Origin: Dehalococcoidia bacterium
Lineage (GTDB): Bacteria; Chloroflexota; Dehalococcoidia; Lucifugimonadales; GCA-2712585
Reading direction: 5' to 3'
NCBI GenBank assembly: GCA_965247585.1
Contig: CBDFHC010000004.1
Coordinates: forward strand, 66,554-130,553
DNA length: 64,000 nucleotides
This document shows, piece after piece, positions 1 to 64,000 of the stretch. The notes below the pieces were generated by a model. That model was not told where the DNA came from. It saw nothing but the letters and a program-made list of their open reading frames with translations, and did no database searches. Made by a program: the position numbers and the translations under genes. Every line of letters begins with the position of its first letter. Within the stretch, counting starts at the first letter, position 1.

Positions 1-123
1 TCAGTGCCGGAGGAGAGGGCAGACCGGTTGCTGGAGGAGCTGCTGGGCGCCGGGCAGACGGACACGGTGGTGGTAGGCGAGGTGGGAAAGGTCGGAGGGC
101 CGGTAATAGAGGTGCTGCCCTAA
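1..123 (+). CDS. 3' end of a CDS entering from upstream of the window (function unresolved)
   Basis: Frame is open from base 1 to TAA at 121-123 (...VVVGEVGKVGGPVIEVLP*). Convergent with thiS and overlapping its stop. Forty residues are too few to assign a family. Confidence 0.4.
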   Translation, partial: SVPEERADRLLEELLGAGQTDTVVVGEVGKVGGPVIEVLP

Positions 124-323
124 CCGCCGCCGACGGGGCGGACGATCTCGACGACGTCACCCTGGCGAAGGACCACGGCGCCGAAGTTCTCCTTGTCTAG
201 CACCTCGCCGTTGTGACCAACGGCGACGAACTTTATGTTTACCTCCAGGCTCTGAAGGAAATCCAGGAGGCCGGTGGGGCCGGGCAGCTCCCGAGGCTTT
301 CCGTTTACGGTGAGGGTGATCAT
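120..323 (-). CDS. thiS: Sulfur-carrier protein ThiS
   Basis: 67 aa starting MITLTVNGK and ending in the diagnostic C-terminal GG (VRPVGGG). ATGA overlap with the thiE stop. I trimmed the track ORF (120..383) to the internal ATG at 323. Confidence 0.85.
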   Translation of the reverse strand: MITLTVNGKPRELPGPTGLLDFLQSLEVNIKFVAVGHNGEVLDKENFGAVVLRQGDVVEIVRPVGGG

Positions 324-991
324 GTTGATGCGGTCCTCCGGCTGGCGGGCTGCAAGTGCCAGGAGCGGGAAATACGTTCCCACAACTCGGCGGCGGCTTG
401 TTTCGGGTTTGGCGAAGACAAGATTGCGCTTATGACTGCCACGCCGGAGGCTCCGGCGTCTATCACCTGAGGGGCGTTAGAGGGACCGATGCCACCGATG
501 CCAAGGACCGGGGCGGCGGACTTTGCGGCGAGGGACTCGATGAGTTCGACGCCGGTGGGGGCGGCGTCAGGGTGGGAGCGGGTTGAATATACGGCACCGG
601 CTATGAGGTAATCGGCGCCGTCTTGCAAGGCGGCGAGGCCGCCCTGGACGCTGTGGACGGACCTACCGATGAGGAGACGTTGGCCGGCGAGATGTCGGGC
701 AGCGGTGGTGGTCATTGCGGTTTCCCCCAGGTGGACGCCGTCCGCACCGGAGGCCAAGGCCACGTCCACGCGTTCGTTCACAAAGAGGAGCGCCCTTCCC
801 TGAATAATGCGCTTAAGCTGCATCGCAAGGTCGAGGAGGGTTCCGCCCGGCAGGTCTTTCTCCCGAATCTGGACCATATTTACGCCGCCGGAAACGGCCT
901 CCGAAACGGTTTCCACCAAGGATTCTATGCCGGTAAGCGCTCGGTCGGTCACCAGGCAGAGGACGGGGCGAGGAAGACGAGGGGCGGTCAT
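320..991 (-). CDS. thiE: Thiamine-phosphate synthase ThiE
   Basis: 223 aa with ThiE-like motifs (LCLVTDR, VQIREKD, GADGVHLG, IGGIG). Lies directly between thiG and thiS. Confidence 0.85.
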   Translation of the reverse strand: MTAPRLPRPVLCLVTDRALTGIESLVETVSEAVSGGVNMVQIREKDLPGGTLLDLAMQLKRIIQGRALLFVNERVDVALASGADGVHLGETAMTTTAARHLAGQRLLIGRSVHSVQGGLAALQDGADYLIAGAVYSTRSHPDAAPTGVELIESLAAKSAAPVLGIGGIGPSNAPQVIDAGASGVAVISAILSSPNPKQAAAELWERISRSWHLQPASRRTAST

Positions 992-1783
992 TTAGCCCGA
1001 GGTGGAGACGGGTTGAGGAACGTCCTGGGTGGGGCTGCTGGGGGCGGCGTAAGGGCGTTGGGAGATTCGGCCGGCCAGGTAGGCATTTCGGCCGGCCTGG
1101 ACGCCGAGCTTGAATGCCTGAGCCATGAGGACGGGATCGTTGGCCTGGGCTATGGCAGAGTTGACGAGAACAGCGTCGGCGCCCAGCTCCAGGGCCTGGG
1201 AGGCCTCGGAGGGGACGCCCAGGCCGGCATCGACGACCACGGGGACGCCGGCCTGCTCGACGATCATACGGATTTCCTCGACGGTGTGGATGCCCTGGCC
1301 GGAGCCGATGGCGGAGCCCAGGGGCATAACGGTGGCGCAACCCACCTGCTCCAGGCGGAGGGCCAGCACGGGGTCCGCGTGGATGTATGGCAGGACGACG
1401 AAGTCTTCCTTGACGAGGATCTCGGCGGCGCGGAGGGTCTCACCGCCGTCCGGAAAGAGGTACTTGGGGTCCGGGATGACCTCCAGCTTGACCCAGTTGG
1501 AGCCGGTGACGGAGCGGCCAAGCCGGGCGACGAAGAGGGCCTCTTCCATGGTACGGCTGCCGGCGGTGTTGGGGAGGATGGTGTACTTGGTCCAGTCCAG
1601 GTAGTCGAGGATAGTCTTCTCGTTGGGGTTGTCCAAGTCGAGGCGTCGGATGGCGACGGTGACCATATCGGCGCCGGAGGCCTCAATGGCGTTAACCATG
1701 TCGTCCATGGTGCGGAACCGGCCGGTGCCGGCGATAAGGCGGGAGCGCATGCGCTTGCCCGCGATCTCCAGATGATCTTCCAT
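992..1783 (-). CDS. thiG: Thiazole synthase ThiG
   Basis: 263 aa with ThiG signatures ([34 protein letters not shown]). SD ggggaggt lies upstream of the ATG. First gene downstream of the TPP riboswitch. Confidence 0.9.
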
Positions 1784-1798
1784 GCCTACCTCCCCTGG

Positions 1799-1829
1799 AA
1801 AAGAAAACCGTCAGGAAGCTTCCTGACGG
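1799..1829 (-). terminator. Riboswitch expression-platform terminator (attenuator) upstream of thiG
   Basis: On the minus strand: ccgtcaggaagcttcctgacgg, a perfect 9-bp stem, followed by ttttctttt. Sits between the TPP aptamer and the thiG SD/ATG. Confidence 0.7.
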
Positions 1830-1849
1830 ACTAAGGAGGGCCGAGAGGC

Positions 1850-1945
1850 CTGGTGATCCCTGCGCCGGAATTACCCGGATCAGGTTCGGACGGTCGCCCC
1901 GCAGCTCCGGGGCCTCTCAGCCTGAAGAATCAAGCTCCCGTCAGG
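1850..1945 (-). promoter_or_regulatory. TPP (THI-box) riboswitch aptamer
   Basis: The minus strand reads ...gggagc...ggctgagagg...gaacctgatccgggtaattccggcgcaggga. This matches the conserved CUGAGA and ACCUGAUCNGGNUAAUNCCNGCG cores of the TPP aptamer. Positioned 5' of thiG-thiE-thiS. Confidence 0.85.
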
Positions 1946-2008
1946 TCTGACTATGTTACTAAGAAAAAGGTTAGCATGGAAAGGAAGGGCGGTCAACGGG
2001 CGTGGTAG

Positions 2009-2236
2009 TTCTGAGGGACACTTTCAGACTCCCGGCACATTCCTGTGCTGTAAGCAAGATGAACTATTTCGGTGCCGATCAGCGAGGGCGAAGCGTTAGC
2101 CGCTCCTAAGGGCTACAAATCTAAGGTTGGTGGTTCCCACCCATTCGCCCCGGAGGGTTTTTAGATGTTTCTCTGGGGGACACCCTCAGACTCCCGGCAG
2201 GGAATCCAGGTTCCCTGCACTCTCCTGTGTGGTTGG
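2009..2236 (+). repeat. Intergenic repeat cluster 1 (degenerate B, A, B)
   Basis: Module key (+ strand consensus). A: ..gcgatggg..gccacgacgaaggactgcaaatcacaggttggtggtgcccacccacccgcccaggaaggttttt. B: ttctgagggacaccctcagactcccggcag-[variable hairpin 2]-ctgcactcccc. C-left: gtgctctccc..cccagattcttcgatcctcacgggc.gactcagaatgacatgg. C-mid: gcggtatgggctcgtccttcgagagcctcaggatgagcgggttggaggcgtaggaggc. C-right: ttattttcataggaatgacatgacttgtgcggacgctcaacgcgggg. D: cccctcttaatctccccctatcgagggggagagaatttt. E: caaggtgctatcgcaccttatcgaccatccccctgaccctcttcc. E2: tgtccaggaagggggaagaaaaacgaa. F: cgagggaatcccgcatgccggttgcgaccggcaccaccagggacgaa. G: gtgaacaaattgagc..acagcgatagtgggcgc. This cluster: degenerate B 2009-2052, A 2064-2162, B 2168-2236. 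Confidence 0.9.
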
Positions 2237-2486
2237 TGCAAATTTTTGGCAGGGGTCCCCCTTTCAAAAGATGGGCAGTTCATTTTTGAGGCCCTGGCGG
2301 GCGCGATGGCCGAAGGCGAAGGGGTGGAAGGTAGGCGAAAGCGCCTGCGCAGTGATTGACGGTCTGGGAGGCTCTAATTACACTCCCCCCTTAACTGTTA
2401 GGCCGACGGGGCGGGCAACGGTTGACGGTGTTGTGCCGCCGTACTGGGATAGCCACGGATAACCGCGCCTGGGAAGGAAGCTGATC

Positions 2487-3557
2487 ATGAAGTTCGGGTT
2501 GATGTACGAGATCCAGATACCGGAACCCCACTACCCGGGGATAGAGCAGGACAGGTACAAGCAGGTACTGGCGCAGGTGGAGCTGGCGGACGAGGTGGGG
2601 TTCGACTACTTCTGGACGGTGGAGCACCACTTCCTGCGGGAGTTTTCGCATTGCTCGGCGCCGGAGGTGCTGTACGGGGCGGTGTCGCAGATAACGAAGC
2701 GGATCCGCATCGGCCACGCGGTGGCGCTGCTGCCGAGCCAGTACAACCATCCGGTGAGGGTGGCGGAGAGGGCGGCGGTGCTGGACATACTGTCGGACGG
2801 GCGGATGGACCTGGGTACGGGGCGGTCGACGACGCTGATAGAGATGGACGGTTTCGAGGTGAACCCGGAGGAGACGAGGGCACAATGGGAGGAGGCGGTG
2901 ACGATGATTCCGCGGATGTGGACGGAGGACCCGTTTTCGCACGAGGGGAAATATTTCAACGTGCCGCCGAGGTCTGTGATACCGAAGCCGGTGCAGAAGC
3001 CGCACCCGCCGATGTGGGTGGCGTGCAGTCAGCCGGACAGCTTCCGCGTGGCGGGGGAGATGGGGTTGGGGGTGCTGTGTTTCACGCTGGGGGGACACGA
3101 GCAGCTTAAGGAGCGGGTGGACATCTATCGGGAGGCGGTGAAGCACGCGCACCCGGTAGGGTCGTTTGTGAACGACCAGGTGGCGGCGCTGTGCGTTATC
3201 CACTGCGGGGAGGACGATGAGGATGCGCGGCGGACGGCGGGGCCGGAGGGGGCGTGGTTTGTAAATATGGCGGGCAAGCTGTACAAGCCGTGGCAGGGAA
3301 GGGATGTGCCGCAATCTTACAAGTTCGCGGTGGACGCGGTGCAGCAGGAACGGGTGGAGGCCACGGTGGAAGACCACCTGCGTTCCGGGGCGTTCGTGAT
3401 GGGGGACCCGGACACGGTGATTAAGGGGTTGAAGGGTTACCAGGAGGCGGGGATAGACCAGGTGCTGTGTTTCATGCAGATGGGGAACCTGGCCCATCAG
3501 CGGATTATGGACTCGATCAAGCTGTTCGGGCGGCACGTGATTCCGTACTTTCAGTAG
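2487..3557 (+). CDS. LLM-class (luciferase-like) flavin-dependent oxidoreductase
   Basis: 356 aa. The N-terminus MKFGLMYEIQ and the overall pattern are typical of luciferase-like monooxygenases. SD ggaagg precedes the ATG. Confidence 0.85.
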   Translation: MKFGLMYEIQIPEPHYPGIEQDRYKQVLAQVELADEVGFDYFWTVEHHFLREFSHCSAPEVLYGAVSQITKRIRIGHAVALLPSQYNHPVRVAERAAVLDILSDGRMDLGTGRSTTLIEMDGFEVNPEETRAQWEEAVTMIPRMWTEDPFSHEGKYFNVPPRSVIPKPVQKPHPPMWVACSQPDSFRVAGEMGLGVLCFTLGGHEQLKERVDIYREAVKHAHPVGSFVNDQVAALCVIHCGEDDEDARRTAGPEGAWFVNMAGKLYKPWQGRDVPQSYKFAVDAVQQERVEATVEDHLRSGAFVMGDPDTVIKGLKGYQEAGIDQVLCFMQMGNLAHQRIMDSIKLFGRHVIPYFQ

Positions 3558-3578
3558 AGGGAGCGTGCTGCATATCGA

Positions 3579-3835
3579 GTTCTGAAGGGCATCCTCAGAC
3601 TCCCAGCAGCACCAGCCTGGTCCTGTGCACCCCTCCTGTACGGTTGGCTACAAAGGGCGGGGTGGTTTTTGCCGGGGTAGTCTGCCACTGCGATGGGCGC
3701 CGCCATGACGTAGGAGTTGAAATCACAGGTTGGTGGTACCCACCGTCCCACCCAGTAAGGTTCATAAAGAATATTTTGAGGGACACCCTCAAACTCCCGG
3801 CAGGGAACCCAGGTTCCCTGCACCCTCCTGTGGGG
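3579..3835 (+). repeat. Intergenic repeat cluster 2 (B variant, A, B)
   Basis: B variant 3579-3647, A 3716-3762, B with the cagggaaccc/ggttccctg hairpin 3773-3835. Starts 22 nt after the stop of the preceding gene. Confidence 0.9.
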
Positions 3836-3919
3836 GGTGTGGTAGAGCCGGTTTGGGCAATTTTTGAATCCATGGTTTAGAATGTGCGAAAGCAACCAAG
3901 CGAATTAGAGGAGGGCCTT

Positions 3920-4828
3920 ATGGGAGGCGTGAACCAGCTAGGGTATCTGGGGATAGGCGTTAGCGACGTGGGTGAGTGGGAGAGGTATGCGCAGGATATC
4001 TTGGGACTGCAGGTGAGCGAGAGGGGAGAAGATGGCACCCTATTTCTGCGGATGGACGAGTATCACCATCGAATCGCAGTGCATCCCGGTGGTGACGACG
4101 ATTTGGCTTACGCGGGCTGGCAGGTGACGACGGAGAGCGAGCTGTTGGAGGTGGCGAACCGGCTGAAGGCGGATGGAGTGCCGATGCGCGAAGGGAGCGA
4201 CGCGGAAGCAAAGGAGCGCCGGGTGGCAGGATTGATTAAGGTTGCGGACCCGGACGGCATTGCGGTGGAGATTTTCTACGGACCGCTGATGAACTTCGAC
4301 GAGACGTTCAGATCTCCGCGGCCGATCTCCGGATTCGTGACGGGGGAGCAGGGGCTAGGCCACATAGTGCTGTGCACCGAAGACCTGGAGAAGGGGCTTC
4401 ATTTCTATCGGGACCTGCTGGGCATGAGGATAAGCGATTTCATCAAGCCGAACCTGCCCTCGGGCCAGGAGATGACGCTGGCGTTCTTCCACTGCAATCC
4501 AAGGCACCACTCGCTGGCGCTGATGCCGCCGAGGGGCAAGAAGATGCTGCACTTCATGCTGCAGCTCGAGTCGATTAACGACGTAGGGATGACGTTCGAC
4601 CTGTGCCGGGACCAGGGGGTCCCGAAGCTGCGAGGTCTGGGGAGGCACACCAACGACCATATGTTGTCGTTCTACATGGGAACGCCGTCGGGGTTTGAGG
4701 TGGAGTACGGATGGGGGGCGCGAACGGTGGATGACAGCACGTGGCAGGTGCAATGGCAGACTACGGGCAGCATATGGGGACACCGTCCGGTGGAGCCGCA
4801 GGGCGCCAAGGACCCGATCCCGGCTTAA
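3920..4828 (+). CDS. Extradiol ring-cleavage dioxygenase (VOC superfamily, BphC / catechol 2,3-dioxygenase-like)
   Basis: Two-domain VOC pattern (LGYLGIGVSDVGEWERY..., GLGHIVL, FHCNPRHHSLAL, LHFML). I moved the start to the ATG at 3920, which follows SD gaggaggg; the track ORF starts at 3884. Confidence 0.8.
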   Translation: MGGVNQLGYLGIGVSDVGEWERYAQDILGLQVSERGEDGTLFLRMDEYHHRIAVHPGGDDDLAYAGWQVTTESELLEVANRLKADGVPMREGSDAEAKERRVAGLIKVADPDGIAVEIFYGPLMNFDETFRSPRPISGFVTGEQGLGHIVLCTEDLEKGLHFYRDLLGMRISDFIKPNLPSGQEMTLAFFHCNPRHHSLALMPPRGKKMLHFMLQLESINDVGMTFDLCRDQGVPKLRGLGRHTNDHMLSFYMGTPSGFEVEYGWGARTVDDSTWQVQWQTTGSIWGHRPVEPQGAKDPIPA

Positions 4829-4850
4829 CGGACTTTAGAATGACGTTTGA

Positions 4851-4883
4851 GGGAGGGGCGACTATCGCCCCTCCCTTTGTTTT
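4851..4883 (+). terminator. Intrinsic terminator after the dioxygenase gene
   Basis: gggaggggcga-cta-tcgcccctccc (11-bp perfect stem) followed by tttgtttt, 23 nt after the stop codon. Confidence 0.8.
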
Positions 4884-4893
4884 GGGGTGATTT

Positions 4894-5420
4894 GCCGTTG
4901 CTATGGGTGGTTGCTCCTAAGGGTTACAAATCGAGGGTTGGTGGTTCCCACCATCCCACCCAGGAAGGTTTTACAAAGTTTTACTGAGGTACACCCTCAG
5001 ACTCCCGGCAGAGGAGCACAGCCCCTCTGCACTCCCCCTTTCTGCGTGCGCTTCAAGAGACGATGTGTCTAGTTTCGAGGGAATCCCGCATGCCAGTTGC
5101 GACCGGCAGCACCAGGGAAGAAAACGCTAGGCTGGTGGTAGAAGTGGGCGCGAAGGTTGGATGTGCTCTCCCACCACACCCAGATTCTTCGATCCTCACG
5201 GGCCGACTCAGAATGACATGGCGGGGGGGCGGAATGCGGTATGGGCTCGTCCTTCGAGAGCCTCAGGATGAGCGGGTTGGAAGCGTAGGAGGCTTATTTT
5301 CATAGGAATGACATGACTTGTGCGGACGCTCAACATGCGATCAGGTGGCGCTGAAAATACTGACGGAGTAAAAAGTTCACAAACTCAGGAGGGGCTTTGG
5401 CTCTCTGCACTCCCTCTTTT
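4894..5420 (+). repeat. Intergenic repeat cluster 3 (A, B, F, C-left, C-mid, C-right, B hairpin-2 tail): one of the longest composites
   Basis: A 4894-4972; B 4979-5043; F 5073-5122; C-left 5143-5222; C-mid 5230-5294; C-right 5295-5345; B-tail about 5377-5412. The 10-mer gaatgacatg occurs at 5211-5220 and again at 5306-5315, bracketing C-mid. Confidence 0.9.
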
Positions 5421-5510
5421 CGGCAGGGAGCGGGTTGACCTTGAAGATAGGGGCTGCTACGTTCACGCCGGTCTTGGAAGGGGAGAGAAGCCAGCAACAG
5501 GGAGTAGAGT

Positions 5511-6257
5511 ATGAGACTTGAAGGAAAGGTAGCGCTGATCAGCGGGGGCGCCCGAGGGATGGGGGCGGTGGAGGCCAGGCTGTTCGCCAAGGAGGGAGCG
5601 AAGGTGGTGATTGGGGACGTTTTGGCGGAGGGGGAGGAGACGGCGGCGGAGATAAACGGCGCAGGAGGCTCGGCGCACTTCGTGAGGCTGGACGTGACCA
5701 GCGAGGATTCGTGGGGGGAGGCTGTGGGGGAGACGGTGCGTCGCTTCGGCAGACTGGATATTCTGGTGAACAACGCGGGGATACTGCGGCGCGGCCCGAT
5801 AGAAGAGGCCACGGAGAGCACGTGGGACGAGGTGCTGGCGGTAAACGCCAAGGGGGTGTGGCTAGGAACCAAGGCGGTGATGCCGGAGATGCGGAAGGCG
5901 GGGGGAGGTTCAATAGTGAACATCTCTTCGATGGCGAGCCACACGGCCAGGGCGGGGAGCTCGGTGTACGCGGCGTCCAAGGGGGCGGTCCGCATTTTCA
6001 CCAAATCGACGGCGATAGAGGGAGCGAAGGACGGGATCAGGGCCAACTCGGTACACCCGGGGGTTATCGAGACGCAGATGATTGCCGACATGCTGAACAA
6101 CGAGGATTACCGGCAGGAGCAGGTGGACCGGATTCCGCTGAGGCGAGTCGGGACGGCCGAGGACGTGGCCAATGGAGTGCTGTACCTGGCATCGGACGAG
6201 TCCTCTTACGTAACTGGGTCGGAGCTGGCGATTGACGGGGGGTTGCTGGCCCAGTGA
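5511..6257 (+). CDS. Short-chain dehydrogenase/reductase (SDR) family oxidoreductase
   Basis: 248 aa with the glycine-rich NAD(P) motif SGGARGMG, the NNAG motif and the catalytic YAASK. SD agggag precedes the ATG. Confidence 0.9.
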   Translation: MRLEGKVALISGGARGMGAVEARLFAKEGAKVVIGDVLAEGEETAAEINGAGGSAHFVRLDVTSEDSWGEAVGETVRRFGRLDILVNNAGILRRGPIEEATESTWDEVLAVNAKGVWLGTKAVMPEMRKAGGGSIVNISSMASHTARAGSSVYAASKGAVRIFTKSTAIEGAKDGIRANSVHPGVIETQMIADMLNNEDYRQEQVDRIPLRRVGTAEDVANGVLYLASDESSYVTGSELAIDGGLLAQ

Positions 6258-7738
6258 CGGGCCGACGCGTGATGAAAGGCAACGAGATCGGGCCGTACTC
6301 ATCGGCGACGGAGATGCTGGCGGCGCTGGAGTCGGGGGGCGTGTCGTCGGTGGAACTGCTGGAGCTTCATTTGAAGCGGATAGAGAAGCTGAACCCGGCG
6401 CTGAACGCCATAGTGACGCCGGACTTCGAGAACGCCAGGAAGACAGCGGCGGAAGCGGACGCGGGGCAGGCCCGGGATGAAACCGCGCCGCTGTTGGGGC
6501 TGCCTATGACGATCAAGGACTGCATTGACGTGAAGGGGCTGCGGGGAACGGCGGGGCTGGAAGCGCACCGGGAGAGGAAACCGGAGGCGGACGCGCCGGT
6601 GACGGCATCGGTTCGAGCGGCGGGGGCGGTGATAATGGGGAAGACGAACGTGCCACCGAACGCTGCGGACTGGCAGTCGAACAACCCAGTGTTCGGGCGG
6701 ACGAACAATCCGTGGGACTTGAGCCGGACGCCGGGGGGCAGCACGGGGGGAGGGGCGGCGTCGCTGGCGGCGGGGCTGACACCGCTGGAGCTGGGGAGCG
6801 ACGTTGGAGGGTCGATCCGGATACCGGCGGCGTTCTGCGGGGTGTACGGGCACAAGCCCAGCGAGACGGCGGTGCCCAAGAGTGGACACTTTCCAGGGTT
6901 TCCGCGGCCGAATCCCGGGGTGACGATGCTGGTGCTGGGGCCGCTGGCGCGGAGCGCCCAGGACCTAGAGCTGGCTTTGGACGTGGTGGCGGGGCCGGAT
7001 GTGGGAGAGGATGTGGGGTGGCGGCTCCAGATTCCTCCGGCGAGGCACGACCGGCTTTCGGAGTACCGGGTGGCAGTATTGCCGGCCATCAACTGGCTGC
7101 CGGTGGACTCGGAGATCCAGGAGTCGTTAGAGGGGCTGGCGGGGGCGCTGGGGAGGGCGGGGGCGAGGGTGGAGGAAGCGCAGCCGGAGGGGTTCGGGGA
7201 CATGCGTCGGCACCACGAACTGTACACGTCGACGCTTTCGCGCATCAGCTCGCTGAGGGAGACGGAGGCGAGACGGACACGGATGGCGGAGAGCATGCGA
7301 AGCCGGGGAGGGATGTTTGGGGAGGCGATGGCGCGGGGGATGGGGGCGACGGCTTCGGGCTATGTGTCATGGCTGTCGGCGCGGGAGGGGTTCAGGGAAG
7401 CGTACCGGGAGTTTTTCCGAGGGTGGGACGTGCTGCTGGCGCCGATAACCGTAGTACCGCCGTTCCCGCACACGGACGCCCGGTGGCCGGAGCGGCGGTT
7501 GGATGTGAACAACGAATCGGTGGAGTACGGGCTGCAGACGGTGTATCCGGGGGTGGCGACGTTCTGCGGACAGCCGGCCACGGCGTTCCCCTGGGGCCAG
7601 ACACGGAGCGGGCTGCCGATTGGGTTGCAGGCGATAGGGCCGTACCTGGAGGACCGGACGAGCATTCGATTCGCGGAGCTGGTGTCGCGGGAGTTCGGTG
7701 GGTTTCAGGCGCCGCCGGGGTATGGCGGCGGGTGGTAA
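6254..7738 (+). CDS. Amidase (amidase-signature family), copy 1
   Basis: AS-family motifs: MTIKDCIDVKG (catalytic Lys region), GGSTGGGAASLAAG and GSDVGGSIRIPA. The GTG at 6254 overlaps the SDR stop; an in-frame ATG at 6272 is an equally plausible start. Confidence 0.85.
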   Translation: MTGRRVMKGNEIGPYSSATEMLAALESGGVSSVELLELHLKRIEKLNPALNAIVTPDFENARKTAAEADAGQARDETAPLLGLPMTIKDCIDVKGLRGTAGLEAHRERKPEADAPVTASVRAAGAVIMGKTNVPPNAADWQSNNPVFGRTNNPWDLSRTPGGSTGGGAASLAAGLTPLELGSDVGGSIRIPAAFCGVYGHKPSETAVPKSGHFPGFPRPNPGVTMLVLGPLARSAQDLELALDVVAGPDVGEDVGWRLQIPPARHDRLSEYRVAVLPAINWLPVDSEIQESLEGLAGALGRAGARVEEAQPEGFGDMRRHHELYTSTLSRISSLRETEARRTRMAESMRSRGGMFGEAMARGMGATASGYVSWLSAREGFREAYREFFRGWDVLLAPITVVPPFPHTDARWPERRLDVNNESVEYGLQTVYPGVATFCGQPATAFPWGQTRSGLPIGLQAIGPYLEDRTSIRFAELVSREFGGFQAPPGYGGGW

Positions 7739-7814
7739 GAGGGCTGTCCGGCGAGTGAGTCCGTTCACCGGGGGCGTGCTAGAATAGCGCCATCCGATAG
7801 CTTCGAGGTGCAAT

Positions 7815-8246
7815 ATGACGATTCCCGGAAAGCCTCCAGTGCCCACGGACCTGGTACACCACATTGGGATTGCGGTCTCAGACCTGGACGCGAGCATCAA
7901 GTTTTACCAGGAGCTGTTCGGGCTGGAGCCGGGCCCAATTATTGAACGGGAAGACGTGCAGGTGCGGGGATGTTTCATTCCGGTGGGGGACACGAACCTG
8001 GAGCTGCTTGAGAGCACAAGCCCGGACGGCGTCATTGCGATGCATATCAGCAAACGTGGCGAGGGGTTGCACCACGTGTGCTTTGAGGTGGACGACGTTG
8101 GGGAGAAGCTGAAGAGTTTGGACGAACTGGGGATAGACCTGCTGGACAAGGTGCCAAAGCGAGGGCTGGCAGGGGGTCTGATTGGGTTTCTGCACCCCTC
8201 GGCGGCGCGAGGGGTGTTAATAGAGTTGGCGCAGCACGAGCATTAG
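7815..8246 (+). CDS. mce: Methylmalonyl-CoA epimerase-like VOC family protein
   Basis: 143 aa. HHIGIAVSDLDASIKFYQELFG and GEGLHHVCFEVDD match the epimerase subgroup of glyoxalase/VOC proteins. SD gaggtg. Confidence 0.7.
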   Translation: MTIPGKPPVPTDLVHHIGIAVSDLDASIKFYQELFGLEPGPIIEREDVQVRGCFIPVGDTNLELLESTSPDGVIAMHISKRGEGLHHVCFEVDDVGEKLKSLDELGIDLLDKVPKRGLAGGLIGFLHPSAARGVLIELAQHEH

Positions 8247-8255
8247 GATATAGGT

Positions 8256-8376
8256 CCCTCATCCCCCTCGGTCCCCCTTCTCCGGAGTAGAAGGGGGAAG
8301 AAAAACGAAGTTCTGAGGGACACCCTCAGACTCCCGGCAGGGAACCCAGGTTCCCTGCACCCTCCTGTACGGTTGG
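8256..8376 (+). repeat. Intergenic repeat cluster 4 (E2-like, B)
   Basis: cccccttctccggagtagaagggggaagaaaaacgaa, then B 8310-8376 with hairpin 2 gcagggaaccc/ggttccctgc at 8337-8358. Confidence 0.9.
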
Positions 8377-8422
8377 AGCATAAAGACGCCCTGGGGTAAG
8401 AATTCTCTATAGAGTTTATGGG

Positions 8423-9610
8423 CTAGGAGGCGCGCTGGAAGATGGTGGCGACGCCCTGGCCGCCGCCAACGCACATGGTGACGAGGCCGAATTCCTGATC
8501 ACGTAGCTCTAGCTCTTCCAGGAGCTTGACGGTCATGATGGCGCCGGTGGCGCCGACGGGGTGGCCCAGGGAGATGCCGCTGCCGTTGACGTTGGTCTTG
8601 TCCGGGTCCATGTCCAGCTCGCGGATGCAGTAGAGGGCCTGGGAGGCGAATGCCTCGTTGAGCTCAATGAGGTCAATGTCGTCCATAGACATGCCGGCCT
8701 TCGCCAGGGCCTTTCGGACGGCGGGGATGGGGCCGATGCCCATGACGGCGGGCTCCACGCCGGCGACGCCGCGGGCGTGCCAACGGAGCCGGGGACGGAT
8801 GCCCAACTCTTTGGCCTTATCCGCGGACATGATGACCACGGCGGCGGCGCCGTCATTAATGGTGGAGGCGTTGCCGGCGGTGACGGTGCCGCCTTTTTTG
8901 AAGGCGGGGGAAAGCTGGGACAGACGTTCCAGGGTGGTGTCCTCCCTGGGACCTTCGTCGTTGGAGACGACGACGGGGTCGCCGCGGCGCTGCGGGACGG
9001 AGATGTCCGTTATCTGGTTGGCGAAACGGCCGGCGTTGACGGCGGCCACGGCACGCTGGTGGCTGATGACGGCGAGCTGATCCTGGTCCTCACGGGAAAC
9101 GCCGAAGCGCTCGGCGACGTTCTCGGCGGTGACGCCCATGTGGTAGAGGTTGACGGGGCAGCCGAGGCCCTTGATGAGGCTATCGGTGAGAACGGCGTCG
9201 CCGAGGCGAAGGCCGTCAAAGCGGGCCTTGTAGTCGACCATATAGGGGGACTGACTCATATTCTCGGTGCCGCCGGCGACGGCGATGTCCACCTCGCCGG
9301 TCTTAATGAGCTGGGCGGCCATGTTGATGGCCTCCAGGCCGGAGGAGCATTGGCGGTTGATAGCGATGGTGGGGATTTCGGCGGGGATGCCCGCGGCGAG
9401 GGAGGCGAGCCTGGCGGCGTAGCCGGACTCGGCGGTCTGGAGGGCGTTGCCGAGGACCACCTCATCTACCTGGTCGGGGCGTAGGTCAACCTGGGCCAGG
9501 GCTGCCTTGATGGCGAGGGCACCGAGGTCTGAGGCGGAGATGTCTTTGAATGCGCCTCCGAACCTACCGACGGGGGTACGCGCCCCACTGACGATTACGG
9601 CCTCTTGCAT
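8423..9610 (-). CDS. Acetyl-CoA C-acetyltransferase (thiolase II)
   Basis: Starts MQEAVIVSGARTPVGRFGG. Active-site Cys context NRQCSSGLEAI and C-terminal CVGGGQGVA. SD gggagg precedes the ATG at 9610. The track ORF extends to 9886 through repeat sequence, so I trimmed it. Confidence 0.9.
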   Translation of the reverse strand: MQEAVIVSGARTPVGRFGGAFKDISASDLGALAIKAALAQVDLRPDQVDEVVLGNALQTAESGYAARLASLAAGIPAEIPTIAINRQCSSGLEAINMAAQLIKTGEVDIAVAGGTENMSQSPYMVDYKARFDGLRLGDAVLTDSLIKGLGCPVNLYHMGVTAENVAERFGVSREDQDQLAVISHQRAVAAVNAGRFANQITDISVPQRRGDPVVVSNDEGPREDTTLERLSQLSPAFKKGGTVTAGNASTINDGAAAVVIMSADKAKELGIRPRLRWHARGVAGVEPAVMGIGPIPAVRKALAKAGMSMDDIDLIELNEAFASQALYCIRELDMDPDKTNVNGSGISLGHPVGATGAIMTVKLLEELELRDQEFGLVTMCVGGGQGVATIFQRAS

Positions 9611-9744
9611 TGGTTTCCTCCCAGGTTGGTGGGTGATTGGTTGGCTGGTTTGGCGCCGGCTGCCACCGGTAGCCTGGCTTCTGGTGACGGGGCGGGGTCT
9701 AGAGGAACGATACCAGAGGTTCAGTTGGGGGGCAATGAGGGAAG

Positions 9745-10013
9745 CCTGAGGGACACCCTCAGTCTCCCGGCAGAAGGGATCTGCCCCTCTGCACTCCCCG
9801 TTAACGGGTCTGCTTAATTGAACGGAAAAGGCTTTCTCGAGGGAATCAGCGGTGGCGCAGGGTGTTGTCACCACAAAGGGTTGCAAATCGAAGGTTGGTG
9901 GTGCCCACCCACTCGCCCGGATGGTTTTTAAAGTTGTTTCTGAGGAACACCCTCAGTCTCCCGGCAGAAGGGATCTGCCCCTCTGCACTCCCCGTTAGCG
10001 GGTCTGCTTAATG
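9745..10013 (+). repeat. Intergenic repeat cluster 5 (B, A, B)
   Basis: B 9745-9815, A 9848-9930, B 9937-10013. The two B copies share the same hairpin 2 (cagaagggatctgcccctctg) and nearly the same 3' tail (ttaacg vs ttagcg), consistent with a local duplication. Confidence 0.9.
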
Positions 10014-10029
10014 TGACGGACAGGGCATT

Positions 10030-11184
10030 CTAGAGGGGTTCCGCGGCGCGCTGGAGGGCGCGTTGGGGGGTCATTTCATGGAGGATGGGGTGGGCGTGCC
10101 GATGGACGAGGAGATTGGTGAGTACCTGGGCGATGAAGGCGGATAGGAGGAAGCCGTTGCTGCTGGCGGCGGCCATATAGACACCACTGACATCACCAAC
10201 GTAGCCGAGTATAGGGACGCGGCCAGGGGTACCGGCGCCGCAGCCAGCGGCGACCTCGGCGATCTGGAACTTGAGGCCGGGGAAGATTTTGCGAACGCGC
10301 TGTAGGAGCCACTCCTTACCATCTTCGGTGGGGCGAGCGTCGAAGCCGGTGTCGTCGTGCTTGCTGCCCAGGTGCATAAGACCATCGACGCGGTGGACCA
10401 TGTTGGTCTCCATCCAGCGGACGGCGCAGCCGAGGGGAGGGCCTTCCGGCTGGAGGTGGAGCTTTTGGAGGGGGTAGGGCCCGATGGGGAGGGAGACGCC
10501 GAGCCAGCGCTGGAGGGCGTCGCCGCCCCAGGCGCCCATGGCCATGACGGCAGTATCGCAGGGGACCACGTCGCCGCCGGCCAGCCGGACGCCGGTGAGC
10601 CGGTCCGAGGCGGTGTCCAAACCAACGGCCTCGCCGTTTACCAACCGGGCACCGTGGCGGGATGCGGCGTGGGAGAGGGCGTTGGTGAAGAGGTAGGGGT
10701 CCAACTGCATGCAATCGTGGTGGAGCATACCGCCGAGGATTTCCGGAGAGAGGCGGGAGTCCAGGTCTTGTGCGGTCCTGGCATCGACCCACTCGACGCG
10801 GAGACCGGCGTCCCGGAGTTCATCAGTAAAGCTACGGGTCTGCCGGACCTCGTCTTCGTCCATGGCGGCATAGAGGTAACGGACGTCCTGTTCGCGGAAG
10901 TCCTGACCTGAGTCGGCTTTGATTTCTGGCAGCCAGCGGCGAAAAAGGGCGAGGCTTTCGACACCCATGTCGGTCTGAAACTGGCCGTAGGTGTGGGTGG
11001 CGGGCTGGACGTTGCCAGCGGAGGCGCCGGAAGCCTCGGAGGCGACGCCCTTGCGTTCGATGACGGTTACGGGGACCCCTTCTTTTGAGAGGCGGTAGGC
11101 GAGGAAACAGCCGATGACGCCGCCGCCGATGATGGCGACGTTTCCGAGGTCAGTGTTGGGGGTAGGAGGTGTTGGAGTTGCCAA
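10030..11184 (-). CDS. FAD-dependent oxidoreductase (DAO / glycine-D-amino-acid oxidase-like), copy 1
   Basis: 384 aa with an N-terminal Rossmann motif VAIIGGGVIGCFLAYRL. TTG start preceded by SD ggagg. Confidence 0.8.
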   Translation of the reverse strand: MATPTPPTPNTDLGNVAIIGGGVIGCFLAYRLSKEGVPVTVIERKGVASEASGASAGNVQPATHTYGQFQTDMGVESLALFRRWLPEIKADSGQDFREQDVRYLYAAMDEDEVRQTRSFTDELRDAGLRVEWVDARTAQDLDSRLSPEILGGMLHHDCMQLDPYLFTNALSHAASRHGARLVNGEAVGLDTASDRLTGVRLAGGDVVPCDTAVMAMGAWGGDALQRWLGVSLPIGPYPLQKLHLQPEGPPLGCAVRWMETNMVHRVDGLMHLGSKHDDTGFDARPTEDGKEWLLQRVRKIFPGLKFQIAEVAAGCGAGTPGRVPILGYVGDVSGVYMAAASSNGFLLSAFIAQVLTNLLVHRHAHPILHEMTPQRALQRAAEPL

Positions 11185-11212
11185 GGGTTAGCCTCCGGTT
11201 GGTGTTTGGTTT

Positions 11213-11297
11213 GGAGGGAAAGGTTTTCGAAGTTTTTCTGAGGGACACCCTCAGGCTCCCAGCAAAGGGGCATGACCCCTCTGCACTCCCCTTTCAT
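11213..11297 (+). repeat. Intergenic repeat cluster 6 (A 3' tail, B)
   Basis: ggagggaaaggttttcgaag, then B (tttttctgagggacaccctcaggctcccagcaaaggggcatgacccctctgcactcccc). Ends 8 nt before the aminotransferase stop codon. Confidence 0.85.
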
Positions 11298-11304
11298 CAG
11301 CCTG

Positions 11305-12666
11305 CTAAGCGATAGAGAGCTCCGTTTCCAGCTCACCCAGGACCTGGTCAAGGGCGTTAACGATGCGGTCTATCTCGTCACGCCGGACGCAAAGAGGCGG
11401 GGCGATGACGATGCATCCCTTGGGGCGCAGTATGAGGCGGTGCTGACGGAACTTCTCAGCCAGCCGGTTTTCGACCTTCATCTCGGCGGGGAAGCGTTCT
11501 TTGGTGTGGCGGTCCTTGACGATTTCCACGGCGGTGAGGAGGCCCAGGCCGCGAACGTTGCCAATGATGGGATGGTCCGGTTCCAGGGAGTGGAGCTGTT
11601 CCAGGAGGTAGGCGCCCATGAGGGCGGCGTTCTCCACCAGGTTTTCATCTTCAATGATTTTGAGGTTGGACAGGGCGGCGGCGGCGGCCACGGGATGGCC
11701 GCCGAAGGTGAGGCTCATGGGGAAGATGTTTTCGGGGCCGGCGAAGGCGTCGGAAACGTGGCGGCCCACGATGGCGGCGCCCACGGGCAGGTAGCTGCTG
11801 ACCATCCCCTTGGCGACAGCCATGATGTCCGGGACGACGTCCCAATGTTCGACGCCGAACATTTTGCCAGTGCGCCCGAAGCCGGTGACTATTTCGTCAG
11901 CGATGAGGATGACGCCGTACCTGTCACATATCTGACGCAGCATGGGCCAGTACTCGGGACCAGGGACGGACACGGCGTCCAGGGGCCGGTCAGAGCAGAT
12001 GGGCTCTGCGATGACGGCGGCGACGGTTTCCGCGCCGTGGAAGAGGATGAGGTCCTCGACGGCCTGGGCGCACCTGACTGCGACCTCCGACGGGTTGTCG
12101 CCGCCCAACTCGCAGCGGTAGGAATTGGGTTGAGGGGCGTGGAGGATGCCGGGAGGGGCGGGCTCGAAGTCTGACAGGCCGCCGGTGCCCCCGAGCCAGG
12201 TGGTGATGCCCATGGCGCCGTGGTAGGAGCCCTTGCGGCTGATGATCTTGTAGCGGCCGCCTTCGCCGCGGCGCTTGTGGTAGGCGCGGGCGATCTTGAT
12301 GGCGACCTCGTTGGCCTCGGAGCCGCCGGTGACCAGCCAACTTCGCTCCAAGTTGCCGGGGGTGAGCTGGGCCAGCTTTTCGCAGAGAGCGGCCACGGGA
12401 GGAGTGGTGGTGTATTTGGGGGCGAAGGTGATCTTGAGCATCTGCTCCAAGGCGGCGTCGGCGATCTCGTGGCGGCCGTAACCGGCGCTGACGTTGATGT
12501 AGCCGCCGTTGACGTCCATCCAGGTGTTGCCGTCAGAGTCCGTGACGTCGAGACCATGGCCTTCGACGATGATGATGGGGTCGCCTTCTTCGGCCATCTG
12601 GAGCCAGTCACGGGAGTGCATCCAGTTGTGCGCCAGGGATGAGCGCCGCAGGGCTTCGGTGTCCAT
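11305..12666 (-). CDS. Class-III (omega) aminotransferase, paralog 1
   Basis: PLP-fold type I class III pattern ([22 protein letters not shown]). I moved the start to the ATG at 12666 (MDTEAL), preceded by SD gaggaag. Confidence 0.85.
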
Positions 12667-12721
12667 TTTTTCTTCCTCTACGAAGGTTGGCAAACCTGTG
12701 CGTGGTTGGGATTGAATAGAC

Positions 12722-14098
12722 TTAGGTGATGCTCAATTCTTGCTCCCAGTCACCGATGGCGCCGTCTATGGCGGCGGCGATCTGGTCCACGTCCTCGCGG
12801 GTAGTGCAGAGGGGAGGGCCGAGGTATATCTTGCCGCGAGTGGCGTGGAGGATGAGGCGGCGCTGCTGGAACTTCTCGTTGAGCCGGTCACAGACCTGAG
12901 CCTGGTCAGCAAAGGGGCTTCTGTTCTGTTTGTCGCTCACGAGGTCAATTCCCATGAAGAGGCCCAGACCGTCGACGTTGCCCATGGTGGGGTGGTCTTC
13001 CGACATATCCTGAAGCTGTTGTTTGAAGTAGGCGCCAACCTGGGCGGAGTTCTGCACCATGCCCTCGGTTTCGATGATTTCGATGTTCTTCAGGGCAGCG
13101 GCGGCGGTGACGGGGTGGCCGCTATGGGTGACGGCCATCATGAGTTGGTTGCCGGGGCCGCCGAAGACATCAGCGATTTCTTCGCTAACGATGGTGCCGG
13201 AGATGGGGAGGTAGCTGCTGCTGATGCCCTTGCCGACGGTCATGATGTCCGGGACGACGCCCCAGTGTTCCATGCCAAACATTTTGCCGGTGCGGCCGAA
13301 GCCGGTGATAACCTCATCAACGATCATAACGACACCGTAGCGGTCACAGATGTCACGAATCATGGGCCAGTACGCTTCGCCGGGCACGGCAGATCCGGAG
13401 GGCTGGGCGACGGGCTCGCCGATGAAGGCGGCCACGGTCTCTGGCCCTTCCTCCAGTATCAGCTTTTCCACGGCCTGGGCGCACCGGACGGCGCATTCAG
13501 ATGGGGACTGGCCTCCCATCTCACAGCGGTAGGGATTGGGATGGGGGGCGTGGAGCATGCCGGGGTACTGGGGCTCGAAGTCAGCCTGGCCGAAGTTGGA
13601 GGAGCTTTCACCCAGCCACATGGTCTGTCCGAGGGCGCCATGGTAGGAACCGCGGCGGCTTATGACTTTGTACCGGGTGGGCTGTCCGCGGCGCTTATGG
13701 TATGCGCGGGTGATTTTCAGGGCGGTCTCGTTGGCCTCAGAGCCGCCGCAGTTGAGGAAGGTCCTGGAAAGGCTGCCGGGGGTAATGTCAGCGAGCTTCT
13801 GGCAGAGCTGGATGACGGGTGCGGTGGTAGTGCCGTTAGGGAAGAATGTGACCTGCTTAAGCTGCTCATAGGCGGCGTATGATATCTCGTCCCGGCCATA
13901 GCCCACGTTGACGGAGTAGTAGCCGCCACAGGCATCGATCCAGGTGTTGCCCAAGGAGTCGGTGACGCGGATTCCCTTACCTTCGACGATGACCAAGGGA
14001 TCGCCGGTCTCGGCCATCTGGGTCCAGTCCTTGTTATGGAACCACTGGTATTGGAGGGCGGACTGTCGGATTGCCTCGGTGTCTATAGGTGAGGCCAT
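12722..14098 (-). CDS. Class-III (omega) aminotransferase, paralog 2
   Basis: 458 aa, collinear with the neighbouring paralog (roughly half the residues identical by eye). [15 protein letters not shown] motif. SD gaggag. Confidence 0.85.
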   Translation of the reverse strand: MASPIDTEAIRQSALQYQWFHNKDWTQMAETGDPLVIVEGKGIRVTDSLGNTWIDACGGYYSVNVGYGRDEISYAAYEQLKQVTFFPNGTTTAPVIQLCQKLADITPGSLSRTFLNCGGSEANETALKITRAYHKRRGQPTRYKVISRRGSYHGALGQTMWLGESSSNFGQADFEPQYPGMLHAPHPNPYRCEMGGQSPSECAVRCAQAVEKLILEEGPETVAAFIGEPVAQPSGSAVPGEAYWPMIRDICDRYGVVMIVDEVITGFGRTGKMFGMEHWGVVPDIMTVGKGISSSYLPISGTIVSEEIADVFGGPGNQLMMAVTHSGHPVTAAAALKNIEIIETEGMVQNSAQVGAYFKQQLQDMSEDHPTMGNVDGLGLFMGIDLVSDKQNRSPFADQAQVCDRLNEKFQQRRLILHATRGKIYLGPPLCTTREDVDQIAAAIDGAIGDWEQELSIT

Positions 14099-14164
14099 GG
14101 TGTTTGCTCCTCAGGTTGTTGGATGGACGCGACTTTGATTGCCATGTGATCTCCAAGGCAATCA

Positions 14165-14400
14165 GTGATAGCGATTGGTCTCGGCACCACGAAGGTCTCC
14201 AAATCACAGGTTGGTGGTGCCCAACCACCCGCCCAGTAAGGTCTTATTTTAAGTTCTGAGGGACACCCTCAGACTCCCGGCAGAAGGGCTCTGCCACTCT
14301 GCACTCCCCGTTTTGGGGCTTAGCAAGTTGATGAGTAGATGGAAAAGAGAGGCTGAGGGAACCCCCTCTTAATCTCTCCCTCGATAGGGGGAGATGATTT
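14165..14400 (+). repeat. Intergenic repeat cluster 7 (A, B, D)
   Basis: A 14165-14243, B 14251-14318 (hairpin 2 at 14280-14302), D hairpin 14362-14400. Confidence 0.9.
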
Positions 14401-14430
14401 GGCGAAAGGATTCGTATAGTCAAAGAGAGA

Positions 14431-15156
14431 CTAACAGGTTGGGGGCGTTATGTCTTGCGCCGCGGAGAGGGCGGCCTCGGGGTCGCGGGCGCGAAGGGAG
14501 AACATTTCCATACGGGGTCTGTAAAGCTGGACGAGACGGCGCAGCTCGACCAGGGGTTGGGGGTGCTCGTCGACGCGAAGGTCAACGCGGGGGAAGGAGT
14601 CAGAGGCGTAGACCAGCAAAGCGGCGGAGTGGTAGGGGGTGCTATCGCGGGCCTCGCCGCCAGCGTCCTGTCCGGCGTCGATGGAGTCAAGAAGGCGGTC
14701 TTCCAGGTCGGCGGCTTCGGTGGCCTGGAAGGCTCGGGCCATGGCCTGAACTACCTGCTCACCGGCCAGGGCGTTGCCCATGGCGACGAAGTTGGGTCCG
14801 GTGACGTGGCCGGCCCAGGGGCCGTTGAAGGAACCGGTGCGGGCGGCGGAGGCACCGTCGCGGTCGACGACGCCAAGCTGCCGACGCTCGATATGGGGGT
14901 CGCTGGCTTCCAACTCGGCGATGACGCGAGATGCGGAGTAGCCGAGGTCCATGAGGCGAAGGGCGAAGGGGCCGAGGCGGGGGTCGGTGGCGGCCTGGGT
15001 GGAGACGGCGCCGACGAGAGGGCGAACGTAGGGGCAGCGAGAGCCGACGCAAAGATCGCTGGTGGTGATGGCGATGCCGAGCATGCCGGTGCGGTGGCAA
15101 CGTCCGATGATGGAAAAGGTATGGGACTCAACGCCTATTTCGAATTGCAAGGGCAA
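14431..15156 (-). CDS. DUF1028 family protein (Ntn-hydrolase-like)
   Basis: HTFSIIGRCHRTGMLGIAITTSDLCVGSRCPYVRPLVGAVSTQA matches the DUF1028 N-terminal pattern (TFSI...G.GVA..S....VG.......GAV.TQA). The TTG at 15156 lies immediately after SD gggagg, so the TTG at 15150 may be the real start. Confidence 0.65.
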   Translation of the reverse strand: MPLQFEIGVESHTFSIIGRCHRTGMLGIAITTSDLCVGSRCPYVRPLVGAVSTQAATDPRLGPFALRLMDLGYSASRVIAELEASDPHIERRQLGVVDRDGASAARTGSFNGPWAGHVTGPNFVAMGNALAGEQVVQAMARAFQATEAADLEDRLLDSIDAGQDAGGEARDSTPYHSAALLVYASDSFPRVDLRVDEHPQPLVELRRLVQLYRPRMEMFSLRARDPEAALSAAQDITPPTC

Positions 15157-15174
15157 CCTCCCGGAAGGGTATGG

Positions 15175-16428
15175 CTATGGTGCGGCGGCACCGCAGTGCT
15201 CCAGGGCGGTGAGGGCGTAGACCCTGGTAGCCTGGACCATTTCGTTAATGTGGGCATAGCAGTCGTCTTCATCGGGTCCACCGCGGACGGTGCCGGGGCC
15301 GTAGATAAGGCAGGGGATGCCGGCGTTCCAGAGATGACAGGTATCGTTGGAGGAGTAGGAGTTGGGGAGGACGGCGCCGATAGCCCTGGGCGGCTGTCCG
15401 GTGACTTCGCGGTGGCAGCGGGCGACAAGCTGGACGATGGGCGAGTCGACGGGGACGTCCAGGGGGTCCATAACGAGGCGCCGACGGCCTTTGAAAAAGT
15501 CCGGCGGTGGTATTTCGATGTCGTAGCGGAGGTCCGGGTCGGCGGCGGCCAAGGGGTCCAGGGTCCGCCGGATGTCGGCGACGATGTTCTCGACGGTCTG
15601 CCCCGGGAGGAAATGGACGTCCACCAGGATGGTGCAGAGGTCAGGGATGTAGGGGGGCTCTACCAGGACGTAGTCCTGGCCCCGGCCGCCGATGACGCTG
15701 CCGACGTTTAGGCGGGGGAGGTCGGGGAGGTCCGGGCGAGGCGTGTATGTGAAGTCGACGTTCTGTAGGGCCTGGATGACGCCGGTCATTTTTCCCACGG
15801 CGTTGACGGTGCCTTGAAGGCGGCTGATGTGGCCGGTGACGCCGAATACGTGGACGGCCATGTGGACGATGCCAGCGTGGACGGTGGCCAAGTTTCCGAG
15901 GCCGAAGGGCTCGGCGACGACGGCGGCATCGGTGCGGAAGCCGGACTGCATGAGGTGGTAGGTGCCCTCGCCGCCCTGGGTCTCGCCGACGACGCAGGCG
16001 ACCACCAGGTCTCCAAGGAGCCGGACCGGGGACTGTCGGACGGCCTCGGCGGCCATGATGATGCTGGCGAGTCCGGCCTTCATATTCTGGACGCCGTGGC
16101 CGTATAGGCGGTCGCCTTCGACGGTGGGGGTCCACGGGTCGCGGGTCCAGCGCATGGTGAGGGCGTTGATATCTGTGTGGCCGTTGAGCATGAGGCTGGG
16201 GCCTTCCGCGACGCCGGGGAGGGTGGCGATGACTTGCAAGCGGCCAGGTTCAACTTCCTGGAGGTCCACCATGTAGCCCCGTTCATTGAAGAAACGATCG
16301 AGGAAGCGGGCCACGGGGGTCTCGTCCGGCTTGAAGCTGGGAATGCGAATCAGGTCGGAGGCCAGGGATACGATGGAGTCACGGTCGACGTGGGCCAGCA
16401 CGGATTCTTTGAGGGCAAGGTCCGCCAC
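15175..16428 (-). CDS. M20 family metallopeptidase / deacylase (ArgE/DapE-like)
   Basis: M20-like pattern (LMLNGHTDIN, ACVVGETQGGEG, dimerisation-domain region). I trimmed to the GTG at 16428 (VADLALKES...); the track ORF to 16623 runs toward the upstream repeat cluster. The start is uncertain. Confidence 0.7.
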   Translation of the reverse strand: MADLALKESVLAHVDRDSIVSLASDLIRIPSFKPDETPVARFLDRFFNERGYMVDLQEVEPGRLQVIATLPGVAEGPSLMLNGHTDINALTMRWTRDPWTPTVEGDRLYGHGVQNMKAGLASIIMAAEAVRQSPVRLLGDLVVACVVGETQGGEGTYHLMQSGFRTDAAVVAEPFGLGNLATVHAGIVHMAVHVFGVTGHISRLQGTVNAVGKMTGVIQALQNVDFTYTPRPDLPDLPRLNVGSVIGGRGQDYVLVEPPYIPDLCTILVDVHFLPGQTVENIVADIRRTLDPLAAADPDLRYDIEIPPPDFFKGRRRLVMDPLDVPVDSPIVQLVARCHREVTGQPPRAIGAVLPNSYSSNDTCHLWNAGIPCLIYGPGTVRGGPDEDDCYAHINEMVQATRVYALTALEHCGAAAP

Positions 16429-16620
16429 GGTGGTCTCCCAATGCGAAAGAGATTGGCCGCCAAACTGTGGAGTGGATTCTAGCCACGGGGCGTAGCAGTG
16501 TCCATTGGTTGGGAAGTGGGGCTCGCATGTGCCGGTGGGCGAGGATGAGTTAGAATGGGCGAATTGACCCCTGCCGGAGGATTTCACGAAGTATGCAGGC
16601 ATTACGCTGGGTATCACCAT

Positions 16621-16876
16621 CACAAATGATCAAAGGTTGGTGGTGGGCTGCCGCCCCGAAACGGATTTGAAAAGGCAATTCTGAGGAAGGCCCGCGGAGC
16701 TTGTGAACAAATTAAGCCAGAACAGCGACAGTGGGCGCCATCGTAGGAGATGTTCTCCCCCCCCACCCAGATTCTTCGTTCCTCACGGGCGAACTCCGAA
16801 TGACATGGTGGGTGGCGGAATCCGGTATGGGCTCGTCCTTCGAGAGCCTCCGGATGAGCGGGTTGGAGGGGTAGAA
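16621..16876 (+). repeat. Intergenic repeat cluster 8 (A variant, truncated B, G, C-left, C-mid)
   Basis: Contains caaaggttggtggtgggc, attctgaggaagg, gtgaacaaattaagcc..acagcgacagtgggcgc, cccagattcttcgttcctcacgggcgaactccgaatgacatgg and ccggtatgggctcgtccttcgagagcctccggatgagcgggttggagg. Confidence 0.85.
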
Positions 16877-17016
16877 CGGTTAGGGTTGGCGGTGGCAGCG
16901 CGCTCCAGATTTACGTTGGTTCAACGGGCTGGGCATTGCCCCAGATGAGTGGTAACAAGAGCGCAGAAGGTCCATTTTCGAAGCAATCCGGCATAGTGGA
17001 GGGTACAGCCAGCCCA

Positions 17017-17135
17017 CAGGACTGCAAATTGCAGGTTGGTGGTACCCACCCAGGAAGGTTTTTAAAAGTTTTTCTGAGGGACATCCTCAGACTCCCGGCA
17101 GAGAGGGCTATCCCCCTCTGGACTCCCCGTAGAGG
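17017..17135 (+). repeat. Intergenic repeat cluster 9 (A, B)
   Basis: ggactgcaaattgcaggttggtggtacccacccaggaaggttttt, then B with hairpin 2 cagagagggctatccccctctgg. Confidence 0.9.
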
Positions 17136-17209
17136 GCATTTCAAGTAGATGCAAGGTGCTATTTGCGAAGCTGCTGAGGAACGCGGCACGTTCCAGAAAA
17201 AGATGAGGA

Positions 17210-17605
17210 ATGGAGGATGAACAGATGGCGATTGTAAGGGTATACACGGGAGAGGACGGGCAATCACATTTCGAGGATGTAGTGCCGGAGTTCGGGGAGG
17301 CGGACAAGGGGCCGGCGGACCGTTGGGCGCTAGACGCTCAGAAGGTAATTCACGAGGCCAGCGGCACGTTGGCGAGGAGGTTCGATCCGGCACGGTCGAA
17401 CCCGTGGCACCACGCGCCGGGGAGGGCGGTGGTGTTTACATTACAAGGGTCGGTGGAGATTGAGGTTGGATACGGCACGAAGCGGGTAATGGGGCCGGGA
17501 GACATTCTGATTGCCGAGGACATGACGGGACAGGGGCATTACACGCGGGAAGTGGGAGGCGAAGCGCGGGTATCCATATTCGTGCCGATGAGGGACCCGG
17601 ATTAG
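17210..17605 (+). CDS. Cupin-domain protein (small, function unknown)
   Basis: 131 aa ORF in the local codon style with a beta-barrel-like C-terminal half (VVFTLQGSVEIEVGYG...GDILIAEDMTGQGHYTR). The family call rests on pattern only. An alternative start MAIVRVY is 5 codons downstream. Confidence 0.5.
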   Translation: MEDEQMAIVRVYTGEDGQSHFEDVVPEFGEADKGPADRWALDAQKVIHEASGTLARRFDPARSNPWHHAPGRAVVFTLQGSVEIEVGYGTKRVMGPGDILIAEDMTGQGHYTREVGGEARVSIFVPMRDPD

Positions 17606-17678
17606 GGTTGGATTTGAGGAAGCAGCAATGGCGATGGGTGTTTCGGCTGCGAGGAGTATGAAAATGGCAGGCGGTTCG

Positions 17679-17980
17679 CACCCCTCTTAATCTCCCTCTC
17701 GATAGGCGGAGAGAATCTTTCATTGTCGACGCAATCCCACATGCCGGTTACGACCGGCACCACCAGGGACGAACATTTCGGCTGGGAGATTCCACCTGTA
17801 CGGAGGAAGACCTATTTCGGTGCCGCTCAGCTAGGGCGAAAGGTTGCGTGCTCCTAAGGGCGACAAATCAGAGGTTGGTGATGCCCACTCACCCGCCCAG
17901 GAAGGTTTTTAAAATGTTTTTCTGAGGGACACCCTCAGACTCCCGCCAGAGAGGGTACGCCCTCTCTGGACTCTCCCCGA
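17679..17980 (+). repeat. Intergenic repeat cluster 10 (D, F, long A, B)
   Basis: D 17679-17722, F 17735-17775, A with 5' extension 17812-17908, B 17917-17980 with a perfect 10-bp hairpin 2 ccagagaggg-tacg-ccctctctgg (17946-17969). Confidence 0.9.
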
Positions 17981-18022
17981 AAAGGTCATCTTAAAATGCT
18001 GGCGACGCTATATTCGAGGCAA

Positions 18023-19186
18023 TCAGAGAAAGCGCTCGGGGCGGTAGGGCTGGAGCATCTCGACGCGGGCGCCGTCCAGGAGCTCGATGGCGGCTAGCTC
18101 ACCGACCAGTGGGGCGAGGGTAACGCCACTGTGCATGAGGGCCAGGTAGAGGTTGGGGACGCGCTGAGTGAAGCCGAGGACGGGAAAGCCATCGGCGGGC
18201 ATGGGGCGGAAGCCCAGGGGAACGGGGACGGCGGTGGCGGTGGCCAGGGCGGGGAGGAAGTGGACGGCCGAGTTTAGCAGGCGGTCGGCGTGCTGCTGGG
18301 AGTCGTCGCGGCGGAGGCTCTCCTGGGAGCCCTCGCCGATCATGACGATGCCGTCGTTGCCCTGGCGCAGGTGGATGCCGAAGTCGTTGCCAGCCAAGGC
18401 GGGGGTGTGAATGACGGCCACGGTTTGCAACACCCGGGGCTGGGGGTCGGTCCGCACGGTGACGCCAGGGCTCTCTTCCTGGGGAACGGTGACGCCAGCC
18501 ATGGCGGCTAGACGGGTGGTCTGGACGCCGGCGGCGAGGACTAGGGCGTCGCAGGGAACATCGCCGTTGGGGGTCTGCACCGAGGCCACGTGGGGGGTGG
18601 AAGCGCCGGAGGGGGCGAGACGCAGGCCCGTGACGGGGGTATTCGGGTGGATGGTTGCGCCACGAGCCACGGCGTCTTCCAGGCAGGCGCTAACGACCAA
18701 GGGAGGGTCCACCTGGCCATCTATGTCTCCCAGGGCGCCGAGAGAGACGGAGCCGGGGGCGAGGCCGGGCTCCAGCCGTCGCATCTCCGACTCGTCTACG
18801 ATGCGTGAGGGATAGCCGCGAGCCTGGAGTTGGGTGACGCGCTGGGCTATCTCTTCGGCGTCACGGGAGTTGCCAGCCCAGCGCAAGTCACCACCCCACC
18901 GCAGGCCGACGTTCCGGGGGAGGCGACGGGCGAAGCGGTCCCATACATCCATGGAGCGGCGGTTGAGGTCGTGGTAGGCGGCGGGCTCCTTGCCGAAGGA
19001 GTTGATCCAGGCGAAGGAGTGGCTGGACGCGCCGGCGCCGGGGGATGCGGCGTCGAGCACAGTAATCCTGGCACCGCGGCGGGCCAGGTGGAAGGCGATG
19101 GAGGCGCCAACGATGCCTGCGCCCGCCACGACGATATGGGGAGGGTTGCCTACTTTTTCTGGACCTATTCCTGTTGTCATGATCAT
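18023..19186 (-). CDS. FAD-dependent oxidoreductase (DAO family), copy 2
   Basis: 387 aa with an N-terminal dinucleotide-binding motif IVVAGAGIVGASIAFHLARRG. No obvious SD upstream. Confidence 0.8.
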   Translation of the reverse strand: MIMTTGIGPEKVGNPPHIVVAGAGIVGASIAFHLARRGARITVLDAASPGAGASSHSFAWINSFGKEPAAYHDLNRRSMDVWDRFARRLPRNVGLRWGGDLRWAGNSRDAEEIAQRVTQLQARGYPSRIVDESEMRRLEPGLAPGSVSLGALGDIDGQVDPPLVVSACLEDAVARGATIHPNTPVTGLRLAPSGASTPHVASVQTPNGDVPCDALVLAAGVQTTRLAAMAGVTVPQEESPGVTVRTDPQPRVLQTVAVIHTPALAGNDFGIHLRQGNDGIVMIGEGSQESLRRDDSQQHADRLLNSAVHFLPALATATAVPVPLGFRPMPADGFPVLGFTQRVPNLYLALMHSGVTLAPLVGELAAIELLDGARVEMLQPYRPERFL

Positions 19187-19300
19187 CCCGTGGGAGGGTT
19201 TGGATTACGTGCCACGATAGCTTGGGTGGGCCGGCACAACACCTACCGGATATGTAATTGACGGGCCGATTCCCTTGTTAAGTCGAGCGCCCAGGGACTA

Positions 19301-19359
19301 CGCGGTATGGGCTCGTCTTTCGAGGGCCTCAGGATGAGCGGGTTGGAGGCGTAGGAGGC
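19301..19359 (+). repeat. Intergenic repeat cluster 11 (solo C-mid)
   Basis: cgcggtatgggctcgtctttcgagggcctcaggatgagcgggttggaggcgtaggaggc. Confidence 0.85.
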
Positions 19360-19447
19360 ATGGAGATCGCTACAAACAGCACTCTTATCCAACTTTCAGC
19401 CGCGAATCAATTGGTCGTGGGACACGATTATGGGCGTGAGCGGCCGC

Positions 19448-19912
19448 CTAGGCGAAGCGATTCTTGGCCCAGCCCTCATCGAACGGAGTGCGGAAGACGC
19501 GCTTGGAGCTCTTGCTCTTAAACTTCCACTTGCCATCGACGCGGACGTACTCCTCGTTGTCAATGCCGGCCATCCAGTGAGCCTTTCCATCATCGGCCAA
19601 AGTGCATGGGATGAGGCTGAGCCAGCGGCCCCAGGCGGTGTCGCCGTTCACTTCGATATGGGAGTTGGTGTTGTAATGGACAACGAATGTGATGGCGTTT
19701 CCGGCGCTCTTAAAATAGGCGCGGATGGCCTCCCGCCCCTCTATGATGGGAGAGCCTACAGCCTCCCATGTAGCGTCCTCAGTAAACATTTCGGCGATGG
19801 GGTCGGCCTGGTAGTTGTCATCGGCGAGGGCGCCGTAGTCGGCTTTGAGATTGCGGATGGCCTCGATGTCTTCGAGGGCCTGAATACGGGCCTCCAGGTC
19901 TTGAGCAGCCAT
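19448..19912 (-). CDS. SnoaL-like / NTF2-fold protein
   Basis: 154 aa. The N-terminal helix plus the cone-shaped alpha+beta pattern (IRNLKADYGALADDN..., FTEDATWEA) is typical of SnoaL_4/NTF2-like proteins. SD ggaaggtg. Confidence 0.65.
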   Translation of the reverse strand: MAAQDLEARIQALEDIEAIRNLKADYGALADDNYQADPIAEMFTEDATWEAVGSPIIEGREAIRAYFKSAGNAITFVVHYNTNSHIEVNGDTAWGRWLSLIPCTLADDGKAHWMAGIDNEEYVRVDGKWKFKSKSSKRVFRTPFDEGWAKNRFA

Positions 19913-20005
19913 GTTTCACCTTCCTGCTTGTGGTTCAGGGGATTTTAGCAGGGAGGGCGCGGCGGGGGTAGCGGAGGGGTGGGAGGGGAGTTGGCTCGGC
20001 AGGGG

Positions 20006-21346
20006 TTAGATGGGAGGGGTGAGGGTGACGCCGAGGGCGGCTTCGCACCAAGAGGCGGCGGCGAGGAGACGGTCTTCGGCGAAGGGGGAGGCGGCGAGAT
20101 GGATTCCCAAGGGCAGGCCGGAGGCGGCGAGGCCGGAGGGGATGGTGATGACGGGGAGACCGGCGGATGTCCAAGGTCCCTGAAACATGGGGTTACCAGT
20201 GCTGGTGATTTCGCCGGGGGCGGCGGTGGGGGTGGAAGGGGTGAGGATGACGTCCGCCCTGGCGGTCATGTCCTGGACGTGGGTGATGAACTGGCGGCGG
20301 CGCTCCTGGGCCCGGGCATAAGAGAGGCCGTCCACCTCGAAGCCGCTAGCGATCATGCCTCGTATCTTGGGCTGGTAGTCCATGGCCTGCCGCTCGTACA
20401 TGGGCTGGTGGAAGGAGGCTGCCTCGGTGGTGAGGATGGTGAACTGGTCCACATAGGACTGGTCGAAGTCGGCGGGCGAGGTGACCTCTTCGACGTGGGC
20501 GCCGGCGCGCTCTAGCAGGCGCACCATTTCGGCGGTGTGGTCCCGGGTCTCCTGATCGGCATGGTTGTGGAAGTAGCCCTTGAGCACACCGATGCGCGGC
20601 GACGCTGGGTCCTTTATGGCGGCCATGTAGTCTGGCACCGGGAGGGTTGATGACATGTAGTCCTGGGGATCGTGGCCGGCGGTGGCCTGAAGCAGGAGGG
20701 CGATGTCCTCGACGGTGCGGGCCATCCAGCCGACGGTGTCGAAGGACCATGCGAGGGGGACGACGCCGTGGCGGCTGACGCGGCCGAGGGTGGGCTTGAT
20801 GCCGACGACGCCGTTGTAGGAGGCGGGCCGCAGGACGGAGCCGACGGTCTGGGAACCGAAGGCGAGGGGGCACATGCGGGCGGCGACGGCGGCGGCGGAG
20901 CCGCTGCTGGAGCCACCGGGGGTGTGGGCGGCGTTCCAAGGGTTGCGAGTGGGGGAGGGGTCCAAGGCGGCGAATTCGGTGGTGACGGCTTTGCCCAGGA
21001 TGACCCCACCAGCGGCCCTGGTGGCAACGACGGTGGTGGCATCGTAATCCGGGACGAAATCGGCGTAGACCTTGGAGCAGGCAGTGGTGGGGACGCCGGC
21101 GACGTGGTAGATGTCTTTGAAGCCGACGGGTATGCCGTGGAGGGAACCAGGGGAGGAGAGGTCGTCGCCTCGCTGGCGGGCCTCGGAGAGGACGGCCTCG
21201 CGATCGATATGGACCCAGGCGTGGAGCTTGGGCTCCAGGGCGTCTATTCGAGCCAGGAAGGATTCGGCAAGCTCCAGGGGCGAGAGCTCCCTGTTGCGAA
21301 TGAGTCGGACGGCCTGTGCAGCGGAAAGCTCATAAGGTTCTGCCAT
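20006..21346 (-). CDS. Amidase (amidase-signature family), copy 2
   Basis: Starts MAEPYELSAAQAVRLIRNRELSP. Motifs GFKDIYHVAG, GGSSSGSAAAVA, GSQTVGSVLRPA. SD aggagg precedes the ATG at 21346. The track ORF to 21544 runs into repeat module A and was trimmed. Confidence 0.9.
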   Translation of the reverse strand: MAEPYELSAAQAVRLIRNRELSPLELAESFLARIDALEPKLHAWVHIDREAVLSEARQRGDDLSSPGSLHGIPVGFKDIYHVAGVPTTACSKVYADFVPDYDATTVVATRAAGGVILGKAVTTEFAALDPSPTRNPWNAAHTPGGSSSGSAAAVAARMCPLAFGSQTVGSVLRPASYNGVVGIKPTLGRVSRHGVVPLAWSFDTVGWMARTVEDIALLLQATAGHDPQDYMSSTLPVPDYMAAIKDPASPRIGVLKGYFHNHADQETRDHTAEMVRLLERAGAHVEEVTSPADFDQSYVDQFTILTTEAASFHQPMYERQAMDYQPKIRGMIASGFEVDGLSYARAQERRRQFITHVQDMTARADVILTPSTPTAAPGEITSTGNPMFQGPWTSAGLPVITIPSGLAASGLPLGIHLAASPFAEDRLLAAASWCEAALGVTLTPPI

Positions 21347-21483
21347 GGGGTCCCTCCTAGAGGCTGATGGTGGCGGTCGCATGGTGCGGTGTTGGTGCTG
21401 ATGACCGCCTTTAAAGGCTTTCCTAAGGTAGCGATGGCCCATACTGTTGTCAAACGGCGAGGCCGATGACGGGGGAATCAGAC

Positions 21484-21628
21484 ATGGCGATGGGTATCGC
21501 CACGACGAAGGACTGAAAATCGAAGGTTGGTGGTTCCCACCCACCCGCCCAGGAAGGTCTTATAAAGAAGTTTGAGGGACACCCTCAAACTCCCGGCAGA
21601 AGGGCTCAGCCCTTTTGCACTCCCCGTA
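21484..21628 (+). repeat. Intergenic repeat cluster 12 (A, B)
   Basis: A 21484-21560 (ggcgatgggtatcgccacgacgaaggactgaaaatcgaaggttggtggttcccaccc...). B 21569-21628 (hairpin 2 cagaagggctcagcccttttg). Confidence 0.9.
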
Positions 21629-21717
21629 ACACAGCTCATGACCGAATGTTTGGACTGGGACAGGTAGAGCTATCGGTAGCCAGTGAGACCCGGAGTGGCA
21701 GTTAGGTTGGAGCGGGT

Positions 21718-21746
21718 TTGACACCTTATTCGACGGGAGATAGGCT
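21718..21746 (+). promoter_or_regulatory. Candidate sigma70-like promoter for the phosphotriesterase-family gene
   Basis: ttgaca (21718-21723), a 17-nt spacer, then taggct (21741-21746), about 70 nt upstream of the GTG start. This is a motif match only. Confidence 0.25.
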
Positions 21747-21816
21747 TCGGATGCCTGTCGGGCAATGGATTTTGAAGGGCGGCCCGTAGGAGAGGACGAT
21801 AAATCAGGAGGCTACT

Positions 21817-22884
21817 GTGGCGGGAAGAGGCATGGCCGGGAAGATCCAGACGGTACTAGGGGCGATAGAGCCGGAGGGGCTGGGGGTGACGCTGACGCAT
21901 GAGCACCTGCTGATAGACCTTTCAGTGAGCGCAAGGCAGGAGTCGGCGGCCAGCGCCCGGGAGTTCTACGAAAAGCCGGTTTCAATGGAGACGCTGGGCC
22001 GGATTAAGTACTACGGGGCGGCGAACGAGGACAACAGCCATCTGTTCGACGTGGAGACGGCGATTAGGGAAGTGGAGCTGTACAAGCAGTACGGGGGCGA
22101 CTCGCTGGTGGACGCGACGAGCGTTGGGATAGCCAGGGACCCGATAGGGCTGGCGCGGATCTCGCGGGCCACGGGGGTGAACGTGATTATGGGGGCGTCG
22201 TATTACGTAGCCGCGGCGCACCCCAGCGACATGGACGCGCGAACGGAGGCGGAGATAACGGAGGAGATTGTGAGGGACGTGTTGGAAGGGGCGGACGGAA
22301 CGACGGTGAAGGCGGGGGTTATAGGCGAAATCGGGTGCTCTTGGCCGCTGGATGAGAACGAACGGAAGGTGCTGCGGGCTTCGGCGAGGGCACAGCGGCT
22401 GACCGGAGCGCCGGTGTTGATCCACCCGGGGAGGGACGAGACCTCGCCGCTGGAGATAATCGAGGTGCTGCGGGAGGCGGGAGGGGAGCTGGAGCGTACG
22501 ATAATTGGGCACCTGGACCGGACGGTGTTCCAGCACGAAACGCTGCTGAAGATTGCCCAGTCAGGCTGCTATATGGAGTGGGACCTGTTTGGTAGAGAGG
22601 AGTCGTACTACTCGCTGAACCCGAACATAGACATGCCCAGCGACGCGAAGAAGATGGACGACATTGCGTGGATAAGCGGGGAAGGGTACGGGGACAAGGT
22701 GGTGGTAGCGCACGATATCTGCTCCAAGCACCGGCTGGAAACATACGGAGGCCACGGCTACTACTATATCCTGGAGCATATAGCGCCGCGGATGCGTAAG
22801 AGGGGCTACTCCGAGGAGGCGGTGCGGAAGATTCTGGTGGAGAATCCCAGGAGTGTACTGACGTTCGCAGAGGGGACGGGGTAG
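21817..22884 (+). CDS. Phosphotriesterase-related protein (PTER / amidohydrolase superfamily)
   Basis: 355 aa. GVTLTHEHLLIDL carries the metal-binding HxH of the phosphotriesterase family. GTG start 6 nt after SD aggagg. Confidence 0.85.
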   Translation: MAGRGMAGKIQTVLGAIEPEGLGVTLTHEHLLIDLSVSARQESAASAREFYEKPVSMETLGRIKYYGAANEDNSHLFDVETAIREVELYKQYGGDSLVDATSVGIARDPIGLARISRATGVNVIMGASYYVAAAHPSDMDARTEAEITEEIVRDVLEGADGTTVKAGVIGEIGCSWPLDENERKVLRASARAQRLTGAPVLIHPGRDETSPLEIIEVLREAGGELERTIIGHLDRTVFQHETLLKIAQSGCYMEWDLFGREESYYSLNPNIDMPSDAKKMDDIAWISGEGYGDKVVVAHDICSKHRLETYGGHGYYYILEHIAPRMRKRGYSEEAVRKILVENPRSVLTFAEGTG

Positions 22885-22900
22885 GGGTGGTTACACATAG

Positions 22901-22962
22901 GATTTGAGGGACACCCTCAAACTCCCGGCAGGGAACCTAGGTTCCCTGCACTCTTCTGTAGG
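22901..22962 (+). repeat. Intergenic repeat cluster 13 (solo B)
   Basis: gatttgagggacaccctcaaactcccggcagggaacctaggttccctgcactcttctgtagg, starting 17 nt after the stop codon. Confidence 0.9.
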
Positions 22963-23099
22963 CCCAGGGTTGGAAACAACCGACAATCTGTTCTTGGAAG
23001 AATCAGAGGAATAGTGTGGGCCTCACGGCACGCCAATTTGGCAAGTGAGTGGATAACTCCTTCGTCATAGGCCGAGTCACACGATGGAATATGAGGGGG

Positions 23100-23648
23100 T
23101 TAGGTGGGGAGGAGGGGGGCGACGCCCTCTGGCAGCTCCACCTCGAAGGCGTTGAGGTACTGGGCGACCAGGAGGTAGTGGCCGATGAGGCCAGTTACGT
23201 CTATGATGCCCTGCTCGCCAAAGCGGTCCTTGACGGCGTTGAAGGTCTGGCCAGTGACGGCGTGGTCTCGCAGCAGCTCCTGGGCGTAGCGGACCAGTAG
23301 CGCTTCGTCGCCGGAGAGGCCAGCGGGGGCGGTGCCATCCGTGAGGGCCTGGATAGTGGGCTCGGAGACGCCGGCCTCGCGGGCCAGGCGCGCGTGGGCG
23401 GTGAAGGCGTACTGGGCGCGGGCCTCCCGGGTGGCGGTGAGGATGACGACTTCTTTGAGGGCGTTGTCCATTTCGCACTCGAAGCGAAGGTAAGAGCCGG
23501 TGGCGCCGATGCGGGCGGCGAGCTTGGGGCTGTGGAGCATGACGCCGTAGGGTCCGGCGGCGCGGCCCCGTTTTTCAACAATCTGGTCGAAATAGGGCTG
23601 ATCTTCGGGCTTGAGCTGGTCCCGAGTGATGGAAGGTATGCGTGGCAT
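23100..23648 (-). CDS. Carboxymuconolactone decarboxylase (AhpD-like) family protein
   Basis: 182 aa. The N-terminus MPRIPSITRDQLKPEDQPYFDQI and the two-repeat helical pattern are typical of CMD-family proteins. SD aggagg. Last gene of the amidase-pair operon. Confidence 0.65.
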   Translation of the reverse strand: MPRIPSITRDQLKPEDQPYFDQIVEKRGRAAGPYGVMLHSPKLAARIGATGSYLRFECEMDNALKEVVILTATREARAQYAFTAHARLAREAGVSEPTIQALTDGTAPAGLSGDEALLVRYAQELLRDHAVTGQTFNAVKDRFGEQGIIDVTGLIGHYLLVAQYLNAFEVELPEGVAPLLPT

Positions 23649-23714
23649 TGGTTGCCTCCTAGGATGGGATTAGGGCTGGGGGTATCTGATGGGTCCCCGG
23701 TCCCGCGTCGGGAG

Positions 23715-25130
23715 TTACAGGGGCGGGCGGCGTTGGTGCCATTCGGTGGCGGCTTCGTAACCGGCGGCGGCGCGGAAGACGGTGACTTCATCGAAGGGCC
23801 TGCCGCCGATGTGGAGGCCGATGGGGAGGTTGTTGGAGGTGAAGCCGCAGGGGATGCAGATGGCGGGGAGGGCGGCGAGGGCGTGAAGGGTGGTGTAGGA
23901 GCGGGCGCCAAACTGGCGTTGGACGACGTCGTCGGTGCTGTCGAAGGGCCTTTTATCCGCGGCGATCTCGGGGGCGGGCCCGCTGCCGGGAGAGACCAGG
24001 ACGTCCACGGACTTCATGGCCTGCATCATTTGCTGTCGAAGGAGACCGCGGGCCTTCTGGGCGGTGAGGTGCCAATCAGCGGGTATGAGGGCGCCGGCCT
24101 GGAGGCGCATCCTGGTGGCGGCGTCGTATAGGTCCGAGCGGTTGCGGAGGTTGTCACGGTGGACGGCAGCGGCGTCGGTATCGAGGATGGCGATGGCGAT
24201 GGGGGCGGCCAGGGGCGCCAGGGGTATGGAGACGCGGTGCACAGATGCGCCCAATTCAGCAAATGTGGTGAGGGACTTTTCGATGGCTTCGTGGACCTCG
24301 GGGTCGTTGAGGCCAGGCTCCATCATCTCCTGGATGTAGCCGACGCGGAGCCCGTGGACGCCTTTATTCAAATCGGATGTGAAGTCGGGCACCGAGACGG
24401 TGGCGCTGGTGGGGTCGAGGGGGTCGTGGCCGGCGATAGCGTTCAAGATGAGGGCGCAGTCTTCCACGGTGCGGGCGAGGGGGCCAGCGATGTCCAGAGA
24501 CCAGGAGCCGGCCAACATGCCGTAGCGGCTGACTCGCCCGTAGGTGGGCCGAAGGCCGGCGACGCCGGACATGGCGGCGGGCAGGCGCACGGAACCTCCG
24601 GTGTCCTCGCCGATGGTGGCGGTGGAGAGAGAGGCGGCCACGGCGATGCCTGAACCAGCGCTGGACATGCCGGGATTCCTGTTCCGGTCCCAGGGGTTCC
24701 GGGGCTGGCCGTATGGGTGCTCCCGGGTGCCGCCAAGGGCAAATTCGGCCATGTTCAGCTTGCCCAAGAGGACGACGCCGGCTTCTTTAAGCTTTCTTAT
24801 AAGGGTGGAGTCTACGTCCGGCACGAAGTCAGCGAGGAGCCGGGAGCCGCCGGTGGTGAGGATGCCCCTGGTCCAGAACTGGTCCTTGACGGCCATGGGG
24901 ACGCCGTGCAGCGGACCTTTGCTGTGGCCGCGTTGGATTTCATCCTGGGCGGCGCGGGCGGAGGCGAGGGCGTCATCGGCGGTGAGGGTGATGAAGGCGC
25001 CCAGTGAGACGTCATATTGTTGAATTCGGTCCAAGTAAGCCTGGACGACTTCGACGGGAGTCAGGTCCCCTGAGGCGTACAGGCGTGCGAGGGCGGCGAT
25101 GGTCCAGGTGGTGGGTCCGGTGGCAGCCAT
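23715..25130 (-). CDS. Amidase (amidase-signature family), copy 3, paired with a GatC/AtzG-like small protein
   Basis: Starts MAATGPTTWTIAAL. Motifs MAVKDQF, a variant Ser-rich loop PGMSSAGSGIAVAA, and GEDTGGSVRLPA. Its ATG at 25130 is 1 nt from the stop of the small ORF at 25132. Confidence 0.9.
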   Translation of the reverse strand: MAATGPTTWTIAALARLYASGDLTPVEVVQAYLDRIQQYDVSLGAFITLTADDALASARAAQDEIQRGHSKGPLHGVPMAVKDQFWTRGILTTGGSRLLADFVPDVDSTLIRKLKEAGVVLLGKLNMAEFALGGTREHPYGQPRNPWDRNRNPGMSSAGSGIAVAASLSTATIGEDTGGSVRLPAAMSGVAGLRPTYGRVSRYGMLAGSWSLDIAGPLARTVEDCALILNAIAGHDPLDPTSATVSVPDFTSDLNKGVHGLRVGYIQEMMEPGLNDPEVHEAIEKSLTTFAELGASVHRVSIPLAPLAAPIAIAILDTDAAAVHRDNLRNRSDLYDAATRMRLQAGALIPADWHLTAQKARGLLRQQMMQAMKSVDVLVSPGSGPAPEIAADKRPFDSTDDVVQRQFGARSYTTLHALAALPAICIPCGFTSNNLPIGLHIGGRPFDEVTVFRAAAGYEAATEWHQRRPPL

Positions 25131-25131
25131 A

Positions 25132-25350
25132 CTAGGCACCTTCCTCCACGGGGAATAGGGGCAGGGGCTCCACCTGGCTGAGGTCCAAGGACTCCAGCTT
25201 GCGAAGCTCGCGCTGTAGGGCGGCAAGGCGGAAGGTAACCTCGTCCAACTCGGAGTCGTGGATGGAAAGGCCGACCAGCCGAGCGAGGCTGAGGATGTCT
25301 TCCCGGGTTATGTCGTTGGAATTGAGGGGCGAATTTGAGGATGCCATCAC
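25132..25350 (-). CDS. GatC/AtzG-like small subunit (72 aa)
   Basis: ITREDILSLARLVGLSIHDSELDEVTFRLAALQRELRKLESLDLSQVEP follows the N-terminal pattern of GatC (I..EEV..LA.LARL.I.EEE...F..QL..I......L...D...VEP). It lacks the C-terminal half of GatC. Immediately 5' of amidase copy 3. Confidence 0.7.
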   Translation of the reverse strand: MMASSNSPLNSNDITREDILSLARLVGLSIHDSELDEVTFRLAALQRELRKLESLDLSQVEPLPLFPVEEGA

Positions 25351-25447
25351 CAGTCCTTGAAGGAAAGTTCAGCGGATATTCCGGATAGGTTTTAGACCAA
25401 AGTCTGCGGAGATCAGGGGATCGAGAGGCTGGCAAAGGTTTCATAGA

Positions 25448-26881
25448 TCAAGCCAGACCTGCTACTTCGGGGAAGCGGCCCTGGAAGCCTGACACCTGCT
25501 CGTAGCCGTGGGCGACACGGAAGAGGAGGGCTTCTTTGAAGGCGCCGCCGATGAGCTGGAGTCCGATGGGGAGACCGGCTGAGTTGAAGCCACAAGGGAC
25601 TGTGATGGCGGGGAGGCCGGTGGCGTTGTGGACGCTGGTGTTCCTTGATACCTCGCCGGATCCGGGGCCACGGACCTGGAAACTACGGCCTCCCAGGGTG
25701 AAGGTTTCGGCGTCAATACGGGGAGCTACGACAGGCGATGTAGGGGTGACCAGGAAGTCAACCTGTTGCAGGATGCGGGCATGCTCCTCTTTGAGAAGGC
25801 GCTGGGCTTTTAGGGCCTTGGAGTAGTCCACGGCGCGGATGTACTGGCCGGCCAAAACGCGGTAGAGGACGGTGGGGCCGTAGTCCTTACGGTGGGTCTT
25901 AATGTAGGGCTCGTGGGCCACCAGGCTGTCGACGATGGCGACGCTACGGATGGCGGCGGCGTATTCCAAGGTGGGAATAGAAACGTCGACTGGTTCAGCG
26001 CCCAGCTCCTCCAGGGCGGCGATGGCCCTTCGCACGGAGGACTCAACCTCGGGGTCCACCAGATCGAAATGAAAGTTTGAGGGGATGCCCATCTTGAGGC
26101 CGCGGAGGCCCTGACCCAGGGCGGCGGTGTAGTCCGGCACTGGGACGGGGACGGTGCTGGGGTCCAGGGGGTCGTGGCCAGCTATGGCCTGAAGCACCAG
26201 TGCGCTGTCAGCGACGCTGCGAGTCATGGGGCCGATGTGGTCACCGTTGAAGCTGGTAACAAGGAGGCCACGCTGGCTGACGAGGCCGAAGGTCTGCTTG
26301 AGACCTACGACGCCGCAAAAGGTGCCGGGTAGCCGCACGGAGCCGCCGAGGTCTGTGCCCAGGGAGGCGAAGGTGACGCCGGCGGCGACGTTGGCACCGC
26401 CCCCACCGCTGGAGCCGCCGGGGACGTGGTCCAGGTCCCATGGGTTATGGACGGCGCCGTAGTGAAGGTTGTTAGAGGTGACGCCGGCGGCAAACTCTTC
26501 CAGGTTCTCTTTGCCAATGACGATGGCCCCAGCGTTTTGGCAGAGGGTGACGACCTGGGCGTCATAGTCGGGGACGTAATCGGGGAGGGCCACGGAGCCG
26601 ACAGTGGTGCGGATTCCGGCGGTGGCCATGTTGTCTTTGATGCCGATGGGGATGCCGTGGAGGGGGCCCAGGTATTCGCCGCGCATGAGGGAGTCTTCCA
26701 ACTCCCGGGCGCGCTGCCTGGCCTGGCCGCCGAGGATGGTGATGAAGGAATTGAGCTTGGGCTGCATGCGCTCGACGTGGGCCAGGGCGGCGTCGATGAG
26801 CTCAACGGGGGAGACGTCCCGGTTCCGAATTTTGGGCGCCAACTCCTGGATGGTCAGCTTGAGCAAATTGGTGTCAGGCAT
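25448..26881 (-). CDS. Amidase (amidase-signature family), copy 4, paired with a GatC/AtzG-like small protein
   Basis: 477 aa. Motifs IGIKDNMATAG, GGSSGGGGANVAAG, GTDLGGSVRLPG. Its ATG overlaps the small ORF's stop (TGATG). Confidence 0.9.
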   Translation of the reverse strand: MPDTNLLKLTIQELAPKIRNRDVSPVELIDAALAHVERMQPKLNSFITILGGQARQRARELEDSLMRGEYLGPLHGIPIGIKDNMATAGIRTTVGSVALPDYVPDYDAQVVTLCQNAGAIVIGKENLEEFAAGVTSNNLHYGAVHNPWDLDHVPGGSSGGGGANVAAGVTFASLGTDLGGSVRLPGTFCGVVGLKQTFGLVSQRGLLVTSFNGDHIGPMTRSVADSALVLQAIAGHDPLDPSTVPVPVPDYTAALGQGLRGLKMGIPSNFHFDLVDPEVESSVRRAIAALEELGAEPVDVSIPTLEYAAAIRSVAIVDSLVAHEPYIKTHRKDYGPTVLYRVLAGQYIRAVDYSKALKAQRLLKEEHARILQQVDFLVTPTSPVVAPRIDAETFTLGGRSFQVRGPGSGEVSRNTSVHNATGLPAITVPCGFNSAGLPIGLQLIGGAFKEALLFRVAHGYEQVSGFQGRFPEVAGLA

Positions 26882-27075
26882 CAGGACTCGTCTCCTTCCT
26901 GGACCTTGAGGAGCCGGGATGACATGACGCTGGAGAGGTCCAGGTTGTCCAGCGACCGGATGGCGGAGACGTAGCCGCGGACCTCCGGCAGAACAAGTTC
27001 GAGCTCTTCATCAGAAACTTCGATTCCGTGGAACTCGCGGGCGATGGCCTTGAGGGTTTCCTTGGAGACTTCCAT
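26881..27075 (-). CDS. GatC/AtzG-like small subunit (64 aa)
   Basis: VSKETLKAIAREFHGIEVSDEELELVLPEVRGYVSAIRSLDNLDLSSV shows the same GatC-like N-terminal pattern. Its stop overlaps the start of amidase copy 4 by 1 nt. Confidence 0.65.
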   Translation of the reverse strand: MEVSKETLKAIAREFHGIEVSDEELELVLPEVRGYVSAIRSLDNLDLSSVMSSRLLKVQEGDES

Positions 27076-27223
27076 GTCGTCACCTCATGTGGACTAGACG
27101 GGCGATGGAATGGAGGGAGGGGCTGCGTGCGGCGGAGTATAGCACGGAAGGTCCGAGCTTCTCCCCAGCGCCTTTTTTAGAAAGGGGACCGGTGAGGGCG
27201 AGAGGTTTGTCTGCTGCTGAGGT

Positions 27224-27499
27224 CTGCCAATCAAGGGTTGGTGGCGCCCACCTGCTCCAACGGCTGGGACGAAGGCGGTATGTGCTGGTCCTTCCCCTCG
27301 ACAAGGTCAGGATAAGCTTGGCCTCAGGGTGAGCAGGCCGGAGGCGTAGGAGGCTTGTTTTCATAGGAATGACATTTCTTGTTCGGACGCTCAACGCGGG
27401 GCAATGTGACGCATAAAAGCGGGCGAAACCAAAAACTGACGGCCTCTCAGACTCCCGGCAGCCACCACTCAGGTTCCCCGCACCTTCTTGTTTGGTTGG
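27224..27499 (+). repeat. Intergenic repeat cluster 14 (A variant, C-mid variant, C-right, degenerate B)
   Basis: Contains ccaatcaagggttggtggcgcccacc, ggtatgtgctggtccttcccctcgacaaggtcaggataagcttggcctcagggtgagcaggccggaggcgtaggaggc, ttgttttcataggaatgacatttcttgttcggacgctcaacgcgggg and ctcagactcccggcagccaccactcaggttccccgcac. Confidence 0.85.
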
Positions 27500-27616
27500 T
27501 CTTCGCCCTGCGCAGGGTGCGCTTTTCCAAAGCCCGGGCTGTCCCTTTGGGGGAGGAAGGTGTGTTGTTGGGAAGTGAGCGGAGGCACGGAAATAGCACC
27601 TAGGGTAGTAGCTACG

Positions 27617-27646
27617 TTGACTAGGGGTTACGGGCGAAACTAGACT
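27617..27646 (+). promoter_or_regulatory. Candidate sigma70-like promoter for the amidohydrolase gene
   Basis: ttgact (27617-27622), an 18-nt spacer, then tagact (27641-27646), about 78 nt upstream of the ATG at 27724. This is a motif match only. Confidence 0.25.
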
Positions 27647-27723
27647 ATCGCTATTCAGTAGTCGTGCCCGGGCCGGAGTAGAGCGGTCCGCCAGGGCGCG
27701 GCGGTGTTCGACGGAGGGCGGTC

Positions 27724-28842
27724 ATGACAGTAACGCAGGTTATCTCAGCGGACTCGCACGTGCTGGAGCCGTCAGAGATTTACGTGGAGCGGATGGCGCC
27801 CGAGTACCGGGACAAGGCGCCGCGCGTGGTGCGGAACCCGGGGGACCGGGAAGGCGAGTTCTGGACGTTCGAGGAGCGGCCACTGTTGACGGCGGTGGAG
27901 GGGTTTTTCGCAGGGCCAAGCCGGGACAGCTACGACGAGATAGCGGAGCACCTGAGGACGGCGCGATACGAGGACCGGCTGCCGGGGTCTTATGACCCGG
28001 CGGCACGGTTGAAGGATATGGAGAAGGATGGCACATACGCGGAAGTGATGTACCCGACGTACCCGCTGGGGTTGTTCACGGTCAAGGACGGGGGGCTACA
28101 ACGGGACCTGTTCCGAGTGTACAACGACTGGCTGGCGGAGTTTTGCGCATACGCGCCGGAGCAGCTGGTGGGACTGGGGCTGGTCTCTATCTGGGACGTG
28201 GAGGCGGCGGTGTTGGAGGTGCGGCGGTGCGCCAAGATTGGGCTGAAAGGGGTGGTGATAGTGGCTTATCCACCGGAGGAGCTGGGCTACAACCAGCGGA
28301 TGTACGACCCGCTGTGGGCCGAGGCAGAAGCGAACGGAACGCCGATTAGCCTGCACGCGTTCACCGGGTTCGGAATTGAGGACTCGACGGAGCATCCACG
28401 TTACCGGCACGCGTGCCTGCACCATGCGGCGCAGCGGTCGTTGACGCAGATAATCTATTACGGGGTATTCGACCGATTTCCAGCGTTGAAGATAGTGCTG
28501 GCGGAATTCGACATTGGGTGGGTGCCGCACTACTTGTGGCTGGCGGACGACAAGTACCGGATGAGGCACGAGAACCCGGAGATTACACCCAAGAAGAAAC
28601 CCAGCGAGTATTTTCGGGCAAACGTATTCGCCGATTTTATTGACGACCCCATAGGGCTGAAGAACACAGACATCATTGGCGAGGACAACTACATGTGGTC
28701 CAACGACTACCCGCACTGGGAGAGTAGCTGGCCGCGGTCTCAGGAGTATATAGAGCGTAACTTCCAGGGGGTGTCCGAGGAGATAAGACGGAAGATCACC
28801 AGGGACAATGCGGCGAAGCTTTACGGGCTGTCGGTGGGGTAA
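27724..28842 (+). CDS. Amidohydrolase-2 family metal-dependent hydrolase (ACMSD-like)
   Basis: 372 aa. The N-terminal ISADSHVLEP metal-binding motif and overall TIM-barrel hydrolase pattern fit this family. SD ggaggg. Confidence 0.8.
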   Translation: MTVTQVISADSHVLEPSEIYVERMAPEYRDKAPRVVRNPGDREGEFWTFEERPLLTAVEGFFAGPSRDSYDEIAEHLRTARYEDRLPGSYDPAARLKDMEKDGTYAEVMYPTYPLGLFTVKDGGLQRDLFRVYNDWLAEFCAYAPEQLVGLGLVSIWDVEAAVLEVRRCAKIGLKGVVIVAYPPEELGYNQRMYDPLWAEAEANGTPISLHAFTGFGIEDSTEHPRYRHACLHHAAQRSLTQIIYYGVFDRFPALKIVLAEFDIGWVPHYLWLADDKYRMRHENPEITPKKKPSEYFRANVFADFIDDPIGLKNTDIIGEDNYMWSNDYPHWESSWPRSQEYIERNFQGVSEEIRRKITRDNAAKLYGLSVG

Positions 28843-28858
28843 GAGGTGTGGAGGTATT

Positions 28859-29305
28859 GCGCGGTATGGGCTCGTCCTTCCCTTCGACTAGCTCAGGATA
28901 AACTTGCCTCAGAACTTGTGAACCAATTGAGCTGGGACAGCGCTAGTGGGCGTCAGGATTGGACACGTAGAGAGGGTTGCGAATCACAGGTTGGTGGTGC
29001 CCACCCACGACCACCCAGTGAGGTTTAATTTCTGAGGGACACCCTCAGACTCCCGGCAGAAGGGCTGCGCCCCTCTGCACTCCTCCTAGTTGGGCGCAGA
29101 TAGACTAGAGACGGCGCTATTTACATTGGAATGACATGGCTTATGTGGAGGTTCAACGCGGGGAAATGAGACGCTGAAAAAGCCGACGAAGCCAAAAACT
29201 CACAGGGCCTCAGGATGAGCGGGTTGGTGGCGCAGAGGAGCGGGTATCGGACGGCGGTTCTCACGCCCTCTTAATCTCCCCCTATCGAGGGGGTGAGAAT
29301 TTTCG
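28859..29305 (+). repeat. Intergenic repeat cluster 15 (C-mid variant, G, A, B, C-right, C-mid fragment, D)
   Basis: Starts 17 nt after the stop codon. G 28917-28953, A 28975-29027, B 29028-29095, C-right-like 29110-29190, C-mid fragment 29205-29235, D hairpin 29262-29305. Confidence 0.9.
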
Positions 29306-29342
29306 TATCTTAAGGGGCATTAATTACAGAGAAGGATGAACG

Positions 29343-29756
29343 ATGTCAGAGGAGAACAAGGCCCTTTTTCGCAGTTTCATAAACGACTGCATAAACAAAA
29401 AGGACGCGGCGGCGATTGACCGGCTGATTGCGCCGGACATGGTGGACCACAACCCGATGCCGGGACAAGAGCAGGGGGCGGAAGGAATGAAGGCGATGAT
29501 GACCATGTTTTTCGCCGCGTTCCCGGACATGTCGGTGACGATTGATCAGATTGTTGGGGAGGGGGACCTGGTGGTGGGGCGAATGACGACCAGCGGGACG
29601 CACAAGGGCGAAATGATGGGGATTCCGGCCACGGGCAAAAAGGTGACGTTCACCGAGATGCATATGGTGCGGATAGTGAACGGCAAGGCAACGGAGCACT
29701 GGGGCAACGCCGATGACCTGGGGATGATGCAGCAGCTAGGGGTGATAGAGGGCTAG
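29343..29756 (+). CDS. Ester cyclase / SnoaL-like polyketide cyclase family protein
   Basis: 137 aa. NKALFRSFINDCINKKDAAAIDRLIAPDMVDHNP and GKATEHWGNADDLGMMQQLG are typical of the ester-cyclase subgroup. Confidence 0.8.
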   Translation: MSEENKALFRSFINDCINKKDAAAIDRLIAPDMVDHNPMPGQEQGAEGMKAMMTMFFAAFPDMSVTIDQIVGEGDLVVGRMTTSGTHKGEMMGIPATGKKVTFTEMHMVRIVNGKATEHWGNADDLGMMQQLGVIEG

Positions 29757-29770
29757 TAAGGGTAAGAATA

Positions 29771-29835
29771 GTTTCTGAGGGACTCCCTCAGCCTCCCGGC
29801 AGGGAACCCAGGTTCCCTGCACCCTCCTGTTTGGT
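29771..29835 (+). repeat. Intergenic repeat cluster 16 (solo B)
   Basis: gtttctgagggactccctcagcctcccggcagggaacccaggttccctgcaccctcctgtttgg, lying between convergent genes. Confidence 0.9.
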
Positions 29836-29861
29836 GGCGTAGGTTTTCGAAATGGGTGAAG

Positions 29862-31046
29862 CTAAGCGCGGGCTTCTGCCTTTCGGAAGGCGGGGAGGAC
29901 CTTCTCGCCCATGAGCTCTATGGAGCGCATCACCTTTTCGTGGGGGATGGTCTCGGTCTGCATGAGCATGATGAGCTGGTCGACGCCGATGTCCTCGTAC
30001 TGCTTGATGGACTGGATGCAGCTTTCCGGGTTGCCGGCGACGATGACGGCGCGCTCCCAGAGGGTCTTGGCGTCCATCTGGGCGAAAGCGGCGCGGGCGG
30101 CACTGGGTCCTGAATCCAAGGTGATTCCCACCTCTTCGGCGCGCTCCTTGTGCTCCGCATCGGACTGACGGATCCAGCGAGCGAAGTCGGCCTGGAGGTG
30201 ATCGGGGACGCCGCCCCAAGCGCCGAGGAGGTCTTCGTAGACGCCGATGCGGTCTCGGACGTAGGGCTTGTCCGGGCCGAAGAAGGTCTTCAGCGACAGG
30301 GCGGCGAGCTCCTTGGCGGCGGTGTCATCTTCGTCACAATAGGCGATGGTGTTGTTGGCCCACTGCTCGTTGACGAAGGCGCCCACTGGAGTGGCGTTGC
30401 GGATGTTCTGGTGATAGGTCTTGACGTGCTCAGCCAGGATGGATGGGGCGTTGGAGGAGGAGGAGAGAACGCCGAGGCCTTTTTCGGCGGCGAGGGCGTA
30501 GGTGGAGGCCTGCTGGCAGGCGAGCCACATAGGGGGATGGGGCTTCTGGACGGGCTTGGGCAACACCTTGCGCGGGGGGACGTTCCAGAACTTGCCCTCC
30601 CAGGAGAACTCGTCTGACTGCCATATTTGGGGGATCATGGAGATGGACTCCTGCCACAGGTCCCGGGTGTCACGGGGGTCCACGCCCATGCCGGTCTGCT
30701 CGTAGGCGCTGGAGCGTCCGGAGCCGAAGTCGACGCGGCCGTCGGTGAGCTGGTCGACCATGGCGACGCGCTCGGCGACACGGACGGGGTGGTGGTAGGG
30801 TAGGATGGAGACGCCGAAGCCGATGCGGATGCGTTTGGTGCGCTGGCTGAGGGCGCCCATGAGGACCTCGGGGCAAGGGGAGGCGGAGAAGCCAGTGAGG
30901 AAGTGGTGCTCGACGAACCAGAGGTAGTCGAACCCGACGCGGTCGGCCAGCTCGCACTGGTCCAGGGTCTCTTTGTAGAGGAGGTTTTCGTCGACGTGAC
31001 CGTTGGTCATGGCGCGCTGGGTCTCATATAGCAGGCCAAATTTCAT
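29862..31046 (-). CDS. LLM-class (luciferase-like) flavin-dependent oxidoreductase, copy 2
   Basis: 394 aa. N-terminus MKFGLLYETQ, collinear with the LLM protein at 2487. SD aaggagg. Confidence 0.85.
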   Translation of the reverse strand: MKFGLLYETQRAMTNGHVDENLLYKETLDQCELADRVGFDYLWFVEHHFLTGFSASPCPEVLMGALSQRTKRIRIGFGVSILPYHHPVRVAERVAMVDQLTDGRVDFGSGRSSAYEQTGMGVDPRDTRDLWQESISMIPQIWQSDEFSWEGKFWNVPPRKVLPKPVQKPHPPMWLACQQASTYALAAEKGLGVLSSSSNAPSILAEHVKTYHQNIRNATPVGAFVNEQWANNTIAYCDEDDTAAKELAALSLKTFFGPDKPYVRDRIGVYEDLLGAWGGVPDHLQADFARWIRQSDAEHKERAEEVGITLDSGPSAARAAFAQMDAKTLWERAVIVAGNPESCIQSIKQYEDIGVDQLIMLMQTETIPHEKVMRSIELMGEKVLPAFRKAEARA

Positions 31047-31261
31047 CTGTTTTCCTCCTTGGGCGAATGGGGGGCGCGGCGCTCAGTATAGTCTACCGGT
31101 TCCCGTCTAGGAAGAATGGTGGCACCGAGGGGCCAGCCGGCACGGTGCTGCTTTGGATATAATTGGGGTCTATCTACAGGGGTATGAAGTCTGCCAAATA
31201 TGCCAGGCCCAGTGGCAGTCAGGTTTTGCGGTGGGTATGGGACGGGAGATTGACCCATTGC

Positions 31262-31408
31262 GAAGGGTATCGCAACCACAGGGGTCTCAAAATTGGAGGT
31301 TGGTGGTTCCCACCATCCCGCCCAGGAAGGTTTTTGAAATGTTTTTCTGAGGGACACCCTCAGACTCCCGGCAGCCACCACCCAGGTTCCCTGCACCTTC
31401 CTGTGTGG
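31262..31408 (+). repeat. Intergenic repeat cluster 17 (A, B)
   Basis: A 31262-31335. B 31343-31408 carrying the arm-less hairpin-2 variant gcagccaccacccaggttccctgc (31371-31394). Confidence 0.9.
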
Positions 31409-31454
31409 CGGGCAACAGAAGAAGAGTCGGTCCTATTTTCGAGAGGTTAAGACT

Positions 31455-33434
31455 ATGAAGACACGGATCAGACTGGACATTGAGATAAGGGAGGCTTTCG
31501 CGGAGGGGGCCGGGTTCGGGGAGGCGGGACCGTACGAGAAGCTAGAGGGCTGGGTGCATTTCGCGGTGGACCCGGAGGCGGCGGAGAACGCGATGGTGGT
31601 GGACATTCAGAATGCGCCGCAGAACGGCGACGGGCTGGTGGAGTATTCGACGGAGTTCTGCATCCTGAAACCGGCGGTGCTGAGCAAGGGAAGCCGGCGG
31701 CTGGTATTCGACGTGTGCAACCGGGGGAATAAGCGGCTGCTGCAGTACTTCAACGACGCGCCGCAGGTGGACCGGCCCACCACGCTGGAAGATGCGGGCA
31801 ACGGGTTCCTGATGCGCCGAGGGCACACGGTGGTGTGGTGCGGGTGGCAGGGTGACGTCCGGCCGGTGGAGGGCCGGATGACGATGAAGGTGCCCACGGC
31901 CACGGAGAACGGCAAGGAGATCACGGGCCCGGTGCGGATGGAGTACGTCCCTTCGGAGGAAGGAACTGTAAGCGTGCCGCTGAGCGGCAACGACCACACG
32001 GCGAGCTACGAGACAGTGTCGCTAGATACGTCGGGGGCGAGGCTCACGTACCGGCATTACCCATACGACCAGCGAATCGAGATACCGCCGGAGGAGTGGC
32101 GGTTCGCGGAGGTGGGGGACAGGGGCAAGCCCGAGCCGTCAAGCAGACATTGCTACTTGCCTTCGGGGTTCAGGCCGGGTTGGATTTACGAGCTAGTGTA
32201 CACGGGGAAGAACCCCACGGTGTTGGGGCTGGGTTTCCTGGCGGTGCCGGACCTGGTCTCTTTTTTACGCCATGCGGCGGTGGACGACGAGGGCACGACC
32301 AATCCCCTGCGTGACGAGGGCATTCAAATGGAGAAGGCGTATGCGTGGGGGATATCGCAGAGCGGGCGCTACCTGAGAGAGTTTGTTTACCGGGGCTACA
32401 ACCTGGACGCGGAGGGCAGCAAGGTGTTCGACGGGGTGTGGCCGCACGTGGCGGGGGCGGGGCGGGTTTGGCTGAACGGGCGGTTCGCGCAGCCGGGGCG
32501 GTACCCGTGCCAGCAGACCAACCACACGTATCCGTCGGACCAGTTCCCGTTCGCCTATTCGACGACGACGGACCATCACACCGGGAAGACGGACGGGATA
32601 ATGAAGCGTCCGGAGAGCGACCCGTTGCTGTTCCACACGCAGACATCCGCGGAGTACTGGGAGCGCAGAGGGTCGCTGGCGCACACGGACACGCAGGGGA
32701 ACGACGTGAAGGCGCCGGAGAATGTGCGGTTGTATCACTACACCGGGGCGCAGCACAGCAACCAACCGGGCGACCCGCCGGAGATTGGGCCGCACCGGTA
32801 CCCGACGAACCCGCTGAACGTGACGCCGATACACCGGGCGTTGCTGGACGCGTTGGATGCCTGGGCGACCCACGGGACTGCGCCGCCGGAGAGCCGGATT
32901 CCTTCGCGCGCCGACGAGAGCCTGGTGCCGACGGAGGTGGCGGGGACGAGGTTCCCCGGCATACCGGGAGTGACCAGCCCGAATGAGGGGAGCCGGCTGT
33001 ACGTGCAGGACCACGGTCTGGAATTCGAGAAGGGGATTGTATCCAAGGAGCCGACGGAGGAGGACCTGACGCGGGAGTACGTGGCGCTGGCGCCGCAGGT
33101 GGACGGGGACGGAAACGACGCGCCGGGGGTGAGGACGCCGGACGTTTCGGCGCCGCTGGCGACGTACACGGGGTGGAATTACCGGCCCAAGGAGTGGGCG
33201 GAGAATTCGCTGGACGACTTGAAGGGGAGCTACTTTCCGTTCGCGAAGAGCGAAGCGGAGCGGCGGCGTAGCGGGGACCCAAGGCTGTCTTTGGAGGAGC
33301 GGTACGGCACGCGAGGGCGGTATGTGAGGAATGTGGCAGCGGCGGCGGAACGGATGGTTGCGGAGCGGCTGCTGCTGGAGGAGGACGCGGACCGGTACGT
33401 AGAGCGGGCGATGAGGGAGGAGGGGCTGGGTTGA
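31455..33434 (+). CDS. Large conserved protein resembling the alpha/beta-hydrolase-domain (Abhydrolase_10-like) family; function unknown
   Basis: 659 aa with SD gagagg. The N-terminal pattern (F.EG..FG.AGPYEKL.G.VHFAVDP ... VEYS.EF.ILKP ... DV.NRGNK) recalls proteins annotated as alpha/beta hydrolase domain-containing. The assignment is from memory of the family pattern, not a search. Confidence 0.5.
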   Translation: MKTRIRLDIEIREAFAEGAGFGEAGPYEKLEGWVHFAVDPEAAENAMVVDIQNAPQNGDGLVEYSTEFCILKPAVLSKGSRRLVFDVCNRGNKRLLQYFNDAPQVDRPTTLEDAGNGFLMRRGHTVVWCGWQGDVRPVEGRMTMKVPTATENGKEITGPVRMEYVPSEEGTVSVPLSGNDHTASYETVSLDTSGARLTYRHYPYDQRIEIPPEEWRFAEVGDRGKPEPSSRHCYLPSGFRPGWIYELVYTGKNPTVLGLGFLAVPDLVSFLRHAAVDDEGTTNPLRDEGIQMEKAYAWGISQSGRYLREFVYRGYNLDAEGSKVFDGVWPHVAGAGRVWLNGRFAQPGRYPCQQTNHTYPSDQFPFAYSTTTDHHTGKTDGIMKRPESDPLLFHTQTSAEYWERRGSLAHTDTQGNDVKAPENVRLYHYTGAQHSNQPGDPPEIGPHRYPTNPLNVTPIHRALLDALDAWATHGTAPPESRIPSRADESLVPTEVAGTRFPGIPGVTSPNEGSRLYVQDHGLEFEKGIVSKEPTEEDLTREYVALAPQVDGDGNDAPGVRTPDVSAPLATYTGWNYRPKEWAENSLDDLKGSYFPFAKSEAERRRSGDPRLSLEERYGTRGRYVRNVAAAAERMVAERLLLEEDADRYVERAMREEGLG

Positions 33435-33451
33435 ATATCAAGGTTGTGAAC

Positions 33452-34020
33452 GGTATCTCCACCACGACGCCCTTGAATTCACAGGTTGGTGGTTCCCGCC
33501 ATCCCGCCCCGGAAGGTTTATTTCTAAGGGACACCGTCAGACTCCCGCCAGAGAGATTGTGAATAAATTGACGTGGCACAAAGGTAGTGGGCGCAGGGGT
33601 TGGATGTGCTCTCCCGTCGCTACCAGATTCCTCAATCCTGACGCACGGACTCGGAATCCATCATGTTGGCCTCCAGCACCAGGGAGGATGACAAAAGAGT
33701 GGCGGCTATCATCCATGGTGACCGGTATAGCTACTACAAAGGATTGCAAATCACAGGCTGGTGGTTCCCACCGTCCCGCCCCGGAAGGTTTAAGAAACGA
33801 ATTTCTGAGGGACACCCTCAGACTCCCGCCAGAGGGGGATGGCCCCCTCTGGACTCCCCCTTAGTAGGCGCAGGTTGAGTAGGGACGGTGCTATGTTCAT
33901 AGGAATGACGTGTCTTGTGCGGACGTTCGGCGCCCGAACATGCAACGCTGGAAACATGGAAGAAGGCAAGAATTCACAAATTCAGAGGGAGTCTCGCCCT
34001 CTGCACTCCCCCGTTGGGGC
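33452..34020 (+). repeat. Intergenic repeat cluster 18 (A, truncated B, G, C-left variant, F-like, A, B, C-right, B hairpin-2 tail)
   Basis: About 570 bp made almost entirely of modules. Truncated B/G junction at 33541-33575 (actcccgccagagagattgtgaataaattgacg). Second B 33801-33870 has a perfect hairpin 2 ccagaggggg-atgg-ccccctctgg (33829-33852). Confidence 0.9.
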
Positions 34021-34078
34021 TAACCTTGTTGGGGGGAGGACTATGAGCCGGGTTGTTTTTGAGGCGAGAGCGGCATAG

Positions 34079-35167
34079 ATGGGGGAGAGTACATTTCGAT
34101 ACATATTGCACGCCGACCTGGACGCGTTCTATGCGTCGGTGGAGCAGCGGGACAACCCGGAACTGAAGGGGAGGCCAGTGGTGGTGGGCGGGGCACCGGA
34201 GTCGCGGGGCGTGGTGGCGGCGGCGAGCTACGAGGCGCGGGAGTACGGGGTGAGGTCGGCGATGCCGATGGCGACGGCGGTGCGGCTTTGCCCGGAGCTA
34301 ATGCGGGTGTCGGCGCACTTCGACCGGTACCGAGAGGTGTCGCGCCAGATCATGGCGCTGTTCCGGGAGGTGACGCCGCTGGTGGAGCCATTGTCGCTGG
34401 ACGAGGCGTACCTGGACATCAGCAACACGGTGGCACCGGAGGAGGTGGAGGAAACGGCCCGGGGGCTTAAGGAAAGTGTGCGCCGGGTGACGGAGCTGGC
34501 GGTGACGATCGGAGGGGGAACGTCCAAGAGTGTGGCGAAGATAGCGTCACAACTGGGGAAGCCGGACGGACTGTTGCTGGTGCCAGCAGGGGAGGAGCCG
34601 GGGTTCCTTTCGCCGCTGGAGGTCGGGATGCTGTGGGGGGTGGGGCCGAAGACCGCGGAGTCGCTGGAGCGGCACGGAATCCTGACCATTGGCGACGTGG
34701 CGGAGTGCGAGGAGGAATGGCTGCGGCAGAACTTCGGCAAGCGGGGCCCGGAGTTGAAGGATCGGGCGCTGGGTATAGACCCCAGCCCGGTGTCGCCGCA
34801 CCGTGACACGAAGTCTGTGAGCTCGGAGACGACGATGGCGACGGACGTGGACGACGAGGCGGAGCTTCGAGGGATTGTGGAGGAGTTGTCGCGGGACGTG
34901 GCGGGGAGCCTGCAGCAGAAGGGGCTGAAGGGGAAGACGCTGTCAATAAAGCTGCGGCTCTCGGACTTCACCACGTTCACGCGGCAGACGAGGCTGGGGA
35001 CGCCGACCAACGATTTCGGGGTGATGTACCGCGGGGCGTACGCGCTAATGAGGAAGGAGCTGACGCCGGGCCGGAGGTTCCGGCTGGTGGGGGTGGGGAT
35101 GAGCAACTTCCGGGAGGAGTACCAGCTATCGTTGTTGGGGGAGGGGGATGGGATGGTGCAGTCGTAG
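34079..35167 (+). CDS. dinB: DNA polymerase IV (Y-family, DinB)
   Basis: 362 aa. HADLDAFYASVEQRDNPELKGRPVVVGG and SLDEAYLD are the canonical DinB/UmuC motifs. Confidence 0.9.
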   Translation: MGESTFRYILHADLDAFYASVEQRDNPELKGRPVVVGGAPESRGVVAAASYEAREYGVRSAMPMATAVRLCPELMRVSAHFDRYREVSRQIMALFREVTPLVEPLSLDEAYLDISNTVAPEEVEETARGLKESVRRVTELAVTIGGGTSKSVAKIASQLGKPDGLLLVPAGEEPGFLSPLEVGMLWGVGPKTAESLERHGILTIGDVAECEEEWLRQNFGKRGPELKDRALGIDPSPVSPHRDTKSVSSETTMATDVDDEAELRGIVEELSRDVAGSLQQKGLKGKTLSIKLRLSDFTTFTRQTRLGTPTNDFGVMYRGAYALMRKELTPGRRFRLVGVGMSNFREEYQLSLLGEGDGMVQS

Positions 35168-35168
35168 G

Positions 35169-36143
35169 ATGGCGACGCTAGTCACAGGCGGAGGCGGATT
35201 TGTTGGGGCGAATATTGTAAAGGCGCTGGCCGAGAACGGGCACTCGGTGCTGTCGGTGGACATCGAACCGGCGGGGGAGTTGGTGCGGACATATTTGGCG
35301 CCGTGGCGGGAGCGGGTCAGGTGGAAGCAGGAAGATGTTATGTCGCTGGACTTCTTGGAAAGCGTGGCCAAGGGGCAGTCCGTAGAGAAGATTGTGCACG
35401 CGGCAACTTACACCGTACACGACGACGCGCTGGAGAAGTCGGACAGCCGCCGCGTGGTGGAGACCAATATCATGGGTACGCTAAACGCGCTGGAGTTGGC
35501 GCGTCGGTTGAAGGTGAAGCGGTTCCTGTACGTGAGCACCGCCGGGGTGTACGAGGGAGTGAGGACAGAGAAAGAGTTTCTGAAGGAAGAGTTGCCGCTG
35601 GACTCCCGGGCGCTGTATCGGGCGACCAAGTACGCCGGGGAGCTGCTGACGCGGAGGTATGGGGAGCTGCACGGTTTCGAGACTGTGAGCGTCCGGTTTG
35701 GGAATTTGTATGGGCCGATGGAGAGGATGACGCCGTACCGGTCGTTGATGTCGGTGCCGTACCACTGGACGGGCAGCGTTGTGAGAGGCGAACCGATACG
35801 GGCACTGCCGGACCGGTATGGCTTCGACATGACCTACGTGCTGGACGTTGCTGAAGCGATTCGTTTGTTGCTGGACGCGCCGGTGCTGGAGCACCCGGTG
35901 TACAACGTTGCCGCGGGCCGGGTGTTACATCTGCGGGATATGGTGGAGGCGATACGCGAGGCGTTACCGGAGGTTAAGTTCCAGGAGCCGTTGCCGGAGG
36001 AGGAAGGGCAGTCGGTGTCCATTGCCAAGGCGTTGGACGGCAGCAGGATCAGGGACGAGCTGGGGTGGGAGCCCCGGTACGACGTTGTCGCCGGGCTGCG
36101 CGACTACCTGGAGTGGCGGCGGGGGTTTCCGGTGGGGCATTAG
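35169..36143 (+). CDS. NAD-dependent epimerase/dehydratase family protein (extended SDR)
   Basis: Starts MATLVTGGGGFVGANIV (GxxGxxG) and carries the catalytic YRATK. I moved the start to the ATG at 35169, 2 nt after the dinB stop; the track ORF starts at 35148. Confidence 0.85.
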   Translation: MATLVTGGGGFVGANIVKALAENGHSVLSVDIEPAGELVRTYLAPWRERVRWKQEDVMSLDFLESVAKGQSVEKIVHAATYTVHDDALEKSDSRRVVETNIMGTLNALELARRLKVKRFLYVSTAGVYEGVRTEKEFLKEELPLDSRALYRATKYAGELLTRRYGELHGFETVSVRFGNLYGPMERMTPYRSLMSVPYHWTGSVVRGEPIRALPDRYGFDMTYVLDVAEAIRLLLDAPVLEHPVYNVAAGRVLHLRDMVEAIREALPEVKFQEPLPEEEGQSVSIAKALDGSRIRDELGWEPRYDVVAGLRDYLEWRRGFPVGH

Positions 36144-36167
36144 GTGTGGGTCGCCACTATTTTAATG

Positions 36168-36510
36168 GATAACAAATCGCAGGTTGGCGCTTTCCACCAT
36201 CCCGCCCAGTAAGGTTGAAAAAACTAAGTTCTGAGGGACACCCTCAAACTCCCGCCAGAGAGTTTGTGAGTAAATTGAGCTGATACAGCGATAGTGGACG
36301 CTAAAGTTGGAGTTGCTTACCCTACCCAACCCAGATTCCTCGATCTTGACCCACGGACTCGGAATCGATCATGTTGGCGTCCAGCACCAAGGAGGGTGAA
36401 AAGAGAGTGGCGTGTGCAGCCCCTCTTAATCCCCCCCTCCATAGGGGGAGAGAATTTTGCTATTTTCATAGGATTGACGTGACTTGTTCGGCTCCTTGGA
36501 CAACGACGAC
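36168..36510 (+). repeat. Intergenic repeat cluster 19 (A, truncated B, G, C-left variant, F-like, D, C-right)
   Basis: Same module order and the same truncated-B/G junction (36248-36282, actcccgccagagagtttgtgagtaaattgagc) as cluster 18. Confidence 0.9.
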
Positions 36511-36567
36511 GGAGCGCCGAAACGGTTGGAGCAGGGCAAAGTTAACCGGCTAATAAGCGGGCAGACG

Positions 36568-37974
36568 TTAGTCCACGGGGGGGCGGCGGTAGCCGCCGAT
36601 GCGGTCTTCCAGGGCTTTGGCGGCGCGGAGGACGGTTAGCTCATCAAAGTGGCGGCCGACGAGCTGGACGCCGATGGGGAGGCCATCAGAGCTCATGCCG
36701 AAGGGCACCGACATGGCGGGGGAGCCGGTGAGGTCCCAGGGCATGGTGGCACGGAGGGCGTGTCGGCTGGGCATCTCTTGCCCCTCGATGGAGAAGCTCC
36801 GCTGCTCGTGGGGGTAGGCGGGCATGGGGACTGTGGGGCAGAGGAAGAGGTCATAGCGGGTGAACCATTCGGCGACACCTTGCTTTAGGGCGTCCCATTT
36901 CAGGTTGGCCTCAAGGTAGTCGTTGAAGTCTTGGGGCGGGCTTTCTACGTAGCGGGTGCGGAGGAGGTTAGTGAGGTCCGCCTCGCGGCCCTGGACGATA
37001 GGCAGCAGGGCCTGCTTGCCCTCGGTGAGGTAGGTGACGGAGGAGATGAAGCTGGAATCGTTCTCCAGCATGGCAGGAATTTCAGTCTGCTCCACACTGA
37101 GGCCGGCGTCTTTCAGCGCCTGGGCGGCCTGGGCGACGGCCTGCTGAACCTCTGGGTCGGTGGGCAGGCCCATGGTGGGACTCCAGCCGACCTTGAGGCC
37201 GGAAAGCGAGACGTCCAGGTCCATATAGTCGGGGACTGGGACGGGGGGAGCGAAGGTATCGAGGCCGTCAGGGCCGGCGGTGATGGAAAGCTCCAGGGCG
37301 ACGTCGGCGACGGTGCGGGCCATGGGGCCGACGTGGATGGCGCGGAGGATGGCCTGGGGGAGGATGTGGGTGTAGGGGACGCGTCCCAGGGTGGGCTTGA
37401 GGCCGGCGAGGCCGCAGAAGGAGGCGGGCTGCCGGATGGAGCCGCCCAGGTCAGTGCCGACGCCCAGGGGGGAGAGGCCGCAGGCGAGGGCGGAAGCCTC
37501 GCCGCCGCTTGAGCCGCCCGTGGTTCGAGCCGGGTCCCAGGGGTTGGGGGTGAGGCCCCAGAGGAGGTTATCGGTCTGCCACCAGAGGGCGAACTCAGGC
37601 ATGTTGGTCTTGCCCAGGAGTATGCCGCCAGCGTTCTTAAGGCGGGTGTAGAGGGTAGCGTCGACGTCGGAGACGTACTCGTCGAAGAGCCTGGAGCCCA
37701 GGGTGGTGCGCATACCGGCCACCTGTACGCAGTCCTTCAGCGTGTAGGGGACACCATGGAGAGGGCCGAGGTTGTCGCCGCGCATAAGGGCGGCCTCGGC
37801 TTCTTTCGCCTGTGACAAAGGGTCTTCGGCGAAGATGACGATAGCGTTGAGCCTGGCGTTCAGGGCGTCAATGCGGTCGAGATGGGCCTGGACGACTTCG
37901 ACAGGAGAGAGCTGTTTGGTTCGAATCTTTTGGGCCAGCTCAACGGCGGGGGTGTAGTGGATTTCCTGAGTCAT
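36568..37974 (-). CDS. Amidase (amidase-signature family), copy 5
   Basis: 468 aa. Motifs YTLKDCVQVAG, GGSSGGEASALACG, GTDLGGSIRQPA. SD aaaggag. Its start lies 16 nt downstream of the soxB-like stop, so it is probably the last gene of the amine-oxidation cluster. Confidence 0.9.
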   Translation of the reverse strand: MTQEIHYTPAVELAQKIRTKQLSPVEVVQAHLDRIDALNARLNAIVIFAEDPLSQAKEAEAALMRGDNLGPLHGVPYTLKDCVQVAGMRTTLGSRLFDEYVSDVDATLYTRLKNAGGILLGKTNMPEFALWWQTDNLLWGLTPNPWDPARTTGGSSGGEASALACGLSPLGVGTDLGGSIRQPASFCGLAGLKPTLGRVPYTHILPQAILRAIHVGPMARTVADVALELSITAGPDGLDTFAPPVPVPDYMDLDVSLSGLKVGWSPTMGLPTDPEVQQAVAQAAQALKDAGLSVEQTEIPAMLENDSSFISSVTYLTEGKQALLPIVQGREADLTNLLRTRYVESPPQDFNDYLEANLKWDALKQGVAEWFTRYDLFLCPTVPMPAYPHEQRSFSIEGQEMPSRHALRATMPWDLTGSPAMSVPFGMSSDGLPIGVQLVGRHFDELTVLRAAKALEDRIGGYRRPPVD

Positions 37975-37989
37975 GGTTGCTCCTTTGGG

Positions 37990-39207
37990 TTAGTGGAGGG
38001 CGGCGGAGGAAGCGGCGCCTTTTTCGTTGACGAGACGGGAGTCGTCGAAGCGGGTGATATCGAAGGGCTTGATGAGGTCAGGGGTCTTGCCGGTGTCTAT
38101 AAGCTCGGCCATGGACTTGCCGGCGATGGGGCCGGACTTGAAGCCGTAGGTGCCCCAGCCGCAATTGAGGAGAAAGCCATCAATGCCGGGGACGGGCCCC
38201 ATGATAGGGGCGTAGTCCGGGGTCATGTCACATAGGCCGGTCCAGTGTCGAAGGACGTTGACCTTAGAAAGGGAGGGGAACATCTTGAGGGCGTGGGAGA
38301 CGAGATCTTCCAGCCGAGGGTGGGTAGACCTGACATTGTAGGCGGGGTAGTGGTCCACCGCGCCGCCGACCACCAGCTCGCCGCGGTCTGTCTGGTAGAC
38401 GTAGACGTGGAGGTTGGTGGAGGAGACGCCGGTCTTCAAGAAGGGTTTGAGGGGCTCAGTGACGAACGCCTGGAGGGGGTGGGTGACGATGGGGAGCTGG
38501 ATGTCCAGCATGGCGGCGATGGTAGATGACCAGGCGGCGGTGCAGTTGAGGACGACGCCGGCCTGAACATCGCCGCGGCTGGTGTGGACGCCGGTGACGC
38601 GGCCGTTGCTTCGGAGAAAGCCGGTGACCTCGGTGTGGGGGTGCACCTGGGCGCCCATTGCGTCGACGGCGCGGGCATAGCCCCAGACCACGGCGTCGTG
38701 GCGGATGACGCCGGCGGGGGGGTGGTAGAGGGCGGCCAGCACCGGGAGGTCCTGGCCCTCCCGCATGTCCAGCGGGGGGGCCATACGCTTGATTTCATCG
38801 GGGCCGATAATTCGGCTATCCACACCCATGGCGCGGTTGAACTCGGCGCGGATTCGGGCGGCGTAGATGGCGGACTCGGTGTGTGCCAGCTCCAGTCTGC
38901 CGAACTGGCTGAAAAGGAGGTTGTAGTCCAGCTCCTGGGCCAGGTCTTCGTAGAGCTTAAGACTCTCGTAGAAGAAGGGGATGCCCTGAGGAGTGACGTA
39001 GGTGGCGCGGAGGATGGCAGTGGAGCGGGCACTGGCGCCGCCGCCCAGGTAGCCCTTGTCCAGGAGGGCGACGTTGGTGATGCCGCGCTTGGCGAGGTAG
39101 AAGGCGGTGGCGAGGCCGTGGACGCCAGCGCCGATTATGAGAACGTCATAGTGACCTTTCAGGTCGTGGTGGCGCCACATTTTCTCTTTTCTAAATAGGC
39201 GGAACAT
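37990..39207 (-). CDS. soxB: Sarcosine oxidase beta-subunit family FAD oxidoreductase (N-methylglutamate dehydrogenase MgdA-like)
   Basis: 405 aa. YDVLIIGAGVHGLATAFYLAKRGITNVALLDKGYLGGGASARSTAILRA matches the SoxB N-terminus. An alternative ATG lies 9 codons in. Confidence 0.85.
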   Translation of the reverse strand: MFRLFRKEKMWRHHDLKGHYDVLIIGAGVHGLATAFYLAKRGITNVALLDKGYLGGGASARSTAILRATYVTPQGIPFFYESLKLYEDLAQELDYNLLFSQFGRLELAHTESAIYAARIRAEFNRAMGVDSRIIGPDEIKRMAPPLDMREGQDLPVLAALYHPPAGVIRHDAVVWGYARAVDAMGAQVHPHTEVTGFLRSNGRVTGVHTSRGDVQAGVVLNCTAAWSSTIAAMLDIQLPIVTHPLQAFVTEPLKPFLKTGVSSTNLHVYVYQTDRGELVVGGAVDHYPAYNVRSTHPRLEDLVSHALKMFPSLSKVNVLRHWTGLCDMTPDYAPIMGPVPGIDGFLLNCGWGTYGFKSGPIAGKSMAELIDTGKTPDLIKPFDITRFDDSRLVNEKGAASSAALH

Positions 39208-39254
39208 GGGTTTATTGGGAGGGTCCTAACGGACCCTTTCGACCAATTCCTTCA

Positions 39255-39308
39255 AAATTCCGCCAAAGAGGGCTATGCCCTCTCCGGACTCTCCCGATTT
39301 GCTCAGAC
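39255..39308 (+). repeat. Intergenic repeat cluster 20 (degenerate B)
   Basis: ccgccaaagagggctatgccctctccggactctcccgatttgctcag. This is a hairpin-2 region related to the copy at 17097 and a tail related to 45531. It sits inside the operon, between the soxG-like and soxB-like genes. Confidence 0.7.
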
Positions 39309-39311
39309 AAT

Positions 39312-40031
39312 CTAGGTTCCATTTAGGTGGTTGATTGAATCCAGGCCGACGGGTCTGACGCCGTCCGGGGGGGCGGCGTGGAGGAGGGCATCCCAGAGGT
39401 ACTCGCCGAAGTCGCGGGTCACGTATAGCTGGAAGGCAGGGAGGCCGCCCAGGTCGTTGCGGAAGATGAGTAGATGGACCTCGGCGGCCTTGCATTGGGC
39501 GCAAGCGCCGTTTGGGAAGACGGACGGGTCAAGGTCCAGCTCCACTAGCCGGGAAAGGAAGCGATGGGAGCGAGGGCCGGCGACGAGCAAACCGGCCAAG
39601 GAGGAGGTCTGGTCCACCAGGTGGGCGCAACCGTCCAACTGTGGCTGGAGCGCTTCCGTGGCGGCATGCACCTGGGTGGGGGGAGTAAGGAGCAGGGCTT
39701 CGTCGTAGGAGAGGCCGAGGGCGGTGAGGCCGTCGATGGCGGCACCGTCGCCGGTGGGGAGGACGGCGGGCTGGGATGAGCCAACGCGCAGCGGCGCGGG
39801 GAGGCTTAGGGTTGAGGTGAGCAGGCCAAGAGCGTGGTCACCCTGGAGATCAAGCTTCCCGTAGTGGCTGATGTCACAGATGCCGCCGGAATGTTGGAGC
39901 ACTTCCAGGTCATCTTCCAGCGAGGCGTATGCGGAGGGGAGATGCCAGCCGTGGTGGTCAGCCAAGGTGGCGCCGGCGGCACGGTGGGCGTGATGCATGG
40001 CAGAGCGTTTAAGGGGTGGTGCTATGGGCAT
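39312..40031 (-). CDS. soxG: Sarcosine oxidase gamma-subunit / GcvT-like folate-binding protein (MgdD-like)
   Basis: PLKRSAMHHAHRAAGATLADHHGWHLPSAY matches the GcvT/SoxG N-terminal pattern (LKR.PL...H...GA.....GW..P..Y). I trimmed to the ATG at 40031 because the track ORF extension translates repeat C-mid. No SD is visible upstream. Confidence 0.75.
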   Translation of the reverse strand: MPIAPPLKRSAMHHAHRAAGATLADHHGWHLPSAYASLEDDLEVLQHSGGICDISHYGKLDLQGDHALGLLTSTLSLPAPLRVGSSQPAVLPTGDGAAIDGLTALGLSYDEALLLTPPTQVHAATEALQPQLDGCAHLVDQTSSLAGLLVAGPRSHRFLSRLVELDLDPSVFPNGACAQCKAAEVHLLIFRNDLGGLPAFQLYVTRDFGEYLWDALLHAAPPDGVRPVGLDSINHLNGT

Positions 40032-40040
40032 TTGTTGGCT

Positions 40041-40467
40041 CGCGGTATGGGTTCGTCCTTCGAGGGCCTCAGGATGAGCGGGTTGAAGCGGCGGTTGGGG
40101 AATAGGATTGCTCCAGATAATCGAGCGGGAGAGGGCAGGCTGGAGTGGAATGAACGACACGGGATGCCGGGGTGGGACTTGCTCTCCCCCCACACCCAGA
40201 TTCTTCGAACCTCACGGACGGACTCAGAATGACATACAAACTGTCTGGAGCGTGGATATGGTGACGCGGGAAGGGTTAAGGGAGCCGTAGGGGATTTTAT
40301 CGAGGCAATCGGCCATGGCGATGGGGATAGCCACGACGAAGGACTGCAAATCACAGGTTGGTGGTGCCCACCCACCCGCCCAGGGAGGTTTCTAAAAGTT
40401 TTTCTGAGGGACACCCTCAGACTCCCGGCAGCCACCACCCAGGTCCCCTGCACCCTCCTGTGCGGCG
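40041..40467 (+). repeat. Intergenic repeat cluster 21 (C-mid, C-left, A, B) inside the operon
   Basis: C-mid 40041-40092, beginning 10 nt upstream of the soxG-like ATG. C-left 40175-40240, A 40313-40392, B 40399-40467 (arm-less hairpin-2 variant). Confidence 0.9.
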
Positions 40468-40503
40468 GTATGGATTGGAAGGGGACGGGGGTAATCATTG
40501 GGT

Positions 40504-43428
40504 TCATTCGCGGAGACGCTTCCCTTCGGGGTCGTAGGCGGGAGCGTCGCGGACGGTGGCGGGAGCGGTGCGGCCGTTGACCTGGATTTGCAGGGTGGTG
40601 CCATCTTCGGCCATATCGGCTGGCACCCAGGCCAGGCCGAATCCTTTGCCCAGGGTGGAGCTGAAGCGGGAACTGGTGACTTTGCCGACGGGTAGGCCAT
40701 CTTTCATTATAGGAACGCCGTCGGCGGGGATTTCGCCGTTGTCCATGACGAAGCCTACCAGCTTGTCGCGCAGGCCGCGGTCCTGGACGGCCTTGAGGGC
40801 GCTGCGACCGATAAAGTCTTCCTTATCGAAGCGGACGGCCCAGGACATGTCGGCCTCGAGGGGGTTGGAGACGACGTCGGTGTCCTGGCCAGGGATGATG
40901 TGCTTCTTCTCGAGGCGGAGGACGCGCTGGGCCTCGACGCCGAAGGGCATGATGCCGAACTCGCCTCCGGCGTCCATGAGGGCGTCCCAGAGGTGTTCAC
41001 CGTATTCCGAGGGGACGTGAATCTCCCAGCCGGTCTCGCCGACGAAGCCGATGCGCATCAGGATGGCAGGGACGCCGGCAACCTCCCCCGATGCGCTGCT
41101 CATGTAGCGGAAGGCGTCGGTGGTGAGGTCGACATCTGTGAGCTTGCGGAGGGTGTCCCGGGCGTTGGGGCCGGCGACGTTGATGGCGGCGAACCCCGGG
41201 GTGAGGTTGGTGACGTGGACGCACTTGCCGGTGCCCGCGCTCCACCAGCGGAACCACTGCTCCACCAAGTCTATGTTGCCGGTGCCGGTGGTGACGTAGT
41301 AGCGGTCCTCGGCCAGACGAGTGACGGTGCCATCGTCCAGGATGACGCCGGCGTCTGAGCAGATCATTCCGTAGCGGACCCTACCGACGCGCAGGTTAGA
41401 GAAGTGGTGGGTGTAGACCCGGTCCATGAGCCAGGGGGCGTCCTGTCCCTGGACGTCCAGCTTCCCCAAGGTGCTGACGTCAATGATGCCGACGCGCTCC
41501 CTAACGGCGCGGATTTCGTCTTCGGGAGGGCCGTAGGAGTGGGGGCGTTTCCACTCGCCGATCTCCACCATTTTGGCGCCCATCTCGACGTGGCGGTGAT
41601 GGATTGCGGTGAAGCGGAAGGGGAGGTGACCAGGCCCGGCGATGACGCCCATGGGCACGGGCTGGGCCGGTGGCCGGGAGGTGGTGGCGCCGGTGTCCGC
41701 CATGGACCTGCCAGTATCCACGGCGCAGATGCCGGCGAAGGCCTTGAGGCACATTTTGCCCTGGCAAGGCCCCATGGAGGTGGTGCTGTAACGTTTGAGG
41801 GTCTGAACCTCGTCGAAACCCTCCTCGATGGCCCAGTGGAGGTCTTTTTCGGTGACGTCCTCACAGACGCAGACGAATTTTTTACCCTGGGACTCAGGGA
41901 CAACGAGGTTGTGGCCAGCGGACAGGTTGGTGCGGTAGCTCCGCACCTTGTCAGATAGCTCGGCTTGTAAGGTGGCAAGCTCCTCGGCGGCGTGGCCGTC
42001 AGGGCCGTTTGCCAGGACAGAAAGGGCTTGGAGAGCTGCCAGCTTCCCCTGGCTGATGGCGATGTCAACGTTATGTATGCCGGTGACCTCTCCGGCGGCG
42101 TAAAGGCCGTCCTCCAAGAGGTGCGGAACGGACTCCCCAAGAAGGTCGTCATAGGCGAGGCGAGAGTCGCCCTGGGCGATGAGGGCGGTGGCGGGGTCGA
42201 AGCCGGCAGCGACGGCGATGAAATCGCAGCGGACGGTGGTCTGATCGCCAGTGAGCGCGCCGTCGTCGAGGCGAGCCAGAAGCGCCGCCGAAACACGCTT
42301 GACGCCGCGAGGCCGCCGGATGGTGTAGGGGGCGAGAACATCAACGCCGCGGGCGCGAAGGTCGTCTCGAAGCTGGGAGGGAACGTCGGGCGAACGGGAG
42401 TCGGCGACGGCGGAGACGGTGACACCGGCGTCGAGTAGCTCCAGGGCGGTTGCGAGACCCTGGTCATTGTTGGTGACGACGACGCCACGGCGACCGGGGG
42501 AGACGCCGTAGAGGTTGACCAACCTGAGGGCGGCGGAGCTGAGGATGATGCCCGGTATGTCGTTGTTGGGGAAGACCAACGGGACTTCCTGTGTGCCGGT
42601 GGCGACGACCAGGCTCTTGAAGCGGAGCTTGACCATCTCGGCGCCGCAGTTGACGCCCAGCAAGTTGCCTTCATAGAGGCCGTAGGCGGAGGCGTTGGAA
42701 AGGAGGGTGAGGTTGGGGAGGTCTTGCAACTGTTGGGCCAAGCGTCGGGCGATTTTATATCCCGGTTCGCCGCCGTGGTCACCAGCATCGGTGACGGGGC
42801 GGGTTAGGGCGAGGAGGTGACCGCCGATGGACGGCTGGTCGTCTATGAGGACGACGCGGAGGCCGCCGGTGGCGGCCTGGAGGGCGGCGGCGCAGCCGGC
42901 GGGGCCGCCGCCGACGACTGCTACGTCAGTGAAGAGGTTCCGGTTCTGGTACCCGGTCTCGTCCCGGGTGTCTGGACCAACTTTGCCGAGGCCGGCGAGA
43001 CGGCGGATGACGGGCTCGGCCAGGCGCCAGAGGAATTTAGGCTTGATGAGGGTCTTGTAGTAGAAGCCAACGGGGAGGAAGCGGTCCATGCGGTCGAGGA
43101 ACGAAAGGGCATCATGCTCCGGGGATGGCCAGGCGTTCTGGTGGTGAACCAGGGCGCCCTGTTCGGCGGTACGGGTACAGGTCCGGACGTTGGGCGTACC
43201 GTCCACGTTCATGAGGCAGTTGGGACATCGACCGGTGCAGCAGAGCGGCCCGCGGGGGCGGTGGTACTTGAAGCTTCGGCTGAGGATGTCTATACCGGAG
43301 GCGTACAGGGCGGAGGCGATGGTGTCGCCATGGAAGGCGGAAACAGACTTGCGGTTGTAGGAGAAGGTGACGACCTGGGAGCGGTCAATAGCCTGGGAAG
43401 GATGAGGGGGCAGCCGGTAGCCTGTCAT
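40504..43428 (-). CDS. soxA: Sarcosine oxidase alpha-subunit family protein (MgdC-like)
   Basis: 974 aa. N-terminal Cys cluster (CCTGRCPNCLMNVDGTPNVRTC), a central FAD/NAD Rossmann region (VAVVGGGPAGCAAAL) and a C-terminal GcvT-like aminomethyltransferase domain. Confidence 0.9.
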   Translation of the reverse strand: MTGYRLPPHPSQAIDRSQVVTFSYNRKSVSAFHGDTIASALYASGIDILSRSFKYHRPRGPLCCTGRCPNCLMNVDGTPNVRTCTRTAEQGALVHHQNAWPSPEHDALSFLDRMDRFLPVGFYYKTLIKPKFLWRLAEPVIRRLAGLGKVGPDTRDETGYQNRNLFTDVAVVGGGPAGCAAALQAATGGLRVVLIDDQPSIGGHLLALTRPVTDAGDHGGEPGYKIARRLAQQLQDLPNLTLLSNASAYGLYEGNLLGVNCGAEMVKLRFKSLVVATGTQEVPLVFPNNDIPGIILSSAALRLVNLYGVSPGRRGVVVTNNDQGLATALELLDAGVTVSAVADSRSPDVPSQLRDDLRARGVDVLAPYTIRRPRGVKRVSAALLARLDDGALTGDQTTVRCDFIAVAAGFDPATALIAQGDSRLAYDDLLGESVPHLLEDGLYAAGEVTGIHNVDIAISQGKLAALQALSVLANGPDGHAAEELATLQAELSDKVRSYRTNLSAGHNLVVPESQGKKFVCVCEDVTEKDLHWAIEEGFDEVQTLKRYSTTSMGPCQGKMCLKAFAGICAVDTGRSMADTGATTSRPPAQPVPMGVIAGPGHLPFRFTAIHHRHVEMGAKMVEIGEWKRPHSYGPPEDEIRAVRERVGIIDVSTLGKLDVQGQDAPWLMDRVYTHHFSNLRVGRVRYGMICSDAGVILDDGTVTRLAEDRYYVTTGTGNIDLVEQWFRWWSAGTGKCVHVTNLTPGFAAINVAGPNARDTLRKLTDVDLTTDAFRYMSSASGEVAGVPAILMRIGFVGETGWEIHVPSEYGEHLWDALMDAGGEFGIMPFGVEAQRVLRLEKKHIIPGQDTDVVSNPLEADMSWAVRFDKEDFIGRSALKAVQDRGLRDKLVGFVMDNGEIPADGVPIMKDGLPVGKVTSSRFSSTLGKGFGLAWVPADMAEDGTTLQIQVNGRTAPATVRDAPAYDPEGKRLRE

Positions 43429-43435
43429 TGTGCGG

Positions 43436-43699
43436 TCAGGCGTCCAGGCCCTGAGGCCAGAAGGTGCGGTCTATGCGGTTGGTGACGGAGTCTCGGTCCG
43501 CCATGAGCCAGCGGCGGCAGCCGTACTTGTGGTACCACCACTCGCACTGGACCGCAGCTTGGTTGGCGCGGTAGTAGAAGTATTTGGTCCAAGTATCCTC
43601 GGGAGCGTCAGGGGCAGGGCGGGTCTGGACCTCGCCGCCGAAGGTGAAGTCATAGGCGCTGCGTTCGCCGCAGTTGGGACAGGTGAGCAAGAAGGCCAG
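43436..43699 (-). CDS. soxD: Sarcosine oxidase delta-subunit family protein (MgdB-like)
   Basis: LLTCPNCGERSAYDFTFGGE matches the SoxD zinc-ribbon N-terminus (CP.CG.R...EF.Y.G). I propose a CTG start at 43699, 6 nt after SD aggaga. The track ORF (to 43780) would overlap the upstream gene's 3' end by 64 nt. The start codon is uncertain. Confidence 0.7.
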   Translation of the reverse strand: MAFLLTCPNCGERSAYDFTFGGEVQTRPAPDAPEDTWTKYFYYRANQAAVQCEWWYHKYGCRRWLMADRDSVTNRIDRTFWPQGLDA

Positions 43700-43716
43700 G
43701 GGTTGTCTCCTGTGCC

Positions 43717-45075
43717 CTAAAAGAGGGTGAGGTAGCGGTCGATTTCCCAGGTGGAGACCTGGCGATGGTAGTCGCGCCACTCCTGCTCTTTCAAGGCGGC
43801 AAACTCGTCGTAGATGGGACCTAGGGCGCTCTGCACCACGGGGTCACCGCGCAGCTCCTGAAGCGACTCTTGGAGGCTCTGAGGGAGGAGCCGAATGCCG
43901 CGGCGCTGGATTTCGTCCAAGTCCAGGGCGTAGAGATTGCCCAGATTGGCCGCTCCGGGGTCCAGCTTGCGCTGAACGCCGTCCAGCCCGGCGGTGAGGT
44001 AGGCGGCGAAGGCGAGATAGGGGTTGCAGCCAGCGGAGATGGTGCGGTCTTCCAGGTGGCCGGGGCCGGCGGTACGGATCATCTGGGTGCGGTTGTTGTC
44101 GCCATAAGAGATGAAGGCTGGGGTCCAGAGGAAGCCGGAGCGAGAGCCCATGAGGGCAGGACCCACCTGGAGGCGTTTGTAGCAGTTTACAGTTGGGGAG
44201 TTGACGGCGCAGAGGGCAGGAGCGTGGTCCAGGATGCCGCCGATGAAGTGGTAGGCGGTCTGGGAAAGGCCCAAGCCCTGGGGATCGTTGTCGTCCAGGA
44301 ATAGGTTGTCGCCGGTTTCAGCGTCGGCGACGTGGAAGTGGATGTGGCCGGCGCTGCCGGTGCGGTTGGCGAAGGGCTTGGGCATGTGGGTGGCGATGGC
44401 GCCGAATTTTCGCGCCACCTGGCTAGTCATCATTTTAAAGAAGGTGTAACGATCGGCGGTGACCAGGGCGTCAGCGTAGTGGAAATTGATCTCATACTGG
44501 CCATTGGCGTCCTCATGGTCCGACTGGTATACGCCCCAGCCCAGGCCATTAAGACCGTCCATCATCTCCCGGAGATAACCCATGACGCCGGAGATGCCTT
44601 TAAAGTCATAGCAGGGTTTTTCCAGGGAGTCGGTATCGGCGGGGTCCCAGACGGAGATACCGCCGTTGCCGTCCCGGGTGACGAGAAAATGCTCTGGCTC
44701 AATGCCTACGTTGAAGACGAAGCCCCGGGCACGCGCATCAGAAAGGACGCGCTTCAAGTTCTGGCGGGGGCAGTAGGGGTGTGGAGCGTCGTCCACGAAG
44801 AGGTCGCTGGCGAAGCGGGCCACCTGGGGGTCCCAGGGAAGAGGGGTGTAGGTGTTTAGGTCGACGCGGGCCACCATGTCATGGGAGTGGGGCCCCTGGC
44901 CCATGCCGTGGAGCGCGCCGCCGGCGAAACCGGCGCCGGAATCAATAACGTCATCGAAGTGGGCGACGGGAACGAGCTTGACCTTGGGTGCGCCGTGGAT
45001 ATCGACGAACTGGGTGAGGAGGTATTCGACGCCGTCGTCATTCATCTGACGTCGGAGTTCTTCTCTGGTGGGCAT
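43717..45075 (-). CDS. Glutamine synthetase family protein, gamma-glutamylmethylamide synthetase (GmaS)-like
   Basis: 452 aa with a GS catalytic-domain pattern. It sits between the NMG-synthase-like genes and the sarcosine-oxidase-like genes, as in known N-methylglutamate pathway clusters. Confidence 0.75.
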   Translation of the reverse strand: MPTREELRRQMNDDGVEYLLTQFVDIHGAPKVKLVPVAHFDDVIDSGAGFAGGALHGMGQGPHSHDMVARVDLNTYTPLPWDPQVARFASDLFVDDAPHPYCPRQNLKRVLSDARARGFVFNVGIEPEHFLVTRDGNGGISVWDPADTDSLEKPCYDFKGISGVMGYLREMMDGLNGLGWGVYQSDHEDANGQYEINFHYADALVTADRYTFFKMMTSQVARKFGAIATHMPKPFANRTGSAGHIHFHVADAETGDNLFLDDNDPQGLGLSQTAYHFIGGILDHAPALCAVNSPTVNCYKRLQVGPALMGSRSGFLWTPAFISYGDNNRTQMIRTAGPGHLEDRTISAGCNPYLAFAAYLTAGLDGVQRKLDPGAANLGNLYALDLDEIQRRGIRLLPQSLQESLQELRGDPVVQSALGPIYDEFAALKEQEWRDYHRQVSTWEIDRYLTLF

Positions 45076-45136
45076 GGTAGTTAGGGTCCCTCCCTTCTGC
45101 CTAGGCTGAGGTTTGTTGATGAACCTTGGAGGTGAG

Positions 45137-45545
45137 CAAGGTGCTCTCGCACCTTATCGACCATCCCCCTAACCCTCTTCCTGTCCAGGAAGGGGGAAGA
45201 AAAACGAATTCTCTGAGGGACACCCTCAGACTCCCGGCAGGGAACCCAGGTTCCCTGCACCCTTCTAGATTATCAACGGGGTCAAGTTACTTTAGAATTG
45301 TCGCACTCTTAATCCTAGGTTTCGGCAAGGTGCTATCGCACCTTATCGACCATCCCCCTGACCCTCTTCCCGGCAGGGAACCCCTCTCTTAATCCTAGGT
45401 TTCGGCAAGGTGCTATCGCACCTTATCGACCATCCCCCTGACCCTCTTCCTGTCCAGGAAGGGGGAAGAAAAACGAATTCTCTGAGGGACACCCTCAGAC
45501 TCCCAGCAGAAGGGCTCTGCCCCTCTGCACTCTCCGATTTGCTGC
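45137..45545 (+). repeat. Intergenic repeat cluster 22 (E, E2, B, tandem E x2, E2, B) inside the operon
   Basis: E copies at 45137-45181, 45327-45370 and 45407-45450. A near-perfect 80-bp tandem unit sits at 45306-45370 and 45386-45450. B 45208-45272 (cagggaaccc class) and B 45476-45545 (cagaagggc class). Confidence 0.9.
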
Positions 45546-45688
45546 TCCACAGTACCTGAATAGTGCAATTCTCGAGGGGATTGGTCATGGTGCAGGGTAT
45601 CGGAGGCACAGAGGACCGAAGACTTTCAAAGGGCTTATGCGGTTGATCATTGCTATCAATACAACAATAGTTACGGAGCGAAGCGAGG

Positions 45689-46993
45689 CTAGTCCCAGCC
45701 GAAGACTTTTTCGGTGCCGACGAGGGGAACGCGGGCCATGGCAGAGGCTTCCAGGGTGAGGGCAGCCAAGTCCTCGGGCTCCAGGCTGTGGACGTCGCTC
45801 TTGCCGAGGGAGCGGGTGATGAGGGCCAACTCCATGGTCATGGAGTTTAGGAAGTTGGCGACGCGCTGGGCACCTTCGTCCGGGTCCAGCCGTTTCTCAA
45901 GCTCCGGGTCCTGGGTGGTGATACCCACGGGGCACATGCCGGTCTGGCAGTGGTGGCAGGAACCGGCCTTGACGCCGACTTCCTTCTCATAGTCGGCCTC
46001 TGGGATGTCACGGTTGCAGTTGAGGGCGATGAGGGCGGCGATACCGATGGCTACAGCGTCGGCGCCCAAGGCGAGGGCTTTAGCGACGTCGGCGCCGCTA
46101 CGGATGCCACCGGAGGCGATTAGGGTGACTTGGCCGCTGAGGCCAATCTCCCGGAGGGCCTGGCGGGCGAGGACGATGGCGGGAACGGTAGGGATGCCGC
46201 TGTGGTCCAGGAGCACTTCGGCGGAAGCGCCGGTGCCGGCGAGCATGCTATCGATGACGATGGCGTCGGCGCCGGCCTTGGCGGCGAGCTTGACGTCGTC
46301 CTTGACGCGGCATGCGCCCAGCTTGATTTGGATGGGGACGCGCCAATCAGTGGCCTCACGGAGCTGCTCGATCTTCATACCAAGGTCATCGGGGCCAAGC
46401 CAGTCGGGGTGGCGGGTGGGGCTGCGCTGGTCGATGCCGGAGGGCAGGTCGCGCATTTCAGCGATATGGTCGAGGACCTTGACGCCCATGAGCAGACCGC
46501 CGGTGCCGGGCTTGGCGCCCTGGCCAACGCAGATCTCTATGGCGTCAGCAGTGGCGAGGTGGTGTGGGTTGAGGCCGTAGCGGCTGGGGAGCACCTGGTA
46601 GATGAGCTTTTTGGAAGCCTCGCGCTCGGCCGGGAGCATTCCGCCGTCGCCGGTGCAGGTGGCGGTGCCGGCCATGGTGGCGGCCTTGCCCAGGGCCACC
46701 TTGGCGTTGCGAGAGAGGGCGCCGTAGCTCATGCCGGTTATATAAATGGGGGTGTCAATCTCCAAGGGCTGCTCGGCGTAGCGGTGGCCGATGACGGTGG
46801 CGGTGCTGCACTTTTCCTTGTAGCCTTCCAAGGGAAAGCGAGTGAGTCCGGTAGATAGGAAGGTAAGGTCATCAAAGTGGGTGACCTTCTGGAAGGTGCT
46901 GAGGCCGCGGATGCGGTAGCGGCCCAGGTCCGCTTTGGCATGGATGTCTTCGATGGTCCAGGGAGACCATATTTGGCTGCTGCCGGTCACCAT
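45689..46993 (-). CDS. FMN-binding glutamate-synthase-family protein (GltB domain-2 like; NMG synthase MgsC-like)
   Basis: Starts MVTGSSQIWSPWTIEDI. TIM-barrel FMN/Fe-S region (GDGGMLP, GQGAKPGTGG, ASGGIRSG, CHHCQTGMCPVGITTQ). I trimmed to the ATG at 46993 with SD ggagg; the track ORF extends to 47275. Confidence 0.85.
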   Translation of the reverse strand: MVTGSSQIWSPWTIEDIHAKADLGRYRIRGLSTFQKVTHFDDLTFLSTGLTRFPLEGYKEKCSTATVIGHRYAEQPLEIDTPIYITGMSYGALSRNAKVALGKAATMAGTATCTGDGGMLPAEREASKKLIYQVLPSRYGLNPHHLATADAIEICVGQGAKPGTGGLLMGVKVLDHIAEMRDLPSGIDQRSPTRHPDWLGPDDLGMKIEQLREATDWRVPIQIKLGACRVKDDVKLAAKAGADAIVIDSMLAGTGASAEVLLDHSGIPTVPAIVLARQALREIGLSGQVTLIASGGIRSGADVAKALALGADAVAIGIAALIALNCNRDIPEADYEKEVGVKAGSCHHCQTGMCPVGITTQDPELEKRLDPDEGAQRVANFLNSMTMELALITRSLGKSDVHSLEPEDLAALTLEASAMARVPLVGTEKVFGWD

Positions 46994-47039
46994 GCGTCGA
47001 CGCCTCCGGGGAAGTGGTTGTCTAAGATGGAATAGGCCA

Positions 47040-47723
47040 CTAGATGACTCTCTTTTCGTGGCGCTCCAGGGAGTCGAAGTGATAGAGACGTTTTGCGGAT
47101 ACGATCTTCTTGAAGGACTTCCTTTCGGTGACGCCGTGGCGGTCGAGGGCGCTCCAAACGCAGAGAAGGTCGTCTTCGGTGGGGACCTCCAACTTGGCGT
47201 CGCTGCCGAGGGAGCCGATTTCGCCAGCGACGTAGATGACGCCCTCGTACATGGAGTCGCCGACGCCTTCGCCAACGTCGCCGCAGACGATTATGGTGCC
47301 TTTCTGCATCATGAAGCCGGTGACGAAGCCAGCGTTACCCTGGATGATGAGGGTGCCGCCTTTCATGGAGATACCGGCGCGAGCGCCGGCGTTGCCGCCG
47401 ACGAAGACCTCACCGCCGCGGATGGTGGAGGCAACAGAAGCGCCGGCGCTGCCGGAGAGGGAGATCTTGCCGCTCATGAGGTTGTCGCCGAGGGCCCAGC
47501 CGGCGTTGCCGTGGATTTTGACGTCGCAGCCGTCCATAAGGCTGGCGCAGAAATAGCCGACGCTGCCCTCAAAGGTGATTTTAGATGGGTTCAGGATTCC
47601 GACGGCCAGGTTGTGGCGAGCCTGGGGGTTGAGCACCCGAATCTCTTCGTCCTTTTGTGCCAGCTCCTTGATACGGGTGTTGACCTGGCGAGTGGTGAGG
47701 GAGGAGGCGTCTAGATCGCCCAA
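47040..47723 (-). CDS. GXGXG-motif protein (glutamate synthase C-terminal-domain like; MgsB-like)
   Basis: 227 aa with repeated GxxG beta-helix motifs (GNAGWALGDNL, GSAGASVAS, GGNAGARAG, GNAGFVTG, GDVGEGVG). The TTG start overlaps the upstream gene's end. Confidence 0.85.
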   Translation of the reverse strand: MGDLDASSLTTRQVNTRIKELAQKDEEIRVLNPQARHNLAVGILNPSKITFEGSVGYFCASLMDGCDVKIHGNAGWALGDNLMSGKISLSGSAGASVASTIRGGEVFVGGNAGARAGISMKGGTLIIQGNAGFVTGFMMQKGTIIVCGDVGEGVGDSMYEGVIYVAGEIGSLGSDAKLEVPTEDDLLCVWSALDRHGVTERKSFKKIVSAKRLYHFDSLERHEKRVI

Positions 47724-48625
47724 GTCATGACCTTTGACTCCTGGGGATCGGTCCGTTCAATCTCGTCCGGGAAGATGCTGCGGAGGGCGACTTCCTCCGA
47801 GGCGAGGGCGATAACGTCATCGGTCTCCATGAGCACCAGGGGCTTGGCGGCCCACCGGTCCTTGGCGACGCCGAGGCCGTCTTTGGTGGAGACGAGGTAG
47901 GTGAAGGTGCCGTCCAGGTCTTTCTGGGAGTCTCCCAGGGACTCTTGGAGGGAGGCGCCACGGGACAGGCGGTCGGCCAGGTAAACGGCGATGAGCTCGG
48001 AGTCGTTTCCGGTCTGGAAGCGGTGACCCATGTCCATGTAGTCGCGCTTCATACGGTGGTAGTTGGTGAGCTGGCCGTTGTGGACGACGGTTATGTCAGG
48101 GAAGGGATAGGCCCAGAAGGGGTGGGCGTGGGTAATGTCAACGCGGCTCTCGGTGGCCATGCGTACGTGACCGATCCCGTGGGTGCCGGTCATGGCGGAG
48201 ACGTGGTGCCTGCGCTCCAAGGCGGCGCCGGTGCCCACGTCTTTGACGACTTCGGAGCAGTGGCCGATGCTGTGGAGCTCGACGCCGTCGATGTCCATGA
48301 GGTGCTGGGCCAGTTCCCGAGTCTCGCCCTCGAAGTTGATGGCGAGGCGGAGGTACTCGTCCACGGCGCTACGGTGGGCAATGACACCGCCGCGGGCAGC
48401 GACCAGCTCATCCACGCGTCGGAAGCGGTCCTGATAGTCGCCGGAGGGATCAGACCAGATGCGAACGATGAGGTCAGCGTTGACGGCTTCGCCACAGACG
48501 GTGACGCCGGTGGAGTCCATGCCTCTGTGGGCCATGGCGTCCATCATTTTAACAAGCTGCGCGCCGACGGGCGCCAGGTGACCCGCGCCGGACTTTTTAT
48601 AGAGGATTCCGCCGATACCGCACAT
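47711..48625 (-). CDS. Class-II glutamine amidotransferase (GltB domain-1 like; MgsA-like)
   Basis: Starts MCGIGG, giving the N-terminal nucleophile Cys directly after Met. I trimmed the track ORF (to 48679) to this ATG, which follows SD ggag. Confidence 0.85.
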   Translation of the reverse strand: MCGIGGILYKKSGAGHLAPVGAQLVKMMDAMAHRGMDSTGVTVCGEAVNADLIVRIWSDPSGDYQDRFRRVDELVAARGGVIAHRSAVDEYLRLAINFEGETRELAQHLMDIDGVELHSIGHCSEVVKDVGTGAALERRHHVSAMTGTHGIGHVRMATESRVDITHAHPFWAYPFPDITVVHNGQLTNYHRMKRDYMDMGHRFQTGNDSELIAVYLADRLSRGASLQESLGDSQKDLDGTFTYLVSTKDGLGVAKDRWAAKPLVLMETDDVIALASEEVALRSIFPDEIERTDPQESKVMTWAI

Positions 48626-48816
48626 GCTAGACTCCGGATTTGAGGTGCCCCGGTGAACGTCCAAGGGGTAGTCTAGCACAGCCCCGAATTGGGTGGTAGA
48701 CGATGGGGAAGGAGAGCAGCGGTTGGCAGGGGAAGCGAGCTTGGATAAGATGGAGCAGGCGTGAAGCGGTTCCGTGAAACGGCTGCGCCAGAGATACTAC
48801 TAAAAGGAAGCAGGCG

Positions 48817-49704
48817 ATGGAGAGAGATTTTGTAGGGTACGGCCCGAATCCGCCGCGGACGGAGTGGCCAGACGGAGCGCGGATAGCAATCTCGCTGGCG
48901 CTGGCGTACGAGGAGGGGTCCGAGTATTCGCTGCTGGACGGGGACCCGCACCGGGAGCCGACGGGGGAGGTGACTTCGCCGGTGGCAACGAGCGAACGGG
49001 ACCTGGTGAGCGAGTCGTTCTTCGAATATGGGAGCCGGGTAGGGGTGTGGAGGCTGTTGGACGTGCTGGAGGAGAACCAGGTGAAGGGGACGTGGTTCTG
49101 CACGGGGCTGGCGCTGGAGCGGAACCCGCAGGTGGGGAGGGAGATTGTACGGCGAGGCCACGATATTGTGGGACACGGGTACCGGTGGGTGGAGGTGTTC
49201 AAGATGGACCGGGACGCGGAGCGGGAGGACATGCGGAAGGCGGTGGAGGCGATTGAGCGAATTACCGGAGAGAGGCCGCTGGGGTGGCACAACCGGTACG
49301 CGCACAGCGTGAACACCCGGGAGCTGGTGGTGGAGGAGGGAGGGTTCCTGTACGACAGCAATGCGTATAACGACGACATACCCTATTTTGTGACGGTGTC
49401 CGGGAAGAAGTGGCTGATAGTGCCGTACTCGTTCGATACGAACGACGGCAAGACGTACCGGGGGTCGCTCGGGGTGGCGGAGTACTACAAATCGCTGGTG
49501 GATACGTTCGACCGGCTGTACGAAGAGGGGGCGACGCGGCCGAAGATGATGTCAGTGGGGATTCACCCAAGGGTGACAGGGCGGCCAGGGAAGGCAAAGG
49601 TACTGGGACAGTTCATCCAGTACGCGAAGAGCCACCCGAAGGTGTGGTTCGCGCGGAGGGGCGATATTGCCAAGTGGTGGTGGGCACAGTACGGGCAGGG
49701 CTAG
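48817..49704 (+). CDS. Polysaccharide-deacetylase-fold protein, PuuE-type allantoinase-like
   Basis: RDFVGYGPNPPRTEWPDGARIAISLALAYEEGSEYSLLDGD closely follows the PuuE N-terminal pattern. SD aaggaag. Confidence 0.65.
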   Translation: MERDFVGYGPNPPRTEWPDGARIAISLALAYEEGSEYSLLDGDPHREPTGEVTSPVATSERDLVSESFFEYGSRVGVWRLLDVLEENQVKGTWFCTGLALERNPQVGREIVRRGHDIVGHGYRWVEVFKMDRDAEREDMRKAVEAIERITGERPLGWHNRYAHSVNTRELVVEEGGFLYDSNAYNDDIPYFVTVSGKKWLIVPYSFDTNDGKTYRGSLGVAEYYKSLVDTFDRLYEEGATRPKMMSVGIHPRVTGRPGKAKVLGQFIQYAKSHPKVWFARRGDIAKWWWAQYGQG

Positions 49705-49848
49705 AGGGAATCGCCCACGGCTGTTGAGACCGGCGCCACCAGGGACGAAAAACCAGGGTTACATTTCACCACCTGCTCATCTGGACCGATGGAAAGCGGT
49801 ATGGGCTCGTCCTTCGAGAGCCTCAGGATGAACGGGTTGGATGTGTAG
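49702..49848 (+). repeat. Intergenic repeat cluster 23 (F, C-mid)
   Basis: F begins at the stop codon of the preceding gene (tagagggaatcgcccacggctgttgagaccggcgccaccagggacgaa). C-mid 49796-49848. Confidence 0.85.
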
Positions 49849-49916
49849 TCATGGTGAATTAGGACGGACTGGAAGCATATTTTCGGGAAAGTTCAAGGGA
49901 AGCGAGGGGTGAAAGC

Positions 49917-51581
49917 ATGGCTCGAATGACCGGACGGCGAGCGCTGATGGAGATGCTCCGGGCGGAAGGCGTGGAGTACGTATTCGGGAACCCGGGCACA
50001 TCAGAGAGCCCAATCATGGAGGCGCTGGAGCACTACCCCGAAATACGGTACGTGCTGGCGACGCAGGAGGGGGTGGCGATGGGGATGGCGGACGGGCTGG
50101 CCACGGCGACGGGGAAGCCGTCATTCGTCAATCTGCACATAGAGACGGGGCTGGCGAACGGAATCAGCCTGCTGCAACACGCCATGGACGGGGGGACGCC
50201 GCTGGTGCTGACGTCAGGGAATAAGGACATACGAGGGCTGGCGGAAGGGCGGACGGAGCTGCCCGAATTGACGAAGCTGTTCACCAAGTGGAGTGTGGAA
50301 GCGACGCACGCGGAGCAGGTGCCGGGGGTGCTGCGGCGGGCGTTCACGGAGGCGAAGACGCCACCGATGGGACCAGTGTTCGTGGGGTTCTCGGCGAACG
50401 CGCTGGACGACGAAGGGGAGATGGAGATTGTGGCGTCGGGCAAGAGCTATGGGCAGACGTCGCCGGACCCAAGCGCGGTGGAAGCGGCGGCGGAGATCTT
50501 GGCCAGCGCGTCCAACCCGTACATGGTAGTGGGGGACCGGCTGGCGCAGTCGGGAGGAGCGGAGGAGGCGGTGCGGCTGGCGGAGTTGGTGGGGGCGAAG
50601 GTGTACGCGGCGACGTACGGGCAGATGAATTTTCCCACGGGGCACCCGCAGTTCATGGGAAGGTTTAACCCGGGGATGCCGGGGTCGCGGGAGCTGCAGG
50701 CGCCTTCGGACGCGGTGGTGGCGGTGGGGGTGAACGTTTTCCCCGGGTTTTTCCACTTCACTGGGAGGTATTTGACCGCCGACACCAAGCTGATTCACGT
50801 GGACTCGGCGTTGCGGGAGATAGGGAAGAGCGAGCCGACGGACGTGGGGATTCACGGGGACCCGAGGGCGGCGCTGCGGGAAATGGCGGCGGCGGTGGAG
50901 GAGCGGATGCCGGGGCGGGCGAAGGACTTGACGAAGGCGCGGCGGGCGACCATTGGGGAGGAGAAGGCGACGCAGAAGGCGTCGCGGGAGAGCCGGGCGA
51001 GGGAGCGGTGGAAGCAGCGTCCGATGCCGCCAGAGCGGATGATGTACGAGCTAGCCCAGGCGATGCCGAAGGACGGCATTATAGTAGACGACTCGATCTC
51101 ATCTAAGGACGCGCTGCACGGGGCGCTGGAGTTCAACGAGCCGGGCAGTATCTACGGCGAGCGGGGCGGGGCGCTAGGGTGGGGTATGGGAGGGGTGATG
51201 GGGGTTAAGCTGGCGAATCCCGGCAGGCCGGTGGTGGGGGTGCTGGGGGACGTCACGGCGATGATGACGGTGCAGGGGCTGTGGACGGCGGCGAACGAGG
51301 GAATTCCGGCGGTGTGGGCGATCTGCAACAACGCGTCGTACCGGATCCTGAAGCTGAACATGGACAGGTACCAGCGGCACATGCTGGGAGTGGAGGCGCC
51401 GCAGAGCAAATATATAGGGATGGACTTCCCAATGCCGTTGAACCTGGCGGGGATGGCGGAGGCGATGGGGGTGTACGGAAAGACGATTGATAACCCGGAG
51501 CAGATTGGCCCGGAGCTTAGGCGAGCGTTGGACTCGGGAAAGCCGGCGATGCTGGACGTAGTGATTGATGGGGCAGTGTAA
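49917..51581 (+). CDS. Thiamine-diphosphate-dependent enzyme (acetolactate synthase / benzoylformate decarboxylase-like)
   Basis: 554 aa. N-terminal pyrimidine-binding domain (VFGNPGTSE) and C-terminal TPP motif (GDVTAMMTVQGLWTAANEGIPAVWAICNN). Confidence 0.85.
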   Translation: MARMTGRRALMEMLRAEGVEYVFGNPGTSESPIMEALEHYPEIRYVLATQEGVAMGMADGLATATGKPSFVNLHIETGLANGISLLQHAMDGGTPLVLTSGNKDIRGLAEGRTELPELTKLFTKWSVEATHAEQVPGVLRRAFTEAKTPPMGPVFVGFSANALDDEGEMEIVASGKSYGQTSPDPSAVEAAAEILASASNPYMVVGDRLAQSGGAEEAVRLAELVGAKVYAATYGQMNFPTGHPQFMGRFNPGMPGSRELQAPSDAVVAVGVNVFPGFFHFTGRYLTADTKLIHVDSALREIGKSEPTDVGIHGDPRAALREMAAAVEERMPGRAKDLTKARRATIGEEKATQKASRESRARERWKQRPMPPERMMYELAQAMPKDGIIVDDSISSKDALHGALEFNEPGSIYGERGGALGWGMGGVMGVKLANPGRPVVGVLGDVTAMMTVQGLWTAANEGIPAVWAICNNASYRILKLNMDRYQRHMLGVEAPQSKYIGMDFPMPLNLAGMAEAMGVYGKTIDNPEQIGPELRRALDSGKPAMLDVVIDGAV

Positions 51582-51604
51582 CATGAAGAGAATCACCCTT
51601 TCCG

Positions 51605-51752
51605 GCGGGTATGAGCACCGCAGAGGACTGCGAAGCACAGGTTGGTGTTTCCCACACACGACCACCCAGTGAGGTCGAATTTCTGAGGGACACCCTCAGA
51701 CTCCCGGCAGAAGGGCTGTGCCCCTCTGCACTCCCCCTAGTTGGGCGCAGAT
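51605..51752 (+). repeat. Intergenic repeat cluster 24 (A, B)
   Basis: Shares its subfamily with cluster 15 (cacgaccacccagtgaggt ... ctagttgggcgcagat). B hairpin 2 at 51707-51729. Confidence 0.9.
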
Positions 51753-51903
51753 GGTACAGGACAGGAACCTGAACGTGCACACTTACAACGAGGAGCTGGC
51801 GAACCAGCTATATGGCAGGTCGGCGGGGTAGGTCCCGGCGCTGCGGAGGCTTGTTGGGGAGTTGGAGGGCGACGAGGAGGGAGGAGAGCCGGTCTGAGTG
51901 AAA

Positions 51904-52314
51904 CTACGGTCGGAACCAATTCTCCACGAGAAGCTCCGGCACACGGCTGAAGTGGCGGACGTTTCCCGTGACCACCGTAAGTCCGTGCGCCAGTGCGATG
52001 GCGGCGATGCGGATGTCAGAGTCACCGATGGGGGTGCCGGCGCGGGCCAGTCCGGCCCTAATCTCACCGTAGAGCTGAGCGGACGAGGTGTCGAAGGGGA
52101 GCACAGGAAGATTCGCCAGGACCTCGTTTTCTATCTTACTGATTGCCTCTGGGTCCCTGGCTTCCACTCGAAAGGCACCATAATAGAGCTCGCCCACAGT
52201 GATGGAAGAGGTAAACTGCAACTGGGCAGGCACGCTGACCAGCCTATTTCTAAGAATGGGAGAAGGCGAGCGGTGGGAGAGGTTAATAAGAATGTCGGTG
52301 TCGAGAAGGTACAT
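51904..52314 (-). CDS. vapC: PIN-domain ribonuclease toxin (VapC-like)
   Basis: 136 aa. MYLLDTDILI provides the first acidic PIN residue, with later conserved acidic positions. Its ATG overlaps the antitoxin stop (TAATG). Confidence 0.85.
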   Translation of the reverse strand: MYLLDTDILINLSHRSPSPILRNRLVSVPAQLQFTSSITVGELYYGAFRVEARDPEAISKIENEVLANLPVLPFDTSSAQLYGEIRAGLARAGTPIGDSDIRIAAIALAHGLTVVTGNVRHFSRVPELLVENWFRP

Positions 52315-52604
52315 TACTCCTCTAGGTTGACCGGTCTCCCAAGGTCCTCCTCACGGCTACGGTAGATATCCTCAACCAGTTCATCAAGCACATCGTCACC
52401 GACGTCGCGCCATAAGCCCACCAAGGCGAGGGCGCCCCGGGGCGGCCTGGGGTTAGCGCGGTAAAGCTCTAGGAATTGCAGGTCTTCCATGCTTACCAGA
52501 GCGGCCGTGGGCTTGCCTCGCTTCTCGATGACGATGCGCTCTTTGCCGTAGGCGGCTCGGGCTACGAGGTCAGATAGCTGGGCTTTGGCTTGGGCCGCAG
52601 GCAC
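52314..52604 (-). CDS. Phd/YefM-type antitoxin
   Basis: AQAKAQLSDLVARAAYGKERIVIEKRGKPTAALVSMEDLQFLE is the typical Phd/YefM N-terminal fold pattern. GTG start at 52604; an upstream CTG is possible. Confidence 0.75.
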   Translation of the reverse strand: MPAAQAKAQLSDLVARAAYGKERIVIEKRGKPTAALVSMEDLQFLELYRANPRPPRGALALVGLWRDVGDDVLDELVEDIYRSREEDLGRPVNLEE

Positions 52605-52640
52605 TTTGTTCAGATTCGTTATGACCCCGCTTATTGGTCG

Positions 52641-52652
52641 AATTGGCCAATT
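52641..52652. promoter_or_regulatory. Perfect 12-bp palindrome, candidate antitoxin operator
   Basis: aattggccaatt lies 37-48 nt upstream of the antitoxin start. Type II TA operons are commonly autoregulated through palindromic operators. Confidence 0.3.
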
Positions 52653-52675
52653 GGACCAAGTATATCATCACCGGG

Positions 52676-52790
52676 GAATCAGCTATAGCGATGGGTAGTG
52701 TCACCACGAAGGGCTGAAATTCGAAGGTTGGTGGTGCCCGCTCCCCTTCGAGGGCCTTCGGATGAGCGGGCATGGAGGGCTGAAGGTTTT
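52676..52790 (+). repeat. Intergenic repeat cluster 25 (A fused to the C-mid 3' part)
   Basis: gaatcagctatagcgatgggtagtgtcaccacgaagggctgaaattcgaaggttggtggtgccc joined to gctccccttcgagggccttcggatgagcggg. Confidence 0.85.
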
Positions 52791-53009
52791 ATTTTTAGGC
52801 GAATTTCTTGAGCTGAACCGGCAGATGTGCGTACCGGCAGGGTATCCGGGGTATCGGGTGTTTGCTAAGATGTCCGCGCCCTATAGGGAACGGGCAGGGT
52901 TGAAAGACAGTAGAGGCCGGCGGCGGGGCCAGCACCCAAAGAGGTGCGGCGGAAGACTATGACGATGGCACCAGCTAAAAAGCCGGTCCGATGTTGGAGG
53001 TAGCCGAAG

Positions 53010-54131
53010 ATGAACGGTGAGACGGCGGAGGTAGTTATTGTTGGGGGAGGGATTGTGGGGGTGAGCACGGCGTACCTGCTGGGGAAGGCGGGGGTGAAGG
53101 GCGTGGTGGTGGAGCGGGACTCGATTGGGAGCCATGCTTCGGGGTTTGCGTATGGGGGGATTGGGGGTAGCGGGGTGCCGGAGCCGATGGCCCCGATTGG
53201 CCGGGAGGGGTGGAAGCTGCATAACGAGTTCGCCAAGACGCTGCCGGAATCCACGGGGATAAATTTTGATTTCCGGTACAGGTCCTCTATGTACTTGGCG
53301 TTTAACCAAGCGGAGGTTGACGGGCTAAAGGCGTCGCTGCCGTGGCGGCTAGGGGAGCCGGGAGCCAAGATTCGGTGGCTCAGCGGCGATGAGGCGCGGA
53401 AATTGGAGCCACGGGTTTCGCCGGAGGCCATTGGGGCGCTGGTGGACGAGTTGCAGGCAGACCTGGAACCGTACCGGCTTAGCCTGGCATTGACGCAAGA
53501 GGCGGAGAAGCTGGGGGCCACGGTGCGGCACGGAAACGTGAAGGGTCTGAAGAGGCAAGGCCGGAAGGTGACGGCGGTGGTGCTGGAAAGCGGGGAGATA
53601 GCGTGCGACCGGGTGGTGCTGGCGATGGGGCCGTGGAGCGCGGAGGCGTCGGAGTGGCTGGGGGTGCCGATCGAGATTAGGCCGCTGAAGGGTCAGATAC
53701 TGCGGCTACAGGCGCCGGGTGCGCCGGTGCAGTGCTCGGTTGGATGGTCGGGGAATTACGCGATCACCAAACCGGACGGGCTGCTGTGGGCGGGCACCAC
53801 GGAGGAGGAAGTGGGGTTTGACGAGAACCCCAGCAGCGAGGCGCGGGACAATATCATGGCGTCGGTGATCAAGACGATGCCGTTCATGATAGACGCTCGG
53901 CTGGCGCAGCATACGGCGTGTCTGCGTCCGCTGGCGTCGGACGGCGTGCTAGTGCTTGGAGAGGCGCCGGGATGGGAGGGTGTTTACGTGGGAACAGGAG
54001 CGGGGCGGCAGGGCATCCGGTTGGGGCCCGGTATGGCGCGGGTGATTGTGGACTTGATTACAAAAGGGAGCACCGATCTGCCGATTAAGGCGTTTGACCC
54101 AGGGCGGTTTGCGACGTCCCCAATTGGCTAG
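53010..54131 (+). CDS. FAD-dependent oxidoreductase (DAO family), copy 3
   Basis: 373 aa with the N-terminal motif VVIVGGGIVGVSTAYLLGKAG. SD ggaggt. Confidence 0.8.
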   Translation: MNGETAEVVIVGGGIVGVSTAYLLGKAGVKGVVVERDSIGSHASGFAYGGIGGSGVPEPMAPIGREGWKLHNEFAKTLPESTGINFDFRYRSSMYLAFNQAEVDGLKASLPWRLGEPGAKIRWLSGDEARKLEPRVSPEAIGALVDELQADLEPYRLSLALTQEAEKLGATVRHGNVKGLKRQGRKVTAVVLESGEIACDRVVLAMGPWSAEASEWLGVPIEIRPLKGQILRLQAPGAPVQCSVGWSGNYAITKPDGLLWAGTTEEEVGFDENPSSEARDNIMASVIKTMPFMIDARLAQHTACLRPLASDGVLVLGEAPGWEGVYVGTGAGRQGIRLGPGMARVIVDLITKGSTDLPIKAFDPGRFATSPIG

Positions 54132-54156
54132 TTGATCCGAAGGCCGCCGTCAGGGG

Positions 54157-55881
54157 CTAGCGGGCTATGGCGTAGCCTTCGCGACGGCTGTCAGCGCCGG
54201 CGCGGAGGATGCCACGGTCGTGGTCGACTTCTATGGCGGCGAGGTTGCCAGCCTTGACGGCCCAATCATCCCAGACTTCGACGCGGTGGCCACGGCGTTC
54301 AAGCTCGGCGACGACGGCAGGGTCGATGCGACCTTCCAAGGTGACGAGTCCGGGGCTGTAGGCGTGGGGCCAGAAGGAGCCCGGGTAGCTGGAGGTGGCA
54401 AAGCGGGGAGCTTCAATGGCCTGCTGGGGGTCCATGCCGAACTCGACGATGTTGATGAACATTTCGGCCATGGCCTGACATTGGATGTCGCCTCCGGGGG
54501 TGCCGAAGGGCATCCAGGGCCGGCCGTTCTTGAAGGCCAGGGCGGGGTTGGGGGTGAGGCGGGGCCGCTTACCGGGGGCCAGGGCGCTGGGATGGGAGGG
54601 GTCCAGCCAGGACTGGTTGCCGCGAGACGAGAGGATGAAGCCGAGGCCGGGAACGATAGGGGTGCCGCCGAAGCCATCACTGGGGGTGGCTGAGAAGGCG
54701 TTGCCCCAGCGATCGACGGCGCAGGTGTAGCTGGTGTCTTCGCCCAGGCCGCCGGGGGCGGCGGCGGGTTGGGGCATTGCACCTACGGATCGGGCACCAG
54801 GCTGGAAGGCCCAAGGGTCGCCGGGGGTGGGCATTTCGGGGCAGGCGCGGCGGGGGTCCACCGCGGCGCGTCTAGATTCGGCGAAGGCCTTGGATAGGAG
54901 GCCGGCCATGGGAACGTCGACGAACTCCGGGTCGCCGTAGTAGGCATGACGGTCGGCGAAGGCGAGCTTGAAGGCCTCCAGCAATGTGTGGATGTAGTCA
55001 GCGCTGAGGTAGCCCATGCTTCGAAGGTCAAAGCCCTCCAGCAGGTGGAGGAACTGGATGAGCAGGGGACCCTGGCACCAGGGGCCGCAGGTGGCGACGT
55101 CTATGCCCTTGTAGCTGCCCCACTGAGCGGGCTCCAGCTTGACGCGGAAGGAGGCCATGTCTTCCATGGTGAGGAGGCCGCCCTGCTCCCGGCAGAAGCG
55201 GACCATCTCCTGGGCCAGCTCACCTTTGTAGAAGAAGTCACGGACAGCACGGATGGCGGCCTCGCGGCCGCTAGAAGCGGCGGCGCGCTCGACATCTATC
55301 AAGCGGCGGAAGGTGTTGGCCAGGTCTTTCTGGACCAGGACGTCGCCGACCTGGGGGGCGACGCCGTTGGGCATGAAGACGTAACGGCTGGAGGGCCAGG
55401 GAAGTCCCCCGGCGATGTACTGGCTAAGGAGGTGCGGCACAGGGAAGCCATCTTCGGCGAGTTGAAGGGCGGGGGTAACGGCCTGCTCGAAGGACATGGT
55501 GCCGTAGAGCTCAAAGGCGGTGAGCCAGGCATCGGCGGCGGAGGGAGTGACGGTACGGAGGATGCCCTCGGGGAGGTCGCCGCCGTGGTGTCGCTGGAAG
55601 AATTCGATGGAGGCGGCGCGAGGCCAGCGACCCAAGCCGCTAATGGTAACGGTCTCGTTCTTTTCGGCGTGGTGGAGGATGATGGGGGCAACGCCGCCGA
55701 AGCTGGTCCACTGGGGAAAGACGACGTTGATGGCGATGCCGGATGCGACGCCGGCGTCGATGGCGTTACCGCCCTCTTCGAGGATGCGGAAGCCGGCGGT
55801 GGCGGCGTGGTAGTGACCAGCGGAAACGGCGTGGGTGACGCCCATAATAGCGGGTTTGAAGGATGTGAGGCCCAGGGCCAT
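54157..55881 (-). CDS. Gamma-glutamyltransferase family protein
   Basis: 574 aa. GGT-family pattern including the autoprocessing/nucleophile Thr context (GEDTSYTCAVDRWGNAFSATPS) and the C-terminal GADSRREG. SD ggaggtg. Confidence 0.85.
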   Translation of the reverse strand: MALGLTSFKPAIMGVTHAVSAGHYHAATAGFRILEEGGNAIDAGVASGIAINVVFPQWTSFGGVAPIILHHAEKNETVTISGLGRWPRAASIEFFQRHHGGDLPEGILRTVTPSAADAWLTAFELYGTMSFEQAVTPALQLAEDGFPVPHLLSQYIAGGLPWPSSRYVFMPNGVAPQVGDVLVQKDLANTFRRLIDVERAAASSGREAAIRAVRDFFYKGELAQEMVRFCREQGGLLTMEDMASFRVKLEPAQWGSYKGIDVATCGPWCQGPLLIQFLHLLEGFDLRSMGYLSADYIHTLLEAFKLAFADRHAYYGDPEFVDVPMAGLLSKAFAESRRAAVDPRRACPEMPTPGDPWAFQPGARSVGAMPQPAAAPGGLGEDTSYTCAVDRWGNAFSATPSDGFGGTPIVPGLGFILSSRGNQSWLDPSHPSALAPGKRPRLTPNPALAFKNGRPWMPFGTPGGDIQCQAMAEMFINIVEFGMDPQQAIEAPRFATSSYPGSFWPHAYSPGLVTLEGRIDPAVVAELERRGHRVEVWDDWAVKAGNLAAIEVDHDRGILRAGADSRREGYAIAR

Positions 55882-55978
55882 GGGGCACCTCCAACGGGTT
55901 TCTTAAGCGGGATGACAGCAGGCACAGCATACCGGGTTTCGCGCGATTGCTCTACCCGGTGGAGCGAAGGCGGAGGGT

Positions 55979-56143
55979 TCAGCGGGCTACCAGAACGATG
56001 ACCACGACGACAACGGCGATGATGGCCAACATCATGACGAGGCAAGTGAGACGGAACATCATTTTCTGGATGGTTAGGGGGAGGAAGATGATGGTCATTG
56101 GGAGCTTCATCAAGCGTATGAGTAGCCCAACCAGAGAAAACAC
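55979..56143 (-). CDS. Possible small two-helix membrane protein (54 aa)
   Basis: A GTG at 56143 lies 4 nt after SD gagaggtga. It encodes VFSLVGLLIRLMKLPMTIIFLPLTIQKMMFRLTCLVMMLAIIAVVVVVIVLVAR, which is very hydrophobic. The region has lower GC than its surroundings. No homology was recognised. Confidence 0.3.
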   Translation of the reverse strand: MFSLVGLLIRLMKLPMTIIFLPLTIQKMMFRLTCLVMMLAIIAVVVVVIVLVAR

Positions 56144-56259
56144 CCGCTCACCTCTCTTATTTTTGGTTGCCGAAGGGCGGGCCTTCGGCCGACCGGAGGG
56201 CAAACCTTAAACCCAGAGCGATACGGATGTCCAGGGTGGAGGGGGAGAAGAATTAGCAG

Positions 56260-56408
56260 CGGGGGATGGCGTTGCTACCACGAAGGACTGCGAATCACGG
56301 GATGGTGGTGCCCACCGTCCCACCCAGAAATGTTTTTAAAAGCGAATTTCTGAGGGACACCCTCAGACTTCCGGCAGGGAACCAGGGTTCCCTGCACCCT
56401 CCTGCAGG
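56260..56408 (+). repeat. Intergenic repeat cluster 26 (A, B)
   Basis: A 56260-56340 (ggggatggcgttgctaccacgaaggactgcgaatcacgggatggtggtgcccacc...). B 56346-56408. Confidence 0.9.
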
Positions 56409-56459
56409 GCGCGTTATCGGAACCCTAGGCTAGGGAGGTTTCGTACCCGACGGCGGAGG

Positions 56460-57710
56460 CTAAGCGGTCCCGCCCCCTTTTACGATGCGGCCTCCCTGGA
56501 TGACGATGGGGATTTTCTTTTCGTCCTGGAGGACGGTTATGTCTTCCAGAGGGTTGCCGTCGACGACAATGATGTCAGCCAGCTTGCCCTCTTCCAGGGT
56601 GCCGATTTCGTTGCCCATGCCGACGAGGTTGGCGTTGGTCTTGGTGGCGGAGATGATGGCCATGGCGGGGCCCATGATGGCGGCCTTGAGCTCCAGTTCC
56701 AGGGCCTTTCGGTTGGCATCGGGGCCGTAGACATCGGAGCCTGAGGCGACGTTGACGCCGACGGCGATGGCAATTTCGACGCTCTGGGGAGCGCGGCCCT
56801 TGGCGAGGTTGATCTTGTCAAGCGTGGTCTGAGGAGTGCCGCCTTCGACGGTGTGCTTCGACTTAAGCTCGTAGACGGAGAGGGTGGGCACCAGGTACAT
56901 GTCAGCCTCTTTCATTAGGTAGGCGGACTCTTCATCCAGGAAGTTGCCGTGCTCAATGCTGAGGATGCCGGCCTGGACGCAGTTTTTGATGCCCTCTGGG
57001 ACGTATACGTGGGCCATGACGGGCTTGCGGACGACGCGGGCCTCATAGACGATGGCGGCCAGCTCCTCGACGGTGTACTGGGGGGCGTCCAGTGGGTCCG
57101 TGGGGGAGGCGGCGCCACCACCTGCCATGACCTTTATCTGGTCGGCGCCGGTGCGGAGCTGCTCTCGGGCCGCCTGGCGGACCTGGGGAACGCCGTCCGC
57201 GATGGCGGGGGGCGGCATGAGGGGGTGCCAGCGGCCGCAGGGGTCCGAGCGGTCGTGTCGCTGCCGCATGTCGCCGTGGCCTCCGGTCTGGGAGATGAAG
57301 GCGTTGGCGACGAACATGCGGGGGCCGGGGATGAGGCCGCGCTCGACTGCGAGCTTGAAGCTCCAGTCGCAGCCACCGGCGTCGCGGACGGTGGTGTAGC
57401 CGTACATGAGGGTATCCTTGATCATCCGGGCGACGGAGTAGGCGTAGACGGCGCCGGGGTGTTTGTTCTCGGTATCGGCGGCGAGGTTCTCCTCGGGGAA
57501 GGCGACGTGGGCATGAGCGTCGATGAGGCCGGGGAGGATGGTCTTGCCGGTGGCGTCGATAACGGTGGCGCCGCGGGGCGCGGAGACCTGGGAGGCGGGG
57601 CCGACTGCCTTGATACGGTCGCCCTCGATAACGAGGGTGCCGGGGCCGTAGGGGTCACGTCCGGTGCTGTCAAATATGGTGGCGTTTTCTAGGACTAGGG
57701 TGTCGGCCAT
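56460..57710 (-). CDS. Amidohydrolase family protein (metal-dependent hydrolase)
   Basis: 416 aa. GLIDAHAHV metal-binding motif with later HV/HG and D residues in TIM-barrel order. SD gggagg. Confidence 0.85.
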   Translation of the reverse strand: MADTLVLENATIFDSTGRDPYGPGTLVIEGDRIKAVGPASQVSAPRGATVIDATGKTILPGLIDAHAHVAFPEENLAADTENKHPGAVYAYSVARMIKDTLMYGYTTVRDAGGCDWSFKLAVERGLIPGPRMFVANAFISQTGGHGDMRQRHDRSDPCGRWHPLMPPPAIADGVPQVRQAAREQLRTGADQIKVMAGGGAASPTDPLDAPQYTVEELAAIVYEARVVRKPVMAHVYVPEGIKNCVQAGILSIEHGNFLDEESAYLMKEADMYLVPTLSVYELKSKHTVEGGTPQTTLDKINLAKGRAPQSVEIAIAVGVNVASGSDVYGPDANRKALELELKAAIMGPAMAIISATKTNANLVGMGNEIGTLEEGKLADIIVVDGNPLEDITVLQDEKKIPIVIQGGRIVKGGGTA

Positions 57711-57935
57711 GGTGGACCTCCCGATGGGGTTGGGGTGGGTGGGTTCCAGTGCGGTTGGAGTATAGCAGGTGGGGGTGGGGTGGGGAGGGAAAGGGGGGCT
57801 TTGGTATCATCTAAGCTCATGAGGTTTTGGATGGTATAGCAAGCTGCGGAATCCTTTGGTGCCACTATATTAATGGCTTTTGGACATGGGCAAGACGGGG
57901 CGCTCCGACGATGTTGAAAAAATTCAGAATTCAGG

Positions 57936-58364
57936 ATGACGGTAATTGTTGTCGTCGCTGTTGGAACGCTCATTTGCGGAGTATATTGTGACCCGCAGTT
58001 TGAGTCCGTTGAGTGGACTGTGGTGAACAATACAGCTATTCCGATTGGAGGGTTTCTAAACGGTGTAGCGAGCGGTCCGATTCTTCCACCTGGGGGAGAT
58101 GGCGGATTCATCCGCGGCGCGCCGGACAAGGCTCAACAGGGCGAGACAAGATACATTTTCAGGGCTCTTGAGTTCGTTCTGGGCGAAGGCCTGCTAGCAG
58201 GTCCGGGCGGCACTGGGCATATGGGAAAGTTGGTGTTTTGCAGGGAATACACGTGGAATGAAATGGAGGCGATGGAGTTTAAGATAGTCGTAACGCAGAA
58301 TATTCCTGGGGCGGTGCACTACGTCGAAGGGGAGCCGTGTCCGGTGGCGAACGAGCAGGGGTGA
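57936..58364 (+). CDS. Hypothetical protein with a hydrophobic N-terminus (secreted or membrane-anchored), lower-GC island
   Basis: 142 aa starting MTVIVVVAVGTLICGVYC. No family recognised. Visibly lower GC than the flanking genes. Weak SD. Confidence 0.4.
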   Translation: MTVIVVVAVGTLICGVYCDPQFESVEWTVVNNTAIPIGGFLNGVASGPILPPGGDGGFIRGAPDKAQQGETRYIFRALEFVLGEGLLAGPGGTGHMGKLVFCREYTWNEMEAMEFKIVVTQNIPGAVHYVEGEPCPVANEQG

Positions 58365-58383
58365 CATTGCCCATTAAAGCTAC

Positions 58384-58707
58384 GTGATCCGGACCTGTGG
58401 GCAACTTTGGCGCGGACAAGAAGTTCACCTGGCAGCGACTGGAGGGGAGGCTGGGGAGGTTGACGCGATTGTTGAACGTGGCGGCCTGCTGGACCTGGTT
58501 GAAATCAAGACTGGTAGTTTGGCCCATCTCCGCGGGGAACACCTCGAGCAGCAATTGAGTGTATTATCTGACTACGCAGAAGAGCACATTGACGAATTCA
58601 CCGGCCAGAAGATACTTGTGATACACGGGTACCTGAAGCCGACGGTGAAACCACACGTCAAAAAATACACGGCCGACACAGGTTTCGAGGTGGTATATCT
58701 TCCATGA
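58384..58707 (+). CDS. Orphan Rhs-associated C-terminal module with a PD-(D/E)xK nuclease-like core (possibly frameshifted)
   Basis: GEVDAIVERGGLLDLVEIKTG matches the D...(D/E)xK core of YraN/Hjc-like restriction-endonuclease-fold proteins. Nucleotides 58399-58446 are about 80% identical to the Rhs core tail at 59688-59735, but that tail is read in a different frame from this ORF. Confidence 0.45.
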   Translation: MIRTCGQLWRGQEVHLAATGGEAGEVDAIVERGGLLDLVEIKTGSLAHLRGEHLEQQLSVLSDYAEEHIDEFTGQKILVIHGYLKPTVKPHVKKYTADTGFEVVYLP

Positions 58708-59561
58708 AGCCTATCTGGTACACCCGTACATTTCTGGAAAGCGACCGTATTTCTCGAATGGGCATGGAACGCTATATCGGCATTCTGTTGAATCGCGGCT
58801 GGCAGCCAGTTGTTGACTACGACACACCCTTCGGTACCGCAGAATTCTTAAAGCTAGATTCGGAGGTTCGGGGGTTAGAGACGGGCAGTCTAGATCAGGC
58901 AATTGAAGCGTCAGTTCAGCAGCAAGAAGCCTACATAGGGTTTGGGCGAAGCTTCCCCTTCGAAAGGGACGGCCAACAAAACGTATACCGAGTACTGTTG
59001 GATCTATTTGTAAAGCATTTTGATGCGCCCAAAGGGTTGGACAACGAAGAAGACTGTGAAACCGCCAAGCCATTTCTAGAGGTTGGATTTGATGTGGACC
59101 TCATCCAGTGGCAGGGTATACCGGGCGCCTATAAAGAGATTTACGAGTTGAGTTGCACGATGTTTGAGTCGTTAAACCCCCTCTACGGATTCGGAGATGG
59201 GTCTGATTTAGAGTACATGGGACTTGGGATGTGTGATGGGCCATCGTATCCCGAAATCCTAGGAGACACACGGCCACCTATATTCTGGCTCAACTACTTT
59301 ACGAAAAAGCACTTGGAGATAATAGGTGAAAACCGGGTCCTTGAGTGTGCCGAGGTTGAGGTGAGGGAATATGAGACCGGGGGGACCTCTCTGTTCTTGG
59401 GCTATCCGTTGAGCTTCTATCCGATCAGTGGCTGGACTCCGAGTAAAGGCGAATGGGTCGGTGAGGAGGATTACGAGATAAGAATTATTGAAAGCCTTAA
59501 TCTGAGAAGTTGGTGGGTGCCAGATAAGCATCCGTTGTTGATGAAACACCCGTACCTGTGA
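58704..59561 (+). CDS. Candidate cognate immunity protein (285 aa, no family recognised)
   Basis: ATGA overlap with the preceding toxin-like ORF indicates translational coupling. Acidic cytoplasmic protein with lower GC. The call is positional only. Confidence 0.35.
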   Translation: MKPIWYTRTFLESDRISRMGMERYIGILLNRGWQPVVDYDTPFGTAEFLKLDSEVRGLETGSLDQAIEASVQQQEAYIGFGRSFPFERDGQQNVYRVLLDLFVKHFDAPKGLDNEEDCETAKPFLEVGFDVDLIQWQGIPGAYKEIYELSCTMFESLNPLYGFGDGSDLEYMGLGMCDGPSYPEILGDTRPPIFWLNYFTKKHLEIIGENRVLECAEVEVREYETGGTSLFLGYPLSFYPISGWTPSKGEWVGEEDYEIRIIESLNLRSWWVPDKHPLLMKHPYL

Positions 59562-59562
59562 T

Positions 59563-59826
59563 TTGGTGGCGACGCTGCGCTATTTCCATCAGGACCACTT
59601 GGAGAGTTCCAGCGTGGCGACGGACAGCACCGGAGCGTCGGTGGGGACGCAGACGTACAAGCCGTTTGGGGAGACTCGCACGTCCACGGGCAGCTTTGGC
59701 ACTGACAAGAAGTTCACGGGGCAACGGCTGGACGGCACGGGGCTCTACTTTTACAACGCTCGGTACTATGACGCAACGCTGGGCAGGTTTGTGGGGGATA
59801 GCCCCCGCCGATTCCCCGAAAAGTGA
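59563..59826 (+). pseudogene. Truncated Rhs/YD-repeat core C-terminal fragment
   Basis: RYFHQDHLESSSVATDSTG...TYKPFGE...KKFTGQRLDGTGLYFYNARYYDATLGRFVGDSP is the conserved end of the Rhs core (YYHxDHLGS ... GLYYYGARYYDPxLGRFxSxDP). It begins abruptly 1 nt after the preceding stop and ends at a stop that abuts a module-B hairpin. There is no N-terminal core and no toxin domain. Confidence 0.8.
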
Positions 59827-59866
59827 CGGCAGAGGGGCCAGCCCCTCTGCACTCCCCGGATTTTGG
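59827..59866 (+). repeat. Intergenic repeat cluster 27 (B hairpin-2 tail only)
   Basis: cggcagaggggccagcccctctgcactccccgg with a perfect 9-bp stem gcagagggg/cccctctgc (59829-59850). Directly abuts the stop of the Rhs fragment. Confidence 0.8.
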
Positions 59867-59994
59867 GGACGTATCAGAAACGGACGCTGCTTAGGCGTAG
59901 ACCGAGCCGGAGGGCGGGATTTATAGTAGGATATACGGTGCCTGGGCTTCGAGTGTCTCTCGGGCCGGGCGTTACTTATTAGAGAGGTGTTTTG

Positions 59995-62358
59995 ATGGCG
60001 GACTACGAGCCAAATGTGGTTCTTGCCACAAGGAAGTATGACGTTGTTGGTACTCGGCCCATCCGGCACGACGGCGCGGATAAGGTGACGGGGGCGGCGA
60101 AGTATGGCGCGGACTATAATCCCACGCTACTGCTGTATGGAGCAGTGCTCCGGAGTCCGCACGCCCACGCGAAAATAAAGTCGATCGACGTTAGCGCAGC
60201 GGAGGCGCTGCCCGGGGTTCACGCGGTGGTGACGCACCGGGATTTCCCGGGACGGCACCAGGACGCCATGGGCATCGCTTCCAGCGTGGTTGACAGGATC
60301 GGGGACCAGGTTAGGGCCAAGCTCGAAGTACCGTTGTCAGTGGAGGTTCGGAGCGAGACTTCCGTTGGCTTGCAACGGCAGCGGGACAATGTGCTGGCGA
60401 GCAGCAAGGCGCTGTATAAGGGCCAGCAGATCGCCGCGGTGGTGGCGGACAGCCTGCACACAGCCGAGGAGGCGGTGTCGCTGATAAAGGTGGGCTATGA
60501 GGTGCTTCCCTCGGTGCTGACAGCGCCGGAGGGAGCCAAGGACGGCGCACCGTTGCTCCATGACGACTTGAAGACCACGGAGCTGGGCGAGGAGACGGAG
60601 AAGCACAGCAACCTGGCGACGCATTTCAAGCACACGTTGGGTGACGTAGAGAAGGGGTTCGCGGAGGCGGATGTGGTAGTGGAGCACGAGTTTAACACGG
60701 CGACGGTACACCAGGGGTACATCGAACCGCACAACGCCACGGCGATGTGGAACAAGGACGGCCGGGTGAGCGTGTGGTGCAGCACGCAGGCGCCTTTCGA
60801 GGTTAGGGACTCGATGTCGGACCTGCTGGAGTTGCCTGTTTCGAAGATCAGGATCACGCCAATGGAGATAGGCGGCGGGTTCGGCGGGAAGATAAACGTG
60901 TACCTGGAGCCGTTGGCGGCGATGCTGTCTAAGAAGACCGGGAGACCTGTAAAACTGACGATGCCCCGAACGGCGATATTCGAAGGGACTGGTCCGACAT
61001 CGGGGTCCTACGTTCGGGTGAAGATAGGGGCGAAGAAGGACGGGACGCTGACGGCGGGACAGGCGTACCTGGCCTACGAGGCGGGGGCGTATCCGGGGGC
61101 GCTGGTGGACGCCGGGGCGCTGTGCGTTTACGCGGCTTATGAGATACCGAACCAGGAGATAGACGGATACGACGTGGTGGTGAACAAGCCGAAGGTGGCG
61201 GCGTACCGGGCGCCGGGAGCGCCGAACGCGGCGTTCGCGACGGAGTCTGTGATGGACGATCTGGCGGAGAAGCTGGGAATGGACCCGCTGGAGTTTCGGC
61301 TGAAGAACGCAGCAAAAGAAGGGACGCGGCGCGCGGTGGGACCAACGCACCAGAAGATAGGGGTGGTGGAGGTGTTGGAGGCGATGAAGGACCACGACCA
61401 TTGGAACTCGCCGCTGGAGGGCCCGAACCGGGGCCGGGGCGCGGCGGTTGGGTATTGGTTCAACATTGGGCTGCCTTCGAGCTGCACGATAAGCGTGGAG
61501 AAGGACGGAACGGTGTCGCTGGTGGAGGGGAACCCGGACATCGGCGGGACGAGGGCATCGCTGGCGATGCAGGCGGCGGAGGTGCTGGGAATTCGGGCGG
61601 AGGATGTGATGCCGACGGTGGTGGATACGGACCTGACGGGTTTCACGGCGCTGACGGCGGGAAGCCGTACGACGTTCGCGACGGGTTGGGCGGCGTACGA
61701 GGCGGCGCAGGGTGTAAAGGCGCAGATGATAGCCCGGGCGGCAACGATATGGGAAGTGGACGCCGACTCGGTGGAGCTGAAAAGCGGGACGTTCCAATCT
61801 AAGACGGACCCGGAGCTAAAGATGGGGTTCAAGGAGCTGGCGGGCCAGCTTCTGGAAACCGGAGGGCCGATTGTTGGCAGCGGCACGGTGAACCCATCGG
61901 GCGTGGGAGGCTCGGCCTCTGGGATGATAATTGACGTGGAGGTGGACCCGGAGACGGGGAAGGTGGAGGTGCTGCGGGTGACCGCGGTGCAGGACGCGGG
62001 GAAGGCGGTGCACCCCAGCTACGTGGAGGGTCAGATGCAGGGCGGCAGCGTGCAGGGAATAGGCTGGGCGCTGAACGAAGAGTATTACTACAACGACGCG
62101 GGCGAAATGGTCAACGGGTCGTTCCTGGACTACCGGATACCGACGTCGCTGGACCTGCCAATGATAGACACGGTGATAGTGGAGGTGCACAACCCCGGGC
62201 ACCCATACGGGGTGCGTGGGGTGGGGGAGGCATCGATAGTGCCGCCGCTGGGAGCGGTGGCGAACGCGGTGAAGAACGCGATTGGAACTAGGATTACAGA
62301 CCTGCCGATGAACCCGGGCGCGGTGCTGGAGGCGCTGTGGAAGAAGGAAGGGAAGTAA
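59995..62358 (+). CDS. Xanthine dehydrogenase / aldehyde oxidase family molybdopterin-binding (large) subunit
   Basis: 787 aa. a/b-hammerhead region (LPGVHAVVTHRDFPG), the GGGFGGK motif and C-terminal molybdopterin-binding domains. ATG at 59995, 5 nt after SD agagaggtg; the track starts at the TTG at 59992. Confidence 0.9.
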   Translation: MADYEPNVVLATRKYDVVGTRPIRHDGADKVTGAAKYGADYNPTLLLYGAVLRSPHAHAKIKSIDVSAAEALPGVHAVVTHRDFPGRHQDAMGIASSVVDRIGDQVRAKLEVPLSVEVRSETSVGLQRQRDNVLASSKALYKGQQIAAVVADSLHTAEEAVSLIKVGYEVLPSVLTAPEGAKDGAPLLHDDLKTTELGEETEKHSNLATHFKHTLGDVEKGFAEADVVVEHEFNTATVHQGYIEPHNATAMWNKDGRVSVWCSTQAPFEVRDSMSDLLELPVSKIRITPMEIGGGFGGKINVYLEPLAAMLSKKTGRPVKLTMPRTAIFEGTGPTSGSYVRVKIGAKKDGTLTAGQAYLAYEAGAYPGALVDAGALCVYAAYEIPNQEIDGYDVVVNKPKVAAYRAPGAPNAAFATESVMDDLAEKLGMDPLEFRLKNAAKEGTRRAVGPTHQKIGVVEVLEAMKDHDHWNSPLEGPNRGRGAAVGYWFNIGLPSSCTISVEKDGTVSLVEGNPDIGGTRASLAMQAAEVLGIRAEDVMPTVVDTDLTGFTALTAGSRTTFATGWAAYEAAQGVKAQMIARAATIWEVDADSVELKSGTFQSKTDPELKMGFKELAGQLLETGGPIVGSGTVNPSGVGGSASGMIIDVEVDPETGKVEVLRVTAVQDAGKAVHPSYVEGQMQGGSVQGIGWALNEEYYYNDAGEMVNGSFLDYRIPTSLDLPMIDTVIVEVHNPGHPYGVRGVGEASIVPPLGAVANAVKNAIGTRITDLPMNPGAVLEALWKKEGK

Positions 62359-62383
62359 GGGCGTTAGCTTAAGGAAACGCGAG

Positions 62384-62421
62384 GGCCCGGTCCGCTGAGG
62401 CGGGCCGGGCCTTTTGTTTTT
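62384..62421 (+). terminator. Intrinsic terminator after the molybdoenzyme gene
   Basis: ggcccggtccgc-tgag-gcgggccgggcc (12-bp stem including one G-U pair) followed by ttttgttttt, 26 nt after the stop. Confidence 0.85.
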
Positions 62422-62427
62422 GGAGGG

Positions 62428-63028
62428 GGTCTCTGGGGGGCACCCTCGGAATTACTGCAGGGGATCCAGGTTTTCTGCACCGTCCTGCGCGGTGGTAATT
62501 GTTTGTAAGGTGAGCCGCAAAGGGTTGCGAATCGAAGGTTGGTGGTTCCCACCGTCCCGCCCCGGAAGGTTATTATGAATTACTGAGGGACACCCTCAGA
62601 CTCCCGGCAGGGAACCTAGGTTCCCTGCACCCTCTTGTTTGACGGTTCTTCATAGACTGGTTGGGGCTATTGACGAAACGATCGTCCCCGGAGGGAGTGA
62701 GCGATGCCACGACGCGTGGAAATTCAGGATTGGAATCCCAAGCGGGCGCCGCGGTAGGACTTGCTCTCCCCCCGCACCCAGATTCTTCGATCCTCGCGGG
62801 CGGACTCGGAATGACATGGTGGGGTCGGAATGCGGTATGGGCTCGTCCTTCGAGGGCCTCAGGATGAGCGAGTTGGAGGCGTAGCAAGCTTATTTTCATA
62901 GGAATGACATGTCTTTTGCGAGCGTTGAACGCGGGCCAATGTGACGCTGAAAAGAACGAAGAAGTCAAAAACACAGGCTCTCAGGATGATCGGGAATGGG
63001 AGGCCGAAGGTAATTTTTCATAGCAAGG
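62428..63028 (+). repeat. Intergenic repeat cluster 28 (degenerate B, A, B, C-left, C-mid, C-right, C-mid fragment): long composite
   Basis: Degenerate B 62428-62493, A 62510-62572, B 62578-62645, C-left 62755-62820, C-mid 62829-62890, C-right 62891-62950. The 10-mer gaatgacatg at 62809-62818 and 62902-62911 brackets C-mid, as in cluster 3. Confidence 0.9.
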
Positions 63029-63113
63029 GCGGCTATAATGGACACGGTTGTGAGGTGGACTCAAGGCGAGGAAGCGGTCTTGCAGGAAGAGCCCGGTGAG
63101 AAAGGAAACAGTG

Positions 63114-64000
63114 ATGAGCGAGAAGAAGATTGGGGTGGCGGCGATGGGAGGAGACGCGAAGAAGGTGCTGTCCCGGATTCAGGAGATGGAGCGTAGGGGG
63201 ATTGAGGTGGCGTGGCTGACGACGGGGGGCGCGGGCGTGGACGGTATGTCGATATTCGCGGCGGCGGGGGCGACCACGGAGCAGATTTTGATGGGGACGT
63301 GTATTGTGCCCACGTTCCCGAGGCACCCGATTGTGACGGCGCAGCAGGTGCAGGTGATAGCCAGCCTGGCGCCAGGGCGGTTCCGGCTCGGGCTGGGGCC
63401 AAGTCACCGTCCGACGATGCAAGGGATGTTCGGTATTGATTTCCACACGCCGCTGACGAACCTGAGGGAGTACGTTCACATTGTTCGGACGCTGCTGAAC
63501 GAAGGGTCAGTGGACTTTGACGGGAGCCACTACCACGCCCACGCGCGGATAGCGGCGCCGGTGCCTGACGTGCCGATAATGGCGTCGGCGCTGCGGACGG
63601 GGTCGTACGAGTTCTGCGGCGCGGAGGCGGACGGGGCGATAAGCTGGGTATCGCCGTACGAGTACTTACGGGACGAGGCGCTGCCGGCGATGCGCGCCGG
63701 GGCGGAGGCGCAGGGGAGAGAGACGCCGCCGCTGGTGGCCCACGTGCCGATCTGCGTGAGCACCAACGCGGAGGAGGTGCGGGCCGCGGCGCGGGAGCAG
63801 TTGGCCACTTACCCGCGACTGCCGTACTACGCGCGGATGTTCGCGGCGGCGGGGTTTCCCGAAGCGGTGGAGACGAACTCTTGGAGCGACGGGATGATTG
63901 ACGCGGTGGTGCTGCACGGATCGGAAGGAGAGGTGGCAGAACGGTTGAAAGGTCTATTCGAGTACGGAATTGGGGAGATCATAGCGCACGTGGTCTCGGT
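63114..64000 (+). CDS. LLM-class F420/flavin-dependent oxidoreductase, 3'-truncated by the window end
   Basis: My translation from the ATG at 63114 is open to the window end: MSEKKIGVAAMGG...CIVPTFPRHPIVTAQQVQVIASLAPGRFRLGLGPSH...VVLHGSEGEVAERLKGLFEYG. This is the typical pattern of LLM-class F420-dependent oxidoreductases. It is absent from the ORF track because no stop falls inside the window. Confidence 0.75.
   Translation, partial: MSEKKIGVAAMGGDAKKVLSRIQEMERRGIEVAWLTTGGAGVDGMSIFAAAGATTEQILMGTCIVPTFPRHPIVTAQQVQVIASLAPGRFRLGLGPSHRPTMQGMFGIDFHTPLTNLREYVHIVRTLLNEGSVDFDGSHYHAHARIAAPVPDVPIMASALRTGSYEFCGAEADGAISWVSPYEYLRDEALPAMRAGAEAQGRETPPLVAHVPICVSTNAEEVRAAAREQLATYPRLPYYARMFAAAGFPEAVETNSWSDGMIDAVVLHGSEGEVAERLKGLFEYGIGEIIAHVVS

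Follow-up and report, generated by a model that had tools for sequence, protein, structure and literature searches.

A probable N-methylglutamate pathway cluster with rearranged gene order and a linked amidase in a SAR202-type Dehalococcoidia bacterium

What is metabolized by the products of a nine-gene block in a marine SAR202-type Dehalococcoidia bacterium, and does the amidase gene at its end belong with the others? The window (i.e. the whole stretch of DNA that was analysed) is 64,000 nucleotides in length. Between 36568 and 48625 its minus strand carries nine intact genes, all of them uninterrupted open reading frames, in the sequence mgsA, mgsB, mgsC, gmaS, delta, alpha, gamma, beta and amidase. 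The initial annotation had placed the same nine genes here, and Pfam domains could be assigned to every one. It had also described the block as a complete N-methylglutamate (NMG)-type cluster, and this is borne out by the gene content, the domains and the presence of a GmaS-type ligase. The genes and the two large spacers within the block are as follows.

47711-48625, minus strand: mgsA, ATG start; Pfam GATase_6 (63 bits) and GATase_7 (55 bits)
47040-47723, minus strand: mgsB, TTG start; Pfam GXGXG (74 bits)
45689-46993, minus strand: mgsC; Pfam Glu_synthase (332 bits)
45076-45688, minus strand: 613-nt spacer between mgsC and gmaS, with dispersed repeats
43717-45075, minus strand: gmaS; Pfam Gln-synt_C (300 bits)
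43436-43690, minus strand: delta (SoxD/MgdB-like), 84 aa, TTG start; Pfam SoxD (83 bits)
40504-43428, minus strand: alpha (SoxA/MgdC-like), 974 aa; Fer2_4, Pyr_redox_2, SO_alpha_A3/Fer2_BFD, GCV_T and GCV_T_C
40032-40503, minus strand: 472-nt spacer between alpha and gamma, with four dispersed-repeat modules
39312-40031, minus strand: gamma (SoxG/MgdD-like), 239 aa; Pfam GCV_T (108 bits) and TIGR01375 soxG (46.9 bits)
37990-39207, minus strand: beta (SoxB/MgdA-like); Pfam DAO (259 bits) and TIGR01373 (418 bits)
36568-37974, minus strand: amidase-signature (AS) amidase, 468 aa; PF01425 (362.5 bits)

We consider it about 70% probable that the block, including those parts of the scheme that are inferred, encodes the oxidation of methylamine, or of a small primary amine resembling it, via gamma-glutamylmethylamide and N-methylglutamate. 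The assignment to the NMG pathway, as judged from the genes, is strong. In the proposed scheme GmaS would join the amine to glutamate in an ATP-dependent reaction, and MgsABC would convert the product into N-methylglutamate. This would be oxidized on the flavins of beta within the delta-alpha-gamma-beta enzyme, with tetrahydrofolate, bound by the GCV_T domain of alpha, taking up the one-carbon unit, so that glutamate would be regenerated and the nitrogen released as ammonia. The amidase would hydrolyse an amide to a product that either feeds into the pathway or departs from it.

The glutamine synthetase (GS)-like protein scores 549.9 bits against the NCBIfam model TIGR03105 (cutoff 469.6), compared with 300.8 bits against the GlnA model TIGR00653 (cutoff 429.15) and 222.9 bits against a PuuA-type model (cutoff 650). 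Among solved proteins it is closest to a glutamate--methylamine ligase (PDB 9qur, 452 bits), and it matches RhGmaS (PDB 7cql) with 332 bits compared with about 240 bits for GS. The residues K33, Y156, Y183, Q184, D186, E188, E195, N197, Y200, R329 and R334 are kept, with D186, E195 and R329 as the catalytic Asp, Glu and Arg, and every catalytic and methylamine-pocket residue of RhGmaS named in PMC7948447 is retained. The residues that handle ammonium in GS, Asp50′ and the glutamate of the Glu-flap, are replaced by A51 and W317 respectively; both are likewise replaced in the crystallized RhGmaS (PMC7948447). The initial annotation had proposed a GmaS subject to inspection of the ammonium-binding residues. 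With both of these replaced (Ala51, Trp317) and the TIGR03105 cutoff passed, the sequence indicates that the protein is GmaS and not GlnA. GlnA (type I glutamine synthetase) was itself tried and rejected, on the score below the TIGR00653 cutoff and the lack of Asp50′ and the Glu-flap glutamate. We note that the gmaS product is labelled a type III glutamate--ammonia ligase in public records.

The mgsA product is a class-II (Ntn) glutamine-amidotransferase-like protein that begins MCGIGG, the ATG start placing the cysteine at residue 2, and orthologues of 57-70% identity occupy the same position in relatives. mgsB encodes the GXGXG subunit of NMG synthase and overlaps mgsA by 13 nt; a comparable short overlap of these genes is found in relatives. 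mgsC encodes the FMN-binding glutamate-synthase-like subunit, which is 80-87% identical across 80 loci. All three subunits of an NMG synthase are found, i.e. an Ntn amidotransferase with Cys1, a GXGXG protein and an FMN-binding Glu_synthase domain.

The alpha subunit has the domain order Fer2_4, NAD/FAD Rossmann, BFD-like motif and folate-binding GCV_T plus GCV_T_C, and its GCV_T folate-dependent aminomethyltransferase domain is complete (259 bits). It contains two four-cysteine motifs, C63-x4-C68-x2-C71-x12-C84 in Fer2_4 (95 bits) and C520-x-C522...C555-x4-C560 in Fer2_BFD. All eight cysteines are invariant in 71 of 71 members of the lineage, and among the 150 nearest cluster representatives at 50% identity, 27 have the full set. 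They are missing from the TSOX alpha (2gag_A) and from the five proteobacterial alphas compared. The presence of eight cysteines in two [2Fe-2S]-type motifs suggests an Fe-S dehydrogenase, and we have moderate confidence that the delta-alpha-gamma-beta enzyme is of this kind and would use an electron acceptor other than O2. These motifs had not been recorded in the initial annotation.

Beta is by homology the FAD/FMN catalytic subunit, with 343 bits to TSOX beta, and its His170 aligns with His173 of 2gag_B, which we take to be the carrier of covalent FMN in TSOX beta. The TTG start of delta lies 26 nt past gmaS, with a ribosome-binding site AGGAGA, and Cys4, Cys7, His54 and Cys58 make up a zinc-site (Cys3His) pattern; the zinc-site cysteines are lacking in three aligned proteobacterial NMG-linked delta subunits. 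Gamma has a truncated GcvT-type fold and is merely 28-50% identical among relatives, in agreement with the reported divergence of mgdD (PMC5023235). All four subunits miss the NCBIfam sarcosine-oxidase cutoffs (TIGR01372, 01373, 01374 and 01375): alpha scores 796.7 (cutoff 1164), beta 418.1 (529.45), delta 76.5 (116.5) and gamma 46.9 (143.95). On these scores the enzyme is divergent, and could therefore prefer another N-methyl amino acid.

The beta match to TSOX with its retained His173 equivalent, and the Cys3His pattern of delta, would also suit a true heterotetrameric sarcosine oxidase of choline, betaine or creatine breakdown, with the neighbouring glnT-glxBCD genes serving nitrogen assimilation. 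Papers on SAR202 label these genes sarcosine oxidase in a context of choline degradation (PMC5395668, PMC6306507), and an M24/Creatinase_N gene lies between gamma and beta in eight close relatives. However, that M24 protein resembles the ectoine hydrolase DoeA (130 bits), none of the solved proteins that match it at E <= 1e-20 is a creatinase, and there are no choline, betaine or creatine genes within the 64-kb window. The tetramer genes are moreover joined to mgsABC-gmaS in essentially every sampled locus, the GS-like protein has the methylamine pocket rather than the ammonium pocket, and the four subunits fall below the cutoffs of the sarcosine-oxidase family. We regard a sarcosine oxidase as improbable.

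The choice of amine is a related matter, as the cluster could handle ethylamine or another short alkylamine, with the dehydrogenase oxidizing the matching N-alkylglutamate. Ethylamine is a substrate of GmaS enzymes, which serve in theanine synthesis (PMC7677707), and the dehydrogenase subunits are divergent, bear Fe-S motifs and are unlike the characterized enzymes. Against this, conservation of the methylamine pocket is complete, and the full GCV_T domain of alpha is suited to a one-carbon unit rather than a longer alkyl group, so we think an amine of this kind unlikely.

Among 80 Dehalococcoidia/Chloroflexota loci, in which GmaS is 73-78% identical, the full eight-gene order mgsABC-gmaS-delta-alpha-gamma-beta is found on one strand in 69. 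Since the same order recurs so often in related loci, chance cannot plausibly account for the gene set. None of the 80 has beta first or departs in any other way from delta-alpha-gamma-beta. Five proteobacterial records all have beta-delta-alpha-gamma, and beta leads in Methylocella, Methyloversatilis and Pseudomonas C5pp (PMC8292978, PMC5023235). It had been pointed out that beta is placed last rather than first. That is correct, but the order is not unusual for the lineage, being fixed in every related Dehalococcoidia/SAR202-type locus sampled. The delta-alpha-gamma-beta order of the window differs from the beta-delta-alpha-gamma of mgdABCD; gene order is customary for the NMG pathway and not functionally defining. 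The remaining flanking genes of the window are not conserved beside the cluster in relatives, which sets the limits of the conserved unit at mgsA on one side and the amidase on the other. The NMG pathway itself is known, and the cluster is a lineage-wide variant of it, distinguished by its rearranged order, an Fe-S-type alpha subunit and a co-inherited amidase.

The two big gaps inside the cluster, which do not appear in the initial annotation, are packed with a dispersed repeat that occurs throughout the window. The mgsC/gmaS spacer contains two 105-nt repeat copies (45136-45240 and 45405-45509), each including the hairpin TCTGAGGG-TGT-CCCTCAGA and, after it, a T-rich tail, together with three 75-nt repeat copies. 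Its terminator-like hairpins lie at 45499-45481 and 45230-45212. The predicted RNA fold of this spacer is more stable than those of shuffled sequences (z = -5.2), while that of the alpha/gamma spacer is not (z = 0.24). An Rfam search of the mgsC/gmaS spacer gave no match, and no remnant was found in it of the ADP-ribosylglycohydrolase gene that is present at this position in relatives. Because terminator-like hairpins sit in both of the large repeat-filled spacers, the nine-gene block may not be a single transcript.

The amidase is predicted to be cytoplasmic and carries the Lys / cis-Ser / Ser triad of the AS family; nearly all of the 54 homologues in the alignment (53-54, depending on the residue) retain Lys80, Ser155 and Ser179. 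It reaches none of the NCBIfam equivalog cutoffs (the best is NF004815, 369 against 506), and on this basis the GatA, AtzE, allophanate hydrolase and indoleacetamide hydrolase subfamilies were rejected; the best solved relative is GatA (216 bits). It directly follows beta as first described, although the gap is 15 nt and not 16. Of the 70 complete loci, 41 have an orthologue beside the cluster; it is found directly after beta in 38 loci (at 223 nt or less in 28) and upstream of mgsA in 5. A class-I amidotransferase-like gene occupies the slot after beta in 10 loci, and neither gene is present in 19 of the 70 complete loci. Relatives of the amidase in metagenomes again adjoin NMG genes, in four arrangements. 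Across the related loci and the metagenomes the linkage takes several forms, with the amidase behind beta, ahead of mgsA or gmaS, or divergent from mgsA. About half of the metagenome relatives with sufficient flanking sequence lack NMG genes in the vicinity, and thus the amidase is neither obligatory for the pathway nor exclusive to it.

With five AS amidases in the 64-kb window the genome is crowded with such paralogues, and the gene might be an unrelated neighbour of beta. The complete loci without either gene point in this direction, as do several metagenome relatives of 46-55% identity that lack NMG genes up to 7 kb away. Tight spacing, on which the link to the cluster had first been argued, is weak evidence for a role in a window so rich in AS amidases, but the link itself holds on other grounds. 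The cluster-linked orthologues form a single clade, apart from the three other window amidases taken into the tree, and the tree of this clade mirrors that of the cluster. The linkage also recurs in different arrangements in metagenomes, the other flanking genes show no such conservation next to the cluster, and the short gap to beta suggests a shared transcript. An unrelated neighbour is unlikely on this evidence; the amidase is probably more than a chance neighbour of the cluster, and we infer that it is co-transcribed with beta.

The likeliest role for the amidase, put forward weakly, is the release of methylamine or another alkylamine from an N-substituted amide. An N-alkyl amide, as first proposed, fits the amidase family and might be the substrate, but the sequence evidence does not itself favour it over the substrates of a gamma-glutamyl-amide hydrolase, a role that we consider less likely. 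Such a hydrolase, acting inside or after the pathway, would cleave gamma-glutamylmethylamide, or other gamma-glutamyl-alkylamides that a promiscuous GmaS might produce, to glutamate and the amine. Ten relatives have a PF00117 class-I amidotransferase-like gene exactly in the amidase slot, and its protein has a cysteine in a GVCLGAQ motif that resembles a class-I nucleophile elbow. Gamma-glutamyl amides are the substrates of class-I-fold hydrolases in the Puu (PuuD) and Ipu (IpuF) pathways and in theanine hydrolysis, and a gamma-glutamyltranspeptidase gene is present in the window at 54157-55881. By contrast, cleavage of gamma-glutamylmethylamide would reverse the ATP-dependent step of GmaS, and to our knowledge the canonical NMG pathway requires no gamma-glutamyl-amide hydrolase. 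The PF00117 protein falls short of every curated cutoff (119.6, where 250 is required), and its solved relatives are all uncharacterized. We view this function as possible but doubtful.

The cluster can be compared with known systems. The gltB1B2B3-gmaS-soxBDAG cluster of Methylocella silvestris, as summarized in PMC8292978, likewise encodes all eight functions on a single strand and shares the leading part, from mgsABC through gmaS to the dehydrogenase block. Beta is first in that block and last in the window, and the cluster as given in the summary has no amidase, whereas the window cluster has one. GmaS of alphaproteobacterial plasmid records is about 38-40% identical to that of the window.

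The clusters of Pseudomonas sp. C5pp and of Acinetobacter and Pseudomonas plasmids are arranged as gmaS-mgsABC-amt and purU-folD-mgdABCD, and have the enzyme set of the window. The plasmid alphas of Acinetobacter and Pseudomonas are the closest plasmid homologues of the window alpha (38-42% identity), but they lack all eight cysteines, and their delta subunits lack the zinc-site cysteines. Their dehydrogenase order is beta-delta-alpha-gamma, folD/purU and an Amt transporter lie alongside, and the Acinetobacter cluster has an XRE regulator next to glnT as well; in the window no folD, purU, Amt-type transporter or regulator adjoins the cluster, a point against the pathway assignment. In Pseudomonas sp. 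C5pp a carbaryl (N-methyl carbamate) hydrolase releases methylamine that is consumed by the NMG route (PMC8292978), which sets a precedent for a hydrolase supplying methylamine to it. That hydrolase lies outside the cluster.

TSOX of Corynebacterium and Stenotrophomonas (PDB 1x31, 2gag) shares with the window enzyme the four subunits, the beta histidine, the Cys3His pattern of delta and the folate-binding domain of alpha. In a flavin-only oxidase alpha is expected to lack Fe-S ligands, and TSOX alpha has no cysteine at any of the positions where the window alpha has eight. The window context is one of methylamine assimilation genes and not of sarcosine or creatine genes. HcnABC (HCN synthase), opine oxidases, D-hydroxyproline dehydrogenase and archaeal PDH1 are Fe-S flavoprotein dehydrogenases that combine DAO, Fer2_4 and BFD modules. 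The window enzyme shares with the HcnABC type a DAO catalytic subunit, the Fer2_4 four-cysteine motif and a BFD-like CxC...CQGxxC motif. It differs in that both Fe-S modules are fused to Rossmann and GCV_T domains within a single alpha chain, and in having SoxD- and SoxG-like partner subunits. Finally, the Puu (putrescine) and Ipu (isopropylamine) systems resemble the window in combining a GS-like ligase and an amide hydrolase in one cluster; their hydrolases have the class-I amidotransferase fold and act on gamma-glutamyl products.

The nine genes of the cluster run head to tail on the minus strand over 36568-48625, with uninterrupted open reading frames.

Genes of the cluster in coding order, each identified with Pfam and NCBIfam
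47711-48625, minus strand, class-II amidotransferase with protein start MCGIGG (mgsA)
47040-47723, minus strand, GXGXG protein (mgsB)
45689-46993, minus strand, FMN glutamate-synthase-like protein (mgsC)
43717-45075, minus strand, glutamine synthetase (GS)-family protein (gmaS)
43436-43690, minus strand, SoxD-like protein (delta)
40504-43428, minus strand, SoxA-like protein (alpha)
39312-40031, minus strand, GcvT/SoxG-like protein (gamma)
37990-39207, minus strand, SoxB-like protein (beta)
36568-37974, minus strand, amidase-signature (AS) amidase

ORF calls, Pfam and NCBIfam bear out the nine-gene description of the initial annotation, except that the beta and amidase genes are separated by 15 nt and not by 16. 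From mgsA to the amidase the spacers are -13, 46, 613, 26, 7, 472, 104 and 15 nt; the two long internal ones (613 and 472 nt) were absent from that description. Being 15 nt apart, beta and the amidase are most likely co-transcribed, while the block as a whole could be either one transcript or three to four. The GS-like protein shares 84% identity with one from 'SAR202 cluster bacterium AD-804-J14', and we treat the window as part of a probable SAR202-type Dehalococcoidia genome. A scan of one genome per GTDB species returned 469 relatives of this protein; the best 80, which were used here, have 72-78% identity and all come from Dehalococcoidia/Chloroflexota MAGs of the ocean, at least one of them from a sponge.

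The GS-like protein passes the TIGR03105 model (549.9, cutoff 469.6), the 'type III' family that names proteobacterial gmaS genes glnT in the annotated records examined, and fails those for GlnA (300.8, cutoff 429) and gamma-glutamylputrescine synthetase (222.9, cutoff 650). Among solved structures it scores highest against a glutamate--methylamine ligase (9qur, 452 bits) and Rhodovulum GmaS (7cql, 332 bits), with glutamine synthetases at ~240 bits. The key residues of Rhodovulum GmaS (RhGmaS) have been established by structure and mutagenesis (PMC7948447). Lys30′, Tyr147, Tyr174, Gln175, Asp177 and Glu179 are conserved as K33, Y156, Y183, Q184, D186 and E188 in the window, and Glu186, Asn188, Tyr191, Arg312 and Arg317 as E195, N197, Y200, R329 and R334. 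Ala51 occupies the position of GS Asp50′ and Trp317 that of the Glu-flap Glu, both exactly as in RhGmaS. Thus family scores, solved relatives and GmaS-type residues all set the protein apart from GlnA, the grouping that the initial annotation had held against its own proposal, and the ammonium-site residues Asp50′ and Glu-flap Glu are replaced. On sequence grounds the protein is GmaS. The substrate might be an alkylamine other than methylamine, but conservation of the methylamine pocket and the C1-specificity of the folate domain speak against this.

The alpha subunit has a feature overlooked in the initial annotation, namely eight cysteines in two [2Fe-2S]-type patterns. The first (C63-x4-C68-x2-C71-x12-C84) lies within a Fer2_4 match of 95 bits, and the second (C520-x-C522 ... 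C555-QGKM-C560) within the BFD / SO_alpha_A3 region. Each of the eight is present in every lineage member compared (71 of 71). By contrast, none is present in the alpha subunit of crystallised heterotetrameric sarcosine oxidase (TSOX; 2gag_A), nor in the alphas of three N-methylglutamate (NMG)-linked proteobacterial clusters and two further Sox-like clusters. Some proteobacterial alphas are annotated '2Fe-2S iron-sulfur cluster-binding protein', but they were rejected as Fe-S type since the cysteine ligands are absent. Among more distant alphas (the 150 best representatives of 50%-identity clusters, from ~15 billion proteins), all eight cysteines occur in 27, including 16 of the top 20; the second four are found in 8 N-terminally truncated representatives and none of the eight in 107, and a few representatives are intermediate. 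The window delta keeps a Cys3His pattern that three aligned proteobacterial NMG-linked deltas lack. Beta retains a histidine aligning with His173 of TSOX beta, the residue that carries covalent FMN in the TSOX structures. We infer that the enzyme of this lineage is probably an Fe-S flavoprotein dehydrogenase from which the C1 unit leaves by a folate-dependent route.

In the SAR202 papers found, these genes carry no annotation other than sarcosine oxidase, as part of choline breakdown (PMC5395668, PMC6306507). That the tetramer is a sarcosine oxidase is disfavoured by the universal fusion of its genes to mgsABC-gmaS, by family scores below cutoff, and by the DoeA-like nature of an M24 gene inserted in relatives.

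The initial annotation drew attention to the tightly following amidase. Spacing alone is weak evidence here: the window holds five AS amidases in 64 kb, which is unusually many, and is rich in other amide and amine enzymes, so that adjacency by itself means little. The linkage does hold across relatives. In 38 of 80 loci beta is followed by an orthologue with 51-68% identity, in 28 of them at a distance of no more than 223 nt, and 5 more loci have one upstream of mgsA; in a neighbour-joining tree the cluster amidases form one clade, with three other window amidases outside it. When locus states were placed on a tree of concatenated GmaS, MgsC, SoxA and SoxB from 70 complete loci, the amidase was downstream in 36 and upstream in 5, a class-I amidotransferase-like gene occupied the same site in 10, and 19 had neither; the branching of the amidase tree follows that of the cluster tree. 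When metagenome contigs were scanned reciprocally with the window amidase, 26 relatives came up. Five of them adjoin NMG genes, in four arrangements: the amidase follows beta, precedes gmaS (two loci), is divergent from mgsA or lies upstream of mgsA. About as many have adequate flanks and no NMG genes. The polysaccharide deacetylase, TPP enzyme, epimerase and DinB genes that flank the cluster are not conserved beside it in relatives. The genomic comparisons thus indicate that the association of amidase and cluster is real but neither obligatory nor exclusive.

The amidase triad (Lys80, Ser155, Ser179) is intact; against curated subfamilies and solved structures only generic matches were found, the best being GatA at 216 bits. 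Two roles fit the data. The amidase may free an amine from an N-substituted amide and so feed the pathway, just as carbaryl hydrolase supplies methylamine in Pseudomonas C5pp (PMC8292978). Alternatively it may be a gamma-glutamyl-amide hydrolase, as suggested by its non-homologous amidotransferase-like replacement in ten relatives. This replacement is a class-I glutamine-amidotransferase-like gene (PF00117, 254 aa) directly after beta, at 16505-17269 in L076 (L-numbers designate related Dehalococcoidia/Chloroflexota loci) and, as one clade, in L003, L014, L030, L037, L040, L051, L056, L057 and L060. Its product has a cysteine within a GVCLGAQ motif resembling the class-I nucleophile elbow, and the gene is a putative non-homologous amide hydrolase at the amidase position. 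In 30 relatives the run of hydrolases is extended by a 557-aa Amidohydro_3 protein, present once or twice downstream of the amidase (L015:18876-20549 and 29 other loci), which is not found in the window. By eye it resembles D-aminoacylase / N-acyl-D-amino-acid deacylase; curated models give no confirmation of this.

Amide and amine catabolic paralogues crowd the window (6254-7738 (+), 20006-21544 (-), 23715-25226 (-), 25448-26881 (-) and 36568-37974 (-); also 10030-11184, 18023-19186, 53010-54131, 11305-14098 and 54157-55881). Besides the five AS amidases there are three further DAO-family oxidoreductases and two class-III aminotransferases, together with an M20 peptidase, a DUF1028 protein, a phosphotriesterase-family protein, two amidohydrolases, a gamma-glutamyltranspeptidase, a luciferase-like monooxygenase and a xanthine-dehydrogenase-like protein. 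Pfam identified no transporter among the window ORFs scanned. Upstream of thiG (992-1783) and a thiE-like gene (320-991) there is a TPP riboswitch (1836-1951, minus strand), which at 57.7 bits exceeds the gathering score.

The 613- and 472-nt spacers consist of a dispersed repeat present throughout the window. On the transcribed strand it presents the hairpin TCTGAGGG-TGT-CCCTCAGA; a T-rich tail comes after this hairpin in three places, two within the first spacer and one beyond the amidase. Exact copies of the hairpin core were looked for in 110 loci, and none was found. The first spacer folds far better than its shuffles (z = -5.2) and the second no better. No riboswitch or other known RNA was matched by Rfam at E <= 1 in the cluster and its spacers. 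The composite repeat occurs in nearly every intergenic spacer of the window (e.g. 2012-2037, 8314-8339, 14257-14282, 29033-29058, 40405-40430, 45214-45239, 45483-45508 and 62584-62609). Its hairpin module TGAGGGACACCCTCAGACTCCCGGCA is present in 25 copies, a 42-nt module in 6, and AGGTTGGTGGTNCCCACC matches 19 sites, 18 of them on the plus strand; for each, 0 are expected by chance. The modules lie on the plus strand whatever strand the flanking genes use. The GC skew, (G-C)/(G+C), of the plus strand is +0.20 across the whole window (1-64000) and arises mostly at third codon positions (coding-strand values of -0.53 for ten minus-strand and +0.45 for nine plus-strand genes). In most related loci the absolute skew is ~0.02; the trait is shared by L010, L019 and L033 (+0.19), L048 (+0.14) and L044 (-0.14). 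The strict orientation and extreme skew suggest that spread of the repeat may be tied to replication or single-stranded DNA, in a REP/RAYT-like or IS200/IS605-like manner.

In 21 relatives (e.g. L052:8991-9917) an ADP-ribosylglycohydrolase gene (PF03747, 264 bits; DraG/Tri1-like) lies between mgsC and gmaS, which hints that ADP-ribosylation might control the GS-like ligase or the pathway. The gene is not in the window, where repeats fill this spacer. The gmaS-delta, gamma-beta and mgsB-mgsC spacers of relatives are insertion hot spots (e.g. L073:15422-15823, L074, L026, L027). They have received PD-(D/E)XK 'GxxExxY' proteins at ~20 loci (PDDEXK_3 by Pfam) and, as judged by eye from translations, a putative MazF/PemK-like toxin, an Mrr-like nuclease, a putative DNA methyltransferase/restriction enzyme and a transposase. 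The eight-gene order is retained throughout despite these insertions. The window spacers hold no remnants of the relatives' ADP-ribosylglycohydrolase, PDDEXK_3, amidotransferase-like or Amidohydro_3 genes. Eight relatives (L010:15453-16646, and L004, L011, L019, L020, L023, L033 and L034) carry an M24/Creatinase_N protein between gamma and beta. This protein most resembles ectoine hydrolase DoeA (207 bits and below cutoff in NCBIfam, 130 bits to PDB 6twj), with no creatinase among its solved relatives, and its gene is not in the window; a creatine/sarcosine reading based on it was rejected.

Conservation of the pathway across 80 Dehalococcoidia/Chloroflexota genomes makes SAR202 a candidate methylamine oxidiser. 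SAR202-type bacteria rank with the most numerous cells in the dark ocean and in sponge microbiomes, and methylated amines are climate-relevant marine nitrogen and carbon compounds. We consider it unlikely, with a probability of about 0.15, that these bacteria run a distinct methylamine pathway in its full form. In this, N-substituted amides in dissolved organic nitrogen would be cleaved by a dedicated cytoplasmic amidase to release methylamine or short alkylamines, and the Fe-S-containing N-methylglutamate dehydrogenase would then deliver electrons to the respiratory chain rather than to oxygen. If true, amide nitrogen and methylated amines would have a sink that has so far gone unrecognised, and gmaS primers based on proteobacterial sequences would probably fail to detect it; gmaS serves as a marker for methylated-amine consumers (PMC7948447). 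The literature searched did not link SAR202 or Chloroflexota with gmaS or the N-methylglutamate pathway, nor were the exact phrases 'heterotetrameric sarcosine oxidase' and '2Fe-2S' found together in it. The co-inherited amidase offers a testable handle on how the many amidases of the lineage are tied to central C1 and nitrogen metabolism.

The pathway is already known, and its individual genes are named in public annotation; what is new, as judged from comparative genomics, is the fixed alternative gene order, the Fe-S-type dehydrogenase and the co-inherited amidase. In a Rhizobium sp. CCGE532 plasmid record (L114:25-2859) a beta-delta-alpha-gamma Sox-like operon with folD and purU is immediately preceded by genes for an M24 peptidase and an AS amidase, which loosely parallels the pairing of hydrolase and tetramer; this AS amidase was rejected as kin of the cluster amidase, being ~36% identical and no closer to it than to the other window paralogues. 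Beta is first in Methylocella (gltB123-gmaS-soxBDAG), M. universalis (mgdABCD) and Pseudomonas C5pp (purU-folD-mgdABCD) (PMC8292978, PMC5023235, PMC3160333). The order is beta-delta-alpha-gamma in 5 of 5 records from Ponticoccus, Acinetobacter, Pseudomonas, Ruegeria and Rhizobium, whereas that of the window is delta-alpha-gamma-beta. When 80 Dehalococcoidia loci were searched by tblastn with the nine window proteins, 69 had mgsA-mgsB-mgsC-gmaS-delta-alpha-gamma-beta on a single strand, the others being interrupted or ended by contig ends, and none had beta first. The subunit order that the initial annotation called unusual is therefore real and unlike that of the characterised systems, yet it is the norm of the lineage and not peculiar to this locus. 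In design the predicted Fe-S dehydrogenase would be kin to HcnABC, opine oxidase and D-hydroxyproline dehydrogenase. For enzymologists its alpha subunit may provide a link between Fe-S amino-acid dehydrogenases and the flavin-only sarcosine oxidases.

What the first reader, a model, noticed from the sequence alone, without database searches (positions are those of the whole stretch)
57800..59866. Lower-GC island carrying an orphan Rhs toxin/immunity-like cassette and a decapitated Rhs core, with no full-length rhs gene
Seen in sequence: between the amidohydrolase gene and the molybdoenzyme gene, GC drops visibly over about 57800-59561. The region contains four elements. (i) A 142-aa ORF with a hydrophobic N-terminus. 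(ii) A 107-aa ORF with a PD-(D/E)xK-like core (GEVDAIVERGGLLDLVEIKTG). (iii) A 285-aa acidic ORF overlapping it by ATGA. (iv) Starting 1 nt after that ORF's stop, and back at high GC, an 87-codon fragment that is unmistakably the C-terminal end of an Rhs/YD core (YFHQDHL...GLYFYNARYYDATLGRFVGDSP). That fragment terminates against a module-B hairpin. About 48 nt at the 5' end of ORF (ii) (58399-58446) are about 80% identical to the core tail at 59688-59735. Established knowledge: rhs loci accumulate orphan core-tail/toxin/immunity cassettes that recombine with the main gene through the conserved core-tail sequence, and restriction-endonuclease-fold toxins are common Rhs/CDI C-terminal domains. 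Inference: this is a relic or reservoir of polymorphic-toxin cassettes whose main rhs gene is absent from the window or lost. The immunity-like gene may persist as orphan protection.
Basis: partly seen in the sequence, partly recalled or inferred. Interest (0 to 1): 0.65.

Follow-up and report, generated by a model that had tools for sequence, protein, structure and literature searches.

The report
Decayed Rhs toxin-cassette relic, strain-variable
Between two housekeeping genes of a Chloroflexota genome lies a small foreign-looking DNA island that is the eroded remains of an Rhs bacterial-warfare toxin locus; the toxin is broken, one possible protective (immunity) gene is still intact, and this is an ordinary, already known kind of genomic leftover.

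Summary
GC falls to 51.1% over 57800-59561 (window 62.6%, the lowest such window in 64 kb). GC3 of the three island ORFs is 0.56-0.58 against 0.82±0.03 in host genes. The 87-codon fragment matches the RHS core model TIGR03696 (E=6.6e-11). The 48-nt internal repeat is real (83%).

It is a relic, not a usable reservoir. The second tail lacks the PANPQ...DPxGH end and has no toxin. The first tail remnant is only 48 nt and is out of frame with ORF(ii). ORF(ii) lacks about 42 N-terminal residues (helix 1 and strand 1) found in its only relative, P0055, so it is probably not a working toxin. PD-(D/E)xK similarity is repeated but always sub-threshold. ORF(iii) is intact, acidic and has a host-like ribosome-binding site. 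It resembles, at borderline significance, a protein in the immunity position after a full-length Rhs in a metagenomic locus. ORF(i) is probably a divergent allele of a resident lipoprotein.

Closely related strains share the flanks and the eroding tail but carry different DNA between 57789 and the tail, so the locus is a strain-variable hotspot. Whether the genome has a full-length rhs could not be tested.

The parts
57711..57789 (.). G-rich tract upstream of the amidohydrolase start codon. It is conserved in related strains, and its end (~57789) is the left breakpoint of the variable segment.
   Evidence: Homology of L164, L165, L166 and L167 to the window stops at 57789 in every case.
57790..59568 (.). 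Strain-specific, compositionally foreign segment (the low-GC island).
   Evidence: GC is 51%, the window minimum. GC3 of its ORFs is 0.56-0.58 against 0.82 in host genes. L164 and L165/L166 carry unrelated sequence here.
57936..58364 (+). ORF(i), 142 aa, with a signal or lipoprotein-like N-terminus (…LICGVYC…), pI 4.56. Probably a highly divergent allele of the small lipoprotein found at this position in related strains, not clearly part of the Rhs cassette.
   Evidence: It matches only itself among 5.8 billion proteins and has no family hits. It aligns end to end with the L165 lipoprotein: SW 46 against 25.4±4.0 for shuffles, p≈8e-4.
58388..58447 (+). Rhs core-tail remnant 1 (SGPVGNFGADKKFTWQRLEG). 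A TGA stop lies immediately upstream (58385-58387). Everything from TGLYFYNARYYD onward is missing, and it is out of frame with ORF(ii).
   Evidence: 83% identity over 48 nt to 59688-59735. tblastn gives 75% over 16 aa, E=2.4e-4.
58384..58707 (+). ORF(ii), 107 aa: an N-terminally truncated remnant of a PD-(D/E)xK-like domain. Residues 1-18 are tail DNA read in the wrong frame. True homology to P0055 starts at residue 19 (~58438). The D…ExK motif is retained (GEVDAIV…LVEIK).
   Evidence: An exhaustive phmmer search found only itself and P0055 (56% identity; query residues 19-107 match P0055 61-148), aligned. There is no SD before the GTG. The weak YraN hit has E=0.19.
58704..59561 (+). ORF(iii), 285 aa, acidic (pI 4.51, 47 D+E against 25 K+R), ATGA-coupled to ORF(ii), with a host-like SD (GAGGTGG, 10 nt upstream). 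Candidate orphan immunity gene.
   Evidence: Its only relative is P0002 (70% identity, truncated at 184 aa) on the same sister contig as P0055 and P0058. Residues 183-278 align to the immunity-position protein of L088: BLASTP pair E=2e-6, database-level E=0.008, shuffle p≈6.5e-6. The SD is shown.
59569..59797 (+). Rhs core-tail remnant 2 (ATLRYFHQDHL…TGLYFYNARYYDATLGRFV). It is called as ORF 59563-59826, has host-like composition, and is cut at both ends.
   Evidence: TIGR03696 E=6.6e-11, profile positions 1-48 of 76. Alignment A3 shows that PANPQSLNRYSY…DPxGH and any C-terminal domain are missing. Orthologous remnants exist in L165/L166 (82% DNA identity) and in the sister genome (P0058, 92% aa identity).
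59798..59826 (+). Deletion junction. About 230 nt present in L165, encoding a small two-TM ORF, are absent here. The tail frame runs into GDSPRRFPEK and a stop.
   Evidence: Global alignment of the window against L165 and the translation.
59827..59858 (+). Module B hairpin (CGGCAGAGGGGCCAGCCCCTCTGCACTCCCC) of a dispersed two-module intergenic repeat. Module A is absent here, and also in L165.
   Evidence: At least 10 other copies in the window all have modules A and B. It is conserved in L165.

Best explanation
The island is the decayed remnant of an rhs orphan (core-tail / toxin / immunity) array, sitting in a strain-variable intergenic hotspot between an amidohydrolase gene and a xanthine-dehydrogenase-family molybdoenzyme gene of a Chloroflexota (Dehalococcoidia-like) genome.

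Proposed history, with shown and inferred steps marked:
1. An Rhs core tail once ended next to the module-B hairpin upstream of the molybdoenzyme gene. Shown: a remnant of the same tail sits at this position in the window and in strain L165/L166, and the sister genome encodes a 92%-identical tail fragment whose locus could not be viewed.
2. A lower-GC cassette was placed upstream of it, in the manner of C-terminal displacement. The cassette comprised its own tail handle, a PD-(D/E)xK-like nuclease domain and a translationally coupled acidic partner. Shown: the direct repeat of tail sequence 1,289 nt apart and the GC3 contrast. Inferred: the order of events.
3. Deletions then removed the following. 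Shown from present-day junctions: (a) everything upstream of the first tail remnant; (b) the stretch from tail codon …QRLEG to the middle of the nuclease domain, which also shifted the frame; (c) about 230 nt after the second tail. Inferred: the timing, and whether the cassette arrived already damaged.

As a result no deliverable toxin can be made. There is no YD shell, no DPxGH cleavage site, and the nuclease domain is incomplete. ORF(iii) is still full length with a good ribosome-binding site. It may persist as an orphan immunity gene against a nuclease toxin of the P0055 type delivered by neighbouring bacteria. This last point is inferred and untested.
For: - Rhs identity of the second tail: TIGR03696 E=6.6e-11. 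It aligns with 18 Chloroflexota tails.
- First tail remnant: 83% over 48 nt, same orientation, in the Rhs frame but not the ORF(ii) frame.
- Composition: host GC3 is 0.82±0.03; the three ORFs are 0.56-0.58; the tail is 0.80.
- Truncation of ORF(ii): P0055 residues 61-148 match ORF(ii) 19-107, leaving 60 residues of P0055 without a homologous counterpart. The predicted secondary structure of P0055 is α-β-β-β-α-β-α-β, with D69 in strand 2 and E82-x-K84 in strand 3. P0055 gives repeated weak hits to Cas4, PDDEXK_1, YqaJ and exonuclease models, E=0.0045-0.15.
- The sister genome carries all three elements (P0055, P0002, P0058) on one 1.33-Mb contig.
- Strain comparison: L164, L165 and L166 are collinear up to 57789. 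L165 resumes inside the tail (82%), then has module B and the molybdoenzyme gene (92%). Its interior is different, and its tail is more eroded (GLCFYNARCYD).
- Parallels elsewhere: 41 of the 62 tail loci that could be judged are orphan-like. They include tandem tails with no main rhs within 10 kb (L089, L097, L081-L083) and classical arrays (L088, L094, L112).
- ORF(iii) against the L088 immunity-position protein: pairwise E=2e-6, shuffle p≈6.5e-6, reverse search of the window E=2e-4. That protein follows a 2,114-aa Rhs whose C-terminal domain carries a D…EAK signature.
- Literature: orphan rhs-CT/rhsI modules retain variable amounts of upstream rhs sequence, sometimes with in-frame stops (PMC3150448).
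Against: - No family model reaches its threshold for ORF(i), (ii) or (iii).
- The P0055 model has low confidence (pLDDT 49) and Foldseek against PDB gives nothing with E≤0.001.
- The ORF(iii) model is unusable (pLDDT 31).
- The ORF(iii)-L088 similarity is borderline at database level (E=0.008, five queries), is not seen directly with L149's protein, and hhalign gives only P=0.007.
- P0055 shows no detectable similarity to the L088 or L149 Rhs C-terminal domains.
- Adjacency of P0055, P0002 and P0058 in the sister genome is assumed, not seen.
- No full-length rhs has been shown at this locus in any strain. The interval may only ever have held fragments.
Confidence: 0.72

Rival explanations
1. 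A silent but usable reservoir. The cassette is kept so that it can recombine, through the conserved tail sequence, with a full-length rhs gene elsewhere in the genome and give it a new toxin and immunity pair.
For: Two tail copies in direct orientation. The tail fragment is 92% identical to the sister genome's P0058, whereas none of nine housekeeping proteins tested has a copy at 90% or above on that contig. This could reflect homogenisation against a master rhs gene. Orphan modules are known to be activated by recombination (established knowledge; framework in PMC3150448).
Against: The handle in front of the nuclease remnant is only 48 nt at 83% identity. It is out of frame, lacks the DPxGH boundary, and the nuclease domain itself is N-terminally truncated. 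The second tail has nothing behind it. In close strains the tail diverges faster than the flanks and loses conserved tyrosines. A distant main gene would have to recombine across the chromosome.
Confidence: 0.08
2. ORF(ii) and ORF(iii) form an independent two-gene module, such as a nuclease toxin with an antitoxin or a small defence system. It merely landed next to old Rhs debris and was never part of an Rhs protein.
For: ATGA translational coupling. The pair is conserved in a second genome. The weak hits of P0055 are to Cas4-like or exonuclease models rather than to named polymorphic-toxin domains. P0055 is called as a free-standing 148-aa protein.
Against: The Rhs tail remnant abuts the start of the P0055-homologous sequence within about 9 nt (58438-58447). 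There are no PADLOC hits for ORF(ii) or ORF(iii), and only sub-threshold ones for P0055. The Rhs tail fragment co-occurs with the pair on the sister contig. ORF(iii) resembles a protein in the immunity position after a full-length Rhs.
Confidence: 0.12
3. The island ORFs are not genes. They are chance open frames in a stretch of foreign or junk DNA.
For: ORF(i) has no homologue at all. ORF(ii) has no ribosome-binding site and a chimeric 5' end. No family models match.
Against: ORF(iii) is 285 codons open in 51% GC DNA and is 70% identical at protein level to P0002. ORF(ii) is 56% identical to P0055 over 89 residues with no gaps or stops. ORF(iii) has a host-like SD. ORF(i) aligns collinearly with a lipoprotein at the same position in related strains.
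Confidence: 0.06

Closest known systems
Orphan rhs-CT/rhsI modules and 'C-terminal displacement' in rhs loci of Enterobacteriaceae (Dickeya dadantii, Yersinia pseudotuberculosis, Salmonella; PMC3150448, PMC7043789)
   Same: A fragment of the 3' end of the rhs core lacks the delivery part. It is followed by a variable, lower-GC region with a nuclease-type C-terminal domain and a closely coupled small or medium downstream ORF. Tail copies are tandem. The amount of retained core sequence varies between strains, with stops in the retained part.
   Different: No full-length rhs lies upstream in the window (at least 57 kb) or at this locus in related strains. The toxin part is internally deleted and out of frame. 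The second tail has lost its DPxGH end, toxin and immunity. The host is a Chloroflexota, where Rhs delivery routes are unstudied. The tail consensus here ends …PANPQSLNRYSYCLNNPLKYxDP(S/T)GH rather than the enterobacterial PxxxxDPxGL.
Vestigial or decapitated Rhs elements of E. coli K-12 (for example the RhsE core remnant and short core-fragment ORFs). From my own knowledge, not checked here.
   Same: A core fragment without its N-terminal bulk, retained with adjacent low-GC extension ORFs. A non-functional remnant.
   Different: The fragment here is much shorter (87 and 16 codons). The comparison is by recollection only.
Main-less Rhs-tail fragments in other Chloroflexota genomes and metagenomes found here (L081, L082, L083, L089, L097, L168)
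   Same: Isolated tail fragments of 70-210 codons among housekeeping genes, with frameshifts or in-frame stops, and no large rhs gene within 10 kb.
   Different: Most of those still carry the DPxGH end, and many have an open C-terminal domain of 200-330 codons. None encodes relatives of ORF(i), (ii) or (iii).
TseV/TsiV: T6SS VRR-Nuc (PD-(D/E)xK) effectors and their DUF3396 immunity proteins (PMC9635880; Pfam PF11876)
   Same: A PD-(D/E)xK-type nuclease toxin neutralised by an immunity protein of roughly 250-300 aa encoded immediately downstream. The L088 immunity-position protein, which resembles ORF(iii), gives a weak TsiV hit (E=0.02-0.09).
   Different: ORF(iii) itself and L149's protein do not hit TsiV. 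P0055 gives no VRR-Nuc hit. The link is one weak, transitive step and is not evidence of membership.

Membership tests
Full-length Rhs / YD-repeat polymorphic toxin | Long YD-repeat shell (more than 1,000 residues of YD repeats) | tested here: not met
   There is no YD-like motif in any of the six frames of the 64-kb window. tblastn with the tail and with upstream Rhs sequence (P0009, P0012, P0058) finds only the two remnants.
Full-length Rhs / YD-repeat polymorphic toxin | RHS repeat-associated core domain (TIGR03696) | tested here: met
   59563-59826: E=6.6e-11, 42.6 bits against a cut-off of 32.5, but only profile positions 1-48 of 76.
Full-length Rhs / YD-repeat polymorphic toxin | Conserved C-terminal boundary and self-cleavage motif (DPxGL in enterobacteria; …NNPLKYxDP(S/T)GH in this clade) | tested here: not met
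   Alignment A3 shows that the window copy diverges after GRFV and stops 10 codons later. Remnant 1 ends even earlier, at QRLEG.
Orphan rhs-CT/rhsI module | Retained 3' fragment of the rhs core without the N-terminal delivery region | tested here: met
   There are two fragments, of 16 and about 76 homologous codons.
Orphan rhs-CT/rhsI module | Toxin C-terminal domain encoded in frame after the core fragment and its DPxGL-type motif | tested here: not met
   The tail remnant and ORF(ii) are in different frames, the motif is absent, and the domain lacks about 42 N-terminal residues relative to P0055 (60 non-homologous residues in P0055 against 18 in ORF(ii)).
Orphan rhs-CT/rhsI module | Immunity ORF immediately downstream of the toxin-coding sequence | tested here: inconclusive
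   The position and ATGA coupling fit. There is borderline similarity to the L088 immunity-position protein. No immunity family model is matched. Neutralising activity cannot be tested here.
Orphan rhs-CT/rhsI module | Location downstream of a full-length rhs gene | tested here: not met
   None is present in the window, and L165 has none at the same locus. The rest of the source genome could not be searched, because it is absent from the genome collection.
Orphan rhs-CT/rhsI module | Extension and immunity region of lower GC than the core | tested here: met
   GC3 is 0.56-0.58 in the ORFs against 0.795 in the tail.
PD-(D/E)xK nuclease superfamily (restriction-endonuclease-fold toxin) | D…(D/E)xK catalytic motif on consecutive strands | tested here: met
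   The sequence shows GEVDAIV…LVEIK in ORF(ii) and GSIDAIV…LVEIK in P0055. Both are invariant in alignment A2 and lie in predicted strands 2 and 3.
PD-(D/E)xK nuclease superfamily (restriction-endonuclease-fold toxin) | Significant match to a family profile | tested here: not met
   The best hits are all below threshold. ORF(ii): YraN E=0.19. P0055: Cas4 E=0.0045-0.017, PDDEXK_1 E=0.047, YqaJ E=0.12, PDB Cas4 E=0.18.
PD-(D/E)xK nuclease superfamily (restriction-endonuclease-fold toxin) | Complete α-β-β-β-α-β core fold | tested here: inconclusive
TsiV / DUF3396 immunity (PF11876) | Match to the Pfam model | tested here: not met
   ORF(iii), whole or as its C-terminal segment, gives no hit at E≤10. 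Only the L088 protein hits, and weakly (E=0.02-0.09, below the 25-bit cut-off).

The most novel reading that the evidence does not exclude
P0055/ORF(ii) and ORF(iii)/P0002 define a previously undescribed pair: a PD-(D/E)xK-type Rhs toxin and a roughly 280-aa acidic immunity protein, distantly related to the immunity proteins that follow REase-like Rhs toxins in L088 and L149 and perhaps to TsiV. In this reading ORF(iii) is actively kept as an immunity-only gene, after loss of the toxin, at a recombination hotspot bounded by a G-rich tract and the Rhs tail. Related Chloroflexota strains swap small surface-protein and toxin-defence cassettes at this hotspot.
Probability: 0.2. Interest if true: 0.45.

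Novelty: new member of a known kind. Interest (0 to 1): 0.3.

Why it matters
This is a modest finding. It documents Rhs toxin-cassette turnover and decay in Chloroflexota, a phylum where interbacterial toxin systems are barely studied. It shows that isolated, decapitated Rhs tails are common there: 41 of the 62 related tail loci that could be judged are orphan-like. It flags two protein families with only two known members each that could be a new nuclease toxin and immunity pair. It also gives a cautionary example for annotation. The 107-aa 'toxin' ORF is a chimera of out-of-frame Rhs tail and a truncated nuclease domain, and the 70-87-aa 'RHS repeat-associated core domain protein' is a pseudogene fragment. 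It does not reveal a new mechanism.

Tried and rejected
- Exact look-ups of the island proteins and their sister-genome relatives (P0001, P0002, P0055, P0058) found no contig on record. The sister locus could therefore not be read.
- The genome-collection scan with the ORF(iii) alignment found nothing. The scan with the amidohydrolase found only relatives at 69% identity or less, without synteny or any island sequence. A junction comparison in species representatives was therefore impossible.
- The plasmid collection gave no match.
- There are no tRNA genes in the window, and no integrase was looked for or seen next to the island. A classical tRNA-targeted integrative island is therefore not indicated.
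- The PADLOC and PHROGs libraries give nothing for ORF(i), ORF(ii) or ORF(iii).
- The two further hits of the exhaustive ORF(ii) search (P0056, P0057) are repeat and ankyrin proteins. I rejected them as spurious.
- The TsiV lead could not be extended from L088's protein to ORF(iii) or to L149's protein. A PDB profile search with the immunity alignment was empty.
- Toxin-side profile comparison of P0055/ORF(ii) against the L088/L149 Rhs C-terminal domains showed no relationship.
- A weak ORF(ii) hit in L103 lies in a different frame from that locus's Rhs C-terminal domain, so I dismissed it.
- The resemblance of the P0055 N-terminus (MKYGVHPTE) to the tail end (LKYxDPTGH) is too weak to use.
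Full report
OBSERVATION. Every descriptive element of the finding is present.
- The four ORFs lie at 57936-58364 (142 aa), 58384-58707 (107 aa), 58704-59561 (285 aa, ATGA overlap) and 59563-59826 (87 codons).
- The 57800-59561 segment has 51.1% GC against 62.6% for the window. This is 4.6 sd below equal-sized windows and is the lowest such window in the 64 kb.
- Twenty-three host genes have GC3 = 0.822±0.026. ORF(i), (ii) and (iii) have 0.58, 0.574 and 0.563 (z about -10), with codon-usage z-scores of -4.0 to -4.7. The Rhs fragment is host-like (GC3 0.795, z -1.1).
- The flanking genes are an Amidohydro_1 protein (orthologue annotated) and a MoCoBD_1/MoCoBD_2/Ald_Xan_dh_C molybdoenzyme.

THE RHS PIECES.
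- The 87-codon fragment matches TIGR03696 (RHS repeat-associated core) above its cut-off (E=6.6e-11), but only over profile positions 1-48 of 76.
- I aligned it with 18 related tails, almost all from Chloroflexota/Dehalococcoidia. The clade consensus continues …GRFIS·D·IV··PANPQSLNRYSYCLNNPLKY·DP(S/T)GH and then a C-terminal domain. The window copy diverges right after GRFV and stops ten codons later. It is therefore cut at both ends and has no toxin.
- The 48-nt repeat (58399-58446 against 59688-59735) is 83% identical, with blastn E=2.5e-6 inside the window.
- Its Rhs reading (SGPVGNFGADKKFTWQRLEG) is in the frame of the small ORF 58397-58558. That frame is closed by a TGA four codons upstream and is not the frame of ORF(ii).
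- Nothing else in the window resembles Rhs, and no YD motif occurs in any frame.
- The hairpin at 59827-59858 is module B of a dispersed two-module repeat. The ten other copies in the window all have module A directly in front. Here module A is missing.

THE ISLAND ORFS.
- None of the three ORFs reaches any Pfam, NCBIfam, PADLOC or PHROGs threshold.
- ORF(i) matches only itself among 5.8 billion proteins.
- ORF(iii) has one relative, P0002 (70% identity, but only 184 aa).
- An exhaustive HMMER search of 1.84 billion representatives with ORF(ii) found one true relative, P0055. It is 148 aa and 56% identical, and its residues 61-148 align to ORF(ii) 19-107.
- P0055 therefore has 60 residues upstream of the shared region, where ORF(ii) has only 18, a net loss of about 42. 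Those 18 are tail DNA translated out of frame.
- The predicted secondary structure of P0055 is α-β-β-β-α-β-α-β, with D69 in strand 2 and E82-x-K84 in strand 3. That is the PD-(D/E)xK order, but the model is poor (pLDDT 49) and Foldseek finds nothing significant.
- P0055 collects repeated sub-threshold hits to PD-(D/E)xK families: Cas4 E=0.0045-0.017, PDDEXK_1 E=0.047, YqaJ E=0.12, and PDB Cas4 E=0.18. The fold assignment is suggestive, not established.
- ORF(ii) keeps the D…ExK strands but lacks helix 1 and strand 1. It has no Shine-Dalgarno sequence, whereas ORF(iii) has a host-like GAGGTGG 10 nt upstream.
- I conclude that ORF(ii) is a pseudogene remnant. It was created when a deletion joined tail codon …QRLEG to the middle of the nuclease domain. 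The two homologies abut within about 9 nt, at 58438-58447.

ORF(iii) AS IMMUNITY.
- ORF(iii) is acidic (pI 4.51), coupled to ORF(ii) by ATGA, and full length.
- In a metagenome scan with the tail alignment, locus L088 turned out to be a classical array. It has a 2,114-aa Rhs whose post-DPSGH domain carries a D…EAK signature, followed after 17 nt by a 255-aa ORF.
- ORF(iii) residues 183-278 align to that ORF. The statistics are BLASTP pair E=2e-6, database-level tblastn E=0.008, reverse search of the window E=2e-4, Smith-Waterman 78 against 33±5 for shuffles (p≈6.5e-6), and hhalign P=0.007.
- The L088 protein is clearly related to the 257-aa ORF that follows a similar Rhs in L149 (E=3e-8). It also gives a weak Pfam TsiV hit ('immunity for VRR-NUC', E=0.02-0.09).
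- ORF(iii) and L149's protein do not hit TsiV. ORF(iii) against L149 is not significant on its own.
- The immunity reading is therefore plausible and positionally consistent, but statistically borderline.

COMPARATIVE EVIDENCE.
- The source genome (contig 1,124,078 bp) and a sister genome (contig 1,329,889 bp) are absent from the species-representative collection. The nearest representatives are Dehalococcoidia/Chloroflexota MAGs at 69% identity or less, without synteny.
- The sister contig carries P0055, P0002 and also P0058, an Rhs-tail fragment 92% identical to the window's. P0058 extends about 17 codons further upstream and a little further downstream.
- None of nine housekeeping proteins tested has a copy at 90% or above on that contig.
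- That same look-up revealed metagenomic contigs from close relatives.
- L164 (85-93% DNA identity) and L165/L166/L167 (about 96%) are collinear with the window up to exactly 57789, at the end of a G-rich tract.
- L165 spans the whole interval. After 57789 comes a 123-aa lipoprotein gene (also in L164), then about 640 bp of stop-riddled sequence. Next is an Rhs-tail remnant orthologous to the window's second tail. That remnant is only about 30 codons long, 82% identical, and has lost conserved tyrosines (GLCFYNARCYD). After it come about 230-260 nt that the window lacks (a small two-TM ORF), then module B (again without module A), then the molybdoenzyme gene at 92%.
- Three conclusions follow:
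  2. The tail next to module B is an old, shared, decaying relic whose 5' truncation point differs between lineages.
  3. The interior is replaced between strains.
- ORF(i) aligns end to end with the L165 lipoprotein (SW 46 against 25.4±4.0, p≈8e-4). It has the same position, orientation, size and signal-plus-Cys N-terminus. It is best seen as a very divergent allele of that resident gene.

HOW COMMON IS THIS?
- Of 80 metagenomic loci with related tails, 41 have an in-frame stop within 300 codons upstream (orphan-like), 21 are ends of long rhs ORFs, and 18 cannot be judged. Most keep an open C-terminal domain of 200-330 codons.
- Both classical arrays (L088, L094, L112) and tandem or single tails with no rhs within 10 kb (L089, L097, L081-L083) occur.
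- The closest outside tail (L168, 78% DNA identity) is again a relic. It has an in-frame stop and a 3' truncation just after GRFVSAD, next to a convergent amidase gene.
- This matches published descriptions of orphan rhs-CT/rhsI modules that retain variable lengths of core sequence, sometimes interrupted by stops (PMC3150448).

VERDICT.
- The island is a decayed rhs orphan array at a strain-variable hotspot, and a new member of a known kind.
- 'Relic' is supported and 'reservoir' is not. The toxin ORF is broken. The immunity role of ORF(iii) is possible.
- Whether a full-length rhs sharing this tail exists elsewhere in the genome could not be tested with the collections available.

Noticed in passing
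window: module B copies at about 5006, 9768, 9962, 11260, 14278, 17096, 21594, 29054, 45504, 51705 and 59827; module A lies 22 nt upstream of each except 59827: A dispersed two-module intergenic repeat. Module A is the hairpin CTGAGGGACACCCTCAGACTCC and is followed directly by module B, the hairpin CGGCAGAAGGGCTCTGCCCCTCTGCACTCCCC. All copies are in the same orientation. It is REP-like or terminator-like, and its nature and function are unknown.
   Followed up: partly
window 56345-56404, with copies near 2177-2227, 3773-3830, 8308-8367, 22907-22962, 29772-29829, 31344-31403, 40401-40460, 45207-45263 and 62578-62634: A second dispersed repeat family of 40-60 nt, seen when the ends of related-strain contigs were matched to the window. 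Further families of about 85-92 nt lie at 5231-5315, 16823-16876, 19302-19359, 40042-40085, 49794-49848 and 62827-62911, and at 45137-45228, 45326-45370, 45406-45497 and 8290-8328. The genome is unusually rich in short intergenic repeats.
   Followed up: no
window 57715-57800: A G-rich tract on the + strand (runs of GGGG/GGGT, with potential to form a G-quadruplex) upstream of the amidohydrolase start codon. The breakpoint shared by all related strains lies at its end (~57789).
   Followed up: partly
window 1836-1951 (-): A TPP riboswitch (RF00059, 57.7 bits, above the gathering score).
   Followed up: no
L164:4991-7385 (related strain; corresponds to window ~53730): In the related strain an IS3-type element (HTH_Tnp_1 plus rve transposase genes) interrupts the DAO-family gene that is intact in the window (53010-54131). 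L164 also carries PhdYeFM/PIN and HepT/nucleotidyltransferase toxin-antitoxin pairs nearby.
   Followed up: no
L088:172-7301 and L149:150-5035: Two full-length Rhs proteins, with NHL-type and BNR/Ycf48-like repeat inserts respectively. They share a C-terminal domain with a D…EA(K/R) signature and are followed by related ORFs of about 255 aa (E=3e-8). One of these gives a weak TsiV hit. This is possibly an undescribed Rhs nuclease and immunity family.
   Followed up: partly
L081:9753-10393, L082:9917-10462, L083:9974-10183, L089 (tails at 10169 and 11951), L097 (tails at 10184 and 11472): Isolated or tandem Rhs-tail fragments in other Chloroflexota and metagenomic contigs, with no full-length rhs within 10 kb. 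Several short C-terminal extensions (P0015, P0025, P0040) share a …E(E/F)G(V/L/M)D… block after DPxGH.
   Followed up: partly
window 52000-64000: GC skew is positive in every 300-nt window of this stretch whatever the gene orientation. This suggests that the + strand here is the leading strand.
   Followed up: no
window 58589-58616 (+): A sigma-70-like promoter match (TTGACG, 16 nt, GATACT) lies inside ORF(ii), about 90 nt upstream of the ORF(iii) start. It is a consensus match only, but it sits where an internal promoter for an immunity gene would be.
   Followed up: no
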